IMG/VR virus record: IMGVR_UViG_3300045988_157201
Strand: one strand, 5' to 3'
DNA from: a virus
Length of the DNA: 64,000 bases
Part shown: positions 1 to 64,000 of the stretch, piece by piece
How positions within the stretch are numbered: position 1 is the stretch's first letter
Layout: every line of letters begins with the position of its first letter
Position numbers and translations under genes: made by a program
The notes under the pieces: generated by a model
Databases searched by the model: none
Seen by the model: the letters and a program-made list of their open reading frames with translations, nothing else
What the model was told of the DNA's origin: nothing

Positions 1-64
1 TTAAAAAATACATATAAAATACATATCAATTAAAAAGTCAACCAGAAATGAAGTTATATGGTAA

Positions 65-274
65 TGGAAAATACATTACAGAGAAATAATTGATAACACT
101 GAGAAATCAGAACAAGAAGGACTTATTGAAGATTTGGTTCAAATAATAACTGTATTTAGTTGCAAACTACAAGGGAAACGTGCGAACAAAGCAAGAAAAC
201 TTGTAAAGGAATTAATTGATGAAGGTGGTGAAGATAATGATAAAAACAATTCGAGTGATGTTGCTCCCAAATAA
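65..274 (+). pseudogene. tnpA: 3'-terminal remnant of IS607-type serine-recombinase transposase TnpA
   Basis: The frame reads ...EIIDNTEKSEQEGLIEDLVQIITVFSCKLQGKRANKARKLV..., resembling the C-terminus of IS607 TnpA (recalled pattern EELVEDL..I...F..RLYG.R). An in-frame TAA lies at 62-64, and bases 1-64 have stops in all three + frames. Confidence 0.35.
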
Positions 275-1412
275 TAAGCAAAGAACTAAATTATTTCAAT
301 ATGCTAATACTGCTCGTTTTGCTTATAATTGGGCTTTAGGTAGAGAACAAGAAAATTATAAAAATGGTGGTAAATTTATTTCTGATGGAGATTCACGAAA
401 GAAATTTACACAGTTAAAGAAAACAGACGAATATTCATGGCTAAATGAAATATCAAATAATGTAACAAAACAAGCAATTAAAGATGCTTGTAACGCATAC
501 AAGAGATTTTTTAAAGGATATTCAAAATTTCCGAAGTTTAAAAGTCGCAAACACTCGACTTCATCATTTTATCAAGATAATGTTAATGTCCAATTTACAG
601 ATACCCATGTAAAAGTTGAAGGATTTTCCTCTTCTAAAAAGAAGAATAAGCAGAAATTAAATTGGATTCGATTAGTAGAACATGGACACATTCCTGCTGA
701 CTGTAAATACACCAATCCACGTATTAGATACGATGGTATAAATTGGTGGATTACGGTTGGGGTTGAATACGAAGAATCTACTAATCTACCATTAAATGAT
801 GGTATTGGAATTGACTTAGGGATTAAAGATTTGGCAATATGTTCTGATAATAATACATATCAGAATATAAATAAGACACAAAAAGTTAAAAAGTTAGAAA
901 AAAGAAAACGTAGGTTACAACGTTCCATATCAAGAAAATATGAGAAAAATAAGAAAGGAGTAAGTTACTGTAAAACAAGTAACATTATAAAGAGTGAAAA
1001 AGAACTTTTAAAACTAAATCACAGACTATTAAATATTCGTCAGAACTATTTACATCAGACAACATCCGAGATTGTAAAACGAGAACCAAGTTTTATATGT
1101 ATCGAAGATTTAAATGTAAGTGGAATGATGAAAAATAAACATTTATCTAAAGCAGTACAACAACAAGGGTTTTATGAATTTAGGAGACAAATCGAATATA
1201 AATCTAAATGGAATAATATTTCAGTTATTGTTGCAGAAAGGTTTTACCCAAGTTCTAAATTATGTAGTTGCTGTGGGAATATTAAGAAAGATTTGAAGTT
1301 ATCAGACCGTATTTACAAATGTGAATGTGGAAATGTCATTGACAGAGATTATCAAGCTGCTTTAAATCTGAAAAGGTATGGAAAAAATGTTTTGAGACAA
1401 TCTGTGGCATAA
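237..1412 (+). CDS. tnpB: TnpB-family RNA-guided nuclease (OrfB, RuvC-like with zinc finger)
   Basis: N-terminus IKTIRVMLLPNNKQ..ARFAYNWAL. RuvC D (GIDLGIKD), E (ICIEDLNV), CxxC..CxC finger (CSCCG...CECG) and final D (DRDYQAALN). SD AAGGTGGTGA is 5 nt before ATG 237; the ORF track begins at TTG 216. Confidence 0.9.
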   Translation: MIKTIRVMLLPNNKQRTKLFQYANTARFAYNWALGREQENYKNGGKFISDGDSRKKFTQLKKTDEYSWLNEISNNVTKQAIKDACNAYKRFFKGYSKFPKFKSRKHSTSSFYQDNVNVQFTDTHVKVEGFSSSKKKNKQKLNWIRLVEHGHIPADCKYTNPRIRYDGINWWITVGVEYEESTNLPLNDGIGIDLGIKDLAICSDNNTYQNINKTQKVKKLEKRKRRLQRSISRKYEKNKKGVSYCKTSNIIKSEKELLKLNHRLLNIRQNYLHQTTSEIVKREPSFICIEDLNVSGMMKNKHLSKAVQQQGFYEFRRQIEYKSKWNNISVIVAERFYPSSKLCSCCGNIKKDLKLSDRIYKCECGNVIDRDYQAALNLKRYGKNVLRQSVA

Positions 1413-1640
1413 CACCTTTAAGTTAATACAGATATGTACTGATTCGTTAGTCAGGAATTTACGCCTATGGAGTGTACAAGAACTTGTTAGTAGATATTGT
1501 AAAAATACAAATTGAAAGCATACACAGCGAAGTAGGAATGAAACATAAAAGTTTATAACTTTTTATAAGTTTTCAGTAACGGTAAACCGTTGAGTTTCGG
1601 AACCCATTTAAAAACGGGATAATATTAGCAATGAAAGGTG
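1300..1640 (+). ncRNA. predicted TnpB omega/reRNA scaffold region (boundaries unknown)
   Basis: Established TnpB biology: the guide RNA derives from the tnpB 3' end plus the element's right end. No ORF occupies 1413-1630. Only short local hairpins are visible, e.g. AACGGTAAACCGTT around 1578-1591. Confidence 0.25.
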
Positions 1641-1688
1641 GTGAGATAAATTTCAGAGAATTTAAATAATAAAACAGTTGAAGAAATA

Positions 1689-1928
1689 ATGGAGTCACTT
1701 CCAGAAAAGATAAGAGAAACTGTAAAGAATGTGTATGATGCAGCTTACAGAAAAGGTTTAGCAGTTGGTGCATATTCTATTTCAACTATCGTTCTTCAAA
1801 AATTGAGAGAAAATAAAAATCCTGCTTTGGCAAAAGCTAATGCTATTAAATTTCTTATGAATAATAAGAATATAGCAAATTATGAGCAAAACAATAAAGA
1901 AAACAAAATTGAGACAGAGAAAGGATAA
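1689..1928 (+). CDS. hypothetical early protein
   Basis: 79-aa ORF, the first in the co-oriented early array. No recognisable motif and a weak RBS. Confidence 0.45.
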   Translation: MESLPEKIRETVKNVYDAAYRKGLAVGAYSISTIVLQKLRENKNPALAKANAIKFLMNNKNIANYEQNNKENKIETEKG

Positions 1929-1933
1929 TAAAC

Positions 1934-2230
1934 TTGAGAGATTTTACTATTGAGAAAGAGTCAACCTGTAATGGTTGTGCAAATTTGGATTTTAAGTACA
2001 AGCAATGTAGAGCATTGAAAGAAAAACATAGTTTATACGATAAGAACTGTAAAGAAGTATGTACATATGATGTTTTTAGAAATCTTAATTGTTTAACTGT
2101 ACCATCTATGAAAAATGATGGTGAATTTATTACAGTATTAAAAGATAAAAACTGCAAGGGTTATGTACCGAGAAAGAATAAGAAAGTAAAGAATGACGAA
2201 AACAAGAAAGGTGGATGTGTAGTTGAGTAA
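1934..2230 (+). CDS. hypothetical Cys-rich early protein
   Basis: TTG start 8 nt after GAGAAAGGA. Several Cys pairs. Tightly packed with its neighbours. Confidence 0.5.
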   Translation: MRDFTIEKESTCNGCANLDFKYKQCRALKEKHSLYDKNCKEVCTYDVFRNLNCLTVPSMKNDGEFITVLKDKNCKGYVPRKNKKVKNDENKKGGCVVE

Positions 2231-3254
2231 TAATAAGGGTTTGGGTTTGAGACAGACAAAAGGTTATTTTCAGGTAAAAGGCAAAGTAACAGGTGTTGAA
2301 AAGGAAAATTTCTATACAGAAGGTAAATCACGAAATGGAAAAGACTACCGCAGAATTAATTTTGGAGTAGAGTATCAGCCTGATTGTTCGGTATATGTAC
2401 AGCAGTTCGGTATGCCACAGGACTATGTTTATTATTCTAAACAAGAAATAACAGGTAATAAAAAAACAAAAGTAACTGAAAAGGTTAATTGGAGTGATAG
2501 GTTTAAGTCTCCAAAGGACGGCTATAGACTTGTTGGTATTAATTGTGGAGTAGAAAAGATAGTTGATAAAAAGGGAAGCCTTGTAAATAGTAGAAAAAGC
2601 CTTACTCAGTTTGATGCTTGCAAAGAAATTGCAGACCACTTAAAAGATAACGATAGTGTTTTTGTGAAAGGTAATATCACATATTCCACCTATGAGGGTT
2701 CGCATAAAACAAACTTTGATTTTACACAGGTATCTTTGTGTAAAGACGATATTGACTTTGACAACGAAAATTTTAAATCAGAAAATAAATTTAAGCAAGA
2801 AATTGTTTTTATGGGAATAGATAAAAGCAAGGAAATTGACGGAGAATTTATCATCAGCGGTAAGGTTGTAAATTATGATTCGATTGAAGATGTTGAATTA
2901 TATACTCGTGACAACAAGTTAGCAAGTATCTTAAAAAAGAATTGTAAACCATATAATCTTATTGAATTAGGTGGTAATATTTTTGCGGAATTTGGTTCTG
3001 AAAAAGTTGAGAGTGATGATGAATGGGGTGTTGGTATTGAAATGAATAAGGTAAAAGCTCCGTACTCTATTAAACTAATGGTTAATGGTGCTGATAAAAG
3101 TTCTCTTGATACAACTACATATAGCGAAGAAATTATCGAAGAAGCTCTTGTAAAGCAGAAAGTGAATAACACTGCAAAAGCAGAATTTTCAACAAAGACA
3201 AGCAAGTCCAACAGTGATGATTGGGATGATGTTGACGGAGAGGAGTGGAATTAA
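2223..3254 (+). CDS. putative ssDNA-binding protein (OB-fold-like, acidic C-terminal tail)
   Basis: TTG start 7 nt after AAAGGTGGA. The C-terminus SNSDDWDDVDGEEWN resembles SSB acidic tails. Sits next to the recombination ATPase. Confidence 0.35.
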   Translation: MSNNKGLGLRQTKGYFQVKGKVTGVEKENFYTEGKSRNGKDYRRINFGVEYQPDCSVYVQQFGMPQDYVYYSKQEITGNKKTKVTEKVNWSDRFKSPKDGYRLVGINCGVEKIVDKKGSLVNSRKSLTQFDACKEIADHLKDNDSVFVKGNITYSTYEGSHKTNFDFTQVSLCKDDIDFDNENFKSENKFKQEIVFMGIDKSKEIDGEFIISGKVVNYDSIEDVELYTRDNKLASILKKNCKPYNLIELGGNIFAEFGSEKVESDDEWGVGIEMNKVKAPYSIKLMVNGADKSSLDTTTYSEEIIEEALVKQKVNNTAKAEFSTKTSKSNSDDWDDVDGEEWN

Positions 3255-3260
3255 TAATAT

Positions 3261-4406
3261 ATGGTAATTCGTAGAGCAACAGCAATTAAAGAAAAACTTG
3301 GTTTTTTGATTTATGGTAAGCAGGGTACTTGGAAGTCAAGCCTTTGTCTTGAATTTGCAAAAATGAAGAGAGAGGACGGCAAACCATTTAGAGTCCTTTA
3401 TATAGATGCCGAAGCAGGTTCGATTGATAGTTACCTTGATAAACTTACAGAACAGGGTATTGACAGCAGAAATATTTTCATTGCAAGTACACAGTCATTG
3501 ACAGAAGTAAGAGACCTTATAAAAACAGTTTCGGCAAACGAAGAAATTTACTATTTTGATGACGAGGATAATGAAGAAAAAACTGCATTAGACGCAGACG
3601 GCAATATTTTCATTGCTGATGCTATTGTTGTAGATGGATTATCTCTTCTTTACACGGCTCGACAGCAAGGCATTATTGAGTTTTCTAAAAAGAGAGCCAA
3701 TGTTCGTGCTAAGAAGAAAGAAATTATTGGTGAAGAAAAACTTGTAGCCGTTGAAGGTGCAGGCTTAGAACAAAAAGATTATCAGACTCTTAAATTTAAC
3801 GGACAGGCTTTTATCCTTGATTTGCTTGCAAGTGGCAAACATTTTGCGGTAACTTGCAGAGAAGAAGATGTGAAAGAAAATGTAAAGGACAAAGAGGGCA
3901 ATATTAAAACGGTTGCAACAGGCGAGAAAAGACCGCAAGGTTTTAAAGATGTCGCTTATAATGTAAAGACTGTTTTGCATATGTTACAGGACGAAGAAAG
4001 TGGAGATGTAATTGCCCTTGTTGAGGGTAAGGACAGAACTACAATATGTAAGCAAAATGAAATTCTTGAAAATCCGACTCTCTTAACTTGGCAACCTGTA
4101 ATTGACAGAAACAAGAATAAAAAAGATGTTACAACCACAAATGCTTTCAATAAAAGTGTAGATGTTGAAGTTGAAAATATTAAAAATGATTTAATATCTG
4201 ATGATACCGAAGATACAACAGTTACAGAAGTGTCTACTGACGAAATTAAATCAAAAATCAGTTCTACACTTAAAAGTCTGACAAGCACAAAAAAGGCTAA
4301 AGCTAAAAGCCTTATTGAGAAAGCTGAATTACCAGTAAGATATAATACTATTGACAATATAGATACACTCAATAAGTATCTGTCAATTATTGAGTCAGTA
4401 ATTTAA
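3261..4406 (+). CDS. RecA-like / AAA_24 (Sak4-type) ATPase with C-terminal extension
   Basis: Walker A-like LIYGKQGTWKSS, then RVLYIDAEAGS and a Walker B-like IVVDGLSLLY. Confidence 0.5.
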   Translation: MVIRRATAIKEKLGFLIYGKQGTWKSSLCLEFAKMKREDGKPFRVLYIDAEAGSIDSYLDKLTEQGIDSRNIFIASTQSLTEVRDLIKTVSANEEIYYFDDEDNEEKTALDADGNIFIADAIVVDGLSLLYTARQQGIIEFSKKRANVRAKKKEIIGEEKLVAVEGAGLEQKDYQTLKFNGQAFILDLLASGKHFAVTCREEDVKENVKDKEGNIKTVATGEKRPQGFKDVAYNVKTVLHMLQDEESGDVIALVEGKDRTTICKQNEILENPTLLTWQPVIDRNKNKKDVTTTNAFNKSVDVEVENIKNDLISDDTEDTTVTEVSTDEIKSKISSTLKSLTSTKKAKAKSLIEKAELPVRYNTIDNIDTLNKYLSIIESVI

Positions 4407-4407
4407 A

Positions 4408-5070
4408 ATGGCTCTGTCGGTAAAATGTTTTTACTGTAAAGGAAATATAGATTTAAAGCAAAAATATGATGGCAGTTTTGTTTATGACAAAAAGCATTAC
4501 TGCCATTGTCATTGCTTTACTGAATATAAAACTTCTTTAAAAAAAGGTAAAAAAAACATTGATGAATGTGAAAAATATTTAAAAAGTTTAAAACAAAATA
4601 CTCAATTAATAGTTTTAAATGCAAAATGTAATACTTTACTTATAGAATGGTATTGTTTGTTTTTTAGTAAAACAACAATAACACCTTATGCAAGAAAACT
4701 TATATCTCAAGTAGTGAGTGGCGAGTATAAAAATATTAATAAGCCTATTCCAATATATGAACTATATGATATGTTTCGACTTAAAGCTGCCGAATTAAAA
4801 GGTATTAATACAACATTAATATCAAAAAATAAGCAAAGAGGTATTAGGTGTAATGTAGATAGTATATTCGCTTATGATATAGCTGTAATTGTTAATCAAT
4901 ATGACGATTATGTTCAATGGAAAGAAAACATTAAGCAAGATAAATTAAATCGTAAACGAATGATAGAACAAAGGTTAAATGATAAAATTGATTATAGTTT
5001 ATACAAGAATTATCATAAACAAAGTAATAAAACTATCTTTGATATAAGTTCAGTTATAGATGAGATTTAA
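4408..5070 (+). CDS. hypothetical protein with N-terminal zinc-finger-like Cys/His cluster
   Basis: CFYCKG...HYCHCHC. Lies upstream of the helicase, so could be a loader or organiser (inference only). Confidence 0.45.
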   Translation: MALSVKCFYCKGNIDLKQKYDGSFVYDKKHYCHCHCFTEYKTSLKKGKKNIDECEKYLKSLKQNTQLIVLNAKCNTLLIEWYCLFFSKTTITPYARKLISQVVSGEYKNINKPIPIYELYDMFRLKAAELKGINTTLISKNKQRGIRCNVDSIFAYDIAVIVNQYDDYVQWKENIKQDKLNRKRMIEQRLNDKIDYSLYKNYHKQSNKTIFDISSVIDEI

Positions 5071-5125
5071 AAAAATAACAAGATAGATTATACAAAATAA
5101 GAATAAAGACAGGCGGTGCTATTTT

Positions 5126-6670
5126 ATTACAGAGGACAAAGAAATAAAATTAAATAATATACAAAATGAGATATTATTCGTTGGGGCAATTTACAAACAA
5201 CCTGCATTGCTTGTTGAGTATTCAACGCAAATCAGGAGTAAATATGATTTTTCCGATGAAGTAACAAGATTTTTTTATGACAACGCAGAAGTTGTTTACA
5301 AAAACAGAAGCCAAATGTTTGATAACGCAATTATTACTACATATATGACTGAAGATAACGAGCGTTATAAAAAATATATTAATTATGGTGGTTGGGCTAC
5401 AATTCAAAAATGGATAGATTTAGCCTTGCCTGAAAATGCCAAATCCTATGCAGAGGTTATAAAGAAGTATTCATTGTTAAGAGAATATGACAGAAAAGGT
5501 TTTGATGTAAGTAAGATTGTTTCTCATCCTAAGTTTGAATCTTGGAGTTCAAGTGATATACCAAGACTTGTAAGGTCAAAAATAGATAGGGTTTCTACTG
5601 TCATTTTAGGTAATGCCGAAACAGAAATATTAAATTCTAATATTAAAGAAATGATACTAAAAAGACTTGAAATACCAGATATGGGTGTATCAGTTCCTTA
5701 TCCTTTGTGGAATAAAATGTTTAGAGGGTTAAAGACTGAATCACTGATGTGTGTTGGTATGAGGTCAAATGACGGTAAATCAAGATTTATGTTTAAGTTA
5801 ATTGCTTATTTGGCGTTATATCAGAAACAACAAGTTTGTGTATTACTCAATGAAATGTCTATTGAGAATATGAAATTTTGTTTGTTGACAACAGTAATTA
5901 ACAATAAAGAATTTGAAGAATTACACGGAATACATATTACCAAAAAGGAACGAGAAATCACTCTTGGCTTATATAAAGACGGTAAAGGTGAATTTGTTAT
6001 CAGAAAGCAAAATGCTGACGGTGAATTTATTGAAAGCTATGAAGATTATTACACAAGAGTAACAAATCAATCAACAGAATTTGAGAATATTCTTAAAGTG
6101 GCTGATTGGATTGAAAAGGAAAGCAAAGGTTTGATTTTTGCTGTTGATATGGTATCAGCTTACGATAACCAAACACTTGAACTTGAAATTCGTAAACAAA
6201 ATATGATTACTCAAACAAAATACTTCTTTTATGATACATTAAAAGATACTGACAGTACAGTAGGGGATTGGACAGGACTAAAAATCACTACGACTATGCT
6301 GTCAGAATTAACAAGGCAGCTTGATATTTTTATTTACTGTTCGATACAGCTTACTGATGATACCAACTTTGTAAAACCAGAGGAACTATGTTCTTCAAAT
6401 ATTGCAAATTGTAAACAATTAAAGCATATATTAGACTCATTGGTTTTATTTAAATCGGTAGATTTAAAAGATTATAATAAATATAAGTATCTTGTCTATG
6501 ATTCGGAATGGGGAGATTTTGGAGAGAAAGAGCTTGATACTTCTAAAAAATATTATATTGGTGTGACCGATAAAAACAGAGTTGGTAATAAATATAAAAT
6601 GGTATATCAAGTTGACCTTGATACCAACGAATGGTATGAAATGGGGCAATTAGTAATAACAGGAAGATAG
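5126..6670 (+). CDS. DnaB-like replicative helicase
   Basis: RecA-fold core LMCVGMRSNDGKSRFMFKLIAYLAL...LLNEMSIENM. The DnaB-like N-terminal text NEILFVGAIYKQPALL lies upstream of the first canonical start (TTG 5207). Candidate ATT start at 5126 is 7 nt after AGGCGGTG. The frame opens at 5087. Confidence 0.75.
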   Translation: MTEDKEIKLNNIQNEILFVGAIYKQPALLVEYSTQIRSKYDFSDEVTRFFYDNAEVVYKNRSQMFDNAIITTYMTEDNERYKKYINYGGWATIQKWIDLALPENAKSYAEVIKKYSLLREYDRKGFDVSKIVSHPKFESWSSSDIPRLVRSKIDRVSTVILGNAETEILNSNIKEMILKRLEIPDMGVSVPYPLWNKMFRGLKTESLMCVGMRSNDGKSRFMFKLIAYLALYQKQQVCVLLNEMSIENMKFCLLTTVINNKEFEELHGIHITKKEREITLGLYKDGKGEFVIRKQNADGEFIESYEDYYTRVTNQSTEFENILKVADWIEKESKGLIFAVDMVSAYDNQTLELEIRKQNMITQTKYFFYDTLKDTDSTVGDWTGLKITTTMLSELTRQLDIFIYCSIQLTDDTNFVKPEELCSSNIANCKQLKHILDSLVLFKSVDLKDYNKYKYLVYDSEWGDFGEKELDTSKKYYIGVTDKNRVGNKYKMVYQVDLDTNEWYEMGQLVITGR

Positions 6671-6684
6671 TAGGTGAATAATAA

Positions 6685-7707
6685 GTGGAAGTTCAAAGGC
6701 TAAAAGAATATATAATAAATAATGATTTAATATATAAAGTTTTAGAAAAAATTGGTTGTCATAGCATTAAAAATAAAGGGGAATATTATCAATGTGCTAA
6801 TCCGGACGGAGACAACCAAACAGCTATTACTGTATATAAAGATAGTCTAAATGTTATTGATTACACAAGAAATATTGAACAGAATAATACTTCTGATATT
6901 TTTAGTTTAGTTATGTTTTTTCAGAAATGTAATTTTTTTCAATCTATGCAATTTGTATGTTCTTGTGTTGGAATAGATTATTACTATGATTTTGATAAAG
7001 AACTTCCTGAAAGTTTAAAAATTACTAAGCTGTTATTTGAATTAAGTAATTGTTCTATACAAAGCGAAGAGGAAAATCCTGTAAAGCCTATAAGTGAAAA
7101 AATTTTATCTTATTATTTTCCTTATGTCAATGATATGTTTTGCGAAGATAATATTGATTATGAAACGCAACAATTATTTGAAGTCGGGTTTGATTGTGAA
7201 ACAAATAGAATAACTATTCCAATCCGTGATGAAATAGGTACTTTGGTAGGAGTTAAGGGGAGATACTTCTACCGAGAAGTTCCTGATGAAGTAAACAAGT
7301 ATTTATACATTGAACCTTGCTCGAAAGGTCAAATATTATATGGTCTTAATGTTACATATGACTATATAAAAGAAGAAAACACAGTTTATGTAGTAGAGTC
7401 TGAAAAAAGTGTTATGCAAATGTTTTCAAATGGTTATAGAAATGTTGTAGCTACTTCTGGCAAAAAAATAACTAAAACTCAAATACATAAATTATCAAGA
7501 TTATGTGGTAATATAGTGTTTCTATTTGATAAAGATGTGGGTATTTCTGAATTACAAGGGATAGCAGATAAGTTTATTAATGGAATAAACCTTTATGCAG
7601 TTATTGATGAGGGCGGTGTTTTAGGGGAGAAAGAATCACCCTCTGATAACTACATAAAATTAAAACAGTTATTAAATGATAAGAAAAACATAATAAATTT
7701 GAGGTGA
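6685..7707 (+). CDS. DNA primase (TOPRIM domain)
   Basis: TOPRIM Glu (VYVVESEKSVMQ) and DxD (FLFDKD). N-terminal Cys/His cluster. GTG start after AGGTGA. Confidence 0.7.
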   Translation: MEVQRLKEYIINNDLIYKVLEKIGCHSIKNKGEYYQCANPDGDNQTAITVYKDSLNVIDYTRNIEQNNTSDIFSLVMFFQKCNFFQSMQFVCSCVGIDYYYDFDKELPESLKITKLLFELSNCSIQSEEENPVKPISEKILSYYFPYVNDMFCEDNIDYETQQLFEVGFDCETNRITIPIRDEIGTLVGVKGRYFYREVPDEVNKYLYIEPCSKGQILYGLNVTYDYIKEENTVYVVESEKSVMQMFSNGYRNVVATSGKKITKTQIHKLSRLCGNIVFLFDKDVGISELQGIADKFINGINLYAVIDEGGVLGEKESPSDNYIKLKQLLNDKKNIINLR

Positions 7708-7713
7708 TAAAAA

Positions 7714-9447
7714 ATAAGTAACAAATTAAAATATAAATTAATTGAGAATAGTAAAAATGATTTGAATAATATAATTGATACAGTTCTAAAAAATAGAGGT
7801 ATTGATAATATTAATGAATATCTTTCTTTGACAGATAAAGTTTTATATTCTTATAAATTATTTAAGAATATAGACAAGGCTGTTCAATGTTTTAATAAAC
7901 ATACTGATAATAACAGTAATATCCATATTGTTGTTGATTCTGATGTTGATGGTTATACTTCGGGTGCTATTATGTATTCTTATATTAATGACTTGTTTCC
8001 AAATTGCAGATTGTCTTATTCTCTACATACAAAGAAACAACACGGTTTAACTAATGATATAGAAATACCAAAAGATATTGAATTATTAATTATTCCTGAT
8101 GCAAGCAGTAATGATATTGAAGAATGTAAAAAGCTGAAAGAAAACAATTCAAATCTTGATATTATAATTTTAGACCATCATATTATTGAGCAGGATAATC
8201 CTTATGCTATTGTTGTTAATAGCAATGACGGTGTTTATCCTAACAAAGAATTATCTGGTGTCGGAGTAGTATATAAATTTTTACAGGCTCTTGATGATGT
8301 AAACCTTGAGGATAAAGCTAATAACTATCTTGACTTAGTAGCTTTGGGCAACATTGCAGATATGATGGACATAAGAGTGTATGAAACTAAAAGGCTGATA
8401 GATAAAGGATTGATTCATAAAAACATAAAAAATAAAGTTTTTCGTACATTTATTGAGCGACAACGAGACACTATTCATAATAATGTGTCAATTCATAACA
8501 TTCAGTTTTATATTGTTCCGTTAATTAATGCAATGATTAGAATGGGCAGACAAGAAGAAAAGGAATTAATGTTCAAATCTTTTATAGAGCAAGATGAATA
8601 CTTCGATTACAAAAAGCGTGGTTCAAATGAAATTGTAAAAGAGGATATTTATACAAGAGTGGCTCGTTTTTGTAGTAATACTAAGACAAGACAACAAACA
8701 GCAGTTACCAAAGCTATGTGTGAGATTGAGCCGTTAATTGATAAAAATACAGATAAGGTTTTGTTTATTAATGTAAGTAAAATTCTTGCTGATACCTTGA
8801 CAGGTGTGTTAGCTACTAAGATTGCTGAAAAATATCAAAAACCAACTCTTTGTCTTAGAAAAACTAAAACGAAAGGTTTATATGGCGGTTCAGGTAGAAA
8901 TTATAAAAATAGTTCTATCAATAGTCTAAAGGATGTTTTAACTGATACAAGCTGCTTTGAAATGATACAAGGTCACGGCAATGCTTTCGGTTTAGAAATT
9001 GTTTCAAACAACATTAAAAATGCAATAAGCACTTTAAATAATCTTAATATTGACAGCGGTAACACTTGTAAGTTTTGTGACTTTATTATTCAGTCAGATG
9101 ACTTAACCATTGAAACAATGAAAAGGTTGTCTGATGTAAGCAATTATTGCGGTCAAAATATAGACGAACCTTTGATTGCTATTGAAAATATCGAATTAAG
9201 TAGAGAACAGCTTAAAATAATGGGGAAACTTGGTAATAGTTGGAAGTTTGAAACTGACAGTGGTGTTAATATTGTGAAATTTAATGTTGATTTAAAAACT
9301 GATGAAGTTCTTAACTCATTTGATGATTTTAGTGACTATGAAACCTTGCTTATAAACGCTGTTGGCAAGGCTAATATCAATTATTACCAAGGCATAGCTA
9401 CCTGCCAATTTATTATTGACGATTATGAGGTGGTGAATAAGTGGTAA
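7714..9447 (+). CDS. RecJ-like DHH-family ssDNA exonuclease
   Basis: DHH motifs HIVVDSDVDGYTSG, IILDHH and GNIADMMD. SD GAGGTGA 7701-7707 then ATA 7714 in frame. The first canonical start, TTG 7762, has no SD. Confidence 0.7.
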   Translation: MSNKLKYKLIENSKNDLNNIIDTVLKNRGIDNINEYLSLTDKVLYSYKLFKNIDKAVQCFNKHTDNNSNIHIVVDSDVDGYTSGAIMYSYINDLFPNCRLSYSLHTKKQHGLTNDIEIPKDIELLIIPDASSNDIEECKKLKENNSNLDIIILDHHIIEQDNPYAIVVNSNDGVYPNKELSGVGVVYKFLQALDDVNLEDKANNYLDLVALGNIADMMDIRVYETKRLIDKGLIHKNIKNKVFRTFIERQRDTIHNNVSIHNIQFYIVPLINAMIRMGRQEEKELMFKSFIEQDEYFDYKKRGSNEIVKEDIYTRVARFCSNTKTRQQTAVTKAMCEIEPLIDKNTDKVLFINVSKILADTLTGVLATKIAEKYQKPTLCLRKTKTKGLYGGSGRNYKNSSINSLKDVLTDTSCFEMIQGHGNAFGLEIVSNNIKNAISTLNNLNIDSGNTCKFCDFIIQSDDLTIETMKRLSDVSNYCGQNIDEPLIAIENIELSREQLKIMGKLGNSWKFETDSGVNIVKFNVDLKTDEVLNSFDDFSDYETLLINAVGKANINYYQGIATCQFIIDDYEVVNKW

Positions 9448-12400
9448 AAGAACAAATTGTACATTTACATAACCACTCGTATTATTCGTTGCTTGATGGA
9501 TATAGTTCGCCTATTGAATATTTACAGAGAGCAAAAGAATTAGGGTGTTCAGCTTTTGCTATTACTGAACATGGCAATGAATATAGTTGGGTATATTTTG
9601 ATAAGTTAAAAGAAAAATATCCAGATATAAAAATGATATTTGGTGTTGAGTTCTATGAAGCATTTGATATGAGTGTAAGCGACACTGAAAATAAATATTT
9701 TCATTTACTTGCTTTGGCTAAAAACGAAAAAGGCAGAATAGCTATTAATGAGTTGATTACAAAAGGTGAGTTTGAGGGATTTTATTATCACGGTAGAGTT
9801 GATTTAAATGCTATGAAATCTTATGGTAAAGACCTCATTATCAGTTCTGCTTGTCTTGCTTCTAAGTTGGCAAGAGAAGCAGATTTTAATAAGTGCATAG
9901 AATATGTTAATGAATATAAATCTGTATTTCCACATTTTTATCTTGAAATGCAATCACACGATACAATAGAACAGCGTGAGTATAATAAAAAGATAATTGA
10001 ACTTGCTAAGGCTACAAATACTGAATTTATTGTTACTTGTGATTCTCACGCTTCAACTAAGGAGGATTTGTATTATCAAGAGTATCTTGTAAAGATTGCT
10101 CACGACAAAGATACTCTTGGTGAAACATATAAAGATTGCTATATGCAATCTCCTGAAGAAATCCATAATATTATGGATAAACAGATTGGCAGAGAAAATG
10201 TAAGTCTTGCAATGGCTAATACCGTTAAGATAGCTAATATGATTGACGAAGTGCATATGCCGTTTCAAAAGCCACAGTTGCCGACATTCCCTATTCCAAA
10301 GGGATATAAAGATAATTATGAATACTTAGTTAAATTATGTGAAGATGGTTTTAAACAGCGTGGGCTTGATAAGTTATCTGCTGACGAACAAAAAATTTAT
10401 AGAGACCGGTTAGAATATGAGTTATCTGTAATTCATCAAATGGGATTCGACGGATATTTTCTCATTGTATGGGATTTGATTAACTTTGCTAAAAGTAATG
10501 ATATAGCAGTCGGTGACGGTAGAGGATGCTTCGTTAAAGGTTCAAAAGTATTGTTGGACAATGGCTATGTAAAAAACATTGAAGATGTCAAAATAGATGA
10601 TAAAGTAATAACTCATTTGGGTAATGTTAAGCCTGTTCAAAATGTCTTTGAGTATGATTGTGATGAATTAATGTATGAATTGAAATCGTCAGATACAAAC
10701 CCGATTCGTTGTACAAACAATCACGAAATTTTAGCAGTAAAATCTGTAGAATGTATAAAATACAAGAAAGCAAAACGAAAAGATAAGACAAGGAGATATT
10801 GCTCTAAAGATTGTACAAAATATCTGACTTGTAAGTTTAAACAAGAGAATTGGGCACCAAGTTGGATTCAAGCCAAAGATTTAGCAGTAGGTGACTTTAT
10901 TTGTTACCCAAAAAAGCGAGTCAATAATTCTAACTCAAATAGTATGCAGACTATTGATATAGTTAATTTTGTAAAAAATGTTGATTATAATAACGATTAT
11001 GTTTGGTGTAAACATAATGGAAGCAGGTCTATGATTAAACGATTTATTCCTTTAAACGAATCGTTCTTTTTTTTGGCAGGACTGTATATTTCACAAGGTT
11101 GGGTGCATTTCAAAAATGGAAATGTAATAGGCATTGGAATATCTCATCATTCTTGTAAAAAAGATTTGATAAATAAAACTGCGAATCTTTTACAAGAGTT
11201 TTTTGGCAGAAAGGCTTGTTTAAGGTTTGATGAAAAGAAAAAAGCAGTGCAAATTAATATTAATTCAGTTATTGTAGGCGAATTAATGTTGTCTTTGTTT
11301 GGGAAAGGGGCTTCTAACAAACATATTCCAAATTTTCTTTTTGATTTGCAAAAAATGTATAGAAGAGCTTTGATTTACGGATTGTGGTCTGGTGATGGGT
11401 GTTTTAAAATTGGAAACAGCAAAAAAACAAAATATTCAACTATTAATTATAATCTTGCGAAGCAACTGCAACTATTATTAGCCCTTGAGAATATAAAATC
11501 CAATATAAACATTAGACACCATAAGTCGAATGCTAATTGGAGTGACGAGGTTAGTGTTCAAGTGCTTGATAGAGAAAGTCTTTCAATATTAGACAATATT
11601 TGCAAGGGAAGTTTTAATTTAGGTTATAAAAAATACTCAAAAAAAGGGTATTGTTTGAGCTATCAGGATGGACAGTATGTATATCATAGAATAAGGGAAA
11701 TTAACACTTTTTGCTACAAAGGAAAAGTATATGATTTGAGCGTGAAAGATGATACATCTTATGTTGTGGAAAGTGTTGCAGTTCATAATTCTGGTGCTGG
11801 CTCAATAGTTAATTGGCTATTACATATTTCTACATTAAATCCTATAAAGCATAATCTTATTTTTGAAAGATTTTTAAACCCAGAAAGAGTGTCAATGCCC
11901 GACATTGACACAGACTTTAATAAGAGAGATGAAGTAATTAGGTACTTAATGGACAAATATGGTAAGGATAATGTTTGTCAGATTATCAATTTTAATTTTA
12001 TTACGCCTTGCGTAGCAATCAAAGATGTTGGTAAAGTATTAGGTGTTCCATATAAAGTAACAGATAAGATAAGTAAAAAGTTTGTTTATGAGAACTTTCA
12101 AGAAAACTTGGATAACGATAAGACAATTATTGAAGAATATGCTCAATATACGGATTTATTTGACATAGCAAGTCATTTGAGTGGTAGAGTGAAAACAGTA
12201 TCAATGCACGCAGGCGGTGTGGGTATTGTAGACACTAAGATTACTGATTATATGGCTATGCGTTGCGGTAAAGATAATGCAAGAGTTATTAGTGTTGATA
12301 AAAGGGTAATTGAAGAAATTGGTATTATTAAATTTGACTTGCTTGGTGTTGCAACACTTTCAGTTGTTGACGATAGTGTAAAACAATCTCATCTGAATTT

Positions 12401-12779
12401 AGATTATTTCAACGCAAGTAATGAAGATTTTATTAATGACAAAGCCACATATGAATTATTAGCAAGTGGTAGGACTGATGGTGTATTTCAGGTTGAAAGT
12501 CAAGGTATGAAAGATATATTAGTCAAATTAAAACCGACTAATATTGATGATATTTCTGCCGTATTAGCATTATATCGACCTGATAGTATGGGTGCGTTGA
12601 ACGATTATATTCAATGTAAATGTGGAGAAAAACAAGCAGAGTATATTCACGAAGATATGAAACCAATTCTCGAAAGCACATATGGCTGTATGATTTATCA
12701 AGAACAAATGCTTGATATTGTTCGTAAATTTGGTGGAAGAAGTTACGGTCAGGCAGACCTTTTCAGAAAAGCAGTAGGT
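9441..12779 (+). CDS. dnaE: DNA polymerase III alpha (DnaE-type), exon 1, including an in-frame intein
   Basis: PHP motif VHLHNHSYYSLLDG. GDGRG | intein | SGAGSIVNWLL. The sequence ...ADLFRKAVG ends the exon at U12779, after which the ORF runs into intron sequence and stops at 12800. Confidence 0.85.
10527..11789 (+). mobile_element. intein (421 aa) with LAGLIDADG homing-endonuclease domain inside DnaE
   Basis: Cys1 (CFVKGSKVLLDNG), block B TNNH, dodecapeptides FLAGLYISQGW and LIYGLWSGDGC, C-terminal VAVHN followed by Ser+1. Confidence 0.85.
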
Positions 12780-14078
12780 GAATTTTGCCGTTTAAGATAG
12801 AAATATCTTAAATAATTATCGGGCAAAATCGGTAGAGACTGAGATTTTTGGATATAAAATATATTTACAAAGGAAGAAGGAGGTGTGTTTAATAAGAAAA
12901 AACTGTCTTGATGAATGTGAGAAAAGTGAAATTATAAAAATGTATAACAAAGGCTATTCTACAGTAATGATAGCAAACAAGTTAAATAGATGTGATTCTA
13001 CAATAGGTAGATTTTTAAAGAGAAACAGCTTAAATAGGACTTATCGTAAAAATAAAATACTTAAAGAAGATGAAAAAGACATAGTCAATCTGTATAGAGC
13101 AGGGTTGCCTGCAAAAGATATTTTACCAAGGTATGCAGACAGGATAAAATGTGAAAATACAATAATTAATATATTAAAAAGAAATAATTGTGATATAAGA
13201 CCAAGAGGTGTTCCAACTTATTTTAATAAAAGGTATTTTAAAGTTATTGATACTGAGGCAAAAGCTTATTTTTTAGGTTTGTTATTAACCGACGGAAATG
13301 TTTATAAAGCAAAAAGAAGAACTCCACAATACAGGATACAAATAAGTCTTAAATATGATGATATTGAAATAATAGAAAAATTCAAAGAAGAGTTAAATGC
13401 AACAACTAAAATTTCTCATTATATAAAGAATGGAAGGAATGAATGCATTTTTGGTGTCCATTCAAAAGAAATGGCTGCTGACCTTGCTCTTTATGGAATT
13501 TGCGAAAGAAAAACTTTTAATACAGAACTTTCTTCTTTAGTCCCAAAAGAGTTGTACCCACATTATATCAGAGGAGTTTTTGATGGTGATGGAACAGTCT
13601 TTCTAAGTGGTAAATATAAGTCTCTAACATTTGGGTTCTATGGTACTCATAAATTAGTTTCTCAAGTAAAGCAGTATTTAACGAAACAAATACATATTAG
13701 CGATAATTCAATATTTGATAAAGAAACAGTAAGTTTCATTACTTTCAGTAAGATTAAAGATGTGAAAAATTTTTACAATTTGTTATATTCGGATTCGCAT
13801 TTTTATCTAAGAAGAAAGAAGAATGTTTTTGAAAAGTATTTAAAAGATAAAGGAATAATATAATCAATATTTTTATATCCAAATGTTAATACCGAGCTAA
13901 CTTTGCAGATAGCGAAAGGCTGCAAAGTAGTGTAGAGCATAGGCAATGAATAAATATAATTTGCCCACGAGTGTCCGACATCTAAACAAGTTTAGTTGTA
14001 GATGAAAATATATGCCGACCTTATATGAAATCAAATATAAGAATCATAGGATAAAAAGCCTATGAGATAACACAAGTG
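12780..14078 (+). mobile_element. group I intron in dnaE (boundaries inferred, +/- a few nt)
   Basis: Starts after a U and ends in G. Interrupts the colinear DnaE text RKAVG|KKSVELVKQES. GAAA-capped 8-bp hairpin 12792-12811 nested in helix 12782-12789/12822-12829. The ORF is looped out by helix 12847-12862/13867-13883. Confidence 0.75.
12883..13863 (+). CDS. intron-encoded double-motif LAGLIDADG homing endonuclease with N-terminal HTH repeats
   Basis: YFLGLLLTDGNV and YIRGVFDGDGTV. GTG 12883 lies inside the AGGAGG SD; an in-frame ATA at 12892 is at better spacing. Confidence 0.85.
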   Translation: MCLIRKNCLDECEKSEIIKMYNKGYSTVMIANKLNRCDSTIGRFLKRNSLNRTYRKNKILKEDEKDIVNLYRAGLPAKDILPRYADRIKCENTIINILKRNNCDIRPRGVPTYFNKRYFKVIDTEAKAYFLGLLLTDGNVYKAKRRTPQYRIQISLKYDDIEIIEKFKEELNATTKISHYIKNGRNECIFGVHSKEMAADLALYGICERKTFNTELSSLVPKELYPHYIRGVFDGDGTVFLSGKYKSLTFGFYGTHKLVSQVKQYLTKQIHISDNSIFDKETVSFITFSKIKDVKNFYNLLYSDSHFYLRRKKNVFEKYLKDKGII

Positions 14079-15233
14079 AAAAAGAGTGTAGAGTTAGTTA
14101 AGCAAGAATCTGCAAAATTGTATCAAGAAATTATAGATAACGGATATAGTGAGGAAATTGCTAAAAAAATTAGTGATGACCTTTCAACAAAAGGTGGCTA
14201 CCTGTTTAATAAATCACATTCGGTATCATATTCTATGTTGACATTTAAAACAGCATATCTCAAAGCTCATTATCCACTTGAGTTTTTCACTGCTTTGCTA
14301 AATAAAAATAAAGGTGATTATGGTGCTATTAATAAATATATTCTTGATGCGAAAAGTTTTGGCGTAAATATTTTACCACCACATATTAATAAATCCGAAG
14401 TGAATTTTTCTGTCAATGATAATGCGATAATTTTTGGTTTATCAGCCATTAATGGTATAGGTGATAAATTTGCTAATGAGATTGTAGAAGAACGCAGTTC
14501 CGGCGGTAAGTTTACAAGTTTAAATAATTTTAGTGCAAGAGTATCGACTAATAAAAGTCAAATAATCGCATTAATTAAATCAGGTGCTTTCCCTTGTAAT
14601 GATAGAGAAAAAATGTTGAAAAGATATTTTAAATCTTTAATTCCTCATAAAGAATACACGCCTGTTGCAACTTTGCCTAAATTATCAGTCTTGAATGAGA
14701 TGGGGATAGATACAAATTTAATTAAAACCAAAGAGGAACGATTGTCAAAATATAATATCCGTAAAAAAGTAATGTTTGAAATAGAACAAGAAAAGAAAGA
14801 ACAAAAAGCCTTTGATACTTATATGGAGAAATATAATAAGGATAAAGACTTTTGGGAATTTGAAATGTTATCAGTCTTTCTTACGGACAATCCGTTCAAA
14901 GAGGGCGTTCAATTTTGTAATACGGATTATGCTCAAATTGAGAATGATTGTCTTTGTACCTTAATTGGTGTTATATCTAAAGTGCAAAAGAAAAAAGACA
15001 GGTATAAAAATCAGTATGCTTATGTAAATTTGTATTCCACTAACGGCATTATTGAACTAACAATATGGAGTTCGGTATTTAAAAAATATACAGACTTCAT
15101 TAAGAGGGGTGAAAAGATTGCTGTGCTTTGTTGTAAACGGTCAAATGATTGTTGTGAAGTTCAAGCGGTTAAATCATATGATAGGTGGTTGTACTTAAAG
15201 AAGAACGGAGGTAATATCATTAATGCCAATTAA
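14079..15233 (+). CDS. dnaE: DNA polymerase III alpha (DnaE-type), exon 2
   Basis: KKSVELVKQES...GGYLFNKSHSVSYSMLTFKTAYLKAHYPLEFFTALL matches the remembered DnaE segment after RRAMGKKK. C-terminal OB-like region. Confidence 0.85.
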   Translation, partial: KKSVELVKQESAKLYQEIIDNGYSEEIAKKISDDLSTKGGYLFNKSHSVSYSMLTFKTAYLKAHYPLEFFTALLNKNKGDYGAINKYILDAKSFGVNILPPHINKSEVNFSVNDNAIIFGLSAINGIGDKFANEIVEERSSGGKFTSLNNFSARVSTNKSQIIALIKSGAFPCNDREKMLKRYFKSLIPHKEYTPVATLPKLSVLNEMGIDTNLIKTKEERLSKYNIRKKVMFEIEQEKKEQKAFDTYMEKYNKDKDFWEFEMLSVFLTDNPFKEGVQFCNTDYAQIENDCLCTLIGVISKVQKKKDRYKNQYAYVNLYSTNGIIELTIWSSVFKKYTDFIKRGEKIAVLCCKRSNDCCEVQAVKSYDRWLYLKKNGGNIINAN

Positions 15234-17499
15234 AAGTAAGCAAAAAAACAAGCCTATAACAGTAATTTTCCAAGCTAAAATACAACAGCAGCGTTATTAC
15301 AATGATGATAGTTGCTTTGGTGTTTATGTGTTCACAACTCAAAATGAAATACCTGAATATGATAGTTTAAAACCTCTTGTTTTGGCTGACGGTAGTGACT
15401 GTAATATATATATGTCTATTTTAAGCGGTTCTATGCAACAACTTATTATTGGTAACACTTATGAAGTTGAAGCTGAATTAATTTATAATAATAAATATAA
15501 ATCTTGGCAATATCAGCCGATTACAGTAAAAGAAAATATGGAATTTACCGAAGATAATCAGCGTAATTATTTACTTTCTATTTTAACTGAAAATCAAGTG
15601 AATAATTTACTTAGTGTTTATCCTGATATTGTTGAAAGAGTAATTTCTAATAATGAAATTGATATTTCAAAGGTTAAAGGTATCGGAGAGACAAAATGGG
15701 AAAATTGCAAAGCTAAAATTATTGAAAATTATAATATTTCTGATATTTTAACTATGTTATCACCTTTGGGTGTTACTTATAATATGGTGAAAAAATTAGT
15801 TATGAGTGAAGAACAACCAGAATTGTTAAAACAAAAACTTCTTAAAAATCCATATATGATGACTAAAATTAAAGGTCTTGGCTTTAAACGAGTAGATGAT
15901 TTAGCTCTAAAACTAAAGCCAGAATTGAAACAGTCGATTGAAAGAATTATAGCTTTTACAAAATATTATTTTATATCACTTGGAGAAAATGAAGGGCATA
16001 CATATGTAAGGCTTGATACTTTTAAGAATGAGATGTCGAACAACATTCCTGAATGTATGAGTTTGTATGATGATTTTATTAATTCTCAAAAACGGACTAA
16101 TTTATTTCTACATTTTAGTGGAAATAAAGTTGGCTTAAAGGAATATTATGACAATGAAACAGCAGTGTTAGGATTAATTGAATATCTTAGTGGGTTTAAA
16201 CCAAAGAAGATTGAAAATTATGACGAAATAATTAAAAGAGTTGAAAAGGAACAAGGTTTTAATTTTAATGATGAACAAATTGAAGTTATCAATCGGGCTA
16301 TTAATCAACCTGTTGTCCTTATCACAGGTAAAGCCGGCAGTGGTAAAACAAGTATTACAAAGGCATTGCTTAGTATATTTAGTGAAAATTCATTAAAGGT
16401 ATCTTGCTGTGCATTGTCGGCAAAAGCAGCTCAAAGAATTACTGAAGCTACAGGGTTTCCGGCATCTACTATTCATAGATTACTACAATGCCAAGGTGAT
16501 GAGTTTTCATACAATAAACTAAATCCTTTGCCTTGTGATGTGTTGTTAGTTGACGAGTTTTCAATGATAAATACGAAAATAGCATTATCTTTAATGTCAG
16601 CAGTAAAAGAGGGAACAAGAGTTATTATATGCGGTGACAATAGACAGTTGCCACCTATCGGATATGGTAACATATTTAATGATTTACTTAATTTAAAAAA
16701 TCCTATATATTCTGTTTATAAACTTACAAAGGTGCATAGACAAGCAGAAGATTCAGGTATTTTAGTTGACGCCAATAAAATAAGAGACGGCATCGACCCA
16801 ATTCCTATTAAAGAAATAAGAGTAGAATCGGGTAAAAATAAAGATATGGTTTATCGTTTTGGTGAAAGCCGAGAGGGTTTAAGACGAATGGCTATTAAGT
16901 CATATTTAAATGCTGTTAAAACTAATGGGTTAGACAATGTTGTTATTATAACACCAAGAAAAGATAAGTGTATAAATTCTGTAACAGAAATTAATAATAT
17001 TATTCAAGAAAATTTAATCCCTAATTCTTCTAAAGAAATAAAATATATCAATCAGGTTTATAAAGTTGGTGCAAAAATAATTCAAAGAGTAAACAATTAT
17101 GAAAAAGAAGTGTTCAACGGAGAGATTGGAACATTGGTTGATATTATTTTTGCCGATAGTGGCAACATAAACGATAGTGTTATCAAGTGTGAATATAAAA
17201 ATATTACTAATGAGAAAGAAAAAAGAACAGTTGAATATGAGTATAAAGAATTGGAACAAATACAGTTGGCTTATGCTCTTACAGTCCATTTATCGCAAGG
17301 TAGTGGTTACAATTGTGTTATTGCCATTATAGACAATACTGATTATATATTATTGGATAACTGTTTGTTATATACGGCATTAACACGAGCAAAGAAAAAA
17401 TGTTTATTATTAGCCGAACCGTCTGCTTATAAAAGAGCAATTAAAACCAACCACACTATTAGTCGACAGACTTGGTTAAGCCTTATGAACGAGGACTAA
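15223..17499 (+). CDS. RecD2-like SF1 DNA helicase
   Basis: Walker A GKAGSGKTS, Walker B LLVDEFSMI, then LTVHLSQGSGYNCVI and LYTALTRAKKK. HhH-like region KIKGLGFKRVDDL. Confidence 0.85.
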   Translation: MPIKSKQKNKPITVIFQAKIQQQRYYNDDSCFGVYVFTTQNEIPEYDSLKPLVLADGSDCNIYMSILSGSMQQLIIGNTYEVEAELIYNNKYKSWQYQPITVKENMEFTEDNQRNYLLSILTENQVNNLLSVYPDIVERVISNNEIDISKVKGIGETKWENCKAKIIENYNISDILTMLSPLGVTYNMVKKLVMSEEQPELLKQKLLKNPYMMTKIKGLGFKRVDDLALKLKPELKQSIERIIAFTKYYFISLGENEGHTYVRLDTFKNEMSNNIPECMSLYDDFINSQKRTNLFLHFSGNKVGLKEYYDNETAVLGLIEYLSGFKPKKIENYDEIIKRVEKEQGFNFNDEQIEVINRAINQPVVLITGKAGSGKTSITKALLSIFSENSLKVSCCALSAKAAQRITEATGFPASTIHRLLQCQGDEFSYNKLNPLPCDVLLVDEFSMINTKIALSLMSAVKEGTRVIICGDNRQLPPIGYGNIFNDLLNLKNPIYSVYKLTKVHRQAEDSGILVDANKIRDGIDPIPIKEIRVESGKNKDMVYRFGESREGLRRMAIKSYLNAVKTNGLDNVVIITPRKDKCINSVTEINNIIQENLIPNSSKEIKYINQVYKVGAKIIQRVNNYEKEVFNGEIGTLVDIIFADSGNINDSVIKCEYKNITNEKEKRTVEYEYKELEQIQLAYALTVHLSQGSGYNCVIAIIDNTDYILLDNCLLYTALTRAKKKCLLLAEPSAYKRAIKTNHTISRQTWLSLMNED

Positions 17500-17530
17500 A
17501 AAATAAAATATAAAAATATCAAAATCTTTA

Positions 17531-17559
17531 TTGACTTATTAAAATTAATATGTTATCAT
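17531..17559 (+). promoter_or_regulatory. sigma-A-type promoter (TTGACT-17 nt-TATCAT with TGn extension)
   Basis: TTGACT 17531-17536, TG 17551-17552, TATCAT 17554-17559. Sits in the 290-nt gap after the helicase gene. Confidence 0.5.
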
Positions 17560-17790
17560 ATATAATATACTTATATTATATAATTAAATTCACTTTTTAC
17601 AATCTTAAAATTACAGCAATCAATAGATACGCAGAAAAATTCAGTGTGTTTATAGTTGGCTGATATTTTTTACAACATTGTATTGTAAAAAGCGAAAATA
17701 TTATGTAAGTAGCAATCAATATCAGAAAGGTGGTGTTGCTTATGATTTGAGATAGTTATAAATAATAAAAATATAGAAAGGAATGATTAA

Positions 17791-18075
17791 GTGGTACAGA
17801 AGATTGAACTAATAACTACAAAAGATGTTTCAGAATTTACTGATGTAGTAAATGGAATTGATGAAGAAGTAACTTTAATAGGCAAAGATGAAAATGGCAA
17901 AGATTGGACTATTAGCGGCAAGAGCTTTTTAGCTAATTTGCTTTTGGTTAATTCGGTAAATCGAGCAAAAAACAATCCTACACACAAGGTAGATTGGAAT
18001 ACTATTACTTGTATTTGCGAAAAAGATATTTATTCAAACATTAAAAAGTGGGCAGTTGGCTCGGTTATGGAGTGA
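17791..18075 (+). CDS. hypothetical protein, possible HPr-like fold
   Basis: GTG start after GAAAGGAA. The segment EVTLIGKDENGKDWTISGKSFLANLLL weakly resembles the HPr core (..naKSimg.msL); no His15 HARP motif. Confidence 0.45.
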   Translation: MVQKIELITTKDVSEFTDVVNGIDEEVTLIGKDENGKDWTISGKSFLANLLLVNSVNRAKNNPTHKVDWNTITCICEKDIYSNIKKWAVGSVME

Positions 18076-18079
18076 GTAA

Positions 18080-18331
18080 ATGAGACATCGTACAATTATG
18101 CTAAATATAAATTTACCAAACAGTGATTATCAGGAATTTTTATACAAAGCCGAAAAATTAAAATCAGGCATAGTAGAAATCGCACAAGATAATAATGTAC
18201 TTTCTGGTAAAAGTTTACTTGGTCTATCTCTCATAGATAATAATAAGCCACAAAAACTGATTATTAGAGGCTTCTTTGATGATAGTTTTGTTGATAGCTT
18301 TAAAAAATGGGAAACAAAGAAACATAAGTAG
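18080..18331 (+). CDS. hypothetical protein, possible HPr-like fold (paralogue-like of upstream gene)
   Basis: NNVLSGKSLLGLSLIDNNKPQKLIIRGFFDD resembles HPr ..KSimgvmsLg...g..i.i...G.d. Lacks the phospho-His motif. Confidence 0.45.
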   Translation: MRHRTIMLNINLPNSDYQEFLYKAEKLKSGIVEIAQDNNVLSGKSLLGLSLIDNNKPQKLIIRGFFDDSFVDSFKKWETKKHK

Positions 18332-18368
18332 GACAAATTGAATATGTTTAATAAGGAAGGGTGGTTTT

Positions 18369-19049
18369 ATCGGGTATAAATTAACAGTTGCAGTATTATC
18401 TTTATTGATTGTTTTAAGTGGGTGTGGAAGATATATTAATTCAGTTAAAACTCCACCGAAAGCTAATAAGATAAATTTTGTTAGTACATATGATACTGTT
18501 CAAAGAAAATCAGTCGAAGAAACAACTATAGAAAAAACTACAATTTCTACAGCCGAAACTACTATAAGCAAAGTTGAAACTAAACCTACTGAAACTATTG
18601 TAGTTGCAGAGAGGAAAGAAGAAATTGAAAGTTGTTCTGAAATTGAAAAATATATTGAAGCAGAAACAGAGTCGACAGAGGAAAGTGCAGAGGAAAGTAA
18701 AAATATTGTTACGGATAATAATTCTGATACAAATATTGATTTGCTTGCAAGGATAATTTATTTTGAGGCAGGTAGCTGTTCTGAATATTGTCAGTGGCTT
18801 GTTGGCAGTACTGCAATGAATTTAGCAAATGAATATGGTAGTTTGGAAACCGTTGCTTTTAATTATGATATATTCAATGTAGCTAATATTCTATATACAG
18901 ATACTCCAAGTAGTTTATCTTATTCAGTTGCTATAAGAATAATTAATGGAGATAGAGATGTAAATGTAAGAGCCTTTAGAACAGACTATTATCATTCATT
19001 TGGTAGTCCTTATACAAATGTTGACAATGTTTATTTTAGTTCATTTTAA
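18369..19049 (+). CDS. secreted lipoprotein with SleB-type cell-wall hydrolase domain
   Basis: LLARIIYFEAGSCSEYCQWLVGSTAMN matches the remembered Hydrolase_2/SleB pattern. The lipobox signal KLTVAVLSLLIVLSGC exists only if translation starts upstream of TTG 18405. Candidate ATC start at 18369 follows GGAAGGGTGG. Confidence 0.65.
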   Translation: MGYKLTVAVLSLLIVLSGCGRYINSVKTPPKANKINFVSTYDTVQRKSVEETTIEKTTISTAETTISKVETKPTETIVVAERKEEIESCSEIEKYIEAETESTEESAEESKNIVTDNNSDTNIDLLARIIYFEAGSCSEYCQWLVGSTAMNLANEYGSLETVAFNYDIFNVANILYTDTPSSLSYSVAIRIINGDRDVNVRAFRTDYYHSFGSPYTNVDNVYFSSF

Positions 19050-19071
19050 ATAAGAAGCAATGTGATTAATT

Positions 19072-19180
19072 GGTCTTAGAAGAAACAGTTGAAGAAAATG
19101 TTTGATAATTGGGATAAAAAATGAGTTAGCATTTACACCGAGTAATTGAAGCAAGAGTAGTTATAGAAAATATTGATTTA
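19072..19180 (+). pseudogene. internally deleted, diverged remnant copy of the 19679-19933 gene
   Basis: Three colinear blocks match the full gene: TTAGAAGAAACAGTTGAAG (19076-19094 vs 19685-19703), GATAATTGGGATAA vs GATGATTGGGATAA, and TTGAAGCAAGAG..ATAGAAAATATTGAT. Confidence 0.7.
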
Positions 19181-19212
19181 GAAAAATCATTTACAGAAAG
19201 TGAGGAATAGAA

Positions 19213-19401
19213 ATGGCTAAATATTGCAAGAAACCTGTTATTATTGAGGCATATCAGACCGACAAAGAAATGATTATTCATACCCTTGAAGGTGATATGA
19301 AGGCAAGTGTCGGTGATTACATTATCACAGGTGTAAACGGTGAGAAGTACCCGTGTAAACCCGATATTTTTAACAAAACTTACGAGAAAGTAGAGGAATA
19401 A
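19213..19401 (+). CDS. small conserved phage protein (paralogue of C-terminal half of 32121-32474)
   Basis: [36 protein letters not shown] versus [36 protein letters not shown]. Confidence 0.65.
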
Positions 19402-19403
19402 TT

Positions 19404-19673
19404 ATGGCAAATGTAAATTTTATTGAACTTGCGACATCAGAGGTACACAAGTATGTGTTAAATCATTTAGATAAGTCAGATGATACACCTATTTTTGATA
19501 TTTTTGTGGTGTGGTCGTGTAAGACTTTACAAAACTACAAATGCCTTATCAGCACAACATTACCCGACGGGATGTATTACGAATGCACATATAATGGTGA
19601 CAAAGGCGAAATGTATCTTGACGCATATAAAAAATTTGAAAACAAAAAAATTATTTGCGAAAGTAGGGAATAA
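19404..19673 (+). CDS. hypothetical protein
   Basis: ATG after AGAGGAA. 89 aa, tightly packed with neighbours. Confidence 0.55.
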   Translation: MANVNFIELATSEVHKYVLNHLDKSDDTPIFDIFVVWSCKTLQNYKCLISTTLPDGMYYECTYNGDKGEMYLDAYKKFENKKIICESRE

Positions 19674-19678
19674 TTATT

Positions 19679-19933
19679 ATGGTTTTAGAAGAAACAGTTG
19701 AAGGTATGCTTAGTAAAGATTATGAAGAGAGATTTGTTGCAGAGTATCAGCAATTATTAATCCGTTATGAGTATGAGAGATTGAAGAAAATGCTTGATGA
19801 TTGGGATAAGGGAGAACTATCTTTCGTTCCGACTTGCCCACGAAGTACATATGATTTGCAGATTAAAGCAATGAATGATTATAAGACTATACTTGAAGCA
19901 AGAGCGGCGATAGAAAATATTGATATAAGTTGA
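19679..19933 (+). CDS. hypothetical protein (source of the upstream remnant copy)
   Basis: ATG after AGTAGGGAA. 84 aa. Confidence 0.55.
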   Translation: MVLEETVEGMLSKDYEERFVAEYQQLLIRYEYERLKKMLDDWDKGELSFVPTCPRSTYDLQIKAMNDYKTILEARAAIENIDIS

Positions 19934-19942
19934 GGTGATTTA

Positions 19943-20611
19943 TTGAAAGTAATTAAACGAGATGGCAGAGAAGTTGATTTTGATAAGAATAAAATTATTA
20001 AAGCTATTAGCAAGGCGAATGACGAAAGTAAAACTAATAATGAAAAGACTTTAAGTAAATCTGAAATACTTAATATTGCAAATGAAATAGAAAGAAAAAT
20101 CAATCACAGCCAAAGGGCATATTCTGTTGAGGAAATCCAAGATTTAAACGAGGAATTTATTGATAATCTTGGTTGTTTTAAACTCGCTAAAAGATATGCC
20201 ATATATCGTTATAAAAGAGGCTTGGTTAGAAAAGGCAATTCAACGGACGATGCAATTTTATCATTACTTGACTTGAATAATGAAGAAATTAAACAGGAAA
20301 ATTCAAATAAAAATCCTACTATTATTCCTACGCAACGAGATTATATGGCTGGCGAAGTTAGTAAGGATTTAACTGATAGAATTTTGTTACCGCAAGATAT
20401 TGTAGAAGCAGATAAAGAGGGTATTATTCACTTCCACGACAAAGATTATTATGCTCAACATACATATAATTGCTGTTTATGCAATCTTGATGATATGTTA
20501 CAGAATGGAACTGTAATTAGCGGAACTATGATTGAAAAACCACACAGCTTTTCAACAGCTTGTACTATTGCAACTCAGATAATCTCACAAGTGAGTTCCA
20601 ACCAATATGGT
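19943..20611 (+). CDS. nrdD: anaerobic ribonucleoside-triphosphate reductase NrdD, exon 1 (ATP-cone + N-terminal core)
   Basis: ATP-cone MKVIKRDGREVDFDKNKIIKAI. The exon ends ...SQVSSNQYG at U20611. P1 pairing: exon ATATGGT 20605-20611 with intron GCCATAT 20618-20624. Confidence 0.85.
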
Positions 20612-21802
20612 TTAACTGCCATATCAAAACAACATTAACTAACAGAGTTTAGGGTTATATTATATATAGCTAACGAGGCACGGTTGAAAATGCCTATCTC
20701 GTGATTAATGAATATAAAGGAGTTTGGAAATGACTCAAATAGAAAAAATTGAAATATTAAAAGAAACTATTACTCAGTTGTACGAAAAAGAAGGTCGTTC
20801 TAAATTATATATATCAGACTTGTTGAAAATTAACAGAAAAAGTCTTACCCAAAAAATTAACGAGTGGGAACTTGTAAAAGCAGACAAAAGACATTTAAAT
20901 CCATCAAATAAAAAATTTCTTAATAAGAATAGAAAAATTATAATTGATATGTTAGACAGCGATTACACTATAACTGATATTGCTCTAAGAATACAAAAAA
21001 CAAGAGATTCCTTGTTAAAAACTTTTATAAAAAACGATAAAGAGCTTTTACATCACTATAACGAATATAATAAAAGATTAAAAATTCGTTCAAATGAGAG
21101 AAAAGAATTGCTAAAAGAAAATTCTTCAAGAGAGTATTTTACAGAATCTCTTGAGGGGGAATTATGGCAAGAGATAATGGGATATTCAGATTATTTTATA
21201 TCAAACAAAGGCAGAATAAAAAAGTATGTAAAAAGTTATAAGTCTTTTTACTTAATGAAAATCGCTTACAATCAAATAAGTGGTTACGGATATGTCTGTT
21301 TGGTAAATAAAGATGGCAAGAGAAAGAATTTAAGTGTTGCAAGATTGGTTGCCCACAGCTTTGTAGAAGGGTATTCAGAAGAAAAAAACACTGTCGACCA
21401 CAAGGATGGGAATAAAAGAAATAATGAGGCAATTAATCTTGAATGGGTATCGCAATCTGAAAACAATGAAAATGCTTATAAAAATGGTAAACCCCCACAT
21501 AAAAGTTATTCGAGGAATGGGCGGTTTAAAAAACTCATAATGGATGGAAAATATGAATTTAAAACTATCAGAGCCGTTGCGAGATTTTTAAATCTATCCG
21601 AAACTCAAACACAAAGATATATTAGTGGCGAAACAAAAACAGAACACACATTTCAATTTGTTTATTAAACTTTATGTTTATTAATTGTATCGACTATAAT
21701 GTAGGAATGTTGCGAAATATCTCCGAAATATGTTGATTTGGTACGCAAACCAAATAAGAAATAGTCAGATTTAATTATACACGAAAATATAATTAAAATA
21801 CG
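20612..21802 (+). mobile_element. group I intron 1 in nrdD
   Basis: P1/IGS pairing with a U-G wobble at the 5' splice site. The last nt is G21802. Exon text resumes G QSITLSHLAPFVDVSRQ in frame at 21803. Confidence 0.8.
20730..21668 (+). CDS. intron-encoded HNH homing endonuclease (NUMOD4 + HNH_3-like)
   Basis: WQEIMGYSDYFISNKGRIKK, and VDHKDGNKRNNEAINLEWVSQSENN. ATG 20730 is 7 nt after AAGGAG. Confidence 0.85.
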   Translation: MTQIEKIEILKETITQLYEKEGRSKLYISDLLKINRKSLTQKINEWELVKADKRHLNPSNKKFLNKNRKIIIDMLDSDYTITDIALRIQKTRDSLLKTFIKNDKELLHHYNEYNKRLKIRSNERKELLKENSSREYFTESLEGELWQEIMGYSDYFISNKGRIKKYVKSYKSFYLMKIAYNQISGYGYVCLVNKDGKRKNLSVARLVAHSFVEGYSEEKNTVDHKDGNKRNNEAINLEWVSQSENNENAYKNGKPPHKSYSRNGRFKKLIMDGKYEFKTIRAVARFLNLSETQTQRYISGETKTEHTFQFVY

Positions 21803-23263
21803 GGTCAATCAATCACCCTTTCTCATTTAGCACCATTTGTAGATGTGTCAAGGCAGAACATTAAAAATGAAATTATTAATGAGATTAATGAGGGTGTTGA
21901 GAAAGGGGAAATCCAGATATGTATTAATTCTGATAAATATTATCGCTATATTAACAGAGTTACCGAGAAAAGACTAAAAAAGGAAATTACAAAAGGTGTT
22001 CAGACAATACAGTATCAAGTTGAAACATTGATGACAACTAACGGTCAAGCACCGTTTATTACTGTTTTTATGTATCTCAATGAAGCAAGGAACGAACAAG
22101 AAAAGAATGACCTTGCAATGATTATTGAGGAAGTTCTTAAACAGAGGTATCAAGGTGTAAAGAACGAGGAAGGTGCGTGGATTACACCTGCTTTCCCAAA
22201 GCTGATTTATGTACTTGAAGCAGATAATATTACTGGAAATAGTAAGTATTGGTATTTGACTAAGTTGGCAGCTAAATGTTCAGCAAAAAGACTTGTTCCA
22301 GATTATATTTCTGAAAAGGCGATGAAAGAATTAAAAGAGGGAAATTGTTTCCCTTCGATGGGATGTCGCAGCTTCCTCTCACCGTATAAAGACGAAAATG
22401 GAAACTATAAATTCTATGGTCGATTTAATAAAGGTGTTGTAACAATTAATCTTGTCGATGTAGCTTTATCATCGGGCAAAGATAAAGATAAGTTCTGGAA
22501 AATTTTTGATGAAAGATTGGAACTTTGTCATAAAGCATTACTTTGTAGATATGAAAGATTAAAAGGTACACTTTCAGATGTAGCACCTATAGTGTGGCAA
22601 TACGGAGCATTAGCAAGACTTAAAAAAGGAGAAACCATTGATAAGTTGCTTGTTGGTGGATATTCTTCAATTTCGCTTGGTTATGCAGGGTTATATGAAT
22701 GTGTCAAATATATGACAGGTAAATCTCATACTGATACTGAAGCAACACCATTCGCACTTGAAATTATGAAATATATGAATAAGAAGTGTAATGAGTGGAA
22801 TAGTCAGTTGAACTTAGGTTTTTCTTTATATGGTTCGCCTATAGAAAATACAACATATAAATTTGCAAAGTGTTTACAGAAAAGATTTGGAATTATAGAA
22901 GGTGTTACTGATAAAAACTATATAACAAATAGTTATCATATTAATGTTAGGGAAAATGTTAATGCTTTCGATAAACTTAAATTTGAATCACAGTTTCAAA
23001 AATTAAGTTTAGGTGGTGCAATTAGTTATATAGAAACTTCTAATTTACAAAATAATATTGAAGCTGTTTTATCAGTTTTTAAATTTATTTATGACAATAT
23101 TATGTATGCCGAATTAAACACAAAGTCTGATTATTGTCAAGAATGTGGATATGACGGAGAAATTAATATTGTTAAAAACAATGACGGTAAATTAATTTGG
23201 AAATGTCCAAATTGTGGTAACACAGATGAAAATAAGTTGAATATTGCAAGGAGAACTTGCGGT
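21803..23263 (+). CDS. nrdD: NrdD, exon 2 (catalytic core and C-terminal Zn cluster)
   Basis: In-frame continuation of exon 1. CQECGY...CPNCG zinc site. Ends ...ARRTCG at U23263. P1: exon TGCGGT 23258-23263 with intron GCCGCA 23276-23281. Confidence 0.85.
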
Positions 23264-24166
23264 AAAGAATATATTGCCGCAGTAAAATGATTGAAATTCA
23301 GGGGAAGTCTAAACTATTAAATAGCAAGATAATCCTGAGCCAAGATTCTTAACTAATTTGAATTTCTATATTAACAAAAGTATTAAAAATAAAAAAGGGG
23401 AATTGAAGATATTAGAACATAAATGTGAAGTTTGTGGTCGAATGTGGCGAAAAAAATTAAAAGCAGACGGCAAAATTGTTTGTAATAAGCATTACCATCA
23501 ATTTAAAAGGTTTGGTTGTTTTAGGGATGCTTCAAGTAGAACACAGAGAGATAAAAATAATATAACCATAAACGGTGATATTGCTTTAATTGATTTGTAT
23601 GACAAACAATACAATGTTATTGCACAAGCAATAATTGATACTGAAGATATTAATAAAGTAAAATACATCAAATGGAGATTGAATTGCAATGGATATGTAA
23701 TGAATAATAGCCATACAAGCATTTTTTTACATAGAAGAATACTTGGCGTTGATACAATGGTAGACCATAAAAATGGTAATAGATTAGATAATAGGAAATG
23801 TAATTTAAGGGTAGCTACGCCAAGCACAAATCAAATGAATGTAAATTATCTTGGGGTGTATCGACACAAAGACAAATATATTGCCAAGATAAAATTACAC
23901 CAACATCAGACTCATTTAGGAGTTTTTGCATATGAAGAAGAAGCTAAATATGCACGATGGTATGCCGAACAGGTGTTGTTCAAAGAATTTGCATATCCAA
24001 AACCAGAACCAAAGATAATTGAAAGCAGAAAAAATGAAATTCAGAAATTAGTTAATAATAAGGTGCAGAGGCTACAATAATCACTATAGCCAAACCATTT
24101 GAATGGATGGTATAGAATGTATAGTCCACTCCCTATTTAAATATCTCGAAAGAGAGGGTATAAAGG
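23264..24166 (+). mobile_element. group I intron 2 in nrdD
   Basis: P1/IGS with a U-G wobble. Ends in G24166. Carries an HNH-AP2 ORF. GAAA-capped hairpin TCTCGAAAGAGA near 24144-24155. Confidence 0.8.
23358..24080 (+). CDS. intron-encoded HNH endonuclease with AP2 DNA-binding domain
   Basis: VDHKNGNRLDNRKCNLRVATPSTNQMN (HNH) and YLGVYRHKDKYIAKIKLHQHQTHLGVFAYEEEA (AP2). The start is uncertain: TTG 23358 has no SD, while in-frame ATA 23409 is 8 nt after AAAGGGG. Confidence 0.8.
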   Translation: MNFYINKSIKNKKGELKILEHKCEVCGRMWRKKLKADGKIVCNKHYHQFKRFGCFRDASSRTQRDKNNITINGDIALIDLYDKQYNVIAQAIIDTEDINKVKYIKWRLNCNGYVMNNSHTSIFLHRRILGVDTMVDHKNGNRLDNRKCNLRVATPSTNQMNVNYLGVYRHKDKYIAKIKLHQHQTHLGVFAYEEEAKYARWYAEQVLFKEFAYPKPEPKIIESRKNEIQKLVNNKVQRLQ

Positions 24167-24247
24167 TATATAGGAACAAACTTCTGGAACCAAGGAAGAA
24201 CACAAGAAATCAAAGAAAGATATATTCACTTAGGTGGAAACGAATAA
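24167..24247 (+). CDS. nrdD: NrdD, exon 3 (26-codon micro-exon completing the glycyl-radical domain)
   Basis: Translates YIGTNFWNQGRTQEIKERYIHLGGNE-stop. Joined to exon 2 it gives RRTCG|YIG....W.QG, the remembered NrdD C-terminal pattern RxCGYLG...WNxGK..E. Too short to appear in the ORF track. Confidence 0.8.
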   Translation, partial: YIGTNFWNQGRTQEIKERYIHLGGNE

Positions 24248-24253
24248 CAAATA

Positions 24254-24763
24254 ATGAATTATATCAAAATAACAAAAAATGATATAGCCAATGGAGTTGG
24301 TGTTAGAACGGTATTATGGGTAAGTGGTTGCACTATGCGTTGTAAGGAATGTCATAATCAATCAACTTGGGATTTTAATGCAGGTCAGCCATTTACAAAT
24401 GATACGATGAATAAGTTGTTAAATTCACTAATCCCCGATTATGTTGCCGGTTTAACATTATCAGGTGGGCACCCATTGGAAAAACAAAACCAACAGCAGA
24501 TAGCCAATATAGTAAAAACGGTTAAAGCTAAATATTTAACTAAAACTATTTGGTTATACACAGGTTATTTATATGAGAATATATTGAAAATGCCATTTGT
24601 GACAAGGAACATATTGCCTTATATAGATATTCTTGTTGACGGAAAATATGATTGCACCAAGCGAGACATCACACTTGCTTGGTGTGGTTCGTCAAACCAA
24701 AGAGTTATAGATATTCAGAAAAGTTTAAAAGAAAATAAAGTGATTTTATTTAAAGAGGAGTGA
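24254..24763 (+). CDS. nrdG: anaerobic RNR activating radical-SAM protein NrdG
   Basis: CTMRCKECHN (CxxxCxxC) and GLTLSGGHPLE. Immediately follows nrdD. Confidence 0.9.
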   Translation: MNYIKITKNDIANGVGVRTVLWVSGCTMRCKECHNQSTWDFNAGQPFTNDTMNKLLNSLIPDYVAGLTLSGGHPLEKQNQQQIANIVKTVKAKYLTKTIWLYTGYLYENILKMPFVTRNILPYIDILVDGKYDCTKRDITLAWCGSSNQRVIDIQKSLKENKVILFKEE

Positions 24764-25653
24764 AAAGTATAGAATTTTTAAAAAATCCTTTTAATTATAC
24801 GGGTGCAAAATATAAATTACTACCTCAATTATTACCATTATTCCCTGATAGAATTGATAATTTTGTGGATTTATTCGGAGGGGGGGGAGAAGTATCATTA
24901 AATGTAAAGGCTAATTCAATAGTTTACAATGACAAATGTAAGCCGTTAGTAAATATTTTTAAAAATTTAGATAACGATTTCGTTAATGAGGTTAAAGAAA
25001 TTATTAATAAATATAAACTTGATAAATGGAATAAAGACGGTTTCTTAAAACTTCGTTCTGTGTATAACAACTCGTTAAAAGATAATTTAAACAGAGAAAA
25101 TGCTGTTGCCTTGTATTGTTTACTCGTACACGCATTTAATTATCAGATAGCTTTTAATAGCAAAGGTGAATATAATATGCCCTCTGGTGCAAGCAGGTCA
25201 TATTTCTCTAAATCCTTGGAAACAAAATTAAATAAATACATAGATGAAATCGGTAAAAGAAATATCAAATTTTATAGTGAGGACTTTCATAATTTATCAT
25301 TTGATAATCAGGATTTTAAAAACACATTTTACTATTGCGACCCACCTTATTTGATTACAGTAGGAGCATATGAGAGAGATTATTTTTGTAAATGGTCTGA
25401 AAGTTATGAAAGAGAACTGCTAAATTTATTAGACATTCTTGATTATAAACAGGCTAAGTTTGCTTTATCAAATGTTTTAGAGCATAAAGGTAAAAGCAAT
25501 GATATTTTAAAAGAATGGTCTAAAAAATATAATGTTCATTATTTAAATATGAACTATAAGAATTGTAATTATCAAACAAAAGATAAATCGGCAAATAGCA
25601 GTATTGAAGTTTTAATTACGAATTATGAAACATACAAAGAAACAGATAATTAA
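24760..25653 (+). CDS. Dam-like (D12 class) N6-adenine DNA methyltransferase
   Basis: NPFNYTGAKYKLLPQL, motif I VDLFGGGG, motif IV YYCDPPY. GTG 24760 overlaps the nrdG stop (GTGA). An alternative in-frame ATA at 24769 is 8 nt after GAGGAG. Confidence 0.9.
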   Translation: MKSIEFLKNPFNYTGAKYKLLPQLLPLFPDRIDNFVDLFGGGGEVSLNVKANSIVYNDKCKPLVNIFKNLDNDFVNEVKEIINKYKLDKWNKDGFLKLRSVYNNSLKDNLNRENAVALYCLLVHAFNYQIAFNSKGEYNMPSGASRSYFSKSLETKLNKYIDEIGKRNIKFYSEDFHNLSFDNQDFKNTFYYCDPPYLITVGAYERDYFCKWSESYERELLNLLDILDYKQAKFALSNVLEHKGKSNDILKEWSKKYNVHYLNMNYKNCNYQTKDKSANSSIEVLITNYETYKETDN

Positions 25654-25672
25654 ATAAATTAGGAGAATATAT

Positions 25673-26161
25673 ATGGAAAAATTTTATATCGTATCGAATG
25701 ACAGTGCTCTTGGCGAAAAATATCTTGAATATTTAGAAACCGTTAATAAGATTACTGACTTATTTCGAGATTTTGCGGTAAGAAATAATATTCATACCAA
25801 CTCATTCTATCCAACTGTTACAAGGTTATGGATTGACCCTGATACCGAGGACATTAAGAATTTTGCAAATGGGTTTATATCTGATACTCCGGGCAAGTTC
25901 AAATTAAGAAATCCTCTTAATAAAGAATGGGTTTCATTATGTAAAGAAAACGGTCTTACAGAAAATGCACATAAACCTTATGTTCCATTCTTTTTTACAT
26001 TTGGTTATTTTAAGTGTAGATGGAGATTGTTTGATTTAGATAATGTTATTTATTGCACATTTTCATCTGAAGGTGATTTCAATACTCCGGAAGGTTTGAC
26101 GGAAATAAAAGCAAGTAAGTTTTATTCCATTATGGAATCTAAAAAACTTATTATAAATTGA
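25673..26161 (+). CDS. hypothetical protein
   Basis: ATG 8 nt after GGAG. 162 aa, no motif recognised. Confidence 0.55.
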   Translation: MEKFYIVSNDSALGEKYLEYLETVNKITDLFRDFAVRNNIHTNSFYPTVTRLWIDPDTEDIKNFANGFISDTPGKFKLRNPLNKEWVSLCKENGLTENAHKPYVPFFFTFGYFKCRWRLFDLDNVIYCTFSSEGDFNTPEGLTEIKASKFYSIMESKKLIIN

Positions 26162-26189
26162 TTAAATAATTCTTTTATTAGTAAAGGCG

Positions 26190-26921
26190 GTGAAACTAAT
26201 TATTAAATTATTACAAGGCGATTGTCTTGAATTGATGAAAGATATTCCCGATAAGTCGATAGATATGATTTTATGTGATTTACCTTATGGAACAACACAA
26301 TGCAAATGGGATACTGTCATTCCATTTGAACCATTGTGGAAAGAATATAAAAGAATCATAAAGGATAATGGGTGTATAGCGTTGTTTAGCAGTCAACCAT
26401 TTACAAGTTCATTAGTAATGAGCAATCCTAAAATGTATAAATATGAATGGATATGGCAGAAAACCCATCCAAAAGGACATTTAAACGCTAAGAAGATGCC
26501 AATGAGAGCACACGAAAATATTGAAATTTTTTATAAAAAACCACCATTGTATAATCCACAAATGACTCATGGACATACAAGAAAGGTTGTTAAAACAAAT
26601 TACATAAAGGAATCAGACGGTAATAGCTGTTACGGAAGAGAAATAAGAAATACATTTTATGACAGCACAGATAGATTTCCGTTAGATGTACAAATATTTA
26701 GCAATGATAATCAGTGCAACAAACTTCACCCAACGCAGAAGCCTGTAGCATTATGTGAATATTTAATTAGAACATACACCAACGAGGGTGATACAGTTCT
26801 TGATAATTGTATGGGTTCAGGAACAACAGGTGTAGCTTGCAAAAATCTTAATAGAAATTTCATTGGTATAGAAATTGATGAAAACTATTTTAATATAGCG
26901 AAAGAAAGAATTGGTAAATAG
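26190..26921 (+). CDS. beta-class N4-cytosine/N6-adenine DNA methyltransferase
   Basis: LLQGDCLELM, motif IV CDLPYG preceding HPTQKP and motif I LDNCMGSGTTGVA (N6_N4_Mtase order). GTG 26190 abuts the SD; in-frame ATT 26199 is at 8 nt. Confidence 0.9.
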   Translation: MKLIIKLLQGDCLELMKDIPDKSIDMILCDLPYGTTQCKWDTVIPFEPLWKEYKRIIKDNGCIALFSSQPFTSSLVMSNPKMYKYEWIWQKTHPKGHLNAKKMPMRAHENIEIFYKKPPLYNPQMTHGHTRKVVKTNYIKESDGNSCYGREIRNTFYDSTDRFPLDVQIFSNDNQCNKLHPTQKPVALCEYLIRTYTNEGDTVLDNCMGSGTTGVACKNLNRNFIGIEIDENYFNIAKERIGK

Positions 26922-26942
26922 CATTATAAACCATAGATTGGA

Positions 26943-27221
26943 GTGGTAACTATAAAAAGAATAATTAAGAAAAGTATGGCACAAGATACTGTGAATCTAA
27001 AATTCTTTAAGTGTAATGCTTGTAAATGTATTTTTGAAACAACTATAGATGATTGTGATTGGGTTTGCCCAATTAATTCTGCAACTACAGTTTTTATATC
27101 ACTTTGCCCGTCTTGTGGGAAAGTATGTTATAAAGAAGAAATAAAGGAACAAACAATAAGAGAAAAAGAACTTGAAATAAACGAACTCAAGAAAAGAAAT
27201 GAAGAAAAGGAAACAATTTGA
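26943..27221 (+). CDS. hypothetical zinc-ribbon protein
   Basis: CNACKC...CPSCGKVC followed by a charged coiled C-terminus. The start is ambiguous: GTG 26943 inside the SD, ATA 26952, or ATG 26976. Confidence 0.5.
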   Translation: MVTIKRIIKKSMAQDTVNLKFFKCNACKCIFETTIDDCDWVCPINSATTVFISLCPSCGKVCYKEEIKEQTIREKELEINELKKRNEEKETI

Positions 27222-27463
27222 TAAAAATAGAAAATGAATGTGTAGATTGTCCTAAAGAAATAGGTTGTATTGGCGACCTATGCCCTTACAAAAATGTTAC
27301 ACGATATTATTGCGATTGTTGTGAGCAAGAGAGTGAACTATACAATTTTGACGGAGAAGAGTTGTGCGAGGATTGCGTAAGAGCAAGACTTAAAGAGTGT
27401 TTTGATGGTTATACACTTAAAGAACAGGCAGAAATATTAGGACTTGATTTGAGTAAAGCTTAA
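27218..27463 (+). CDS. hypothetical Cys-rich protein
   Basis: CVDCPKEIGCIGDLCPY...CDCCEQ...CEDC. The TTG start overlaps the upstream stop. Confidence 0.5.
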   Translation: MIKIENECVDCPKEIGCIGDLCPYKNVTRYYCDCCEQESELYNFDGEELCEDCVRARLKECFDGYTLKEQAEILGLDLSKA

Positions 27464-27504
27464 ACATTAAATAAAATACAATTTAAAATAAAGGAGAATA
27501 ATTA

Positions 27505-28152
27505 ATGCTTTATTTAACAGATTTAAGTTTAAAATATGCAATAGATATATGTTTAACAAAGCCAAAATATGTAGTGTATATTGCAGAACTTGATGATATT
27601 AGTATTAAAAAAACTTTTTATTATTTACTTGGTAAAATCACTGATGATTCAATTGCCGGCAAAGGATTTACTAATACATTTGGTGAAATCGACTTTCGGA
27701 ATGGGAGTTACATCCGTGTTATTGATGCGTCAACAACAGCAAAATATAATCATTGCCACTTGCTAATTGTTGATAATAAAATTGACATTGATACAAGGGA
27801 AATATTAAAAGCATTTGAAATAAGAAATTATGATAAAGAAAAAGAAATTGAAGAAAAATTTAATAAGGAAACAAAAGGAGAACAACTTATGAATATAGTA
27901 CAGGTTAATTTTATTAATAGTATTACGCAGAAAAGATATACATATAAAGTTCCAAACGGCATTAGCCTTAACAAAGGTGATATTATTCGAGTGAGAAATA
28001 AAGACGGTAAAGAAGCTATTGCCGTTTGTGCAACCGATAGTGAAAATCTTTCTGATAATGCCGTTGATATGGTTATGGACGGTCTTGATGTATTGAGCGA
28101 TGTTATAGGTGTTTATAACTTAGTTAAATTTCAGGAGACGACTAATGAGTAA
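27505..28152 (+). CDS. hypothetical protein
   Basis: ATG 8 nt after GGAG. 215 aa, no motif recognised. Confidence 0.55.
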   Translation: MLYLTDLSLKYAIDICLTKPKYVVYIAELDDISIKKTFYYLLGKITDDSIAGKGFTNTFGEIDFRNGSYIRVIDASTTAKYNHCHLLIVDNKIDIDTREILKAFEIRNYDKEKEIEEKFNKETKGEQLMNIVQVNFINSITQKRYTYKVPNGISLNKGDIIRVRNKDGKEAIAVCATDSENLSDNAVDMVMDGLDVLSDVIGVYNLVKFQETTNE

Positions 28153-28720
28153 TGGGTTTAAGAATGAAAATGATGAAATAAAAGACAACTTAAAAGCAGA
28201 GAACAGAATTGATAATGATAATGAACTATATTCTTATATAAAAGATTTTGCAATATTAAAATTAGAAAGCGAGACTAAACGAGAGAATTTTTTAATTCGA
28301 CAATCAACGAGTTTACAGATAATATCTTTGTTTACAATAATTGCTTTGTTTATAACGGCACCTACTATTATTGAGTATCGTGGTAAAATACCCCTTGAGT
28401 TTTTATTATTTTCGTTTTCAATAATTACAATATTTTTATTGATTAGTTTACTATTCGCTTTGTTGGTACAAAAGAAAGAATTACAGGCAGCCCTTCCTGA
28501 TGTAGATGTATTTATGCAACATATGATAGACAACTATGAAATTTATTTGTCGTCTATTCAGCGAGATAGAGCGTTTACTGAACTTGTAGGGAAAGTGCAA
28601 AAATGCAAAAACAAAATAAATAACAAAAGAACAAAAAAGATTGACTGGTCTATGTGGTTATTTTATGCAGCGTTATTTTTAATAATTATTTTTATTGGTT
28701 CGTACATAATGTGTAGATAA
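28145..28720 (+). CDS. hypothetical membrane protein (about 3 TM segments)
   Basis: Hydrophobic segments LQIISLFTIIALFITAPTII, FLLFSFSIITIFLLISLLFALLV and WLFYAALFLIIIFIGSYIM. Soluble N-terminal and central parts. Confidence 0.55.
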   Translation: MSNGFKNENDEIKDNLKAENRIDNDNELYSYIKDFAILKLESETKRENFLIRQSTSLQIISLFTIIALFITAPTIIEYRGKIPLEFLLFSFSIITIFLLISLLFALLVQKKELQAALPDVDVFMQHMIDNYEIYLSSIQRDRAFTELVGKVQKCKNKINNKRTKKIDWSMWLFYAALFLIIIFIGSYIMCR

Positions 28721-28759
28721 AAAAATAATACAATGAAATGTAACAAAGGAGAATGATAA

Positions 28760-29869
28760 ATAATTAATAAAAAACTAAAAGTTCTAAGCCTGTTTGACGG
28801 AATTAGTTGTGGAATGATAGCTTTACGAAAGGCTAATATTCCTGTTGAAAGTTATGATGCTTATGAAATTGATAAATATGCCATTAAAGTATCAGAACAT
28901 AATTTTCCAGAAATAAAGCAACACGGTGATGTGTTTAATGCTGATTTTAGTCAATACAATGGCATAGATATTCTTATGGGGGGGTCGCCTTGCACTTATT
29001 GGTCGATTGCTCAAAGAAAGAATAGAGAAACAGAATCAAGTGGTCTTGGCTGGAACTTGTTTCAGCAATACATAAAAGCACTTAAAGAAACTAAGCCAAA
29101 ATATTTTATATATGAGAATAATTATTCAATGAGTAAATCCATAAGAGATAGTATAGATAAATCTTTTGGAATTGAGAGTATAATGATTAACTCAGCTTTA
29201 GTATCAGCACAACAGCGTAAACGCTTATATTGGGGTGGCAAAAGGAATGATGATGGTAGCTATAGTAGGGTAGACATTAAACAACCTATTGATAAAGGCT
29301 TAGTTGTGAATGACATTCTCGACAGTGGAACATCTTGGACTGATAAAAGCTATTGCTTAACAGCGAGCTATAATGGTGCTGTAGCTTGGAATACGATTGA
29401 AAGAAAACAAAGAACTATGATAGCTGAATCTGTTAATTTTGATATTTCAACACCTACAAAAGTTGGAGCAATGCCAAGACCTAATGGGGAATTAAGTAAA
29501 AGTCAAGGTTTGAGATTATACTCGACTGATACAAAAGGTGTCTGTTTAATGAGCAATGGCGGTGGATTAGGTGCCAAAACAGGGTTATACGCAATACCTC
29601 AATTTGAAAATAATCTTAAAAAAGATACTATTTATGAAGTAATAAACAAGACAATTAACATTAAAGGTAAAAATTATCCGATAAACTTAAAAGACGGATA
29701 TTATACAATAAGGAAATTAAGTGTGAGTGAAGCAAAAAGGTTACAAACTATACCTGAATGGTTTGATATGAGTGTGATTAGTAATAATCAAGCATATAAA
29801 TGTTTAGGCAATGGTTGGACTGTTGATGTTATTGCTCATATATTGGAAAATATTAAGGAAAATTTATGA
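28760..29869 (+). CDS. DNA (cytosine-5) methyltransferase
   Basis: Motif I KVLSLFDGISCG, motif IV GGSPCTYWS, ENN, QRKRLYW and GNGWTVDV. Motif I lies upstream of the first ATG (28814). The frame opens at 28760 (ATA, 8 nt after GGAG), with ATT at 28763. Confidence 0.9.
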   Translation: MINKKLKVLSLFDGISCGMIALRKANIPVESYDAYEIDKYAIKVSEHNFPEIKQHGDVFNADFSQYNGIDILMGGSPCTYWSIAQRKNRETESSGLGWNLFQQYIKALKETKPKYFIYENNYSMSKSIRDSIDKSFGIESIMINSALVSAQQRKRLYWGGKRNDDGSYSRVDIKQPIDKGLVVNDILDSGTSWTDKSYCLTASYNGAVAWNTIERKQRTMIAESVNFDISTPTKVGAMPRPNGELSKSQGLRLYSTDTKGVCLMSNGGGLGAKTGLYAIPQFENNLKKDTIYEVINKTINIKGKNYPINLKDGYYTIRKLSVSEAKRLQTIPEWFDMSVISNNQAYKCLGNGWTVDVIAHILENIKENL

Positions 29870-30114
29870 TAAAGAAACTATTATGCATATTATATGGGTT
29901 GTTCTCATATGCAGTTTTCATTTTACTTATTTTTGCTCTTCTACTTAATATTATCGCTTTAATTGTAAATGCGAGCATTGATAATAACTTTACTGTAAGT
30001 ATATGGGAATGTGTTTTGCTACCATTTATCATATACTTTGCAGTTAGATATTATCGTCCTTGTTATCCTCGTTGTTTAAACCAATCTAATAAATTATTAC
30101 ATAAAAGGAGATAA
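29866..30114 (+). CDS. small membrane protein
   Basis: Two hydrophobic segments (LLCILYGLFSYAVFILLIFALLLNIIALIV and VLLPFIIYFAV). ATG overlaps the upstream stop. Confidence 0.5.
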   Translation: MIKKLLCILYGLFSYAVFILLIFALLLNIIALIVNASIDNNFTVSIWECVLLPFIIYFAVRYYRPCYPRCLNQSNKLLHKRR

Positions 30115-30115
30115 A

Positions 30116-30688
30116 ATGAACAAACAAATTTTTATTATTAATGGTTCTGGTGGAGTAGGTAAAGATACATTTTGTAGAATGGTAGAAGAGTCCTTGCCTT
30201 TATTTGCGGACAAGTTTGACGGTGTGAGAATTATGCCTGTAAAAACAATTTCATCAGTAGACCAAATTAAAGAAATTGCAGAATTTGTAGGTTGGAACGC
30301 TAAATTTAAAACCGAAAAAGATAGAAAATTCCTATCCGACCTCAAAGACCTATGTAGTGAGTATAGTGATTTTTCATTTAATTATATGGCTATACAAGTT
30401 GAATCATTCAGAGAAAGCAACAGATATGTGTTATTTATACATATCAGAGAGCCAAAAGAAATAGAAAGAGCAAAACAGGCGTTTAATGCTAAAACAATCC
30501 TTATTAAGCGTGATAATGTAAAACATATTACTTCCAATAAGGCTGACAGAGAAGTATTTGATTATGACTACGATATTGTAATTAATAATAACGGAAGTAA
30601 AGATGAACTTCTTGATGTCGCTGAAGAATTTTGCGAGGACTTATTGAATAACACACTTAAAAGTGAATATCAAAGTAAGGAGAATTGA
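30116..30688 (+). CDS. P-loop kinase, dNMP-kinase-like
   Basis: N-terminal Walker A IINGSGGVGKDT. Size and context (next to thyX-like) are typical of phage deoxynucleotide kinases. Confidence 0.55.
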   Translation: MNKQIFIINGSGGVGKDTFCRMVEESLPLFADKFDGVRIMPVKTISSVDQIKEIAEFVGWNAKFKTEKDRKFLSDLKDLCSEYSDFSFNYMAIQVESFRESNRYVLFIHIREPKEIERAKQAFNAKTILIKRDNVKHITSNKADREVFDYDYDIVINNNGSKDELLDVAEEFCEDLLNNTLKSEYQSKEN

Positions 30689-31369
30689 ATGGGCAAAGTA
30701 ATTATTTTACCAGAAACAACTAAAAATCCAATTACATTGATTGGTGAAAGAGCCGGTTATTGTTGGGGTGGTGATGTGTCAAACCCCGAAAAAAATTATA
30801 AACGGGGTCTTGATTGCATTAAATCAAACCACGGCAGAACTTTTGAGTTTGTAAATATTGAAACTGTTATCACAGGTTATTCAGCAAGAGTTATTCGTGA
30901 GTGGTACACACATATTGGCGGTAGTCCTACAAGGCTACAAGAAAGTACAAGATATGTTGATGGTACTAATTTTGATTATGTAATACCACCAAGTATTGCA
31001 AGTATTAAATCAAACGAAGCTTTAGAATATTATCATAATGCAATGATGACAATAAAAGAAGCTGTCACAAATCTTAAGTTTTGTGGTGTTCCAAAAGAAG
31101 ATTACGCTATGCTACTTCCTTTAGGTATGAAAACAACTATTGTTGACAAGAGAAATTTAAGAAATATTGTTGATATGTCAAGACAAAGAGAGTGTAATAG
31201 AGCGTATTGGGAATACAGGAATTTATTTGCAGATTACAAAAAGGAATTATCCAAATATTCTGATGAGTGGAAAACATTGGTTGATTTATTATTTATGCCT
31301 AAATGTGAAGTTTTTGGTTATTGTCCAGAAAAGAATAGTTGTGGCATAAAACCTAAATGCAAAGAGTGA
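30689..31369 (+). CDS. thyX: ThyX-family (flavin-dependent thymidylate synthase-like) protein, divergent signature
   Basis: NHGRTFEFVNIETVITGYSARVIREW...LQESTRYV and LLPLGMKTTIV..RNLRNIVDMSRQREC..AYWEYR resemble ThyX blocks. The canonical RHR triad is not recognisable (WYTHIGG). Confidence 0.65.
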   Translation: MGKVIILPETTKNPITLIGERAGYCWGGDVSNPEKNYKRGLDCIKSNHGRTFEFVNIETVITGYSARVIREWYTHIGGSPTRLQESTRYVDGTNFDYVIPPSIASIKSNEALEYYHNAMMTIKEAVTNLKFCGVPKEDYAMLLPLGMKTTIVDKRNLRNIVDMSRQRECNRAYWEYRNLFADYKKELSKYSDEWKTLVDLLFMPKCEVFGYCPEKNSCGIKPKCKE

Positions 31370-31399
31370 TAACATAAAGAAGTTAAAGGGGTTGATAAT

Positions 31400-32020
31400 A
31401 TAGCAAAAGATTGGACAGGCAATTACAAGAGCGTTTATACAACATTAGGAGCAAGCAATCACACTGATAAAGAACGAGAAGAAAATGATTATTACGCTAC
31501 CGAACCAAGAGCGACAGAATTATTACTTGAAGTTGAAAAGTTTTCCCCTGATATTTAGGAATGTGCTTGTGGAAGTGGAGAAATTTCCAAAGTTCTTGAA
31601 GATAATGGTTATAATGTAAAATCAACTGATATTGTTTATAGAGGTTTTGGAGAAGAACAGTCGATTGACTTTCTTAATTCAAAAGAAAATACACATGAAA
31701 ATACATATGATGGTGATATTATCACCAATCCTCCATTTAAGTACGCACTTGAATTTTGTCAGAAAGCATTAAGTATTATATCTAACGGACATAAAGTGGC
31801 AATGTTCTTAAAATTGCAGTTCTTAGAAGGTAAGAAAAGAAAATCATTCTTCTTGGACAATCCGCCTAAAACTATTTATGTTTCAAGTTCAAGATTGTTG
31901 TGTGCTAAGAACGCTGACTTTCAACGAATGAGAGATGGTGGCGGTAGTGCAGTAGCTTACGCTTGGTATGTGTGGGAAAAGGGATATAAAGGTAATACAG
32001 TTATAAAGTGGATAAATTAA
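31400..32020 (+). pseudogene. decayed gamma-class N6-adenine DNA methyltransferase (in-frame TAG, ATA at start position)
   Basis: Continuous frame (M/I)AKDWTGNYKS...YYATEP...SPDI-TAG-ECACGSGEIS...ITNPPFKYALEF...AWYVWEKGY. TAG at 31556-31558 sits where a Trp (TGG) is expected. ATA 31400 is 8 nt after AAAGGGG. Confidence 0.7.
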
Positions 32021-32120
32021 AACGAGGGCTTGAAATGAGAATTTTAAGACAAGGAAACAAAAGCCAATACAATCCACCTGTATGATATTAATATAAAGAG
32101 TAAAGAAAGGAAAGATAAAT

Positions 32121-32474
32121 TTGAAAACTAATTCTTATAGATATGTTAAAAAAGCAATACCGATTGAAGCCTTTAAGTACGAAGGTGATTTAAGTGCCAA
32201 TAGTAAATATTGCGTTCCGAGTTGGGCTATCGAAGCATATGAAAACGGAATACTTTACTACAAAGAAACAGATGATAGTTCTTCGGAATTATTTGCAAAA
32301 ACACTTGAGGGTGATATGCTTTGTGAAGTAGGTTGTTATATTATACAAGGCGTTGAGGGTGAAATTTACCCGTGTAGAAGTGATATTTTTGATAAGACTT
32401 ACGAAAAAGTGAAAAACGGTATTTCTTACAAACCTTATACTAATGAAGAAGTTGTAGACAATGCGTTTGAGTAA
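32121..32474 (+). CDS. conserved phage protein (paralogue of 19213-19401 with N-terminal extension)
   Basis: TTG after AAAGGAAAG. Shares the motif GxYIIxGVxGExYPCxxDIFxKTYEKV. Confidence 0.6.
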   Translation: MKTNSYRYVKKAIPIEAFKYEGDLSANSKYCVPSWAIEAYENGILYYKETDDSSSELFAKTLEGDMLCEVGCYIIQGVEGEIYPCRSDIFDKTYEKVKNGISYKPYTNEEVVDNAFE

Positions 32475-32490
32475 GGAGTCCTAATACATA

Positions 32491-32682
32491 ATGACTTTAT
32501 CTTTTATAGCAACAATTATTATAACTATTTTGTTTGTCATTATAGGTATTAGCCTTGTTGGTTGGCAAATTAAAGAGAAAGCCTTTACAGGTGTAAATCG
32601 AGAAACAATACTTATTCTTGATTTATTATATTTTATAGAAGCGTTTGTTATATTATTAAACGCATATACAAATTTGAGGTGA
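32491..32682 (+). CDS. small membrane protein
   Basis: Two hydrophobic segments within 63 aa. Confidence 0.45.
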   Translation: MTLSFIATIIITILFVIIGISLVGWQIKEKAFTGVNRETILILDLLYFIEAFVILLNAYTNLR

Positions 32683-32704
32683 TTGTACGGGAATAGGAGA
32701 AATA

Positions 32705-32986
32705 ATGCTTTTAATTTTAATAGTTGTCCTTATAGTATTGATGCTTATAGATTATTTTGCGGACGAAAATAGAAAAAAGAACAGCCACAACAAATATAAT
32801 AAAAATTTTTCTGAAGAAAAGTATGGATTTACTGTTGTAAGTCACAATTCTTTGTTTGAATTCTATGAAGTGTATGATAATGAAACTAAGGTAATGTATG
32901 TAATCTCTGACGATTATCACAACGAGGGGTCTATTACTCTTCTTGTTGACGAAAACGGCAAACCTAAACTATATAAAGAAAATTAA
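32705..32986 (+). CDS. small protein with N-terminal TM anchor
   Basis: MLLILIVVLIVLMLIDYF then a soluble domain. ATG 5 nt after GGAGAAATA-type SD. Confidence 0.5.
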   Translation: MLLILIVVLIVLMLIDYFADENRKKNSHNKYNKNFSEEKYGFTVVSHNSLFEFYEVYDNETKVMYVISDDYHNEGSITLLVDENGKPKLYKEN

Positions 32987-33023
32987 AAACAATAAAACCT
33001 TCAAAAAAAAGAAAGAGGTGGTT

Positions 33024-33251
33024 ATGATTTCTCACAAACATTCAAAACCAAAATATTCAAATCAGCAAATACATCTATCGTCAGCAAAAAAACATTATTT
33101 AAGTTTTGATGAAGTTGGGCGTATTTATAAGGTTTGTGACGATTATAACATTAGATTGAAATGGCATCAAAAAGTAAGGCTGTTCTTTATTGGAATTATT
33201 CCAAACAAGATATTCAACAAACTTTACGACTTTAAACATTTAAAATATTAA
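33024..33251 (+). CDS. hypothetical basic protein
   Basis: ATG 33024 is 5 nt after GAGGTGG. The ORF-track start at 32943 overlaps the previous gene. Confidence 0.45.
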   Translation: MISHKHSKPKYSNQQIHLSSAKKHYLSFDEVGRIYKVCDDYNIRLKWHQKVRLFFIGIIPNKIFNKLYDFKHLKY

Positions 33252-33448
33252 AGTTGTTATATTATAATATTGTAAGTGATTCAATAAACTTAAAATATGA
33301 TACAATAAGCAGAACTTACATATAAGCGCTTGCATTTGGGTTATATTACATTTTGTTTCAATTAATAAAATAACACTATCAAAATGTAAAAACACAATAC
33401 AAGTAAAATACAAAGTAAATAACTTCATTTAAGAAAGGATAAACACAT

Positions 33449-33895
33449 ATGAAAGTAAATATAAAGAAAATTAATTCAAATGCAACAACTCCGACCTATG
33501 GTTCAACCGAAGCAGCAGGACTTGATTTATATGCTTTGATTGATACAGAAACTAATTCCTTATTTATTCCGTCACATACAACGGTAAAAATTAATACAGG
33601 TATTGCAATGGAAATTCCAAAAGGCTATTTTGGTGCAGTATATGCTCGTAGTGGTTTAAGTATCAAGAATGGTCTTAGACCTGCAAATTGTGTTGGTGTT
33701 ATTGATAGTGACTATCGTGGTGAAATTATTGTAGCACTATACAATGACTCTATGGAAGATAGAATTGTTTATAATGGTGACAGGATTGCTCAGATTGTAA
33801 TTACACCATATCTTCATATCGAGCCTAACGAAGTAACTGAACTTTCAGATACAGAGCGTGGCGAGGGTGGTTTTGGCTCAACAGGTATGAAATAA
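33449..33895 (+). CDS. dut: dUTP diphosphatase
   Basis: dUTPase motifs AAGLDLYA, ARSGL, GVIDSDYRGEI, RIAQ and RGEGGFGSTG. Confidence 0.95.
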   Translation: MKVNIKKINSNATTPTYGSTEAAGLDLYALIDTETNSLFIPSHTTVKINTGIAMEIPKGYFGAVYARSGLSIKNGLRPANCVGVIDSDYRGEIIVALYNDSMEDRIVYNGDRIAQIVITPYLHIEPNEVTELSDTERGEGGFGSTGMK

Positions 33896-33924
33896 AAAAA
33901 TCAAGTAAATTGTGGTATTAGTTT

Positions 33925-34143
33925 ATGGATAAAATGATTTTTACAGTTAAAGAAGTTTCAGAGATAATTCATACCAATCAAACATATGTATATTCATTAA
34001 TTAAATCAGGTTTGCTACCAGCTTTAAAGCTCGGTTCATATAAAATACGGAAAGAAACTTTGGCTAAATTTCTTGAAGATTACGAAGGTTGTGACTTGAC
34101 AAACCCCTTTGAATATGTGTATAATAAACAAGCACATAGTTGA
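33925..34143 (+). CDS. xis: excisionase-type HTH DNA-binding protein
   Basis: FTVKEVSEIIHTNQTYVYSLIKSGLLPALKLGSYKIRKETLAKFLE. Lies across attP from int. Confidence 0.65.
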   Translation: MDKMIFTVKEVSEIIHTNQTYVYSLIKSGLLPALKLGSYKIRKETLAKFLEDYEGCDLTNPFEYVYNKQAHS

Positions 34144-34175
34144 TATTTACTGGCACTTACTATTACCACTCGTCT

Positions 34176-34560
34176 TTTTGGTGGACAATTTCCATATTCT
34201 CTTTTCTGTCCTCTTTTTGTCCACCAAAATTGAGTTGGCTTAAATTATTACAGATTAAAATAAGTTATAATAAGTTATTCATTATTGGATTATTTGACTA
34301 TTTTTGTGTGTTTAAAGTCATAATAAATTAGAATAAGTTATAATAAATTAAAATCTGGAAAACGGTTTAAGAGTGGGTAATAACCCGATGGTAGGCGCTA
34401 CAGTTGCATGTGCAGTTGCAGTTTACGAGGGATTAAATAAATAAATATAGCCACTTTTAAGGATAAACGATAATAATTACTACTTTACAATATATCTCAT
34501 ATACTATTTAAATCACCGTTTGTCCACCATTTGTCCACCAAAGAATAAGGGCGTGGACAA
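34176..34560. other. attP region with arm-type repeats
   Basis: TTGTCCACC(A) motif five times: inverted 34180-34188, direct 34217-34225, tandem 34520-34529 and 34531-34540, inverted 34553-34560. 13-bp inverted pair TTTTGGTGGACAA/TTGTCCACCAAAA. 15-bp direct repeat AATAAGTTATAATAA at 34259 and 34332. Lies between xis and int. Confidence 0.6.
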
Positions 34561-34581
34561 ATGATAATACCACATAAAAAA

Positions 34582-34612
34582 ATAAGGAGTAGATTTAATT
34601 TCTACTCCTTAT
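34582..34612 (-). terminator. rho-independent terminator downstream of int
   Basis: 12-bp stem ATAAGGAGTAGA/TCTACTCCTTAT with a 7-nt loop, followed on the - strand by TTTTTT. Confidence 0.7.
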
Positions 34613-34647
34613 AATTTTGCCCTTTTGTTTCAATTTCTGTTTAACAT

Positions 34648-35847
34648 TTATTTAAACATTCCATTAAGAATGTTATTGCCCTTTTCATTTAATTTATCTG
34701 AAGCGTGTTGATATACTTGCATTGTAACGGATATATCTTTATGACCTAACCTTTCTTGTGTGTATTTTATCGGCGCGTCTGCTTCAGCTAACATTGTAGC
34801 GTGAGTATGTCTAAAAGAATGAAAGGTGAACTCTTTAAAGCCCAAATTGTAATGAATAACTCGACTTGTGTTTTGCATAGTGCGAGGGTTGATATAGCTT
34901 CCGTCCTGTCTTACAGTAACAAGATTAATCCTTTTTCCCACACCTGTGTCATTTAAAAAATTATTTTCATCTCTGTATTGATGTTTATATAACTCTTTAT
35001 AAAAAACTTCTGCCCTTTGTTGTTTATCCTTTTCCTCTAATAATAGGTTACATAATTCATCATCTATTCCAATCGTTCTAAATGAATTATATTTAGGATT
35101 TGAAAAATACCACTTATGTTTTGATTCATCCCATTGAACTTGCTTGTTGATTGAAATTGTTTTATTTTCAAAATCAATATCATCCCAAGTTAAAGCATAT
35201 GCTTCACCTAATCGTAATCCACATTTATATCCTAACTGCATAGGGATATAAGTAGGGCTTCCTTCTGGAAATCTTTTAAATATTTTTGCTATCCATTCTT
35301 GAGGAATATAAACATTTGGGTGACTCTTTGTTGGGCTATTTGGAACTGCTCTTTTAGACGGCATTTCAACATCTTCCATAGGATTGACTTGTATAAACTT
35401 TGCTGTCTTTATAGCATAAATTAAAGATTTATTTATAATATGTTTCAAGGCATCAAGCGTATTAAAAGAATAACCCTTGTTAAACATATCAAATATAAAA
35501 TTTTGAAGTAACATTGTTGATATAGATTTTAATTTATATTTTCCGAAATACGGCTTAATATAAAGTCTTATCTTTTTTTCATAGTTTGTTACAGTAGTAA
35601 GGACAAGGTTATTTCGACAATCTTTCTCCATCCAAAAATCAAGATAATCACTATATGATATTTCGGACGGAGTAAAGGACACTCCTGTATTATTATATTC
35701 TGCAAGGGCTTTAACTCCCGCTTCTAAAGCTTCTTTTTTCGTTTTGAAACCGCTTTTTGTAATCTGATTTCTTTTTCCCCCAATTTTCGCTGCTTCAAAT
35801 CTGTACTCCCATTTATTACCACGCTTTCTTGTGGTAACTTCTGCCAT
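34648..35847 (-). CDS. int: tyrosine recombinase / phage integrase
   Basis: N-terminal arm-binding type MAEVTTRKRGNKWEYRF. Catalytic region GLRLGEAYALTW, HSFRHTHATMLAE and LGHKDISVTMQVYQH. ATG 35847 follows AAAGGAGTGA. Confidence 0.9.
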   Translation of the reverse strand: MAEVTTRKRGNKWEYRFEAAKIGGKRNQITKSGFKTKKEALEAGVKALAEYNNTGVSFTPSEISYSDYLDFWMEKDCRNNLVLTTVTNYEKKIRLYIKPYFGKYKLKSISTMLLQNFIFDMFNKGYSFNTLDALKHIINKSLIYAIKTAKFIQVNPMEDVEMPSKRAVPNSPTKSHPNVYIPQEWIAKIFKRFPEGSPTYIPMQLGYKCGLRLGEAYALTWDDIDFENKTISINKQVQWDESKHKWYFSNPKYNSFRTIGIDDELCNLLLEEKDKQQRAEVFYKELYKHQYRDENNFLNDTGVGKRINLVTVRQDGSYINPRTMQNTSRVIHYNLGFKEFTFHSFRHTHATMLAEADAPIKYTQERLGHKDISVTMQVYQHASDKLNEKGNNILNGMFK

Positions 35848-35878
35848 TTTTATCACTCCTTTTATATAAATTATTTTT

Positions 35879-35907
35879 AGTATAGCAAAACTAAAATTAT
35901 AAGTCAA
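35879..35907 (-). promoter_or_regulatory. candidate int promoter (TTGACT-17 nt-TATACT on - strand)
   Basis: -35 at 35907-35902 and -10 at 35884-35879, about 30 nt upstream of the int start. Confidence 0.45.
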
Positions 35908-36003
35908 TATAAAAATTTTCCAATTCTGAATATTGTTTTATATTGACACTCATAAAAAAGTATTACAGTGTCAGTAATTATTTATAAAATCTGTCTTTTA
36001 CAC

Positions 36004-36032
36004 TTGACATTGCAACATTTGAATGTTACAAT
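36004..36032 (+). promoter_or_regulatory. promoter of repressor-like gene (TTGACA-17 nt-TACAAT) with overlapping palindromes
   Basis: TTGACA 36004-36009 and TACAAT 36027-36032. Palindromes AACATTTGAATGTT (36014-36027) and ATGTTACAATAGTAACAT (36023-36040). Confidence 0.55.
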
Positions 36033-36075
36033 AGTAACATACTATTAAGTAATAACAAAAAAAGGAGAAATCATT

Positions 36076-36573
36076 ATGGAAATGAAAATGAAACAGTATA
36101 TAATTACCGAACTTAGAGAGAAAGCCGGATTAAGTCAAGAAGAACTTGCTAACAAAATCGGAGTAACTCGTCAACAGGTGTCACGATGGGAAAATATTGC
36201 GTACAACGAAAGAACAAATATATCAGAAGAAAACACAAAGAAATTAGAAGAATTATTTGGTGTAGAAAGTATTAACAATTATAATTTTCTTGATAATAAA
36301 GAAGAATTAATACAGTTAGCAAGAGAGGACGGCAGATACGCAGCTACTTATGCAAAAGAACATAATAAGCAAAGAGAACTGTCAGTTTTTCGTAATAAAG
36401 TAGTTAGAGCAATAGAAGGACAAGATAGAGATGGTGTTTTGGGTAACTTATTACAAATTTCTTGCTTATGCAATTATGAAATCCAAAGTTTTTACACAAT
36501 GTTACAAAGCAAAGAGTTGTTTAAAGACCTTGTTTATAGTTTTATAACAAGTTCGTGTGCAAGCATAGAATAA
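36076..36573 (+). CDS. XRE-family HTH transcriptional regulator (candidate lysogeny repressor)
   Basis: LREKAGLSQEELANKIGVTRQQVSRWEN. Divergent from int. ATG 6 nt after AAGGAGAA. Confidence 0.75.
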   Translation: MEMKMKQYIITELREKAGLSQEELANKIGVTRQQVSRWENIAYNERTNISEENTKKLEELFGVESINNYNFLDNKEELIQLAREDGRYAATYAKEHNKQRELSVFRNKVVRAIEGQDRDGVLGNLLQISCLCNYEIQSFYTMLQSKELFKDLVYSFITSSCASIE

Positions 36574-36597
36574 CACATAGAATAACAAACTAAACAA

Positions 36598-36627
36598 AAA
36601 GAGGAAAGTATTTTTACTTTCCTCTTT
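36598..36627 (+). terminator. rho-independent terminator (stem usable in both directions)
   Basis: 12-bp perfect stem AAAGAGGAAAGT/ACTTTCCTCTTT with a 6-nt loop. The U-tract is better on the - strand side. Confidence 0.6.
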
Positions 36628-36695
36628 AGTGATGTTTGTATTATTAATACTGTCATCAAACATTAAAGAATATCTTATTTAATCCATAAAAAAAC

Positions 36696-36831
36696 AGGTA
36701 TTTTTTAAAATCCACTTTGGATAGATTAATAACAAGGGTGTAAATAGATATTCTTTAAAATCCACTTTGGATAGATTAATAAAATTTTTTAAACGAATAT
36801 TGTTTAAAATCCCATACGGAGAGATTTATAA
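36696..36831. repeat. three 37-bp direct repeats phased at 50/49 bp
   Basis: Copies at 36696-36732 and 36746-36782 share 35/37 positions (AGrTATTyTTTAAAATCCACTTTGGATAGATTAATAA). A degenerate third copy at 36795-36831 shares 28/37. Each has an internal TCCA-N3-TGGA dyad. Confidence 0.85.
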
Positions 36832-36933
36832 AAAAATAAAGCATTAACATTAACAGCATCGCTACTGTTAAATATTATTATAGCATAACTTTTATAAAAG
36901 TCAACACATTCTATTTAAATTCTTAGAATAATA

Positions 36934-36962
36934 TTGATTTTTTAAATACAACGCTATATAAT
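36934..36962 (+). promoter_or_regulatory. promoter (TTGATT-17 nt-TATAAT) upstream of 36998 ORF
   Basis: TTGATT 36934-36939 and TATAAT 36957-36962. Confidence 0.5.
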
Positions 36963-36997
36963 ATAAATAAAAAAATATAAAAAAAGAGTGCTGTATT

Positions 36998-37873
36998 ATG
37001 ACGGATATTAGTTTTAAAAATCTATCAAACAAAACAACTATTGAAGTTTCTCCAACCTTTTTAGATAAAATTGCTAAAGAAGCATTGCCAAAAATAAACA
37101 ATTCATTTGTTCCACCTTTATTCAGTGAATACTGTATATCTATCATTGAAAAGAATGGCAATTTTAATTATTTTAAAACAAATCTTATTTTAGAAGATAA
37201 AACATTCAATTCTTTACCGCAGGAAATCCAAGACAAACTTGTTACTGAAACTTTAAGAGAAAATAATTGTTCAGTTGATGAGATAAGTGTAATATATGTC
37301 AAATACACTTCGGCAACTGAATGGACTATTATATTTTTTGACGGTTGTTTTCATAAGAAAATATTTACCGTAGACTGTGAATATGGTGTAGATAACAAAC
37401 AAGGATATTTCTCTACAATAAGGCAATTTTCTAACAAATATTCAAAGTCAGAAATGCAAGCTATTGTTGAAAAATATATTTTTTGGATGCTTTGTGTTAG
37501 TTGGTATATGCAAAATATTAATAATTTTATTGAATATGATTTTATTCAAGTAGACAAACTATCACCAAAGAAAAGAAAGAATGATACAGTATCAAATAGC
37601 AAACAAACCAACAATAAATATGTCCAAAAAATAAAAATAAAATCAAAAAAGAAAAAATATATCTTAAATGAACAAACTGTTAAGCCTAAAAAGACCTATA
37701 ATAGAGTAAAAACTTGTTGGTATGTAAGAGGATATTATCAGAGGTTTGGAAAAGATAAAACACTAAAGTATATTCCACCACGAATAAATTATCGTGATAA
37801 AGAAAAGATTGAGGACAACAGGAAGTTACCTTTTTATAAACAAACCTATCAGCTTATTGATGATAAATCGTAA
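36998..37873 (+). CDS. hypothetical protein with highly basic central linker
   Basis: 291 aa. A KKRK...KIKIKSKKKK stretch then CWYVRGYYQRFGKDKTLKYIPP. No family assigned. Confidence 0.55.
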   Translation: MTDISFKNLSNKTTIEVSPTFLDKIAKEALPKINNSFVPPLFSEYCISIIEKNGNFNYFKTNLILEDKTFNSLPQEIQDKLVTETLRENNCSVDEISVIYVKYTSATEWTIIFFDGCFHKKIFTVDCEYGVDNKQGYFSTIRQFSNKYSKSEMQAIVEKYIFWMLCVSWYMQNINNFIEYDFIQVDKLSPKKRKNDTVSNSKQTNNKYVQKIKIKSKKKKYILNEQTVKPKKTYNRVKTCWYVRGYYQRFGKDKTLKYIPPRINYRDKEKIEDNRKLPFYKQTYQLIDDKS

Positions 37874-37877
37874 AAAA

Positions 37878-37907
37878 TAGGGATGTGCAAATTAACGCAC
37901 ATCCCTA
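37878..37907. terminator. bidirectional terminator between convergent arms
   Basis: 11-bp stem TAGGGATGTGC/GCACATCCCTA with an 8-nt loop. TTTTTT follows on the - strand and a T-rich tract on the + strand. Confidence 0.7.
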
Positions 37908-37958
37908 AACTATTTATTTTCTTTATAATATAAAATGATAATCGTTCTTGTTTATTAT

Positions 37959-38162
37959 TTATTCAGTCACTTCTGGCAAGCCACCAATGCTTGTAAGCAT
38001 AGAAAGCAAACCCGCTAATACACTTGCAGATACAACAGCAACCCAATTTACATCGCTAATCATTACAGTAGCACCGATAGTAGCAACAGCAGTCTGTGCT
38101 ACCGTCTTTATAGCACGAACACCTGCACACTTTAACCAAAGTTTCCAATTAGTCTTTTTCAT
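37959..38162 (-). CDS. holin (LL-H/phi-LC3-like family pattern)
   Basis: MKKTNWKLWLKCAGVRAIKTVAQTAVATIG...VNWVAVVSASVLAGLLSMLTSIGGLPE. The second ATG is 7 nt after AGGAGGA. Confidence 0.7.
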   Translation of the reverse strand: MKKTNWKLWLKCAGVRAIKTVAQTAVATIGATVMISDVNWVAVVSASVLAGLLSMLTSIGGLPEVTE

Positions 38163-38178
38163 ACACATTCCTCCTACT

Positions 38179-38418
38179 TTACTGTTTATTTTCTAAATTA
38201 TTAATTCTCTGATTTAAATTGCCAATTTCTTCATTAATAACGGCGTCTTGCGTTTCAAGATGATAAACTCTTTCGATTACACTGTTGTGTTTGTCTACTT
38301 TTTCTTCAAGCTGTTTAATACGGTACAATGTTAATTTTGAACTTGCAATAATACCTAAAATCGAGCCAATAGCAGAACCACCTAAACCTATTAAAGCGAC
38401 AATTACTTCTGTTGTCAT
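38179..38418 (-). CDS. membrane-anchored coiled-coil protein, lysis accessory/holin-like
   Basis: N-terminal TM VIVALIGLGGSAIGSILGIIA then heptad-like LEEKVDKHNSVIERV...NLNQRINNLENK. Confidence 0.45.
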   Translation of the reverse strand: MTTEVIVALIGLGGSAIGSILGIIASSKLTLYRIKQLEEKVDKHNSVIERVYHLETQDAVINEEIGNLNQRINNLENKQ

Positions 38419-38436
38419 TACTTCACTTCCTTATGC

Positions 38437-39405
38437 TTATGTAAGTGTAATCTGCACACGGTCAATGGCTTTACCATTTTTACCTGCATAGCCGTCCTGT
38501 CTTGTATCTTCCTCGGTATTATGTTGCCAATCGTACCAATAATTATTGCCTTGCCCACAAACCTTATAAGTAGCTTTATAATCACCAACACCACTAAATT
38601 CAATTTGAATAGTATCAATAACTTTACCGAGAATACCAGCATAACCATTATTGCTATCTGCCTTATTATAACCGTCTACCCAGTCAAGCCAATCACCGTC
38701 ACGAAGATGTACCCTATATCTGATATTACCTTCCGATACCTTAATCATAAGACCGCTGATAGCCTGTTTGAATCTACCTGCAACACCACCAAGACCTTTT
38801 ACCTCTCTGTACCATTTACCGTCTGCGTAAACACGATATGTAATAGTTGGCTTCTTTGGCTTTGAATTACCACCAAGTTGTTTTGTAACCTTCTTGGCTA
38901 AATCACCCAAACGGTTATAAAGCCAATCACCCGGACAAGCCTTGTTATCAAACCATCTATGCACTGTAATAATCATCTCATCCGATTTCGGACTGTAATC
39001 AAGTGTCTTATTCTTATCATTAAACCACAAGAGCTTTTTCTTGCCATTACGCTTGCAAATATCAACACAGAGTTTTATAAGACTGTGGTAAACATTGCTG
39101 TTCATCTCGTAAGGATGATATGTTTCACTTGCACACTCAATGGTGACTGCTCTCTGGTCGTTACTATTGCTCGAAGAACACCAAGAACGATTACCCTCGT
39201 CAACGCAGAGTAACATTCTACCATCCGCACCGATACCGTAGTTACAGCTTGCCTCTCGGTTGGTATCCATAAAGATATTGCCGAGCGTTTCAACCGAACA
39301 CTGACCGACAACACAGTGAGGAGTAATGCGGTCAATACTATGTGTTCTTGCTCCCGAATGATTCGGACTAAGTTTTGTGTAACTAACAAGTTTTGAATTA
39401 CTCAT
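38437..39405 (-). CDS. endolysin: N-acetylmuramoyl-L-alanine amidase (Amidase_2-like) with three ChW-like wall-binding repeats
   Basis: ITPHCVVGQ...ASCNYGIGADGRMLLCV...RAVTIECA. The C-terminus has three repeats of the pattern Y(R/K)V..-W..W--GYAG..GK.ID.IQI. Confidence 0.8.
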   Translation of the reverse strand: MSNSKLVSYTKLSPNHSGARTHSIDRITPHCVVGQCSVETLGNIFMDTNREASCNYGIGADGRMLLCVDEGNRSWCSSSNSNDQRAVTIECASETYHPYEMNSNVYHSLIKLCVDICKRNGKKKLLWFNDKNKTLDYSPKSDEMIITVHRWFDNKACPGDWLYNRLGDLAKKVTKQLGGNSKPKKPTITYRVYADGKWYREVKGLGGVAGRFKQAISGLMIKVSEGNIRYRVHLRDGDWLDWVDGYNKADSNNGYAGILGKVIDTIQIEFSGVGDYKATYKVCGQGNNYWYDWQHNTEEDTRQDGYAGKNGKAIDRVQITLT

Positions 39406-39417
39406 AAAATTTCCTCC

Positions 39418-39446
39418 TTGCCTTTTATATTTTAATATGATATAAT
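39418..39446 (+). promoter_or_regulatory. promoter (TTGCCT-17 nt-TATAAT) driving the opposite-strand membrane-protein gene
   Basis: TTGCCT 39418-39423 and TATAAT 39441-39446. The transcript would be antisense to the 39447-39602 ORF. Confidence 0.45.
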
Positions 39447-39602
39447 TTAATTAGATTTATCGTCATTGTTTTTTTTGTTATCATTATTTTCGTCATAATG
39501 TTGACAAAGTAATTCAATTCCAACTACAATCGTTCCAATAATTACAATAGATAATATTATTGGAAACATTATTGGTGATACATTATTAAAAATAAAATTC
39601 AT
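39447..39602 (-). CDS. 51-aa single-TM protein upstream of endolysin (possible holin/antiholin)
   Basis: MNFIFNNVSPIMFPIILSIVIIGTIVVGIELLCQHYDENNDNKKNNDDKSN. Below the ORF-track size cut-off and co-oriented with the lysis genes. Confidence 0.35.
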   Translation of the reverse strand: MNFIFNNVSPIMFPIILSIVIIGTIVVGIELLCQHYDENNDNKKNNDDKSN

Positions 39603-39623
39603 AAGAACAAAACACCCTTTTCT

Positions 39624-40202
39624 TTGATAAATAATAATATGAAAAATAAATTAAAAACCATATGTAAAAACTTATATAAAAAATTAAAAAGTAATGAATC
39701 AAGAACTAAAATACTTGTTGCGTTATTTTTAACAGGAACAATATTCTTAATAATAGGAATATATAGAAAAAACATAGGACAACATTCCGACAACTTCACA
39801 TATATAACATCTATTTCTTTTGCTATTTGGTGGATTTTAATGCCCATTACTGGAGCGGAGAAAGATAAAGTCGCCAAGAAAACCTGTATTTATATATTAA
39901 TGACCTCAGTCACTCTTTATACATTATCTTATTGTTTAAACATATTTTTTATAGCAAGTCCTACAACATCACAATTAATTCTTTCTGCAATATTGATATT
40001 TACAGTTGTAATCTTTTTTGTTGATGTTTTTCAAACATTGTTTCATATAGTGTTACCGCTTATAAGTAAGGCGTGGGGCAAACTTTCGTCAAAAGAACCA
40101 AGCCCATTTATGAATTTCATCAAGAATACTATGGCTGGATTAGTAACTGTTACAGCCTTTATCACAGCCATAGCTGGTCTAATTAAATTATTTACACCTT
40201 AA
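39624..40202 (+). CDS. polytopic membrane protein (moron; candidate superinfection-exclusion/conversion gene)
   Basis: Four to five hydrophobic segments. Opposite strand to the whole late arm. Start is TTG 39624 or ATG 39639, neither with a clear SD. Has its own terminator. Confidence 0.6.
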   Translation: MINNNMKNKLKTICKNLYKKLKSNESRTKILVALFLTGTIFLIIGIYRKNIGQHSDNFTYITSISFAIWWILMPITGAEKDKVAKKTCIYILMTSVTLYTLSYCLNIFFIASPTTSQLILSAILIFTVVIFFVDVFQTLFHIVLPLISKAWGKLSSKEPSPFMNFIKNTMAGLVTVTAFITAIAGLIKLFTP

Positions 40203-40223
40203 AAATAAAATATAAATTCTATC

Positions 40224-40255
40224 AATGGAGTAACAAAGCGTTACTCCATTTTTTT
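40224..40255 (+). terminator. rho-independent terminator
   Basis: 11-bp stem AATGGAGTAAC/GTTACTCCATT, loop AAAGC, then TTTTT. Confidence 0.75.
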
Positions 40256-40300
40256 AACAGTTTGCTTTTGTATTATCAACAATTAAATGTCTATAAATCA

Positions 40301-42295
40301 TCACTCTACCTCGTTTCCGTCAACTGTAACTTTCCAATCACAGCGCTCCGCAGGTGCAGAATACATCTTTTTGACTTCTGAAATATTAATACACTTTTCA
40401 ATATTAACAGTGCTTGGAGTATCAGAATATGCGCCTTTGAGAGTTCTTGCTTGGATTTCCGTTCCACCAAAATCACAATTTCTGATTGTAATATTCGAGC
40501 CTGTTTTCATATGTAAGCCGAAGCTGCTATTATCTGCATTATCGTGATTTTGATAACCTATCGTGCAATGCGTAGGTATGATTTTACAATTTTCAATTAA
40601 GCCGACTTCGCCAAAGCTATGACCGCAACCAAAAACTGGCACTGTTGTTTTATCTGCATAATCTACGCAATCAGCACGACCGCCCCACTTGAAAATACAA
40701 TTTGCCACAACCCAATTTGTCGCATAACCTGTTCCACCACTCTCAAGGTGTATGCCATACCTGATATTTTTACAATCAAATGTAAAACCTTTGATGTGAG
40801 TATGGACATTCAAATCAAGATGAAACGGACATTTTTTGATTATATCCCCAGATTTCAAAGTAGACTTATCAAAGCCTGTTGCTCCGTCCCACTTGATTAC
40901 AGTAGCTTGCGGATTGTATATGTTTTCGGACTCATAGTAAACATAGTCTTTAGTCATTACTCCTCTGTAACCTACAAGTCCCACATCGGACATTCCTGCA
41001 AACTTGTCTTGCATATCGGTATATGTGCCAGCCATAACAACAATAGTATATCTATTATGATAACTGTTATCAGAAAAGCTATCATTAGCAGACTGAATAG
41101 AATTGAACTTCGTAACCCCAAACCCCTCAGTGGTTTCATTGTAATCGTTTGAAACATACAAATAATGCATTGTGTAATCAGGGGCTTGATACAGTTCAGG
41201 CTTAATATGAGACTTTATCAAGTCAGGGTTAGAATAAGCTGTACGCTTGTTATTCTGTTCAAGTTGAAGATTACAACTGTTGTCAACAAGTCTATTTGTA
41301 GCAACTGCAATTTTAATCGAATTTACGGTTGCATTTTCTGTCGCTCTATAAGTGGCCGCTGCATTTTTAAAAGCACTAACTTCTGACAAGAGCCAAGATG
41401 AACTAATTGCCGTCTGCTCATTTGCAGGATAGAACACACAACCGCCGTTTGTAATATTAGCAAAATTCTGCAACGATAAGCAATACGCTTTGCCTTGTTC
41501 AAGAGTAACCGCACGCTTGAGCTTGAGATAAAAATTAACCGCAGCGGTAGATGTGCCGCTCAAACTGATTTTATTATTTTTAACAGAAACAGTAACTCCA
41601 CTTGCTGTCTGTTCTGTATCTTCAAGTGAACTAAGATTAATACTTTTTGTTATATCTAAAAGAGAACTTTCATCAAGTTTATTGTTTAAAAGGTTTGTCA
41701 TTTCAACTTTTGTATAAGCATTGTTTATCCCATAACCTTCAAGCGTAGTTGACTTATTAGCTTTTGCAATCTCAATCTTTTCTAACGCTTGAGTTATTGC
41801 CTTATTCGTCAAAGGATTTACCGAAATATCACTAAGTTCTGTATCCATAGCGACAGTACCCTCAGGTGTTAAAACAGCCACTTTAGCCAACGCCTCAACT
41901 AAAGCTGTGAAGAAGTTTGATTTTTCAATCTCTTGGTTTGCAACTGACGAATATGTAACAATATTAATACCACCAAAAGACAAAGTTCCTTCATCACTCT
42001 GCACAACAATCTCTCCTGCTGATGTTCCTCTGTTAGCTGTCAAAGCCCCATTAACAGGCAACTCAACTTTTCCTTTAATTGCAGAAAGAGTATTGACAGT
42101 AAGACAACAAGCGTTGCCTTTAGAGTCAGTGGCTTTGTAAAAAATGTTTGTGCTATCGCTCAAATCTATTGGCTCGTCACCGTCACACAGAATAAAAACA
42201 GGATGTTTAATCAATGCTTCATTCTGATATGTTACAATATTTACATTATTATTTATCCAACAATTTACTTTGTATTGAATATTTTTTGCTTTCAA
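40301..42295 (-). CDS. tail fibre / receptor-binding protein with C-terminal parallel beta-helix (pectate-lyase-like) region
   Basis: Position just after Tal. Repetitive N/G/C-rich turns NCIFKWGGRADCVDY...ENCKIIPTHCTIGYQNHDN...IRNCDFGGTEIQ. TTG after GAGGTGA. Confidence 0.55.
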   Translation of the reverse strand: MKAKNIQYKVNCWINNNVNIVTYQNEALIKHPVFILCDGDEPIDLSDSTNIFYKATDSKGNACCLTVNTLSAIKGKVELPVNGALTANRGTSAGEIVVQSDEGTLSFGGINIVTYSSVANQEIEKSNFFTALVEALAKVAVLTPEGTVAMDTELSDISVNPLTNKAITQALEKIEIAKANKSTTLEGYGINNAYTKVEMTNLLNNKLDESSLLDITKSINLSSLEDTEQTASGVTVSVKNNKISLSGTSTAAVNFYLKLKRAVTLEQGKAYCLSLQNFANITNGGCVFYPANEQTAISSSWLLSEVSAFKNAAATYRATENATVNSIKIAVATNRLVDNSCNLQLEQNNKRTAYSNPDLIKSHIKPELYQAPDYTMHYLYVSNDYNETTEGFGVTKFNSIQSANDSFSDNSYHNRYTIVVMAGTYTDMQDKFAGMSDVGLVGYRGVMTKDYVYYESENIYNPQATVIKWDGATGFDKSTLKSGDIIKKCPFHLDLNVHTHIKGFTFDCKNIRYGIHLESGGTGYATNWVVANCIFKWGGRADCVDYADKTTVPVFGCGHSFGEVGLIENCKIIPTHCTIGYQNHDNADNSSFGLHMKTGSNITIRNCDFGGTEIQARTLKGAYSDTPSTVNIEKCINISEVKKMYSAPAERCDWKVTVDGNEVE

Positions 42296-42309
42296 GTTAT
42301 CACCTCATT

Positions 42310-44847
42310 CTATTCACTGAAAGTCCAAGCTGACTCAATAACACTTGTTTGATTTATAGTGCTAAATAGTTTTGTAAATTTCATTTTTAAAGGTTTTGTA
42401 TTATAGTCTGTATTAAAAGTCAAACTGAAATCAGTATCATCGTCATACCTAATGTGCATAGCCATAAAAACAGGATATTGACAAATCCCTGACTTCGTTT
42501 CTAAAATTACAGAATATCCTAAATACATATCTTCTATATTAAATTCGTTGATTTTTAAAATATTTGCTGTACCAACGCTAAATTCATAGCAGTGCTTGCT
42601 TATATAAGAATTAAAATCCGATATTACTTCGTTATAAATACTATCCAAAGTATTTATAATATCTGTGGAGGTATAAGTATCACTAAAGGTGGCATTTTCG
42701 TTAGTCCAATCTCCCTCAATAATAAAATCATTCAATGCCAAAATTTCTTTTGATGATAATATTGAGGTGTTTATACCTTTGCTTTCCTTATCTTTAACCA
42801 TCTTGTAATTCAATGAAAACTTAAGAGAAATTTCTTTCATTTTATTATAGTTTTGGTTGTAAGATTTAAGGGCATTATCATAAGACTTCCTTACATTTTC
42901 ATAAGCATTTGCGGCTTCATATAATTCATTATATAAATTTTTACTATGATAATTTTTATAATCGTTAATCGGTTTATCACTTGATGTTAATTCCGCAGTT
43001 GCCAAAGGGTAGTCTGTTATATATTTAACTCCACTCGGATAACCGTTTGGATAATCGTCAGCTAAATAAATATTAATTTTATCAGCTACACTTCTATAAG
43101 AAGTTAACGCCTCTGAAACTTTAGTTTTTAGCTTAACTGTTTCAAGATTAGCTTCGATTAATTTCCGTGCATAATTAGTATAAGTGCTTCGATTATTTTC
43201 TATTTCTTTCAAAAAAGACTGAACTGCGGCAAGCAAAGTCCTGTTCTTGTCCTTATCAGCAATAAAATCCATATAACTTAAGTAACTATCAAAATTGTAT
43301 AAAATATTATTACCTGTCGGATTGATTAAGCCAAGTCCGTACTTATCATCTGCCGAATGAACTCTTAAAGCTGTGACGCATCTACTATCAGTAGTATGCA
43401 TATTTGTTTGTTTTATCGCATTATCCCAAGATAAATATAAGGAAGATTGACAACCTAATTTTCCACCAACAAATCCTTTAAGAGAATCTTCATCAACCGT
43501 ACCACTGATAATATGAATTAATTTTCTATCAGTATCAAAAATAAAGTAACATTGATATGCTGATTGTACATCGTTAATAAGAAACGAGTATAAATTTACA
43601 TTGTCCAAATCATCAAAAGTTCTATACTTTGAACAAACATTCGGAGAAATATATCCAATATTCCAAGTGGGAATAAAGTCTAATATCTGATTTATTAATC
43701 CCCTGTCCATTCTTTGCGGAGAGCAATAGGGAATAGGTACACTTGCTCCCGAAGTTGAGTAATCTCTAAGCCAAGTATTCCCCTGTACAACATCAACTAT
43801 TTTATCAGGAATATACAGAGGAAGTGTGCTTTTTGATAAAGAAAAAGTCTTTTTAGAAAGTGTATATTCATAACTATATGCTGTTATATTTTTATACGGA
43901 ATTACACCTTCGTTAATTTCTTCAATTGAAGTTACCACCCACCATTTTGCACCACAAGTAAATTCTTTCAATCCCTCAGATGAACCCTCAAAAGAAGTAC
44001 AATATCTTTGACCGCTGAACACTTTTATATAGCCATATTTAGGCGAGTAACCACGGTACGAGTCCTCACTACTTCCATCGTGTTCCAAGTCAAAGAATTC
44101 AATCCTAATGTAACCGGTTGTTAGTCGCTCTTCACTATCATCGTCATAAGGAAATTTAATCTCTACTCTACCTATTGGTAAATATTTAGCGTAGTGTTCT
44201 TCCATTCCTTCTTGAACACCAAGATAAGTTTTTGAATCAGCTTCTCTGTAATAATGAATACGATAACCAAATTTGTTACTACTTAGCATAGCCACAACAT
44301 CACCTGTGGATACTGGAATAAAATCTTCACAGGCATAATGTTTATACGCAGAAACACCGTCATAAACAGCAGATAAATTATCAGATTTGTCTAAAATAGA
44401 GCCGTTAGAATCGTTGATGTAACAGCCCCATCGCCAATTATATCCACTATTACTTCCAATATCAAACAGTTCTACTTCTTCTTTAACTTTAAAGCCTGAT
44501 AAATAATTATTCATTTCAAAAGTCATACTTGAATCAGGTCTGCCATCTTTATTGTTTAAATCAACAAAATAATTATCTTTTATTTTATTCCCACTAAATT
44601 TAAAATAATCATTATTGTCATTAAGATATAAAATGCTACCTTCAACAATATCGTCATAGCATTGATTGTCTATGTATTCATATGATTGCATATCATAGAT
44701 TTTTTGAGGGATTTTAAATGATAGTTCCGAAGCCGTACCAAATCTAATATCTTCTGAAAGATTATTAACACCGTTTATTTGACAAAGAATTTTACGCCTG
44801 TCTGGTGTGTATAAAACTATTTCTGGTATTTTATTTATTTTATTCAT
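42310..44847 (-). CDS. tail-associated protein (Tal-like baseplate hub / minor structural protein)
   Basis: 845 aa, immediately downstream of the Dit-like gene with an ATGA overlap. Confidence 0.55.
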   Translation of the reverse strand: MNKINKIPEIVLYTPDRRKILCQINGVNNLSEDIRFGTASELSFKIPQKIYDMQSYEYIDNQCYDDIVEGSILYLNDNNDYFKFSGNKIKDNYFVDLNNKDGRPDSSMTFEMNNYLSGFKVKEEVELFDIGSNSGYNWRWGCYINDSNGSILDKSDNLSAVYDGVSAYKHYACEDFIPVSTGDVVAMLSSNKFGYRIHYYREADSKTYLGVQEGMEEHYAKYLPIGRVEIKFPYDDDSEERLTTGYIRIEFFDLEHDGSSEDSYRGYSPKYGYIKVFSGQRYCTSFEGSSEGLKEFTCGAKWWVVTSIEEINEGVIPYKNITAYSYEYTLSKKTFSLSKSTLPLYIPDKIVDVVQGNTWLRDYSTSGASVPIPYCSPQRMDRGLINQILDFIPTWNIGYISPNVCSKYRTFDDLDNVNLYSFLINDVQSAYQCYFIFDTDRKLIHIISGTVDEDSLKGFVGGKLGCQSSLYLSWDNAIKQTNMHTTDSRCVTALRVHSADDKYGLGLINPTGNNILYNFDSYLSYMDFIADKDKNRTLLAAVQSFLKEIENNRSTYTNYARKLIEANLETVKLKTKVSEALTSYRSVADKINIYLADDYPNGYPSGVKYITDYPLATAELTSSDKPINDYKNYHSKNLYNELYEAANAYENVRKSYDNALKSYNQNYNKMKEISLKFSLNYKMVKDKESKGINTSILSSKEILALNDFIIEGDWTNENATFSDTYTSTDIINTLDSIYNEVISDFNSYISKHCYEFSVGTANILKINEFNIEDMYLGYSVILETKSGICQYPVFMAMHIRYDDDTDFSLTFNTDYNTKPLKMKFTKLFSTINQTSVIESAWTFSE

Positions 44848-45695
44848 TAAAAACCACCTAATCTATGTAAAGTCTTATACCTATAAGTGAGGCTCTCAAT
44901 ATAAGGTACTATACTTTCTTTTTCGTCTTGCTCATTCATCCAATAGGCAGAAAAATTTATTATATTAACTCCATTAATCATTTTTAATGGAGGGGAAAAA
45001 TTTAAGGGAGGTATTATAGAAATATTTGCACCTGTGCTCGAACTACAAGTGCCAAATTTTGTATTTATGTTATAAGTAACATTATTATCTGTCATTGTAT
45101 CAGACAAATAAATAGTTCCATTACTACCAAGCATTGTTAGATAAAAAACATCATTTTTCATTGTCTTACTAAACGGTTTTAGTTTTATTTCAATATTAGG
45201 AAAAACAAAAAAATCTTTTACCGTCTTTACATTTATTGAATGAGCTGCTAACAAATTATTAAAAGAAACTTCCTCGTCTTTGTACCAAAAACCACTTGCA
45301 TTTTGTAATGTACAACGAAAGCCCCTTAGTCCTTGTACATCAATAATATCTTCATCAGGGATAAGAATAGCGTTTAAATAATAATTTCTTCTTTCGTCTA
45401 TTGTCACAAAACGCTTATATCCATCTTGCCCAAATAGCCATTCTTTTACTTCATCAATTTTATCAATAGGAATTTCATTATCCAAACTTAATATCTCAAT
45501 TCCAAAACTAAGTGGTTTATCAGCATATTTCAAACCATACAGCAAATGGTCGGAAGCCTTTGGTAATACATCTGTAACAGCTTCGTATTCTGCACCAGTC
45601 GAAACACTCCCAAAAGCACTGCTTTCATAAACAAGCATTAAATTGTATTGGTTTGAATTTATCCCATTGTATTCAAATAAACACTCTCTATACAT
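44847..45695 (-). CDS. distal tail protein (Dit-like)
   Basis: Directly follows the tape measure. About 280 aa. ATG 45695 is 5 nt after AGGTGGTGA. Confidence 0.55.
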   Translation of the reverse strand: MYRECLFEYNGINSNQYNLMLVYESSAFGSVSTGAEYEAVTDVLPKASDHLLYGLKYADKPLSFGIEILSLDNEIPIDKIDEVKEWLFGQDGYKRFVTIDERRNYYLNAILIPDEDIIDVQGLRGFRCTLQNASGFWYKDEEVSFNNLLAAHSINVKTVKDFFVFPNIEIKLKPFSKTMKNDVFYLTMLGSNGTIYLSDTMTDNNVTYNINTKFGTCSSSTGANISIIPPLNFSPPLKMINGVNIINFSAYWMNEQDEKESIVPYIESLTYRYKTLHRLGGF

Positions 45696-45769
45696 AAATA
45701 TCACCACCTGTTCTTTCATATATAAGGCATAGACGGAAAATCACCTATGCCTTATTTTTATTTACTTGC

Positions 45770-48700
45770 TTATATGTTAAATTTATTATTAACAATAGAT
45801 GTCATAAGTTTATTAATTGCCATATCAGAAATTCTGTTAGCCTGTTCTTTGAGAGCATTGACCGTTGTTTGAGTAGCATCGCCTTGAATAACTACATTTA
45901 TAGAACTTGTCATAGATGTGTTATTAATACGAGGAACATTACTCTTTTGATTTAGAAAAGCAGAAGGATTAGAAGCTATGTCATATAGTGTGTTAGTCAT
46001 AGTCTTACTAAATACAGGATTTCCCTCTGGGAGAATAGTATATCTACCTTTGCTTAACTGATAGGGGATTAATTCAGTATTAATCCCCTCCTCGTCAACA
46101 ATAGATAATCCACCTTTTGCAGACTTTGTTCCGTTAGCATATTTACCGGAAGGAAGGGGTAGATACGCCTTGGTTATGTATTTAGACGGGTTTGCAATCC
46201 AAGATGATAGTGTCGGAACTTTTCCAAAAGGAGTATTCACATATTCGCTTTCAGATTTATTACCATTTTTATTACCATTGCCTGACTTGTTTCCTGATTT
46301 TTTGCTGTCGTCATTAGGCAAAACTTCTAATAATTTTTCAACCTTTTCACGATAATCATCAATAGCCTGTCCGTTGTTAGTTATGCTTGTTGTAGTGTCA
46401 TCAATCGAATCACTAACCGAGTCAATAGCGCTTGAAACATCATCAATCTTTCCACTAACTGTATAAATTTCTCCTTGCATTATATCAAGTAATGCAAGTG
46501 TACCAATATTAGAGTTGTTGTATTCAGATAATGCAATTTGAGCATTATCCCAAAGATAGTCAAATTCACTCTTACTCTTAGTTGTATAAGTGGAAATATA
46601 ATTATACAGTTGTCCGTAAAGTTCACCACTATCGTTATCAATTCTACTACAAGCATCCCTGTAAAGTTTAACTTCATCACTAAGATAATCGTCAATAGAA
46701 TTAATAAGATTATCCCAATACTCATCTTGTTGCTCTTTCATTTTATCAAGAGCGTCTGACCTCATATCATATTCTCTATCAGTAAGAGTATCAAGCATGT
46801 CATTGCGACTTGAGTTAAGTGTGTCTTGAGCTTCTTTTGCGTTCTTTTTGCCGGCACTACTATCATCAAGGCTTGCGACCGCTGACGATAAGGAATCTTT
46901 AGCCACTGTATTTTGACTTTCTGAAATCTTTTTATTCCACTCATACTCGTTCTTTTCAGTTTCAAGAAGTTCTTTCCTCTTATCAATTAACTCGTCAATA
47001 GATTCCTTTTGCTTTTCATACTCATCTTTGATTAATTCATTCTCTTTTTTGATTAAGTCTGTAACAAGGTCAACTAAATCCGAAATATTACTCTTCGCAT
47101 CTTCAAGAGATTTTTCCTGCTTTTCAAGTGCGTCTTTTTGATTTTCAAGAATTTTCTTTTGAGCCTTTAAAGCATTTTCTGCTCCCTCTGTGTACCCAAG
47201 GAAAGCATCAGTATTTGATTCTAAAGAAGTTTCAGCTTGGTCTATTAAAGCAATATATTGAGAATATTGAGTTAAAACGCCCTTAATGGCGTCTTTGCTT
47301 ACACCCTCAGCTAATTTATGGGCAATAGCAAGTTTTAATGTAGCTTCAGTGAGATTATTTGTACTACCTGTTAAATCATCATTACTTTTTGATTGTGTTT
47401 CAGTTGACAGAGAATTAATATTGCTAATAGCAGATTGCAATTGTGTATACTTTAAATTCTCTAATTGAGCCTTCGCAAGAGCAATATAGGATTTTTTGTT
47501 TATTTGTAACTGCCCATTTTCATTAAATAAAGTGCTAACATAATCATCGCCAGCCTCAATAATATCCTTTAAATTATCAAAGGTAAAATAGCCATTTTCA
47601 TTGTAATCTGCGACAACAGAACTAAGAGACTCATAAGTAGTAGCAAGACTATCCATTGTTTTCTTGAGAGTCTCCATTCTTTCAGTTAATCTATCATCTG
47701 CTATAGCATATTGCCAATCTTCTGATTTTGTTATTGCTTCTTGAACAGCACTTGAGAGTTCGGGGAAAATTGAAGCAAGTTGATTTGTAATTTCTACCTG
47801 TACGCTTTCCGATTCGGTAGCATCTAAACAAGCCTCTTTGAATTTATTAAATTCCTTAGCCGAAGTTGGGATGCCTTCGCTAAGTTCTTTTGAATAAATT
47901 GTATTTTGCGCTCTTGCTTTGAGATAATTATTAATTAAATCATAGTTATCATCTGTACTATCAGTATCAGCAAAAATTTCTTTTAAAGTTTTGTAATAGT
48001 CCGAAGTGATTAATTTATCTCCGCCTTTACCTAACTCATTTGCTTTTGTTTCAATAGCAGAAATGGCTTTTTGAACTTTGTTATAATAATCTAACATTGT
48101 TTCTATGTTAGCAGTGTCAATATTAACACCAAAAGTAAAAGTCCGATTTCCTATTCCGTTTTGAGTGGCACTGGATGAACCTTCTCCGACATATTTGCCA
48201 AGGATATCAGAAGTAATCTTGTAAGCATCTTCACTACTACCACCCGAAATGTCTGTTAAAGATTTGTCATCTACCGCTTTCTTTTGAAAAGATGACCTTC
48301 CTCTATTTTTGATTTTATCTTCTGTTTCGGCACGAGCTGCGTTACTTCTATCATAGGCTGTTTGTAAATCAGCTTTAACTGAAGCCAAAACTGAATCAGC
48401 GTATTTTTTCTCCGCATTGGTAGCGTCTCCGAGAAGTTGAATTTTATCCTTTAACTGCTCGTTAACATTCTTAATAGCAGTCTCTTTTTCCTGTTCAGTT
48501 GCTTCTGTTCCAAGACTTGCATATAAGTCCCAAGCCTGCATTGTTTTATTGATAGCCTCTGCACTTTTATCTGCTTGTTCAATAGTATCTTCGTATGCTT
48601 GTCTTTGTGCTTCTTGATATGAGTTCCACATAGCAACACCGGCACTGATAGCAATAGTAGCAACTGCTATCCAAGTTGAAACAGATGAAAGAATACCTTT

Positions 48701-51685
48701 TGAAATTGAAATCTTTTTAGCAGATTGTTCAGCAGCTTCTCCACTTTTGATAAAAGCCTTAGCAGCATTATAAGATTCCACACTAATATGCCCTTCTTCT
48801 CTCAACAAGTCAAGATTAGCGGAAGTCAAATTTCGTGTGCCGTCAGTAATACCTTTTAGTACAATTTCGCCTTTTGTAAACTGTGTCATTTTCTCAAGGT
48901 CAGCAACACTTATCTTATGAAAGTCAGATAACAAAACCGCATTTTTTAAAGATAAAGCCTCAGTAGCCTGTGATAAAGAATTAGTAGCAAGTATCTGTTC
49001 CTGAAAGGCTTTTGGTATTTCAGTCGCATTTAAAACCGCTTTTTTTTGACTGTCAGAAAGTCCTTCTAAAGACTGTTTCATAGCCTCAAATGGCATATTG
49101 CCATCGGAATCCTTTAATGATGACAATGTAGATATTTCTGTAAAAGCAGTTGAAATATTGCTAATATTTCCTTTGATTGTACCTAAGTTCTTTATTAAAT
49201 TTCCAATTCCTATTGCACTAATGGCAACAGGGAGTAGACCTATTTTGTTAATTAAACCGTCTAAGCCATTTACTAAATCAGTTAACGCCCCAACAATATC
49301 TTTGATTTCGGAACTATTTATAAAATCTGTTGACAAACTCTGAAAAGAAGATTGTAAAGTATTTATTCTACCCTCAATACTATCCAACCAACGCTCTTGT
49401 TCTTTTAACGCAGACCCGTCTGAATTTTCAGAAGATACAAATGCTTTTTCAGCCTGTTTAAAGTTAGTAATTAATGCCGCTATTTGGTTGGCTCTTTGCT
49501 TTCCTGAAATAGTTTCCAAAAGTTCAGCTTGATTAGTTGAAGATAAGCTACTATATACTTCGCTAATTTCTTTTATAATTTCATATGTAGATTTGAAATT
49601 ATCGTTTTTATCAAAAATATTTACTTTACCATTTGTAAGGTTAAGAATTTGAGTCTGCATTTTAGAGATAGATTCAACATTATCATCAACTTCCTCACCT
49701 AATGACTCAAGTTCACCTTTCATACCTCTTAATCTAAGACTCAACACTTTAATGGAGTTACCCATTTCAGAAGCACTTTGGGTAATTTCAGTACCAGCAG
49801 TAAGCAGAGCAATAGTTTGGTCTATGTCATTACCTGCAACCGCTAAAGCCGCAGCCGAGTTAGCAAGTCCGTCACCCAAATCGCCCGAACTAACAGCAAA
49901 GTTATTTGATACTTCATTAAGTTTATCAATAATGCTTTCAGATTCACTTGCGTTCATATTAAACGCTTTTAATGTTGATACAATAGTAGAAGTGGCTTCA
50001 TCAATACCACTTAAATCATCACCAACATTTTTATACATAGTTGCAACTTTAGCCAAATCCTCAGACTCGCTAACAGTATATCCAAGTCGAGCAAAATCCG
50101 CTGTTGCATTAATAAAGTCAGACAAGTTAGAACCAAGTTCTTGCGAGTCTTTTTTAGCATTTTTCAAAAATCTACTATAAGAGCTATCAGTTTCATCTGT
50201 AACTTTCTTTAACTCAACCATAGCAGAGTCAACATCTTTTATATTTGAGTAAACATTTTTTAAGCCTTGAATAGCAAGATAAAATAATCGCGAAGCACTA
50301 AAAAAGTAACCAAAATGTTTCCAAGCCTCTTTTAATCCACTCACAAAAGTACCCGTTGCTACTCCTGCTTCCCTACACTTAATCTTGAAAGTTGATAGTT
50401 GTGCATTAAATTCTGATAAATCAGCAGTTGTTCTAAGTTCCTTACTTTTGGATATAAGATTATTTAATTCATTACTTAGAGAAGTATTATATTTAATCTT
50501 TGTCCAAGTATTAGCAAGCAACCTAACTTCACTTTGAGCTTTTTCAATTTTTGAATTTAAAATTGATTGTTGTTGTGCAGAATCCTTAACTGATTTATTG
50601 GCACTTTTGATTTCTGCATCAAATTCTTTATATTTAGCTTTTAAAACTGATACTTGTGCATTAAATTCTGTTAAGTCAGCATTAGTTTTAAGTTCTTTAC
50701 TTTTAGATATAAGATTGTTTAATTCATTCTTTAAAGAATCATTTTCAATCTCACTCCAAGTATTAGCAAGTGTTCTGACTTCGCTTTGTGCTTTTTCAAT
50801 TTTTGAATTTAAAATTGATTGCTGTTGTACGGCGTCTTTAACTGGGCTATTAGCACTTTTTACTTCGGCGTTATATTCTTTATACGCTAACTGACATTTT
50901 TTTAATTGAGTTTCTAACTGACTAAGTAAATTAAGTTGCTCTTGTTCAGGAAGATTACCTGAATATTTTGTTCGTAAGTTATTTAATTTTTGTTGTTCTT
51001 CTGTTAACTGATTAAATGCATTATCAGTTTTTTCGGTGTCCTGAATAGGGAAAGCCATATAATTAACTTTTTGATTAAACTCATCTATCTTAAAAGAAGT
51101 GTTTTTATAGCTTTCTTGTAATTTATTTAGTCTTTCCTGTTGCTTTTTAAAAACATTGTCCATTTTGCCATAGTCAGTATTCATACTGCTTATGTGCGCT
51201 TCAAACTGTTCACTTTCTTGATTAAACTGATAAACGGCTTTGGTAGTTCTTTTTAAGCCGTTCTCAAGCTCCTGAACATATGTAACAGTTGCTTTAGTTC
51301 CATTTTCAAAATCAACAATGCCCGATTTTGTTCCTGTAAATGAAACATTTGAAACTTTGCCTAAATTTTTACCGATGTCAGAAGCTACACTTTCAAGTTT
51401 TTGCTTTACAACATCAATTTGTTTAACATTTAAAATATCATTGAAATTAGCTTGTCCTAAGTCAAGCCTCATACCAGAAAAACTATTTTGAATAACCTTT
51501 TGTGCTTGCTGTGTAGCTTTTGAAATACCAGATTTGCTAATTTCATTAACAGAAATGTCAACTTTAACTTTATTAAGTTTACTACCTAAAGTTTCAATTT
51601 GTTTGTTTATTTCCTTAACTGCGTGTTCTTCATTAAGTTTCGCAGTAACTAATATCGTGGATTCGTGACCTATATTTCCTGCCAT
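45770..51685 (-). CDS. tail tape measure protein
   Basis: 1971 aa, coiled-coil rich, with a central hydrophobic segment (VSTWIAVATIAISAGVAMW). Its position upstream of Dit/Tal fits. Confidence 0.9.
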   Translation of the reverse strand: MAGNIGHESTILVTAKLNEEHAVKEINKQIETLGSKLNKVKVDISVNEISKSGISKATQQAQKVIQNSFSGMRLDLGQANFNDILNVKQIDVVKQKLESVASDIGKNLGKVSNVSFTGTKSGIVDFENGTKATVTYVQELENGLKRTTKAVYQFNQESEQFEAHISSMNTDYGKMDNVFKKQQERLNKLQESYKNTSFKIDEFNQKVNYMAFPIQDTEKTDNAFNQLTEEQQKLNNLRTKYSGNLPEQEQLNLLSQLETQLKKCQLAYKEYNAEVKSANSPVKDAVQQQSILNSKIEKAQSEVRTLANTWSEIENDSLKNELNNLISKSKELKTNADLTEFNAQVSVLKAKYKEFDAEIKSANKSVKDSAQQQSILNSKIEKAQSEVRLLANTWTKIKYNTSLSNELNNLISKSKELRTTADLSEFNAQLSTFKIKCREAGVATGTFVSGLKEAWKHFGYFFSASRLFYLAIQGLKNVYSNIKDVDSAMVELKKVTDETDSSYSRFLKNAKKDSQELGSNLSDFINATADFARLGYTVSESEDLAKVATMYKNVGDDLSGIDEATSTIVSTLKAFNMNASESESIIDKLNEVSNNFAVSSGDLGDGLANSAAALAVAGNDIDQTIALLTAGTEITQSASEMGNSIKVLSLRLRGMKGELESLGEEVDDNVESISKMQTQILNLTNGKVNIFDKNDNFKSTYEIIKEISEVYSSLSSTNQAELLETISGKQRANQIAALITNFKQAEKAFVSSENSDGSALKEQERWLDSIEGRINTLQSSFQSLSTDFINSSEIKDIVGALTDLVNGLDGLINKIGLLPVAISAIGIGNLIKNLGTIKGNISNISTAFTEISTLSSLKDSDGNMPFEAMKQSLEGLSDSQKKAVLNATEIPKAFQEQILATNSLSQATEALSLKNAVLLSDFHKISVADLEKMTQFTKGEIVLKGITDGTRNLTSANLDLLREEGHISVESYNAAKAFIKSGEAAEQSAKKISISKGILSSVSTWIAVATIAISAGVAMWNSYQEAQRQAYEDTIEQADKSAEAINKTMQAWDLYASLGTEATEQEKETAIKNVNEQLKDKIQLLGDATNAEKKYADSVLASVKADLQTAYDRSNAARAETEDKIKNRGRSSFQKKAVDDKSLTDISGGSSEDAYKITSDILGKYVGEGSSSATQNGIGNRTFTFGVNIDTANIETMLDYYNKVQKAISAIETKANELGKGGDKLITSDYYKTLKEIFADTDSTDDNYDLINNYLKARAQNTIYSKELSEGIPTSAKEFNKFKEACLDATESESVQVEITNQLASIFPELSSAVQEAITKSEDWQYAIADDRLTERMETLKKTMDSLATTYESLSSVVADYNENGYFTFDNLKDIIEAGDDYVSTLFNENGQLQINKKSYIALAKAQLENLKYTQLQSAISNINSLSTETQSKSNDDLTGSTNNLTEATLKLAIAHKLAEGVSKDAIKGVLTQYSQYIALIDQAETSLESNTDAFLGYTEGAENALKAQKKILENQKDALEKQEKSLEDAKSNISDLVDLVTDLIKKENELIKDEYEKQKESIDELIDKRKELLETEKNEYEWNKKISESQNTVAKDSLSSAVASLDDSSAGKKNAKEAQDTLNSSRNDMLDTLTDREYDMRSDALDKMKEQQDEYWDNLINSIDDYLSDEVKLYRDACSRIDNDSGELYGQLYNYISTYTTKSKSEFDYLWDNAQIALSEYNNSNIGTLALLDIMQGEIYTVSGKIDDVSSAIDSVSDSIDDTTTSITNNGQAIDDYREKVEKLLEVLPNDDSKKSGNKSGNGNKNGNKSESEYVNTPFGKVPTLSSWIANPSKYITKAYLPLPSGKYANGTKSAKGGLSIVDEEGINTELIPYQLSKGRYTILPEGNPVFSKTMTNTLYDIASNPSAFLNQKSNVPRINNTSMTSSINVVIQGDATQTTVNALKEQANRISDMAINKLMTSIVNNKFNI
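50372..50878 (-). repeat. tandem 84/85-codon duplication inside the tape measure gene
   Basis: aa 270-353 and 354-438 align (…KSAN.xVKDxxQQQSILNSKIEKAQSEVRxLANTW…NELNNLISKSKELxTxADLxEFNAQ…). The DNA offset is 255 nt. Confidence 0.85.
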
Positions 51686-51744
51686 ACTCTAATTCTCACC
51701 ACCTAATGAAAAAGAGATGACAGAAGCCACCTCAATTTTAATTA

Positions 51745-52296
51745 TTATTTAAATCTATATCCTTTATCATAAAGACTCATCTCAAAAATATCTCTCAATA
51801 AGCCACTTCTACTATTTAATTCTTTGACTGTAGCAGCAGCGAAAGGTCTTGCCTGTAAATACCTGTATTTTTTATTTGACAAATTATTGATTGTATAACC
51901 TATTCCACCAAATTTAGCCGTATATTTTTTTTCACCCAATTCAATAAGTTCAGGCAAACTAAACGGAGTCTGAAAAACTAAATCACCATAATTATTTAAC
52001 ATTAAATTTGGCTTTGCTTTACTAAAAACAGCCACAGTATGGTCGAAACTACCCATTCTACCCAATAACTTTTTGTCCCATTCATCTCTATCCAATAAAC
52101 TATATCGTCTGACATAATGGGGAATATTGTTTTTTTGCCCTCTATGATAATGAATTTTATATCTTTTATACACACTGCCCTCGGCGTGAGTTATAGCTGA
52201 ATCAGTTACATACTCCGACACCTCATTAGACATCACATTATCAATATCGTTACTAAGAGCTTTTATAAAATCCTGAACTGAATTAAAAATTGCCAT
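51745..52296 (-). CDS. hypothetical protein upstream of tape measure (chaperone position)
   Basis: 183 aa, in the position of the tail assembly chaperone genes. No slippery-site fusion seen. Confidence 0.45.
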   Translation of the reverse strand: MAIFNSVQDFIKALSNDIDNVMSNEVSEYVTDSAITHAEGSVYKRYKIHYHRGQKNNIPHYVRRYSLLDRDEWDKKLLGRMGSFDHTVAVFSKAKPNLMLNNYGDLVFQTPFSLPELIELGEKKYTAKFGGIGYTINNLSNKKYRYLQARPFAAATVKELNSRSGLLRDIFEMSLYDKGYRFK

Positions 52297-52320
52297 TTTA
52301 CTTAATCAGTTATCCTTTGC

Positions 52321-52974
52321 TTAAATAAAAGGCTTAAGAACTTCTTTATTTGAGCCATTTTCAATATTACTGTTCAAAGTTGAAACTTGATTTGCAACCT
52401 CTTTAATGCTTGAAAGCATTTTATCATTACCAAAGAGTTCGTCAAGTTTTTCACTTACCTTGTTAATAATTTTAATACCCTCTTCGCACTCAGAAGTTAA
52501 ACTATTCAATTTTATCTCGAAATAACTGTTTTTTGAACTTAATTTATCTTTTATATAACAATCTACAATATTTTCAATCATCACAAGACTATCGAAATAA
52601 CACGAAACGCTTTTATCTGTCTTACTACAAACAAAGTCGATTATGTTTCTTGCAATTTTATAATTTGTTTCATAGTCTATAATTTCAAATTCTTTTTCAT
52701 TACCATTAACATCTGTCTCTTTGACCTTTTTTGTAACAAGAGGAATATTAGTAAAAACTTTTAACCAAGCAATATTTGTAACAACCTCATAATATTGAGG
52801 ACAATATTCATTATCTATAAAAATTATCTGTTCAGCTAAAATAGGAACAAAGTCTAAATCAGCAAGTGACTTGATATTTTTATAAACTTCAAACATAAAA
52901 CCGTTCTCTAAAGTATATGATACACTCTCGTTTTTTGAGAGCCCTTTAATTTGCGTACTTGTCAATTTTTTCAA
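52321..52974 (-). CDS. hypothetical protein (tail assembly chaperone position)
   Basis: TTG 5 nt after GAGGTGGA. 217 aa. Confidence 0.45.
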   Translation of the reverse strand: MKKLTSTQIKGLSKNESVSYTLENGFMFEVYKNIKSLADLDFVPILAEQIIFIDNEYCPQYYEVVTNIAWLKVFTNIPLVTKKVKETDVNGNEKEFEIIDYETNYKIARNIIDFVCSKTDKSVSCYFDSLVMIENIVDCYIKDKLSSKNSYFEIKLNSLTSECEEGIKIINKVSEKLDELFGNDKMLSSIKEVANQVSTLNSNIENGSNKEVLKPFI

Positions 52975-53464
52975 AGAAATCCACCTCTAATAATTTTTGA
53001 TTTTCTGTTTTATTTAAAGTTGCAACCGTTGGAAACCTTTTTCTTATTCGTCTTTGTTTTTGAATAAACTCATAATCTAACCAACCACCGTCTACTTTTG
53101 AGTAAGCTACCCAATAATAGTCTATCTCTGGAAATGTTTTCCAAAACAATTTCCTTTTTAATTTAGCCACGGAGTCAGGCATACCCTTAGTGTCTAACAC
53201 AAATTCTTTGCCATTTGTTAATTTAACATAAAAATCTGCAACATATGTAATCGCCCTAACATTATGACCTTTTCTCTTAAATTCATTTTGTAGTACATAT
53301 TTCTTTTGCAATTCATATTTTGCAATTATGCCACTTTGCACATCCGGCAAAATGACTTCCTCATAAAATCTCTTTTCTAAACCACTATCAAAAATAATTC
53401 CGTCATTTGAAGTTCGTTTAATAGTATTTTTATCTACATTAAATTTTGTTCTGCTTTTTTTCAT
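52946..53464 (-). CDS. DUF1064-type nuclease-fold protein (Holliday-junction-resolvase-like)
   Basis: DGIIFDSGLEKRFYEE...VRAITYVADFYV...GKEFVLDTKGMPDSVAKLKRKLF matches the remembered DUF1064 pattern G..FDS..E...Y....Y.aDF.....G...v.D.KG.....lK.klf. Confidence 0.7.
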   Translation of the reverse strand: MKKSRTKFNVDKNTIKRTSNDGIIFDSGLEKRFYEEVILPDVQSGIIAKYELQKKYVLQNEFKRKGHNVRAITYVADFYVKLTNGKEFVLDTKGMPDSVAKLKRKLFWKTFPEIDYYWVAYSKVDGGWLDYEFIQKQRRIRKRFPTVATLNKTENQKLLEVDFFEKIDKYAN

Positions 53465-53538
53465 TGAGTTATTATACCTTGTTGTAAAAAATGGGAGAAA
53501 CAGTTTGTCTACCGTCCTCCCATTAAAATTACAAAATA

Positions 53539-53862
53539 TTAGTTTTTATTTCCCTTTGTGAATTTCTTAACAGTGCCATCTTTAAGATTCTCCTTGCTTG
53601 ATTTTGTTATGATATTATCATTATCATCAACTTCAACAGTCTTTAAATTCTTAATATCATTTATAACAATATCAGCAAAGGCTTGAGATGTACTTTCACC
53701 ATTCTGTGGAGAAACTTTAGATTCAGTTTCCTCAAGATACTTTTTTCCACATTCAAAAGAGCAAACTACACTTCGCCAATTAAATGTACCTGTTGTTGAA
53801 ATATTAACTCTGCAAGGATTGAACGGTTTAGAACAAATAGGACAGGTTTTATACACCTTCAT
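53539..53862 (-). CDS. hypothetical zinc-ribbon protein
   Basis: CPICSKPFNPC...CSFECGKKY. ATG after AAGGTGA. Confidence 0.5.
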   Translation of the reverse strand: MKVYKTCPICSKPFNPCRVNISTTGTFNWRSVVCSFECGKKYLEETESKVSPQNGESTSQAFADIVINDIKNLKTVEVDDNDNIITKSSKENLKDGTVKKFTKGNKN

Positions 53863-53874
53863 ATTAATTTCACC

Positions 53875-54678
53875 TTATACTTCAACATAATCAGCAGCAT
53901 CGTCATTAAAAAACTTCCAACGACCAATAATCTGATTAGCACCACATCTTGCTTTGATACACTTGCCTTCAAAACTCTGGTTAGCCTGACCGTCACCAAT
54001 GGTTGTCTCCATAGTGCCTGTTGGGTCAACAATATAAGCATCGTACTGCCACATTCTTACTGTGTTACAAGCATCTTCCCATTGACCTGTAACACGAACA
54101 GCAATCTTTTCTGATACTTTGTCAGCTCTTCTGTCTACAGAAGCACCTTCGGCAATCTTCCTTGTATAAGTCACAATCGCCATAGTTCCGTCAGGATGCT
54201 CATTTGCCTCAAACTCAATAAAGCCAGCAGTAGAAGTATCCTTTACAGGTGCAGTATATTTTACAGATTCACCAGCCTTGGCTGCTGTATCAACCTTATA
54301 TGTTTTGTCACCAACTTTAACAGACTCAATACCATCTAATGGCACATATGTAAGTGTTGCCTTATTCTTAGTAATTGCTACCGAATCATCCCAACCAATC
54401 TGAATTGAACCATCCTCAACTTCTGTGCCATAGCTGTCAGCAAGGAGATTTGCACTCACCATACCTGCTGTCCAACTAAGAGTTGTATTAGGATTTCTTT
54501 TAAGAACGCCAATGATAGAACCCTTTGAACCTACAAGGTCAGTGTTGTCCTGACCGTCCTTAACTGAAAACTGTGTAATTTCATCACATCTATACTTGTA
54601 AGCACCAAACATAGGTGTAAATACATCAACAGTATCAACACTTGTAAAAAGGACATCATTAATGTTAAACTTCGCCAT
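53875..54678 (-). CDS. major tail (tube) protein, putative
   Basis: Strong SD (GGAGGT), 267 aa, beta-rich composition, placed between the neck genes and the tape-measure block. Confidence 0.5.
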   Translation of the reverse strand: MAKFNINDVLFTSVDTVDVFTPMFGAYKYRCDEITQFSVKDGQDNTDLVGSKGSIIGVLKRNPNTTLSWTAGMVSANLLADSYGTEVEDGSIQIGWDDSVAITKNKATLTYVPLDGIESVKVGDKTYKVDTAAKAGESVKYTAPVKDTSTAGFIEFEANEHPDGTMAIVTYTRKIAEGASVDRRADKVSEKIAVRVTGQWEDACNTVRMWQYDAYIVDPTGTMETTIGDGQANQSFEGKCIKARCGANQIIGRWKFFNDDAADYVEV

Positions 54679-54734
54679 ATTTACCTCCGTTTAATTATTT
54701 TTTATTATTATTTGATTATAAGAAAAGACCAAAA

Positions 54735-55550
54735 TTATTTGTCAAATTCTAAGACAAAACAAGATTGGTCTTTTGTTGATAATTTTTCACTTAATACATT
54801 ACCTGTATAAACACCGATAGCAATATTACTTATATGAATATTATGCAATATTTGTTTTACCGACAAAGTAAATTCAATGTACTTTATATTCATTACTGTT
54901 TCAAAATTGTATTTAAAATCTTTATTATTAACCATTGTAACAAGATAGGACTCTAAAACACTATATTGTCTTGGATTTTTAGCTTTCTTTTTTAAATCTC
55001 TTTTTAATAAAGTGACAGCTCTATCTAAAACATATCTACCGGAAGCACCGCCAATATCTTCTTTTCTGTCATCTCTTTTTTCGCCAAGAATTTTACGAAT
55101 AGCTACAGCAATTTTATCCATATCATTTTCTGTAATAATAACTCTTTGTAAGTTATCAATTATAAAATAATGTTTTTTGCCATTTTCATTATCGGTTGTC
55201 ATACAAATCTGAATATCAGAAATATTAAAGCCTCTAAAGAACATAGAAAAAATATTTGCGTTTCTCTTCTTATTTACGCCAAACAGTTTTATTATTTCTT
55301 CATCAGTTCCACAGGATAATATTTTCAACTCATAAAGTGCCTGAATAAACAAATCATAAAAATTCAATGTTATATAATCAATTTTATTTAGCCATAGTTC
55401 TGCCCTGCGAGTGAAAGGCATAGCCGTCAAATGATACGCTAACAGAAAATAATCATCTTCGTTTTCATAGACTTCCTTAAAAGTTGGAATGTAAACCTGT
55501 ACATATTGGTTTATAGTAATCGTATCATTAAGAAAAATTTTATTTTGCAT
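54735..55550 (-). CDS. hypothetical structural/neck-region protein
   Basis: 271 aa in the head-tail joining block. Confidence 0.45.
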   Translation of the reverse strand: MQNKIFLNDTITINQYVQVYIPTFKEVYENEDDYFLLAYHLTAMPFTRRAELWLNKIDYITLNFYDLFIQALYELKILSCGTDEEIIKLFGVNKKRNANIFSMFFRGFNISDIQICMTTDNENGKKHYFIIDNLQRVIITENDMDKIAVAIRKILGEKRDDRKEDIGGASGRYVLDRAVTLLKRDLKKKAKNPRQYSVLESYLVTMVNNKDFKYNFETVMNIKYIEFTLSVKQILHNIHISNIAIGVYTGNVLSEKLSTKDQSCFVLEFDK

Positions 55551-56028
55551 ATGTTAAATTACCTTTATCAGTAATATTATTAAAATCTCTTACCGCATAA
55601 GTAAGTTGATAACCGTGATAATCTTGAGTTGCCGTAAAATTACCATCGAACTTAACTAAGTTCATTTCACCTAATGCTATTTCATTAGTTCCGTTAAACA
55701 GATTATCTATGACAGTTGCGATTAAGGTTGTACGCTTACCTTTATCCGTTCTTAACAAACTATCGTGACAAAAAATATAAAAATTTATATACAGCATTTT
55801 TTCAGTTTTGCCACCATAAACTTCACCGCTAATACCAAAGCAAATATAAGTTTTAGCACTATCGTTAACCTTTGGATAATAAACTTCCGGTCGAATACAA
55901 TCCCATTTTAATTTATTGCAATCATATTCTATATCACCGTTATCAAGTAATCTTTGAACATCCTTGTCCTGACAAAGTTTTTTTAAAATTTGAGCCTCAT
56001 AAATATTTAAATTATTTAATTTTGCCAA
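55540..56028 (-). CDS. hypothetical neck/tail-terminator-region protein
   Basis: 162 aa, TTG start, overlaps the next gene by 11 nt. Confidence 0.45.
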   Translation of the reverse strand: MAKLNNLNIYEAQILKKLCQDKDVQRLLDNGDIEYDCNKLKWDCIRPEVYYPKVNDSAKTYICFGISGEVYGGKTEKMLYINFYIFCHDSLLRTDKGKRTTLIATVIDNLFNGTNEIALGEMNLVKFDGNFTATQDYHGYQLTYAVRDFNNITDKGNLTYAK

Positions 56029-56034
56029 TAATTA

Positions 56035-56832
56035 TCACGCCCAATCATCCAATAATTCTTTGTTTTGTTGTGAGATATTAGGATTTTTATATTTATCTCT
56101 TAAAACATCTGTTTCTACCTTATTAGCAATGCCATTTTCAATATCATCATTGATATACTCCGTCTGACATTCTACAAGTGTCCAAGTGTTTACACCCTTA
56201 TCATTGAAATTTTTTGTTGTATCATCAGTTTGTGTTATTTTATACGCAGTAGGGTGTTCTTTATTTTTATCCATTAAAATCCTTGTATCACGCTCTACTT
56301 TGTTGGTTTCATCATTGCTTTGAATATATATCATATATTGAGCTGTACCAACCACTGTCTTATTAGCTTCTTTTACACCACTATTGTATTGAGTGGCATT
56401 AGTTGAATACACAGGATATTCAAGAACAGTATAATCAGTTTCAGGGTTAATGATAAATTTTAACGACCAATTACAATAATACATAACTGCTTTTTCATAA
56501 AATTTATTGTCATCAACCAATCCTACAACAATCCAATAATTGTCTTTGTATTTTATGTAGTCACCACTTGTCAATGTGCCAACAGGGCACAGAACTTGTC
56601 TTTTCTTTGAACTTTCATCATTATCTGATGTTACTTGCTGAACAATTCCCTTAAAAGGAATACCGTTTTCCTGTTTTAAATCAGGTTTGCAAGGGTAATA
56701 AAACATATTATTACCCAATGGACTGTTAAGCATATCATCTATGTATGGAGATTTAAAAAAATCAAAGTCTGTATTCTCATTACCCCCCGTATAAGAGGGT
56801 GGAGAGGAGAATTGAGTCCATTCTTTAGCCAT
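56035..56832 (-). CDS. hypothetical neck-region protein
   Basis: ATG 56832 is 5 nt after GGTGGTGA. 265 aa. Confidence 0.45.
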   Translation of the reverse strand: MAKEWTQFSSPPSYTGGNENTDFDFFKSPYIDDMLNSPLGNNMFYYPCKPDLKQENGIPFKGIVQQVTSDNDESSKKRQVLCPVGTLTSGDYIKYKDNYWIVVGLVDDNKFYEKAVMYYCNWSLKFIINPETDYTVLEYPVYSTNATQYNSGVKEANKTVVGTAQYMIYIQSNDETNKVERDTRILMDKNKEHPTAYKITQTDDTTKNFNDKGVNTWTLVECQTEYINDDIENGIANKVETDVLRDKYKNPNISQQNKELLDDWA

Positions 56833-57226
56833 TGTCATCACCACCATAAGCCGGCTGTTTTGCTTGGTCTAATTTTAACTCTACTTTTGCTCTTGCATAT
56901 TTAAGTTCTTCAAATGTCATTTTCTTAGCTGTGCCTGTATCGTTTAATGATAAATCCTTACCGATAATATTTATTTTCTTGTTTTGTCTATCAAATTCTC
57001 TTTCAAGATAATAAACTTTCATAATATCAGCAATTATTCCCATAGTTTTAAGAGAAACTTTTTTATTAAAATTTCCTGAATCAGAATCATAGTCTAAGTC
57101 ACTAACTTCTCTTTCATATTCTGCTATAGCCAATTCAGCCCATAATTTAGTTAATCCCTCTGGCAATAATGATATTTCTACATATTTCGTCTCAAAAATA
57201 TTAATAATTTGTTCTAATGATGTTAT
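56825..57226 (-). CDS. head-tail connector (gp6-like), putative
   Basis: ...LTKLWAELAIAEYERE... in the adaptor position. The frame is open from 57232. GGCGGTGA (57238-57231) then in-frame ATA 57226. The first canonical start, TTG 57166, has no SD. Confidence 0.45.
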   Translation of the reverse strand: MTSLEQIINIFETKYVEISLLPEGLTKLWAELAIAEYEREVSDLDYDSDSGNFNKKVSLKTMGIIADIMKVYYLEREFDRQNKKINIIGKDLSLNDTGTAKKMTFEELKYARAKVELKLDQAKQPAYGGDDNG

Positions 57227-57240
57227 AACATCACCGCCAA

Positions 57241-57750
57241 TTAAAGTTCACCGTTTTCTGCCATTGTTGAAAATTTATAACCCGTCAACTGTTCAATAGC
57301 ATTTTTTTGAGCAACTGTTGCCTTATCAATTCCTGCTTGAGTTGCAAGGTCAATAAGTGCTTGCTTATCGCCCTCATTATGAATACACTTCTCAATTTCA
57401 GCCTTAAACTTCTTAATATCCTTTAAAGCCAACATCTTTTTAACATTATCCAAAGTCAAAGTATCAGTATGTAATTCTTTTGAGTTTGTAATATGAAAGA
57501 TAGCATTTCTTACAGCTTCATCTTCGATAAAGATACGAGCGTTAGAACCTTTAGTATCAACACCTGTAAACATTACATTATTCATACCAACCTGATTTTC
57601 AACTTCCCGATAAGTTAAGCCATTCCACCTTTTTACACCAGCAGGAATAACAATGTCAGAACGATTTTCACTATCTCTAAAATGTAAAGCATAATTTCTC
57701 AGATTAGTGATGGCAATTCTGCCGTCTGTATTAATTGTGTTATTCGTCAT
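57241..57750 (-). CDS. hypothetical head-associated protein
   Basis: 169 aa, immediately downstream of the capsid gene. Confidence 0.45.
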   Translation of the reverse strand: MTNNTINTDGRIAITNLRNYALHFRDSENRSDIVIPAGVKRWNGLTYREVENQVGMNNVMFTGVDTKGSNARIFIEDEAVRNAIFHITNSKELHTDTLTLDNVKKMLALKDIKKFKAEIEKCIHNEGDKQALIDLATQAGIDKATVAQKNAIEQLTGYKFSTMAENGEL

Positions 57751-57773
57751 TTTTCATTCCTTTTATTAGATTT

Positions 57774-57806
57774 ATGAGTGAGCCAATTAATTTTTGGCTC
57801 ACTCAT
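57774..57806 (-). promoter_or_regulatory. 12-bp stem-loop downstream of the capsid gene (attenuator/RNA-stability element candidate)
   Basis: ATGAGTGAGCCA/TGGCTCACTCAT with a 9-nt loop. No clear U-tract on either strand. Confidence 0.4.
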
Positions 57807-57855
57807 ATTAAGTACATTTATTAAAATGTGAGATTATTTCACTTATACTGAAATA

Positions 57856-58944
57856 TTAATCAGCCTTTGTAACAAGACCAATCTCAAACTCTCTACCCTT
57901 AGTAACATCAGCACCAAGTTCCATATCAAATCTTGTGATTACAGAACCTGTTGAAACATCATTACCTGCCATAGTAGTAAGACCGCCTCGTCTAATAATA
58001 TCAACAGGAGATGTAATACCCTGCGGCACAAAGTAAATATCATCAGTATTAATATATGTCTCAAACGCACTCTTATCAGCAAGTGGCTTAGCAAAGTTAT
58101 ATCCATTTGGAAGTACAATAAGGTTTGAACCCTTATAATCACCGTTATAGCCCTGCTTTGCAATCTCATCTACCTGTGAATCAGTATAGAACGGGAGAGA
58201 TGTAGACGCTACACTTTTATAACCATTGAAACCAGAAATGGTGGCAATATTATTGTAATCCGAAAGAATTGATACCTTACCCATTCTACGAATCTTAGCT
58301 ACCATATTATCAATGGCAGTCTGAGTAAGATTACCAGAATATTCCTCATAAAACTTAACACCTGTTGTGTTATTCTTAAGTGCATCCTTTAAAACACCAA
58401 GAACATATGTAACACCCTTATTGTGCATAGTAGCCTGAATCTGCTCAATTTCCTGTGCATTTGTACCAAGGAAATCCTTACTCTCAAACTCACGATAATT
58501 ATATCTCATACCTGCTGAAATGGTCTGAGTCTTGATAGGATAACTAATTTCCTTACGGTCAGCAAACGATACATCTGAACCCTTAGCCTGAATGTCAGCA
58601 CCAAGATTTTCATATGTCCAAGTATGCTTTACAGGAGTTGCGTCCATACCAATAGTTTTATAATTACCGAGAAGTGAATAAATCTGCATCTGCTTTACAA
58701 GAAGTGGCTCAATACCAATCTTAAAAATAGTATTAAGTTCAGCTCTTGCGGTAGTGTCACCAGCAGCGGCTCTCGAACCAAGTCTTGACATAAGTTCTAC
58801 TGTTGAATCAACTTCCTTGCCATACTTTGAAGTATCAAGACCACGATGAAGTGCCATATTAATTTCAGCAACACGCTTAATCTTGTTCATATCACGAACT
58901 CTTGCTTCTTCTCTATGCTCGTTATTAAGTTCAATCTTATACAT
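57856..58944 (-). CDS. major capsid protein, putative
   Basis: 362 aa, consensus SD AGGAGGT, positioned after the scaffold-like genes. Followed by a strong hairpin. Confidence 0.6.
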   Translation of the reverse strand: MYKIELNNEHREEARVRDMNKIKRVAEINMALHRGLDTSKYGKEVDSTVELMSRLGSRAAAGDTTARAELNTIFKIGIEPLLVKQMQIYSLLGNYKTIGMDATPVKHTWTYENLGADIQAKGSDVSFADRKEISYPIKTQTISAGMRYNYREFESKDFLGTNAQEIEQIQATMHNKGVTYVLGVLKDALKNNTTGVKFYEEYSGNLTQTAIDNMVAKIRRMGKVSILSDYNNIATISGFNGYKSVASTSLPFYTDSQVDEIAKQGYNGDYKGSNLIVLPNGYNFAKPLADKSAFETYINTDDIYFVPQGITSPVDIIRRGGLTTMAGNDVSTGSVITRFDMELGADVTKGREFEIGLVTKAD

Positions 58945-58963
58945 ATAATTTCTTACCTCCTAA

Positions 58964-59422
58964 TTAAACATTTACAGAAATTTCAAGACCATTACCTGCA
59001 TAGTTTGTCTTATTAAGAACCGTGAAGGTAACTGCATAACCACTTGCATCCGAAGTCTTTTCAAACTCACCCTTTGCATTAGCAACCAAAGTATCGCCCT
59101 TGGAAACACTTGAATACGCTGTTGCAAGAATAGTATCATTAATTTCAAGCACTACATCTTTCATAGTTGCTGTGTCAAAAATTCTTGCAAATTCACCAAT
59201 TGCAATCTTATAGTCATCTGTCGAACCTACAAACTCGACAGGTTCTCTTTCATTAATAACAAGCCAAAGTGCTTGCTTCGCAGTTGTAGCAGTAGGAAGT
59301 GCAATAGTGCCAGCCGCTCTGTCATATGTAACAAGATAACCATTCTTGAGTTCAGCGGGAGCTTTTACATTACCTACATTGCGTACAGTCTTAAAGTCGC
59401 CAATATTTTTAAACTTTACCAT
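58964..59422 (-). CDS. head decoration/scaffold-associated protein, putative
   Basis: 152 aa, beta-rich, between the scaffold/protease-like gene and the capsid gene. SD AGGAGGA. Confidence 0.35.
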   Translation of the reverse strand: MVKFKNIGDFKTVRNVGNVKAPAELKNGYLVTYDRAAGTIALPTATTAKQALWLVINEREPVEFVGSTDDYKIAIGEFARIFDTATMKDVVLEINDTILATAYSSVSKGDTLVANAKGEFEKTSDASGYAVTFTVLNKTNYAGNGLEISVNV

Positions 59423-59437
59423 ATTTATTCCTCCTAA

Positions 59438-60601
59438 TTAACACTCAAATAATGAGCTTTCATCATTTTCATTGCCAATATTTGATTCGTCAGGCATTGA
59501 AATATCTAAAAATAAGTTTGTGTCAAACGAATTTAGTTCATTTGATTTTGAATTTTCTTTCTTGATTGAATCAAAACTAAAAGCCTTAGCTTTCATTACA
59601 ATATCATCAACACTAAAGCCACAACCCTTTGGATTTTCTCTAAATGAATTAATTTCAACTTCAATAGCCTTTTTACAATCATCCGAAAAGTCCTTCAACT
59701 TTTCATCAAGAGCATTACATTCAGACTTCTTTTCAATTTCAGCAAGCTGTGTTTCAATTTCGGCTTTACTTGATTTAACCTCATTGATTTCATTAGTAAG
59801 AGAAGAAATAGTTTCATCTTTCTCTGTAATAACCTTATTAAGACTTTCAACTTTTTCATTAAGTTCAACAATTTTGCTATTAAGTTCAGTTACTTCTTTT
59901 GAAGCTTCAATTTCAGCTTTTAAAGAATTTACTTCCCCTGTAATCTTATCGCAAACTTCCTTAAACATCTGTTCAACAGTCATATCAGTCTTTCCTCCTT
60001 CATCTTTGTTATGTTTTGCGTTAAGCTCTGTAACAATGGCACTGTCGTCACCTTGTTTTACAAGTTCACCTAACAAATTAAAACCACAATACTTATAAGC
60101 AATCGGTACTCTGCCATCACCTACATAATCATTTTTGTATTTGATTTCACCACCATTTATAGGAAGTCCAACAATTTCAACGCTTCCATATAAGGTTTTG
60201 CCCTCTTTGAATTTTTGACGGTAATTATCTATAAAAGCACCATACCTAATATAATCCAATTTACCATCAGCCATCGCCACTTTTGTAGGCTTACCGTCTA
60301 TTACAATTTCAGATATATAACCTTTGGAGAAATTACCCACTACACTTGCATCAGCACATTGCAACATACCTTTGCGGTCTTGTGTTCTACCGTGACCCCA
60401 TATTTCAGTTTTTTCATCATCAATAAATTCCGCAGTAATTGATACTCCCTCAATCTGGCTTAAAGCCTGACTTACATACGGTTCTTGCCAAGATATACCA
60501 TTATTTTGGTACTCTTCTGATGTTTCAAAGACTTCGTGTAACACAAACTTAATAGGAACATAATCAGAAACCTGCTCATTGCTTAATTCGTATATATACA
60601 T
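59438..60601 (-). CDS. scaffolding / prohead-protease-like protein with C-terminal coiled coil
   Basis: Globular N-terminal 200 aa, then EVNSLKAEIEASKEVTELNSKIVELNEKVESLNKVITEKDETISSLTNEINEVKSSKAEIETQLAEIEKK. ATG 60601 follows AAGGTGGTG. Confidence 0.45.
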   Translation of the reverse strand: MYIYELSNEQVSDYVPIKFVLHEVFETSEEYQNNGISWQEPYVSQALSQIEGVSITAEFIDDEKTEIWGHGRTQDRKGMLQCADASVVGNFSKGYISEIVIDGKPTKVAMADGKLDYIRYGAFIDNYRQKFKEGKTLYGSVEIVGLPINGGEIKYKNDYVGDGRVPIAYKYCGFNLLGELVKQGDDSAIVTELNAKHNKDEGGKTDMTVEQMFKEVCDKITGEVNSLKAEIEASKEVTELNSKIVELNEKVESLNKVITEKDETISSLTNEINEVKSSKAEIETQLAEIEKKSECNALDEKLKDFSDDCKKAIEVEINSFRENPKGCGFSVDDIVMKAKAFSFDSIKKENSKSNELNSFDTNLFLDISMPDESNIGNENDESSLFEC

Positions 60602-60733
60602 TCGTTTTTTCACCACCTTCTGCATTAGCATAAGTGTATAAATGTGTAAAATTTCACTCGCCAATTTTACACATTCAAAAAGAGGTCATCTCAAAACAAG
60701 ACAACCTCTAATTTAATAAATTATTTATTCACC

Positions 60734-62398
60734 TTAGCCATTTGGAGAGGGTGAATTATTTGCATTATTATTTTTTGATGTTATAGTATTTTCATTTTCC
60801 AAATTCTCAACACTCGGTCTACCAATGTCATTTTTACCTGAATTTGTGTACATAGATTGATGAGGTGGGAACAATTCATCAAAGTTTTGTTCTCGCTCAT
60901 ATTTCATAATATCTATATAAACATCAGGCTCAATACCTACCGAAGCAATTAATGGGGTCATTGCACCACCACAATCAGCATAGAGAGATTTGCATTTATT
61001 GAAACACTTATCTCTATTGAATGGTGTGATTGGTAATACATACATACTAACGCAATTTTCAATATCTTTAATTACATTAAAATTGATACACTTATTTAAT
61101 TCTTCAATATAATCTTCAATAATAGAATATACATCACTTGCTACCAACTCAAGATTTAACAAAGCCGTTGCGTAGTTAGAGCCACTTGATTTTGAACCAC
61201 CATATAATGCTGACGGAGAAAAGCCAAAAGATTCAGCAACATCATCTTTTATTGACTTCTCATTCTTTTCGTCAAATAAACTTGTGTCAATAGTCAGTTT
61301 ATTTATTTGAGTACCTGCCGCCAATGACAAGACAGAAGCTCTCTGCGTATTAGGTTTCTGACTAACGGCACCTTTTAAGGCTTCGTGCTGTTTAATTTGC
61401 TGTTCCTCTGTTAATACGCTTTTTCCTGTACCGTCATTACGCATAGGGAATACTTGATATATCAAATTATTATTAATATTTGAGAGAACACCTCTCTTTG
61501 TATCAATAAAATAATTAGCATATAAAATTTCATCTAACGAGGTTAAAGCTAAAGGAACGCCCCATTTATCTCTTAAAGTATTGTTAATAGCCGTATATAT
61601 TGTTTTACGCCAATCTAATACAACCCAATTTCTGCCATTATTACCTGTTTTATCCCAAATATTATAAGCTCTTGAAATTTCTTTTGGCATTGTAAGTAAT
61701 TGCCTTTTAATTTCATTCTCGGAATAGCAGTCTTTGAAATATTCTAAATTAAAAGCTATGACAGGTACACCATTATATCGTGAAACTAATTGACAATACT
61801 CATTAGGCAAAGAATATATATTTACATCATATTCAGTGTTATTTTTACTGTTAATTTCACCAATTAGTTGAACATCAACATCACTCATATACTTATTCAC
61901 ACCTAATGCTTTTCTTGGAGTTGCCTCAAAATAATAATAACTTGTACCACCAATACATACTTTCTTTGTGTTATCCCTAATTTGTTTCTTATATCTTATT
62001 TGCTTTAAAACAGCATTGTATTTTTCCTTGTTTTTAAGAAAACTCTTTGTGTTACTTTTACCCTTTGGAGAGTGTAATACATAACTCAAATAGTGCATTG
62101 AAGCCATTTTGTTAATGCCAGATTTAATTGCACCATTAGTGTTATACGCCCATACACCTAATTTATAAGCACTCATTGGATATTGTTGTGGCGAAGAGAC
62201 AATTGTTTCTACTTGCTTTAAGGAATATCCCAAAGCCGAAGCTAAAGAATTTCTACAATCTTGGCTACCGCAAAAACCAACAAAACTATAAAATCCGTCA
62301 ATAAATTCAGCCGAATTTAATTCAGTATTATTGTTCTGCGTTTCAACAGAAGTGTTAATTTCGTTGTTTCGTTTGAACAATTTATCAAAAATTCCTAT
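60734..62398 (-). CDS. portal protein
   Basis: About 550 aa, directly downstream of terL. GGTGGTGAG (62410-62402) then in-frame ATA 62398. TTG 62380 lies 25 nt from the SD. Confidence 0.65.
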   Translation of the reverse strand: MGIFDKLFKRNNEINTSVETQNNNTELNSAEFIDGFYSFVGFCGSQDCRNSLASALGYSLKQVETIVSSPQQYPMSAYKLGVWAYNTNGAIKSGINKMASMHYLSYVLHSPKGKSNTKSFLKNKEKYNAVLKQIRYKKQIRDNTKKVCIGGTSYYYFEATPRKALGVNKYMSDVDVQLIGEINSKNNTEYDVNIYSLPNEYCQLVSRYNGVPVIAFNLEYFKDCYSENEIKRQLLTMPKEISRAYNIWDKTGNNGRNWVVLDWRKTIYTAINNTLRDKWGVPLALTSLDEILYANYFIDTKRGVLSNINNNLIYQVFPMRNDGTGKSVLTEEQQIKQHEALKGAVSQKPNTQRASVLSLAAGTQINKLTIDTSLFDEKNEKSIKDDVAESFGFSPSALYGGSKSSGSNYATALLNLELVASDVYSIIEDYIEELNKCINFNVIKDIENCVSMYVLPITPFNRDKCFNKCKSLYADCGGAMTPLIASVGIEPDVYIDIMKYEREQNFDELFPPHQSMYTNSGKNDIGRPSVENLENENTITSKNNNANNSPSPNG

Positions 62399-62415
62399 AA
62401 TCTCACCACCATTCT

Positions 62416-64000
62416 TTAATTACACAAAGGAACATAATTGTTTACAGAAGTTCCTCCTGCCAACTCATAATCAGACTTTCTTCTCAAATGATATAAAAAA
62501 TGACCTAACATAATGAAAGTATAGAAACGGTCATCGTGCATTTTGTTTTCTTTATCTTTTGGGAGTGCATATATAACATTTTTACTTGAATTATTCGTAA
62601 AACGATGAATTGAAGTAATTTCACTTTTTAAAGCATCAATGTTTAAAAGTGCATTTTCTTGCTCATCAGTAAGAGAAATATCTTTATAAATTTCTTCGTT
62701 TTCTTTGTTTTCATCATTTTCATAAATTCTTATACTGCCATTACCACTATATTCTTTAGGAAATTTTATTAAATCCATTGATAACATTTCAAGCGTTTCT
62801 TCGACCATAATGCGTTTCATTGCACGAGGGTCAATGAGTTCAACTTTATCTAAAGCGTTTGGATAAAGCTCATCATAATTTTCATACAATTTATAATCCC
62901 GGTCTATTAATCCCTTGTGTTTCTTTCCAGACTTATCTTCCCAATCTCGCAACAGGCGGTCGCCATATTGCTGACCGCCACCGCCAGCACCAGAGTCAAT
63001 TAGCAATTTATAAACAAATTCATAATCAGGAGCATTACCATTATAATCAACCAACATTTGCCTGATTATTTCAATCTGTTTATTTGAATCAAGTTTATAT
63101 CCGTGCTTATTACCAATATCTACCAAATTTACACAATTAACAATTCGACCATAATATCCGATTTCATCATCAAAACAAATTTCCATTACAGTAACGACAC
63201 TGTTATCTATTGTTCTTGCCGGGTCAAATGCAAGAACATACATATGTTTACCTTCCCTAAACAAGACAGGAAATTCAAATATTGAATTTCTTACAACGGT
63301 TCCCATTTTGATTATTTGATTCACACCGCCATCAACAATTGGTTGATTATAATACTCTCTTAATGCCTTTATACGATTAACTTTTAATGCCGCCTCTACT
63401 TTGTCCATAGTCAACAAAGGAGTCCATTTTTGCCCCTCTATATAAACTTCTATAGCAGTTGTACAATCCATATCACAACAGAAATAATTTCTATCTCCGG
63501 CAATCATCCGCTTTGCAAATTCCTTATAATGCTTATAGAAAATTGTTGTTGTATCATTCTGTGAAGAAGCATAGACCAACTGTGTAGGGCATTGTCTTTT
63601 TTCAATTTTAGGCGAATATGTATCTTGTGTAGATGTTTTAAAATCTGTATTCTGAGTTGCAAAGGCTTCGCAGACAGCTATCAGTTCATCGTTACAAAAA
63701 GCAGCTTCATCAAAAAATACAAGTGTTGCACGCCTACTTCTTGTGTTATCTGGCTTTGAGTTAAGTGTACAAATCTGACTGCCATTAAAAAATTCAACGG
63801 AATATCCACTTGAAAGATGAGAAAAACCTGTTTGTGACGGAGGCTTGATAACAATTTCATTCTTTACAATAGGCTTTAAACTTTTTATCGAATTAGCTGT
63901 TTTGCCTGTATTGAGAATAATCTCCTCAATCTTTGAAAATGTTTCTTTTGCCTGTCCGCCAACAGACGATATAATATAAATAGACTGATTCTCATAAAGA
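62416..64000 (-). CDS. terL: terminase large subunit (5' end outside window)
   Basis: The frame stays open to the window edge, beyond the ORF-track start. Walker B-like ATLVFFDEAAF, then the nuclease half ...LIDSGAGGGGQQ... Confidence 0.8.
   Translation of the reverse strand, partial: LYENQSIYIISSVGGQAKETFSKIEEIILNTGKTANSIKSLKPIVKNEIVIKPPSQTGFSHLSSGYSVEFFNGSQICTLNSKPDNTRSRRATLVFFDEAAFCNDELIAVCEAFATQNTDFKTSTQDTYSPKIEKRQCPTQLVYASSQNDTTTIFYKHYKEFAKRMIAGDRNYFCCDMDCTTAIEVYIEGQKWTPLLTMDKVEAALKVNRIKALREYYNQPIVDGGVNQIIKMGTVVRNSIFEFPVLFREGKHMYVLAFDPARTIDNSVVTVMEICFDDEIGYYGRIVNCVNLVDIGNKHGYKLDSNKQIEIIRQMLVDYNGNAPDYEFVYKLLIDSGAGGGGQQYGDRLLRDWEDKSGKKHKGLIDRDYKLYENYDELYPNALDKVELIDPRAMKRIMVEETLEMLSMDLIKFPKEYSGNGSIRIYENDENKENEEIYKDISLTDEQENALLNIDALKSEITSIHRFTNNSSKNVIYALPKDKENKMHDDRFYTFIMLGHFLYHLRRKSDYELAGGTSVNNYVPLCN

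Follow-up and report, generated by a model that had tools for sequence, protein, structure and literature searches.

Near-cognate start codons in bacteria and phages

A near-cognate AUH codon (AUA, AUU or AUC) limits translation of infC, which encodes IF3 and is autoregulated from an AUU/AUA start, and of E. coli pcnB, which starts with AUU. Starts of the infC type are decoded by the initiator tRNA and discriminated against by IF3. Near-cognate starts have been regarded as oddities: a bacterial genome has a handful of them, and in phages they are single cases. In S. aureus there are only four, each with an extended SD and ~10-30% of the AUG output in reporters (PMC13009471). Among them are ccpN (AUA), cvfC1 (AUU) and citZ (AUA), with the extended SD at proper spacing; the four sites were validated by Ribo-Ret and reporters (PMC13009471). 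In Streptococcus thermophilus phage TP-J34, a single AUU start among 60 genes was confirmed by resequencing and called 'very unusual' (PMC3952083).

Here, we analyze a window of 64,000 nucleotides, the whole stretch of viral DNA under study, with ~64 genes. In nine of these genes, an in-frame ATA, ATT or ATC lies at ideal distance behind a strong SD, and no usable ATG, GTG or TTG is present. Four further candidates are ambiguous, for a total of thirteen; in four of the thirteen, the SD contains or abuts an in-frame GTG or TTG. ATA makes up five of the nine firm cases, or nine of thirteen when the ambiguous ones are counted. We predict with good confidence that the nine genes begin translation at AUA, AUU or AUC via near-cognate initiation. 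The sites resemble S. aureus ccpN, cvfC1 and citZ in their Firmicute context, strong SD and proper spacing, but S. aureus has four sites per whole genome, whereas sequence comparison predicts them in ~14% of the phage's genes. Likewise, infC and pcnB represent one or two host genes per genome, as opposed to 9-13 of ~64 genes of one phage, virion genes included, and infC is autoregulated by IF3, whereas the phage starts imply no IF3 feedback. TP-J34 shares with the window phage an AUU start in a phage gene of a Firmicute host but lacks a lineage-wide pattern. A literature search, whose limited coverage makes it no proof of absence, did not return any phage lineage described as rich in AUH starts. 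The mechanism is already known from infC and ccpN; its frequency within one phage lineage is new.

The phage and its host

The source is a large SPbeta-like temperate phage of human-gut Ruminococcus, and it represents a common, widespread prophage lineage. Megablast against isolated phages gave no match; a protein-level search found only SPbeta-group phages, with the portal 35% identical, and the head module of relatives contains the YonB, YonD_N, YomX_N and YomW families. The phage has a tyrosine integrase, and copies integrated in host DNA were found together with their flanks; the GC content is 31% in the phage versus 41% in the host flanks. The SPbeta-like Bacillus phages (Spbetavirus) are the closest isolated relatives, sharing the large temperate type and their own PolIII alpha, DnaB, RecJ and methylases. 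Both also have an interrupted reductase gene; Rfam gave no intron match for the two split genes. SPbetaL3 differs in using only ATG, TTG or GTG at the 43 annotated starts of the syntenic region (35 ATG, 6 TTG and 2 GTG), with ATG for the portal.

SD strength and spacing

For each long frame, the best SD near the 5' end was taken and the in-frame codon was read 7-9 nt past the GGAGG-equivalent core. This codon is ATA in 9 of 59 frames, where codon usage would give 1.4 (p=1e-5). Among window frames without a canonical start near the best SD, ATA, ATT or ATC is found in 10 of 19, with Ile codons at 8% (p=5e-7). The same class of frames yields these codons in 30 of 61 cases in the 65% clade, in 9 of 66 in unrelated phages and in 1 of 7 in SPbetaL3; in the host flanks, all 11 scored frames have a canonical start. 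The host genes flanking the prophage start with ATG in 18 of 18 cases, a sample too small to exclude rare host cases, and host-wide relaxed initiation is not favored on this count. These comparisons show the predicted non-canonical starts to be specific to this phage lineage, no such pattern being found in the host flanks, the SPbeta-like Bacillus phage or the unrelated phages.

The SDs themselves are stronger at the non-canonical sites, with a median duplex energy of -12.8 kcal/mol versus -10.1 kcal/mol at canonical ones (p=0.0024), calculated with the standard Firmicute anti-SD, which is assumed and may not be the host's. The earlier note had described a spacing of 5-9 nt for genes in the window, and the non-canonical sites fall at a tight 7-9 nt: this aligned spacing holds in 10 of the 11 frames with only an AUH codon after the best SD, a set that includes ATA 21917. 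This last codon, which had the second-best SD score, is not accepted as a start, being internal to nrdD exon-like part 2 and preceded there by conserved coding sequence. The plainest pairs of ATG and GGAGG belong to genes of the head and tail module.

Predicted start sites of replication and recombination genes

The AUH codon is the sole possible start where the frame is closed just upstream or where the first canonical codon comes only after conserved N-terminal residues. TAA stands directly before ATA 28760 and ATT 1650, and TGA-TAA-AAA before ATA 7714. Public gene calls assume instead that the true start is the first downstream canonical codon (TTG 7762, TTG 5207, ATG 28814, TTG 18405, TTG 62380 or TTG 57166) and that the upstream in-frame stretch is untranslated. 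We consider this very unlikely, given that these downstream codons have no SD and that orthologues in other lineages carry ATG, GTG or TTG at the position of the non-canonical codon or adjacent to it. All sites quoted in the earlier note are present where it placed them, and its proposal that a sizeable minority of genes, early as well as late, genuinely initiate at AUA/AUU is supported by these orthologue starts and by functional N-terminal elements upstream of the canonical codons.

The gene of the RecJ-like exonuclease (7701-9447, plus strand, with the stop at 9447) has the SD GAGGTGA at 7701-7707 and its predicted start at ATA 7714-7716. The frame is closed by TGA 7705-7707 and TAA 7708-7710, and TTG 7762 is its first canonical codon. 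Position 3 of the PHROG RecJ model aligns to residue 7, counting from ATA 7714, and distant relatives have an ATG start within four codons of this position. The ATA is found in 9 of 10 close relatives; the remaining one (L022) has GTA in front of a 577-codon ORF that is otherwise intact. An essential ATA start fits poorly with this GTA, which a downstream start would make harmless.

The gene of the DnaB-like helicase (5111-6670, plus strand) has the SD AGGCGGTG at 5111-5118 and a putative start at ATT 5126-5128, with ATA 5144-5146 as an alternative, both options being non-canonical. Its first canonical codon, TTG 5207, lies 27 codons downstream, past the conserved NEILFVG motif. The alignment to the PHROG DnaB model begins at residue 3, and two relatives (L023 and L024) have ATG 2-5 codons past the ATT position. 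Starting downstream would drop conserved N-terminal residues of both the DnaB-like and the RecJ-like protein.

Predicted start sites of virion, lipoprotein and small genes

The portal protein (60734-62410, minus strand), which matches PHROG portal family 2739, is preceded by the SD GGTGGTGA at 62410-62403, with the predicted start at ATA 62398-62396. Three lineages retain this ATA behind SDs that differ, with protein identity as low as 65%; the SD reads aaaggagtgataaaaaATA in the 65% clade, whereas lineage L087-89 has ggtggtgagaatATA. Synonymous changes begin directly past the ATA, and the alternative downstream codon, TTG 62380, is missing from the 65% clade.

A 133-aa gene of the head region (56825-57238, minus strand), here termed connector-like, has the SD GGCGGTGAT at 57238-57230 and a putative start at ATA 57226-57224. 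The alignment of homologues suggested in the earlier note as a check on N-termini places M exactly on ATA 57226 in the closest homologues (79-80% identity). Fourteen homologues were aligned, of which the 13 with 53-80% identity are 130-136 aa long, and the N-terminal 20 residues, which a downstream start would delete, are conserved among homologues. Lineage L087-89 has ggcggtgatgtt followed by ATG, with SD and spacer identical to those of the window, and the 57% clade has GTG at the start codon. The public database version of the window-type protein is truncated to 113 aa.

The lipoprotein gene (18355-19049, plus strand) has the SD GGAAGGGTGGT at 18355-18365, followed by ATC 18369-18371. Public calls begin at TTG 18405, the first canonical codon, and lack the signal peptide. 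The signal peptide and lipobox (LSGC) exist only with the ATC start, as had been claimed before, and homologues at 46-49% identity have both elements, which the shorter reading would remove. The ATC is kept in nine relatives across three different sequence contexts, and one variant (L090) reads ATC GTG. Family searches gave no support to the labels 'SleB-like' and 'connector' that the lipoprotein and the 133-aa protein had received.

The ninth case, additional to those listed earlier, is a 92-aa ORF (1633-1928, plus strand) with the SD GAAAGGTGGTGA at 1633-1644 and a candidate start at ATT 1650-1652. It has the strongest SD pairing of the set (-17.1 kcal/mol, with the assumed standard Firmicute anti-SD), its ATT is kept in nine close relatives, and no SD precedes ATG 1689, the canonical codon that comes next. 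It is the weakest of the nine because distant homologues are absent.

Predicted start sites of DNA methyltransferase and endonuclease genes

The gene of the C5 cytosine DNA methyltransferase (28745-29869, plus strand) has the SD AAAGGAG at 28745-28751 and its predicted start at ATA 28760-28762. Position 1 of the Pfam DNA_methylase model falls on residue 6, and the first ATG, 28814, is residue 19, past motif I. In public gene calls, the product is truncated to 351 aa and lacks this motif, which a start at ATG 28814 would delete. Relatives have ATA or ATT at the start codon, and more distant ones have ATG two codons ahead of VLSLFDG.

A second DNA methyltransferase gene (31385-32020, plus strand) has the SD AAAGGGG at 31385-31391 and a putative start at ATA 31400-31402, and is interrupted by TAG 31556-31558. 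One relative (L041) has ATG at the same codon, and others (L026-34) have TTG one codon later. The interruption bears on whether errors in sequencing or assembly turned ATG into ATA, ATT and ATC, a systematic version of such errors having been raised as an alternative. ATA is one G-to-A change from ATG, and the window also has the TGG-to-TAG change at 31556, which had been taken as a sign of such errors. This codon is TGG in 14 of 17 aligning related loci and TAG in the other 3, a real shared polymorphism, and ATA 31400 therefore also serves intact gene copies. Dozens of assemblies share the non-canonical codons; they come from at least 7 IMG/VR samples as well as from ENA, NCBI and Logan, and were produced with different assemblers. 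The portal ATA is still there, with another SD in front of it, at 65% protein identity, and ATT and ATC are not G-to-A changes of ATG. Independent assemblies and diverged lineages thus refute systematic error, and we regard errors at these codons as practically discounted.

The gene of the N6_N4 DNA methyltransferase (26183-26921, plus strand) has the SD AAAGGCGGTGA at 26183-26193 and a predicted start at ATT 26199-26201; GTG 26190 lies inside the SD. Two relatives (L037 and L042) have ATG aligned to ATT 26199, the Pfam N6_N4_Mtase model begins at residue 21, and a paralogous variant (L014 and L025) has only ATA/ATT behind GAGGTGA. Among the cases that the earlier note had listed as weaker, this one is kept among the nine, and three others are left ambiguous, since each has an in-frame GTG or TTG within the SD or next to it. 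The D12 adenine methyltransferase (24754-25653, plus strand) has ATA 24769 versus GTG 24760 inside the SD; relatives at 80% identity share the ATA, and three codons upstream, against the SD, stands an in-frame GTG in the window or ATG in relatives. In a 92-aa ORF (26937-27221, plus strand), ATA 26952 competes with GTG 26943 inside the SD, and both are kept in 13 loci. The HNH endonuclease (23391-24080, plus strand) has ATA 23409 versus TTG 23403, with the SD AAAGGGG at an aligned spacing of 7 nt from the ATA and the TTG 2 nt past the G run. The remaining weaker case, ATA 12892, is doubtful and was downgraded: the PHROG endonuclease model begins at residue 18, which is ATG 12940.

Proposed mechanism

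We propose that an extended, strongly pairing SD at optimal spacing would position the 30S subunit, and that the initiator fMet-tRNA would pair with the first two codon bases, as at infC, pcnB, ccpN and cvfC1. We infer that the initiator tRNA is the decoder at the AUH starts, so the proteins would begin with Met, not Ile. IF3 would discriminate against the third-position mismatch, and output should therefore be a fraction of the AUG level.

A different decoder, a phage-encoded tRNA-Ile(UAU) initiating at AUA, would give Ile-initiated proteins. The window and most related loci contain no tRNA genes; tRNA-Ile(UAU) and tRNA-Gln(UUG) occur in some relatives (~36 kb beyond the window was surveyed). 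In favor of such a decoder, this tRNA-Ile, with anticodon TAT, is found in close relatives that include the nearest contig, ~5 kb upstream of the window start. It has an unusual G1.U72 wobble, which the neighboring tRNA-Gln shares. However, its anticodon stem (A-U, C-G, C-G, G-C or G.U, A-U) is without the three consecutive G:C pairs of initiators, it is missing in five of nine close relatives that keep ATA starts, and it cannot account for ATT and ATC. Since it is elongator-like and variably present, tRNA-Ile(UAU) is rejected as the decoder, a role that appears extremely improbable.

Re-initiation by ribosomes that terminate at the upstream gene, with relaxed codon needs, would replace free 30S binding by translational coupling. 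At the RecJ-like, portal and connector-like genes and ORF 1650, an upstream stop precedes the start by 0-20 nt and in part falls within the SD, in agreement with coupling. The DnaB-like, lipoprotein and C5 methylase starts, on the other hand, are 38-56 nt from the stop of the preceding gene, and every site has its own strong SD, making coupling an unlikely explanation of the set.

Possible function and evolution of the starts

Initiation by the initiator tRNA at AUH codons probably keeps down the yield of proteins that are required in small numbers. The device would act on the genes of such proteins: those of the portal, a small head-region protein, the helicase, RecJ, several DNA methyltransferases and the lipoprotein. 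The low-copy argument is qualitative, with family support only for the portal, helicase, RecJ and methylases; PHROGs gave no functions by which the capsid and tail proteins could be named for an argument from abundance. We further infer that the reduction is useful for stoichiometry, and not merely tolerated under AT-biased mutation.

The opposite view, in which initiation is real but a tolerated by-product of AT-biased mutation that turned ATG into ATA wherever lower output was harmless, is possible, although we find it less than probable. ATA is a single G-to-A transition from ATG, so neutral AT-biased decay fits this codon as well as selection does. ATA constitutes 30% of Ile codons yet dominates the starts, the phage is poorer in GC than its host flanks, and start identity flips by lineage, with ATA/ATG/GTG in the connector-like gene, ATA/ATG/TTG in the 31400 methylase and ATT/ATG in the N6_N4 methylase. 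Against neutrality, the stronger SDs and tight 7-9 nt spacing suggest compensation under selection, the portal ATA is retained in three lineages, and SPbetaL3, likewise AT-rich relative to its host, has no such starts.

Beyond useful reduction, the AUH starts could form a coordinated, IF3-sensitive program in which replication, methylation and portal genes stay low at high initiation fidelity and rise together when the IF3-to-ribosome ratio or fidelity falls, a reading that we consider rather unlikely. Such a program could act after prophage induction, under stress or during Ruminococcus sporulation, and start-codon identity would then be a lineage-specific regulatory layer of the phage life cycle. 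In a remoter variant, the variable phage tRNA-Ile(UAU) would share in decoding the AUA starts. No phage translation factor was found in the window or in the out-of-window part of relatives; the search gave instead a MazF/PemK toxin, a second recombinase and domains of unknown function.

With about one in seven genes predicted to be involved, an essential virion gene among them, a virus can set expression routinely through its choice of start codons. Standard gene finders admit only ATG, GTG and TTG, which leads to truncated proteins in public databases, and similar lineages are probably hidden in metagenomic data. The natural ATG/ATA allelic pairs behind identical ribosome-binding sites would make the strength of start codons measurable in an anaerobic gut Firmicute.

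Start codons in the window

The window is a phage genome segment of 31% GC, with genes on the + strand to ~34.3 kb and again at 36–38 kb, and on the − strand for the integrase (34.6–35.9 kb) and from ~38.2 kb onward. At the RecJ-like gene, the anchor of an earlier note that proposed AUA/AUU initiation in a minority of genes, the sequence reads as quoted there: GAGGTGA (7701–7707), whose TGA is the stop codon of the upstream primase-like gene, followed by TAA (7708–7710), AAA, and ATA 7714 in frame. The ORF from this ATA has 577 codons, and its first canonical codon, TTG 7762, lacks a Shine-Dalgarno (SD) sequence. All remaining sites quoted in that note were likewise found where it had placed them. 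The curated starts comprise 40 ATG, 8 TTG, and 3 GTG, and ATA, ATT, or ATC (hereafter AUH) is the sole plausible start in nine genes of the curated tally: ATT 1650, ATT 5126, ATA 7714, ATC 18369, ATT 26199, ATA 28760, ATA 31400, ATA 57226, and ATA 62398. Among the cases first held to be weaker, ATT 26199 therefore stands as the only plausible start of its gene, and four genes (12892, 23409, 24769, and 26952), where a GTG or TTG lies in or against the SD, are ambiguous; ATA 12892 is probably upstream of the true start, ATG 12940, as judged from the PHROG model. Read from ATA, the predicted N-termini are (f)M-GIFDKLFK for the portal, M-TSLEQIINIFETK for the 133-aa head-region protein, and M-SNKLKYK for RecJ.

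AT-rich DNA abounds in Ile codons, so we used an annotation-light test. Every long stop-to-stop frame on the coding strands was taken, upstream sequence was paired in a fixed register to an assumed Firmicute anti-SD tail, each frame was searched near its 5′ end for the best SD, and the single in-frame codon 7–9 nt past the GGAGG-equivalent core was read. In 59 window frames, this codon was ATG in 12, ATA in 9, and TTG in 5; for ATA, which makes up 2.35% of internal codons, 1.4 were expected (p = 1e-5). Among the frames with a best SD score of at least 15 and no canonical codon nearby, 10 of 19 carried ATA, ATT, or ATC (p = 5e-7). The same subset test gave 30/61 in a sister clade at 65% identity, 1/7 in the Bacillus SPbeta-like phage SPbetaL3, and 9/66 in unrelated methylase-carrying phages, the last being near the 7% Ile background. 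Of the 11 frames in which only ATA, ATT, or ATC follows the best SD, 10 have an aligned spacing of 7–9 nt; these 11 still included ATA 21917, later rejected as a start since it is internal to nrdD. ATG starts span 4 to 13 nt. With the assumed Firmicute anti-SD, the median SD duplex energy was −12.8 kcal/mol at the nine AUH sites versus −10.1 kcal/mol at canonical starts (Mann-Whitney p = 0.0024).

Conservation of the predicted AUH starts

The earlier note had offered systematic ATG-to-ATA assembly errors as an alternative to non-canonical initiation. This explanation is excluded: the AUH codons recur in contigs of at least seven IMG/VR samples and in ENA, NCBI, and Logan assemblies, and they persist in diverged lineages; moreover, ATT and ATC are not products of G-to-A change. 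The collection blocks indexed numbered 74 for the integrase and 220 for the dUTPase.

The portal gene (PHROG 2739) retains its ATA both in the 99% clade and in the 65%-identity clade, where the SD is different (aaaggagtgataaaaaATA) and the window’s downstream TTG is absent; in a third lineage the site reads ggtggtgagaatATA. Synonymous differences start immediately 3′ of the ATA. For the 133-aa head-region protein (57226, − strand), we aligned 14 public homologues, 13 of which are 130–136 aa long at 53–80% identity. The N-terminal 20 residues are conserved in all of them, and the nearest homologues place their initial M exactly opposite ATA 57226. In the lineage of related loci L087–89, SD and spacer are identical to those of the window (ggcggtgatgtt) but the next codon is ATG rather than ATA, and a 57% clade has GTG at the matching codon.

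In RecJ, PHROG model position 3 falls on residue 7 counted from ATA, and distant relatives start with ATG at most four codons from the ATA position. In one close relative (L022:8274–8276, equivalent to window 7714–7716), GTA replaces ATA, and the 577-codon ORF is intact. The DnaB-like product matches its PHROG model from residue 3; distant relatives have ATG 2–5 codons 3′ of ATT 5126, far 5′ of TTG 5207, and the alternative start, ATA 5144, is likewise non-canonical. The lipoprotein ATC (18369) is kept in nine relatives, with ATC GTG in one variant, and homologues at 46–49% identity have signal peptides with lipoboxes. For the ORF at 1650, the comparison covers close relatives only.

In the C5 methylase, TAA lies immediately 5′ of ATA 28760, Pfam model position 1 falls on residue 6, and no ATG occurs before residue 19, past motif I; the start is ATA or ATT in relatives, and in more distant ones an ATG precedes VLSLFDG by two codons. 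The N6_N4 methylase has ATG opposite ATT 26199 in related contigs L037 and L042. For the methylase starting at 31400, the codon matching this ATA is ATG in L041, and a TTG follows one codon further on in four other relatives. The TAG at 31556–31558 that interrupts this DNA methyltransferase in the window variant had been taken as a hint of assembly error, but most related loci (14 of 17) carry TGG at this position; it is therefore a segregating nonsense allele, and the ATA 31400 start thus serves intact genes too. The methyltransferase region (24–32 kb) is highly mosaic among otherwise near-identical prophages (L055, L059–L068). C5, N6_N4, and D12 methylase genes vary among relatives in number and in the fragments present, and some relatives carry PAPS-reductase-like, LemA, or RNA-ligase genes that the window lacks.

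The practical consequence of frequent AUH starts is for annotation. The window-type 133-aa protein is stored publicly as a truncated 113-aa product, and public lipoprotein calls from TTG 18405 start ‘MIVLSGC’, so that the signal peptide is lost.

Host and control genomes

The phage is temperate, with a tyrosine integrase at 34651–35847 (− strand), and it occurs in public contigs both in its phage form and integrated. About 60–65 bp (~34382–34445) make up the attachment core, which is identical to the 3′ terminus of a GGGtGRT-family gene of the host. In integrated copies, one flank has GGGtGRT, SpoVAD, RuvX, and TrkAH, and the opposite flank has a formate/nitrite transporter, DnaX, YbaB, RecR, and SmpB; human-gut assemblies contain this prophage very commonly. 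Host flanks have 41% GC, and the host DnaX shares 100% identity with proteins labelled Ruminococcus sp. or unclassified Ruminococcus; we infer an R. bromii-like host.

In the two host flanks, a small sample, ATG follows an ordinary SD in 18/18 genes, and a canonical start was found in 11/11 scored frames. Among isolated phages, the SPbeta group of Bacillus is nearest (portal identity 35%), and SPbeta head-module Pfam families were found in relatives. The syntenic region of SPbetaL3 (35% GC) has 43 annotated starts, comprising 35 ATG, 6 TTG, and 2 GTG; its portal starts with ATG, in contrast to the ATA of the window portal. These controls thus show the trait to be specific to this gut lineage and a property neither of the sampled host flanks nor of the wider phage family.

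Decoding of the AUH codons

A tRNA-Ile(UAU) gene lies beside tRNA-Gln(UUG) in four of nine close relatives (L079:6255–6411; L076:9020–9362), ~5 kb upstream of the window start, and the contig nearest to the window is among the four. The tRNA-Gln is present in 9/9 and is the only one of the two in 5/9. tRNA-Ile(UAU) reads AUA. It has an elongator-type anticodon stem without the G:C triplet; its G1·U72 wobble is shared with tRNA-Gln, and the acceptor stems of the two are similar. Among close relatives, ATA starts are kept with or without it. It is best read as an elongation aid for AUA codons rather than an initiator. A MazF/PemK-like toxin gene (L074:11387–11812) and a second tyrosine-recombinase-family gene (L074:12944–13855) adjoin the tRNA genes, outside the window. 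Also outside it, in the nearest relative contig, a stretch of ~3.7 kb (L069:3031–6763) lacks ORFs of at least 90 aa on both strands, while the rest of the genome is densely coded.

The window pattern matches the one established for infC, pcnB, and S. aureus ccpN, cvfC1, and citZ, where the initiator tRNA reads AUH despite a mismatch at the third position, recognition is aided by an extended SD, and the yield is ~10–30% of AUG output (PMC13009471). The initiator tRNA probably decodes the phage AUH codons in this way too, helped by a strong SD; the nine sites, with their stronger SDs and tight spacing, fit this model. The AUH genes encode the portal, the small head-region protein, a helicase, RecJ, three methylases, and a lipoprotein, which would be enzymes or low-stoichiometry virion parts, and the clearest ATG sites with GGAGG are in the head and tail module. 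This stoichiometry argument is only qualitative because capsid and tail proteins could not be named. Alternatively, ATG may decay to ATA by AT bias where lower output is tolerated, since ATA predominates among AUH starts despite being a minority Ile codon and start-codon identity flips from lineage to lineage. Such decay and expression tuning are not mutually exclusive.

Four AUH starts are reported in the S. aureus genome (PMC13009471), and phage TP-J34 has a single AUU start, described as very unusual (PMC3952083). SPP1 has none in 80 genes. Our literature search turned up no account of a phage lineage in which AUH starts reach ~14%.

Other elements in the window

The gene for anaerobic ribonucleotide reductase, nrdD, is split (19943–23290, +): part 1 (19943–20638, +) covers Pfam NRDD positions 1–110, part 2 (21797–23290, +) covers positions 105–541, and an HNH/NUMOD4 endonuclease gene (20730–21668, +) lies between them. 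An Rfam search of the split gene found no intron. A second gene that appears to be split is that of DNA polymerase III alpha (9441–15233, +): a 1119-aa part (9441–12800, +) precedes an endonuclease gene (about 12892–13863, +; PHROG 4645), after which comes a separate ORF without its own SD (14076–15233, +), whose HHH_6 and OB-fold domains are typical of the C-terminus of alpha; here the Rfam search gave no significant match. A TnpB/IS605 OrfB-type gene (237–1409, +) has HTH_OrfB_IS605, OrfB_IS605, and Cas12f1-like TNB domains, and ~55 nt past it lies a full-length RAGATH-18 RNA (1464–1538, +; 65.5 bits, E = 8.5e-11), presumably the guide-type RNA of this phage-borne TnpB gene.
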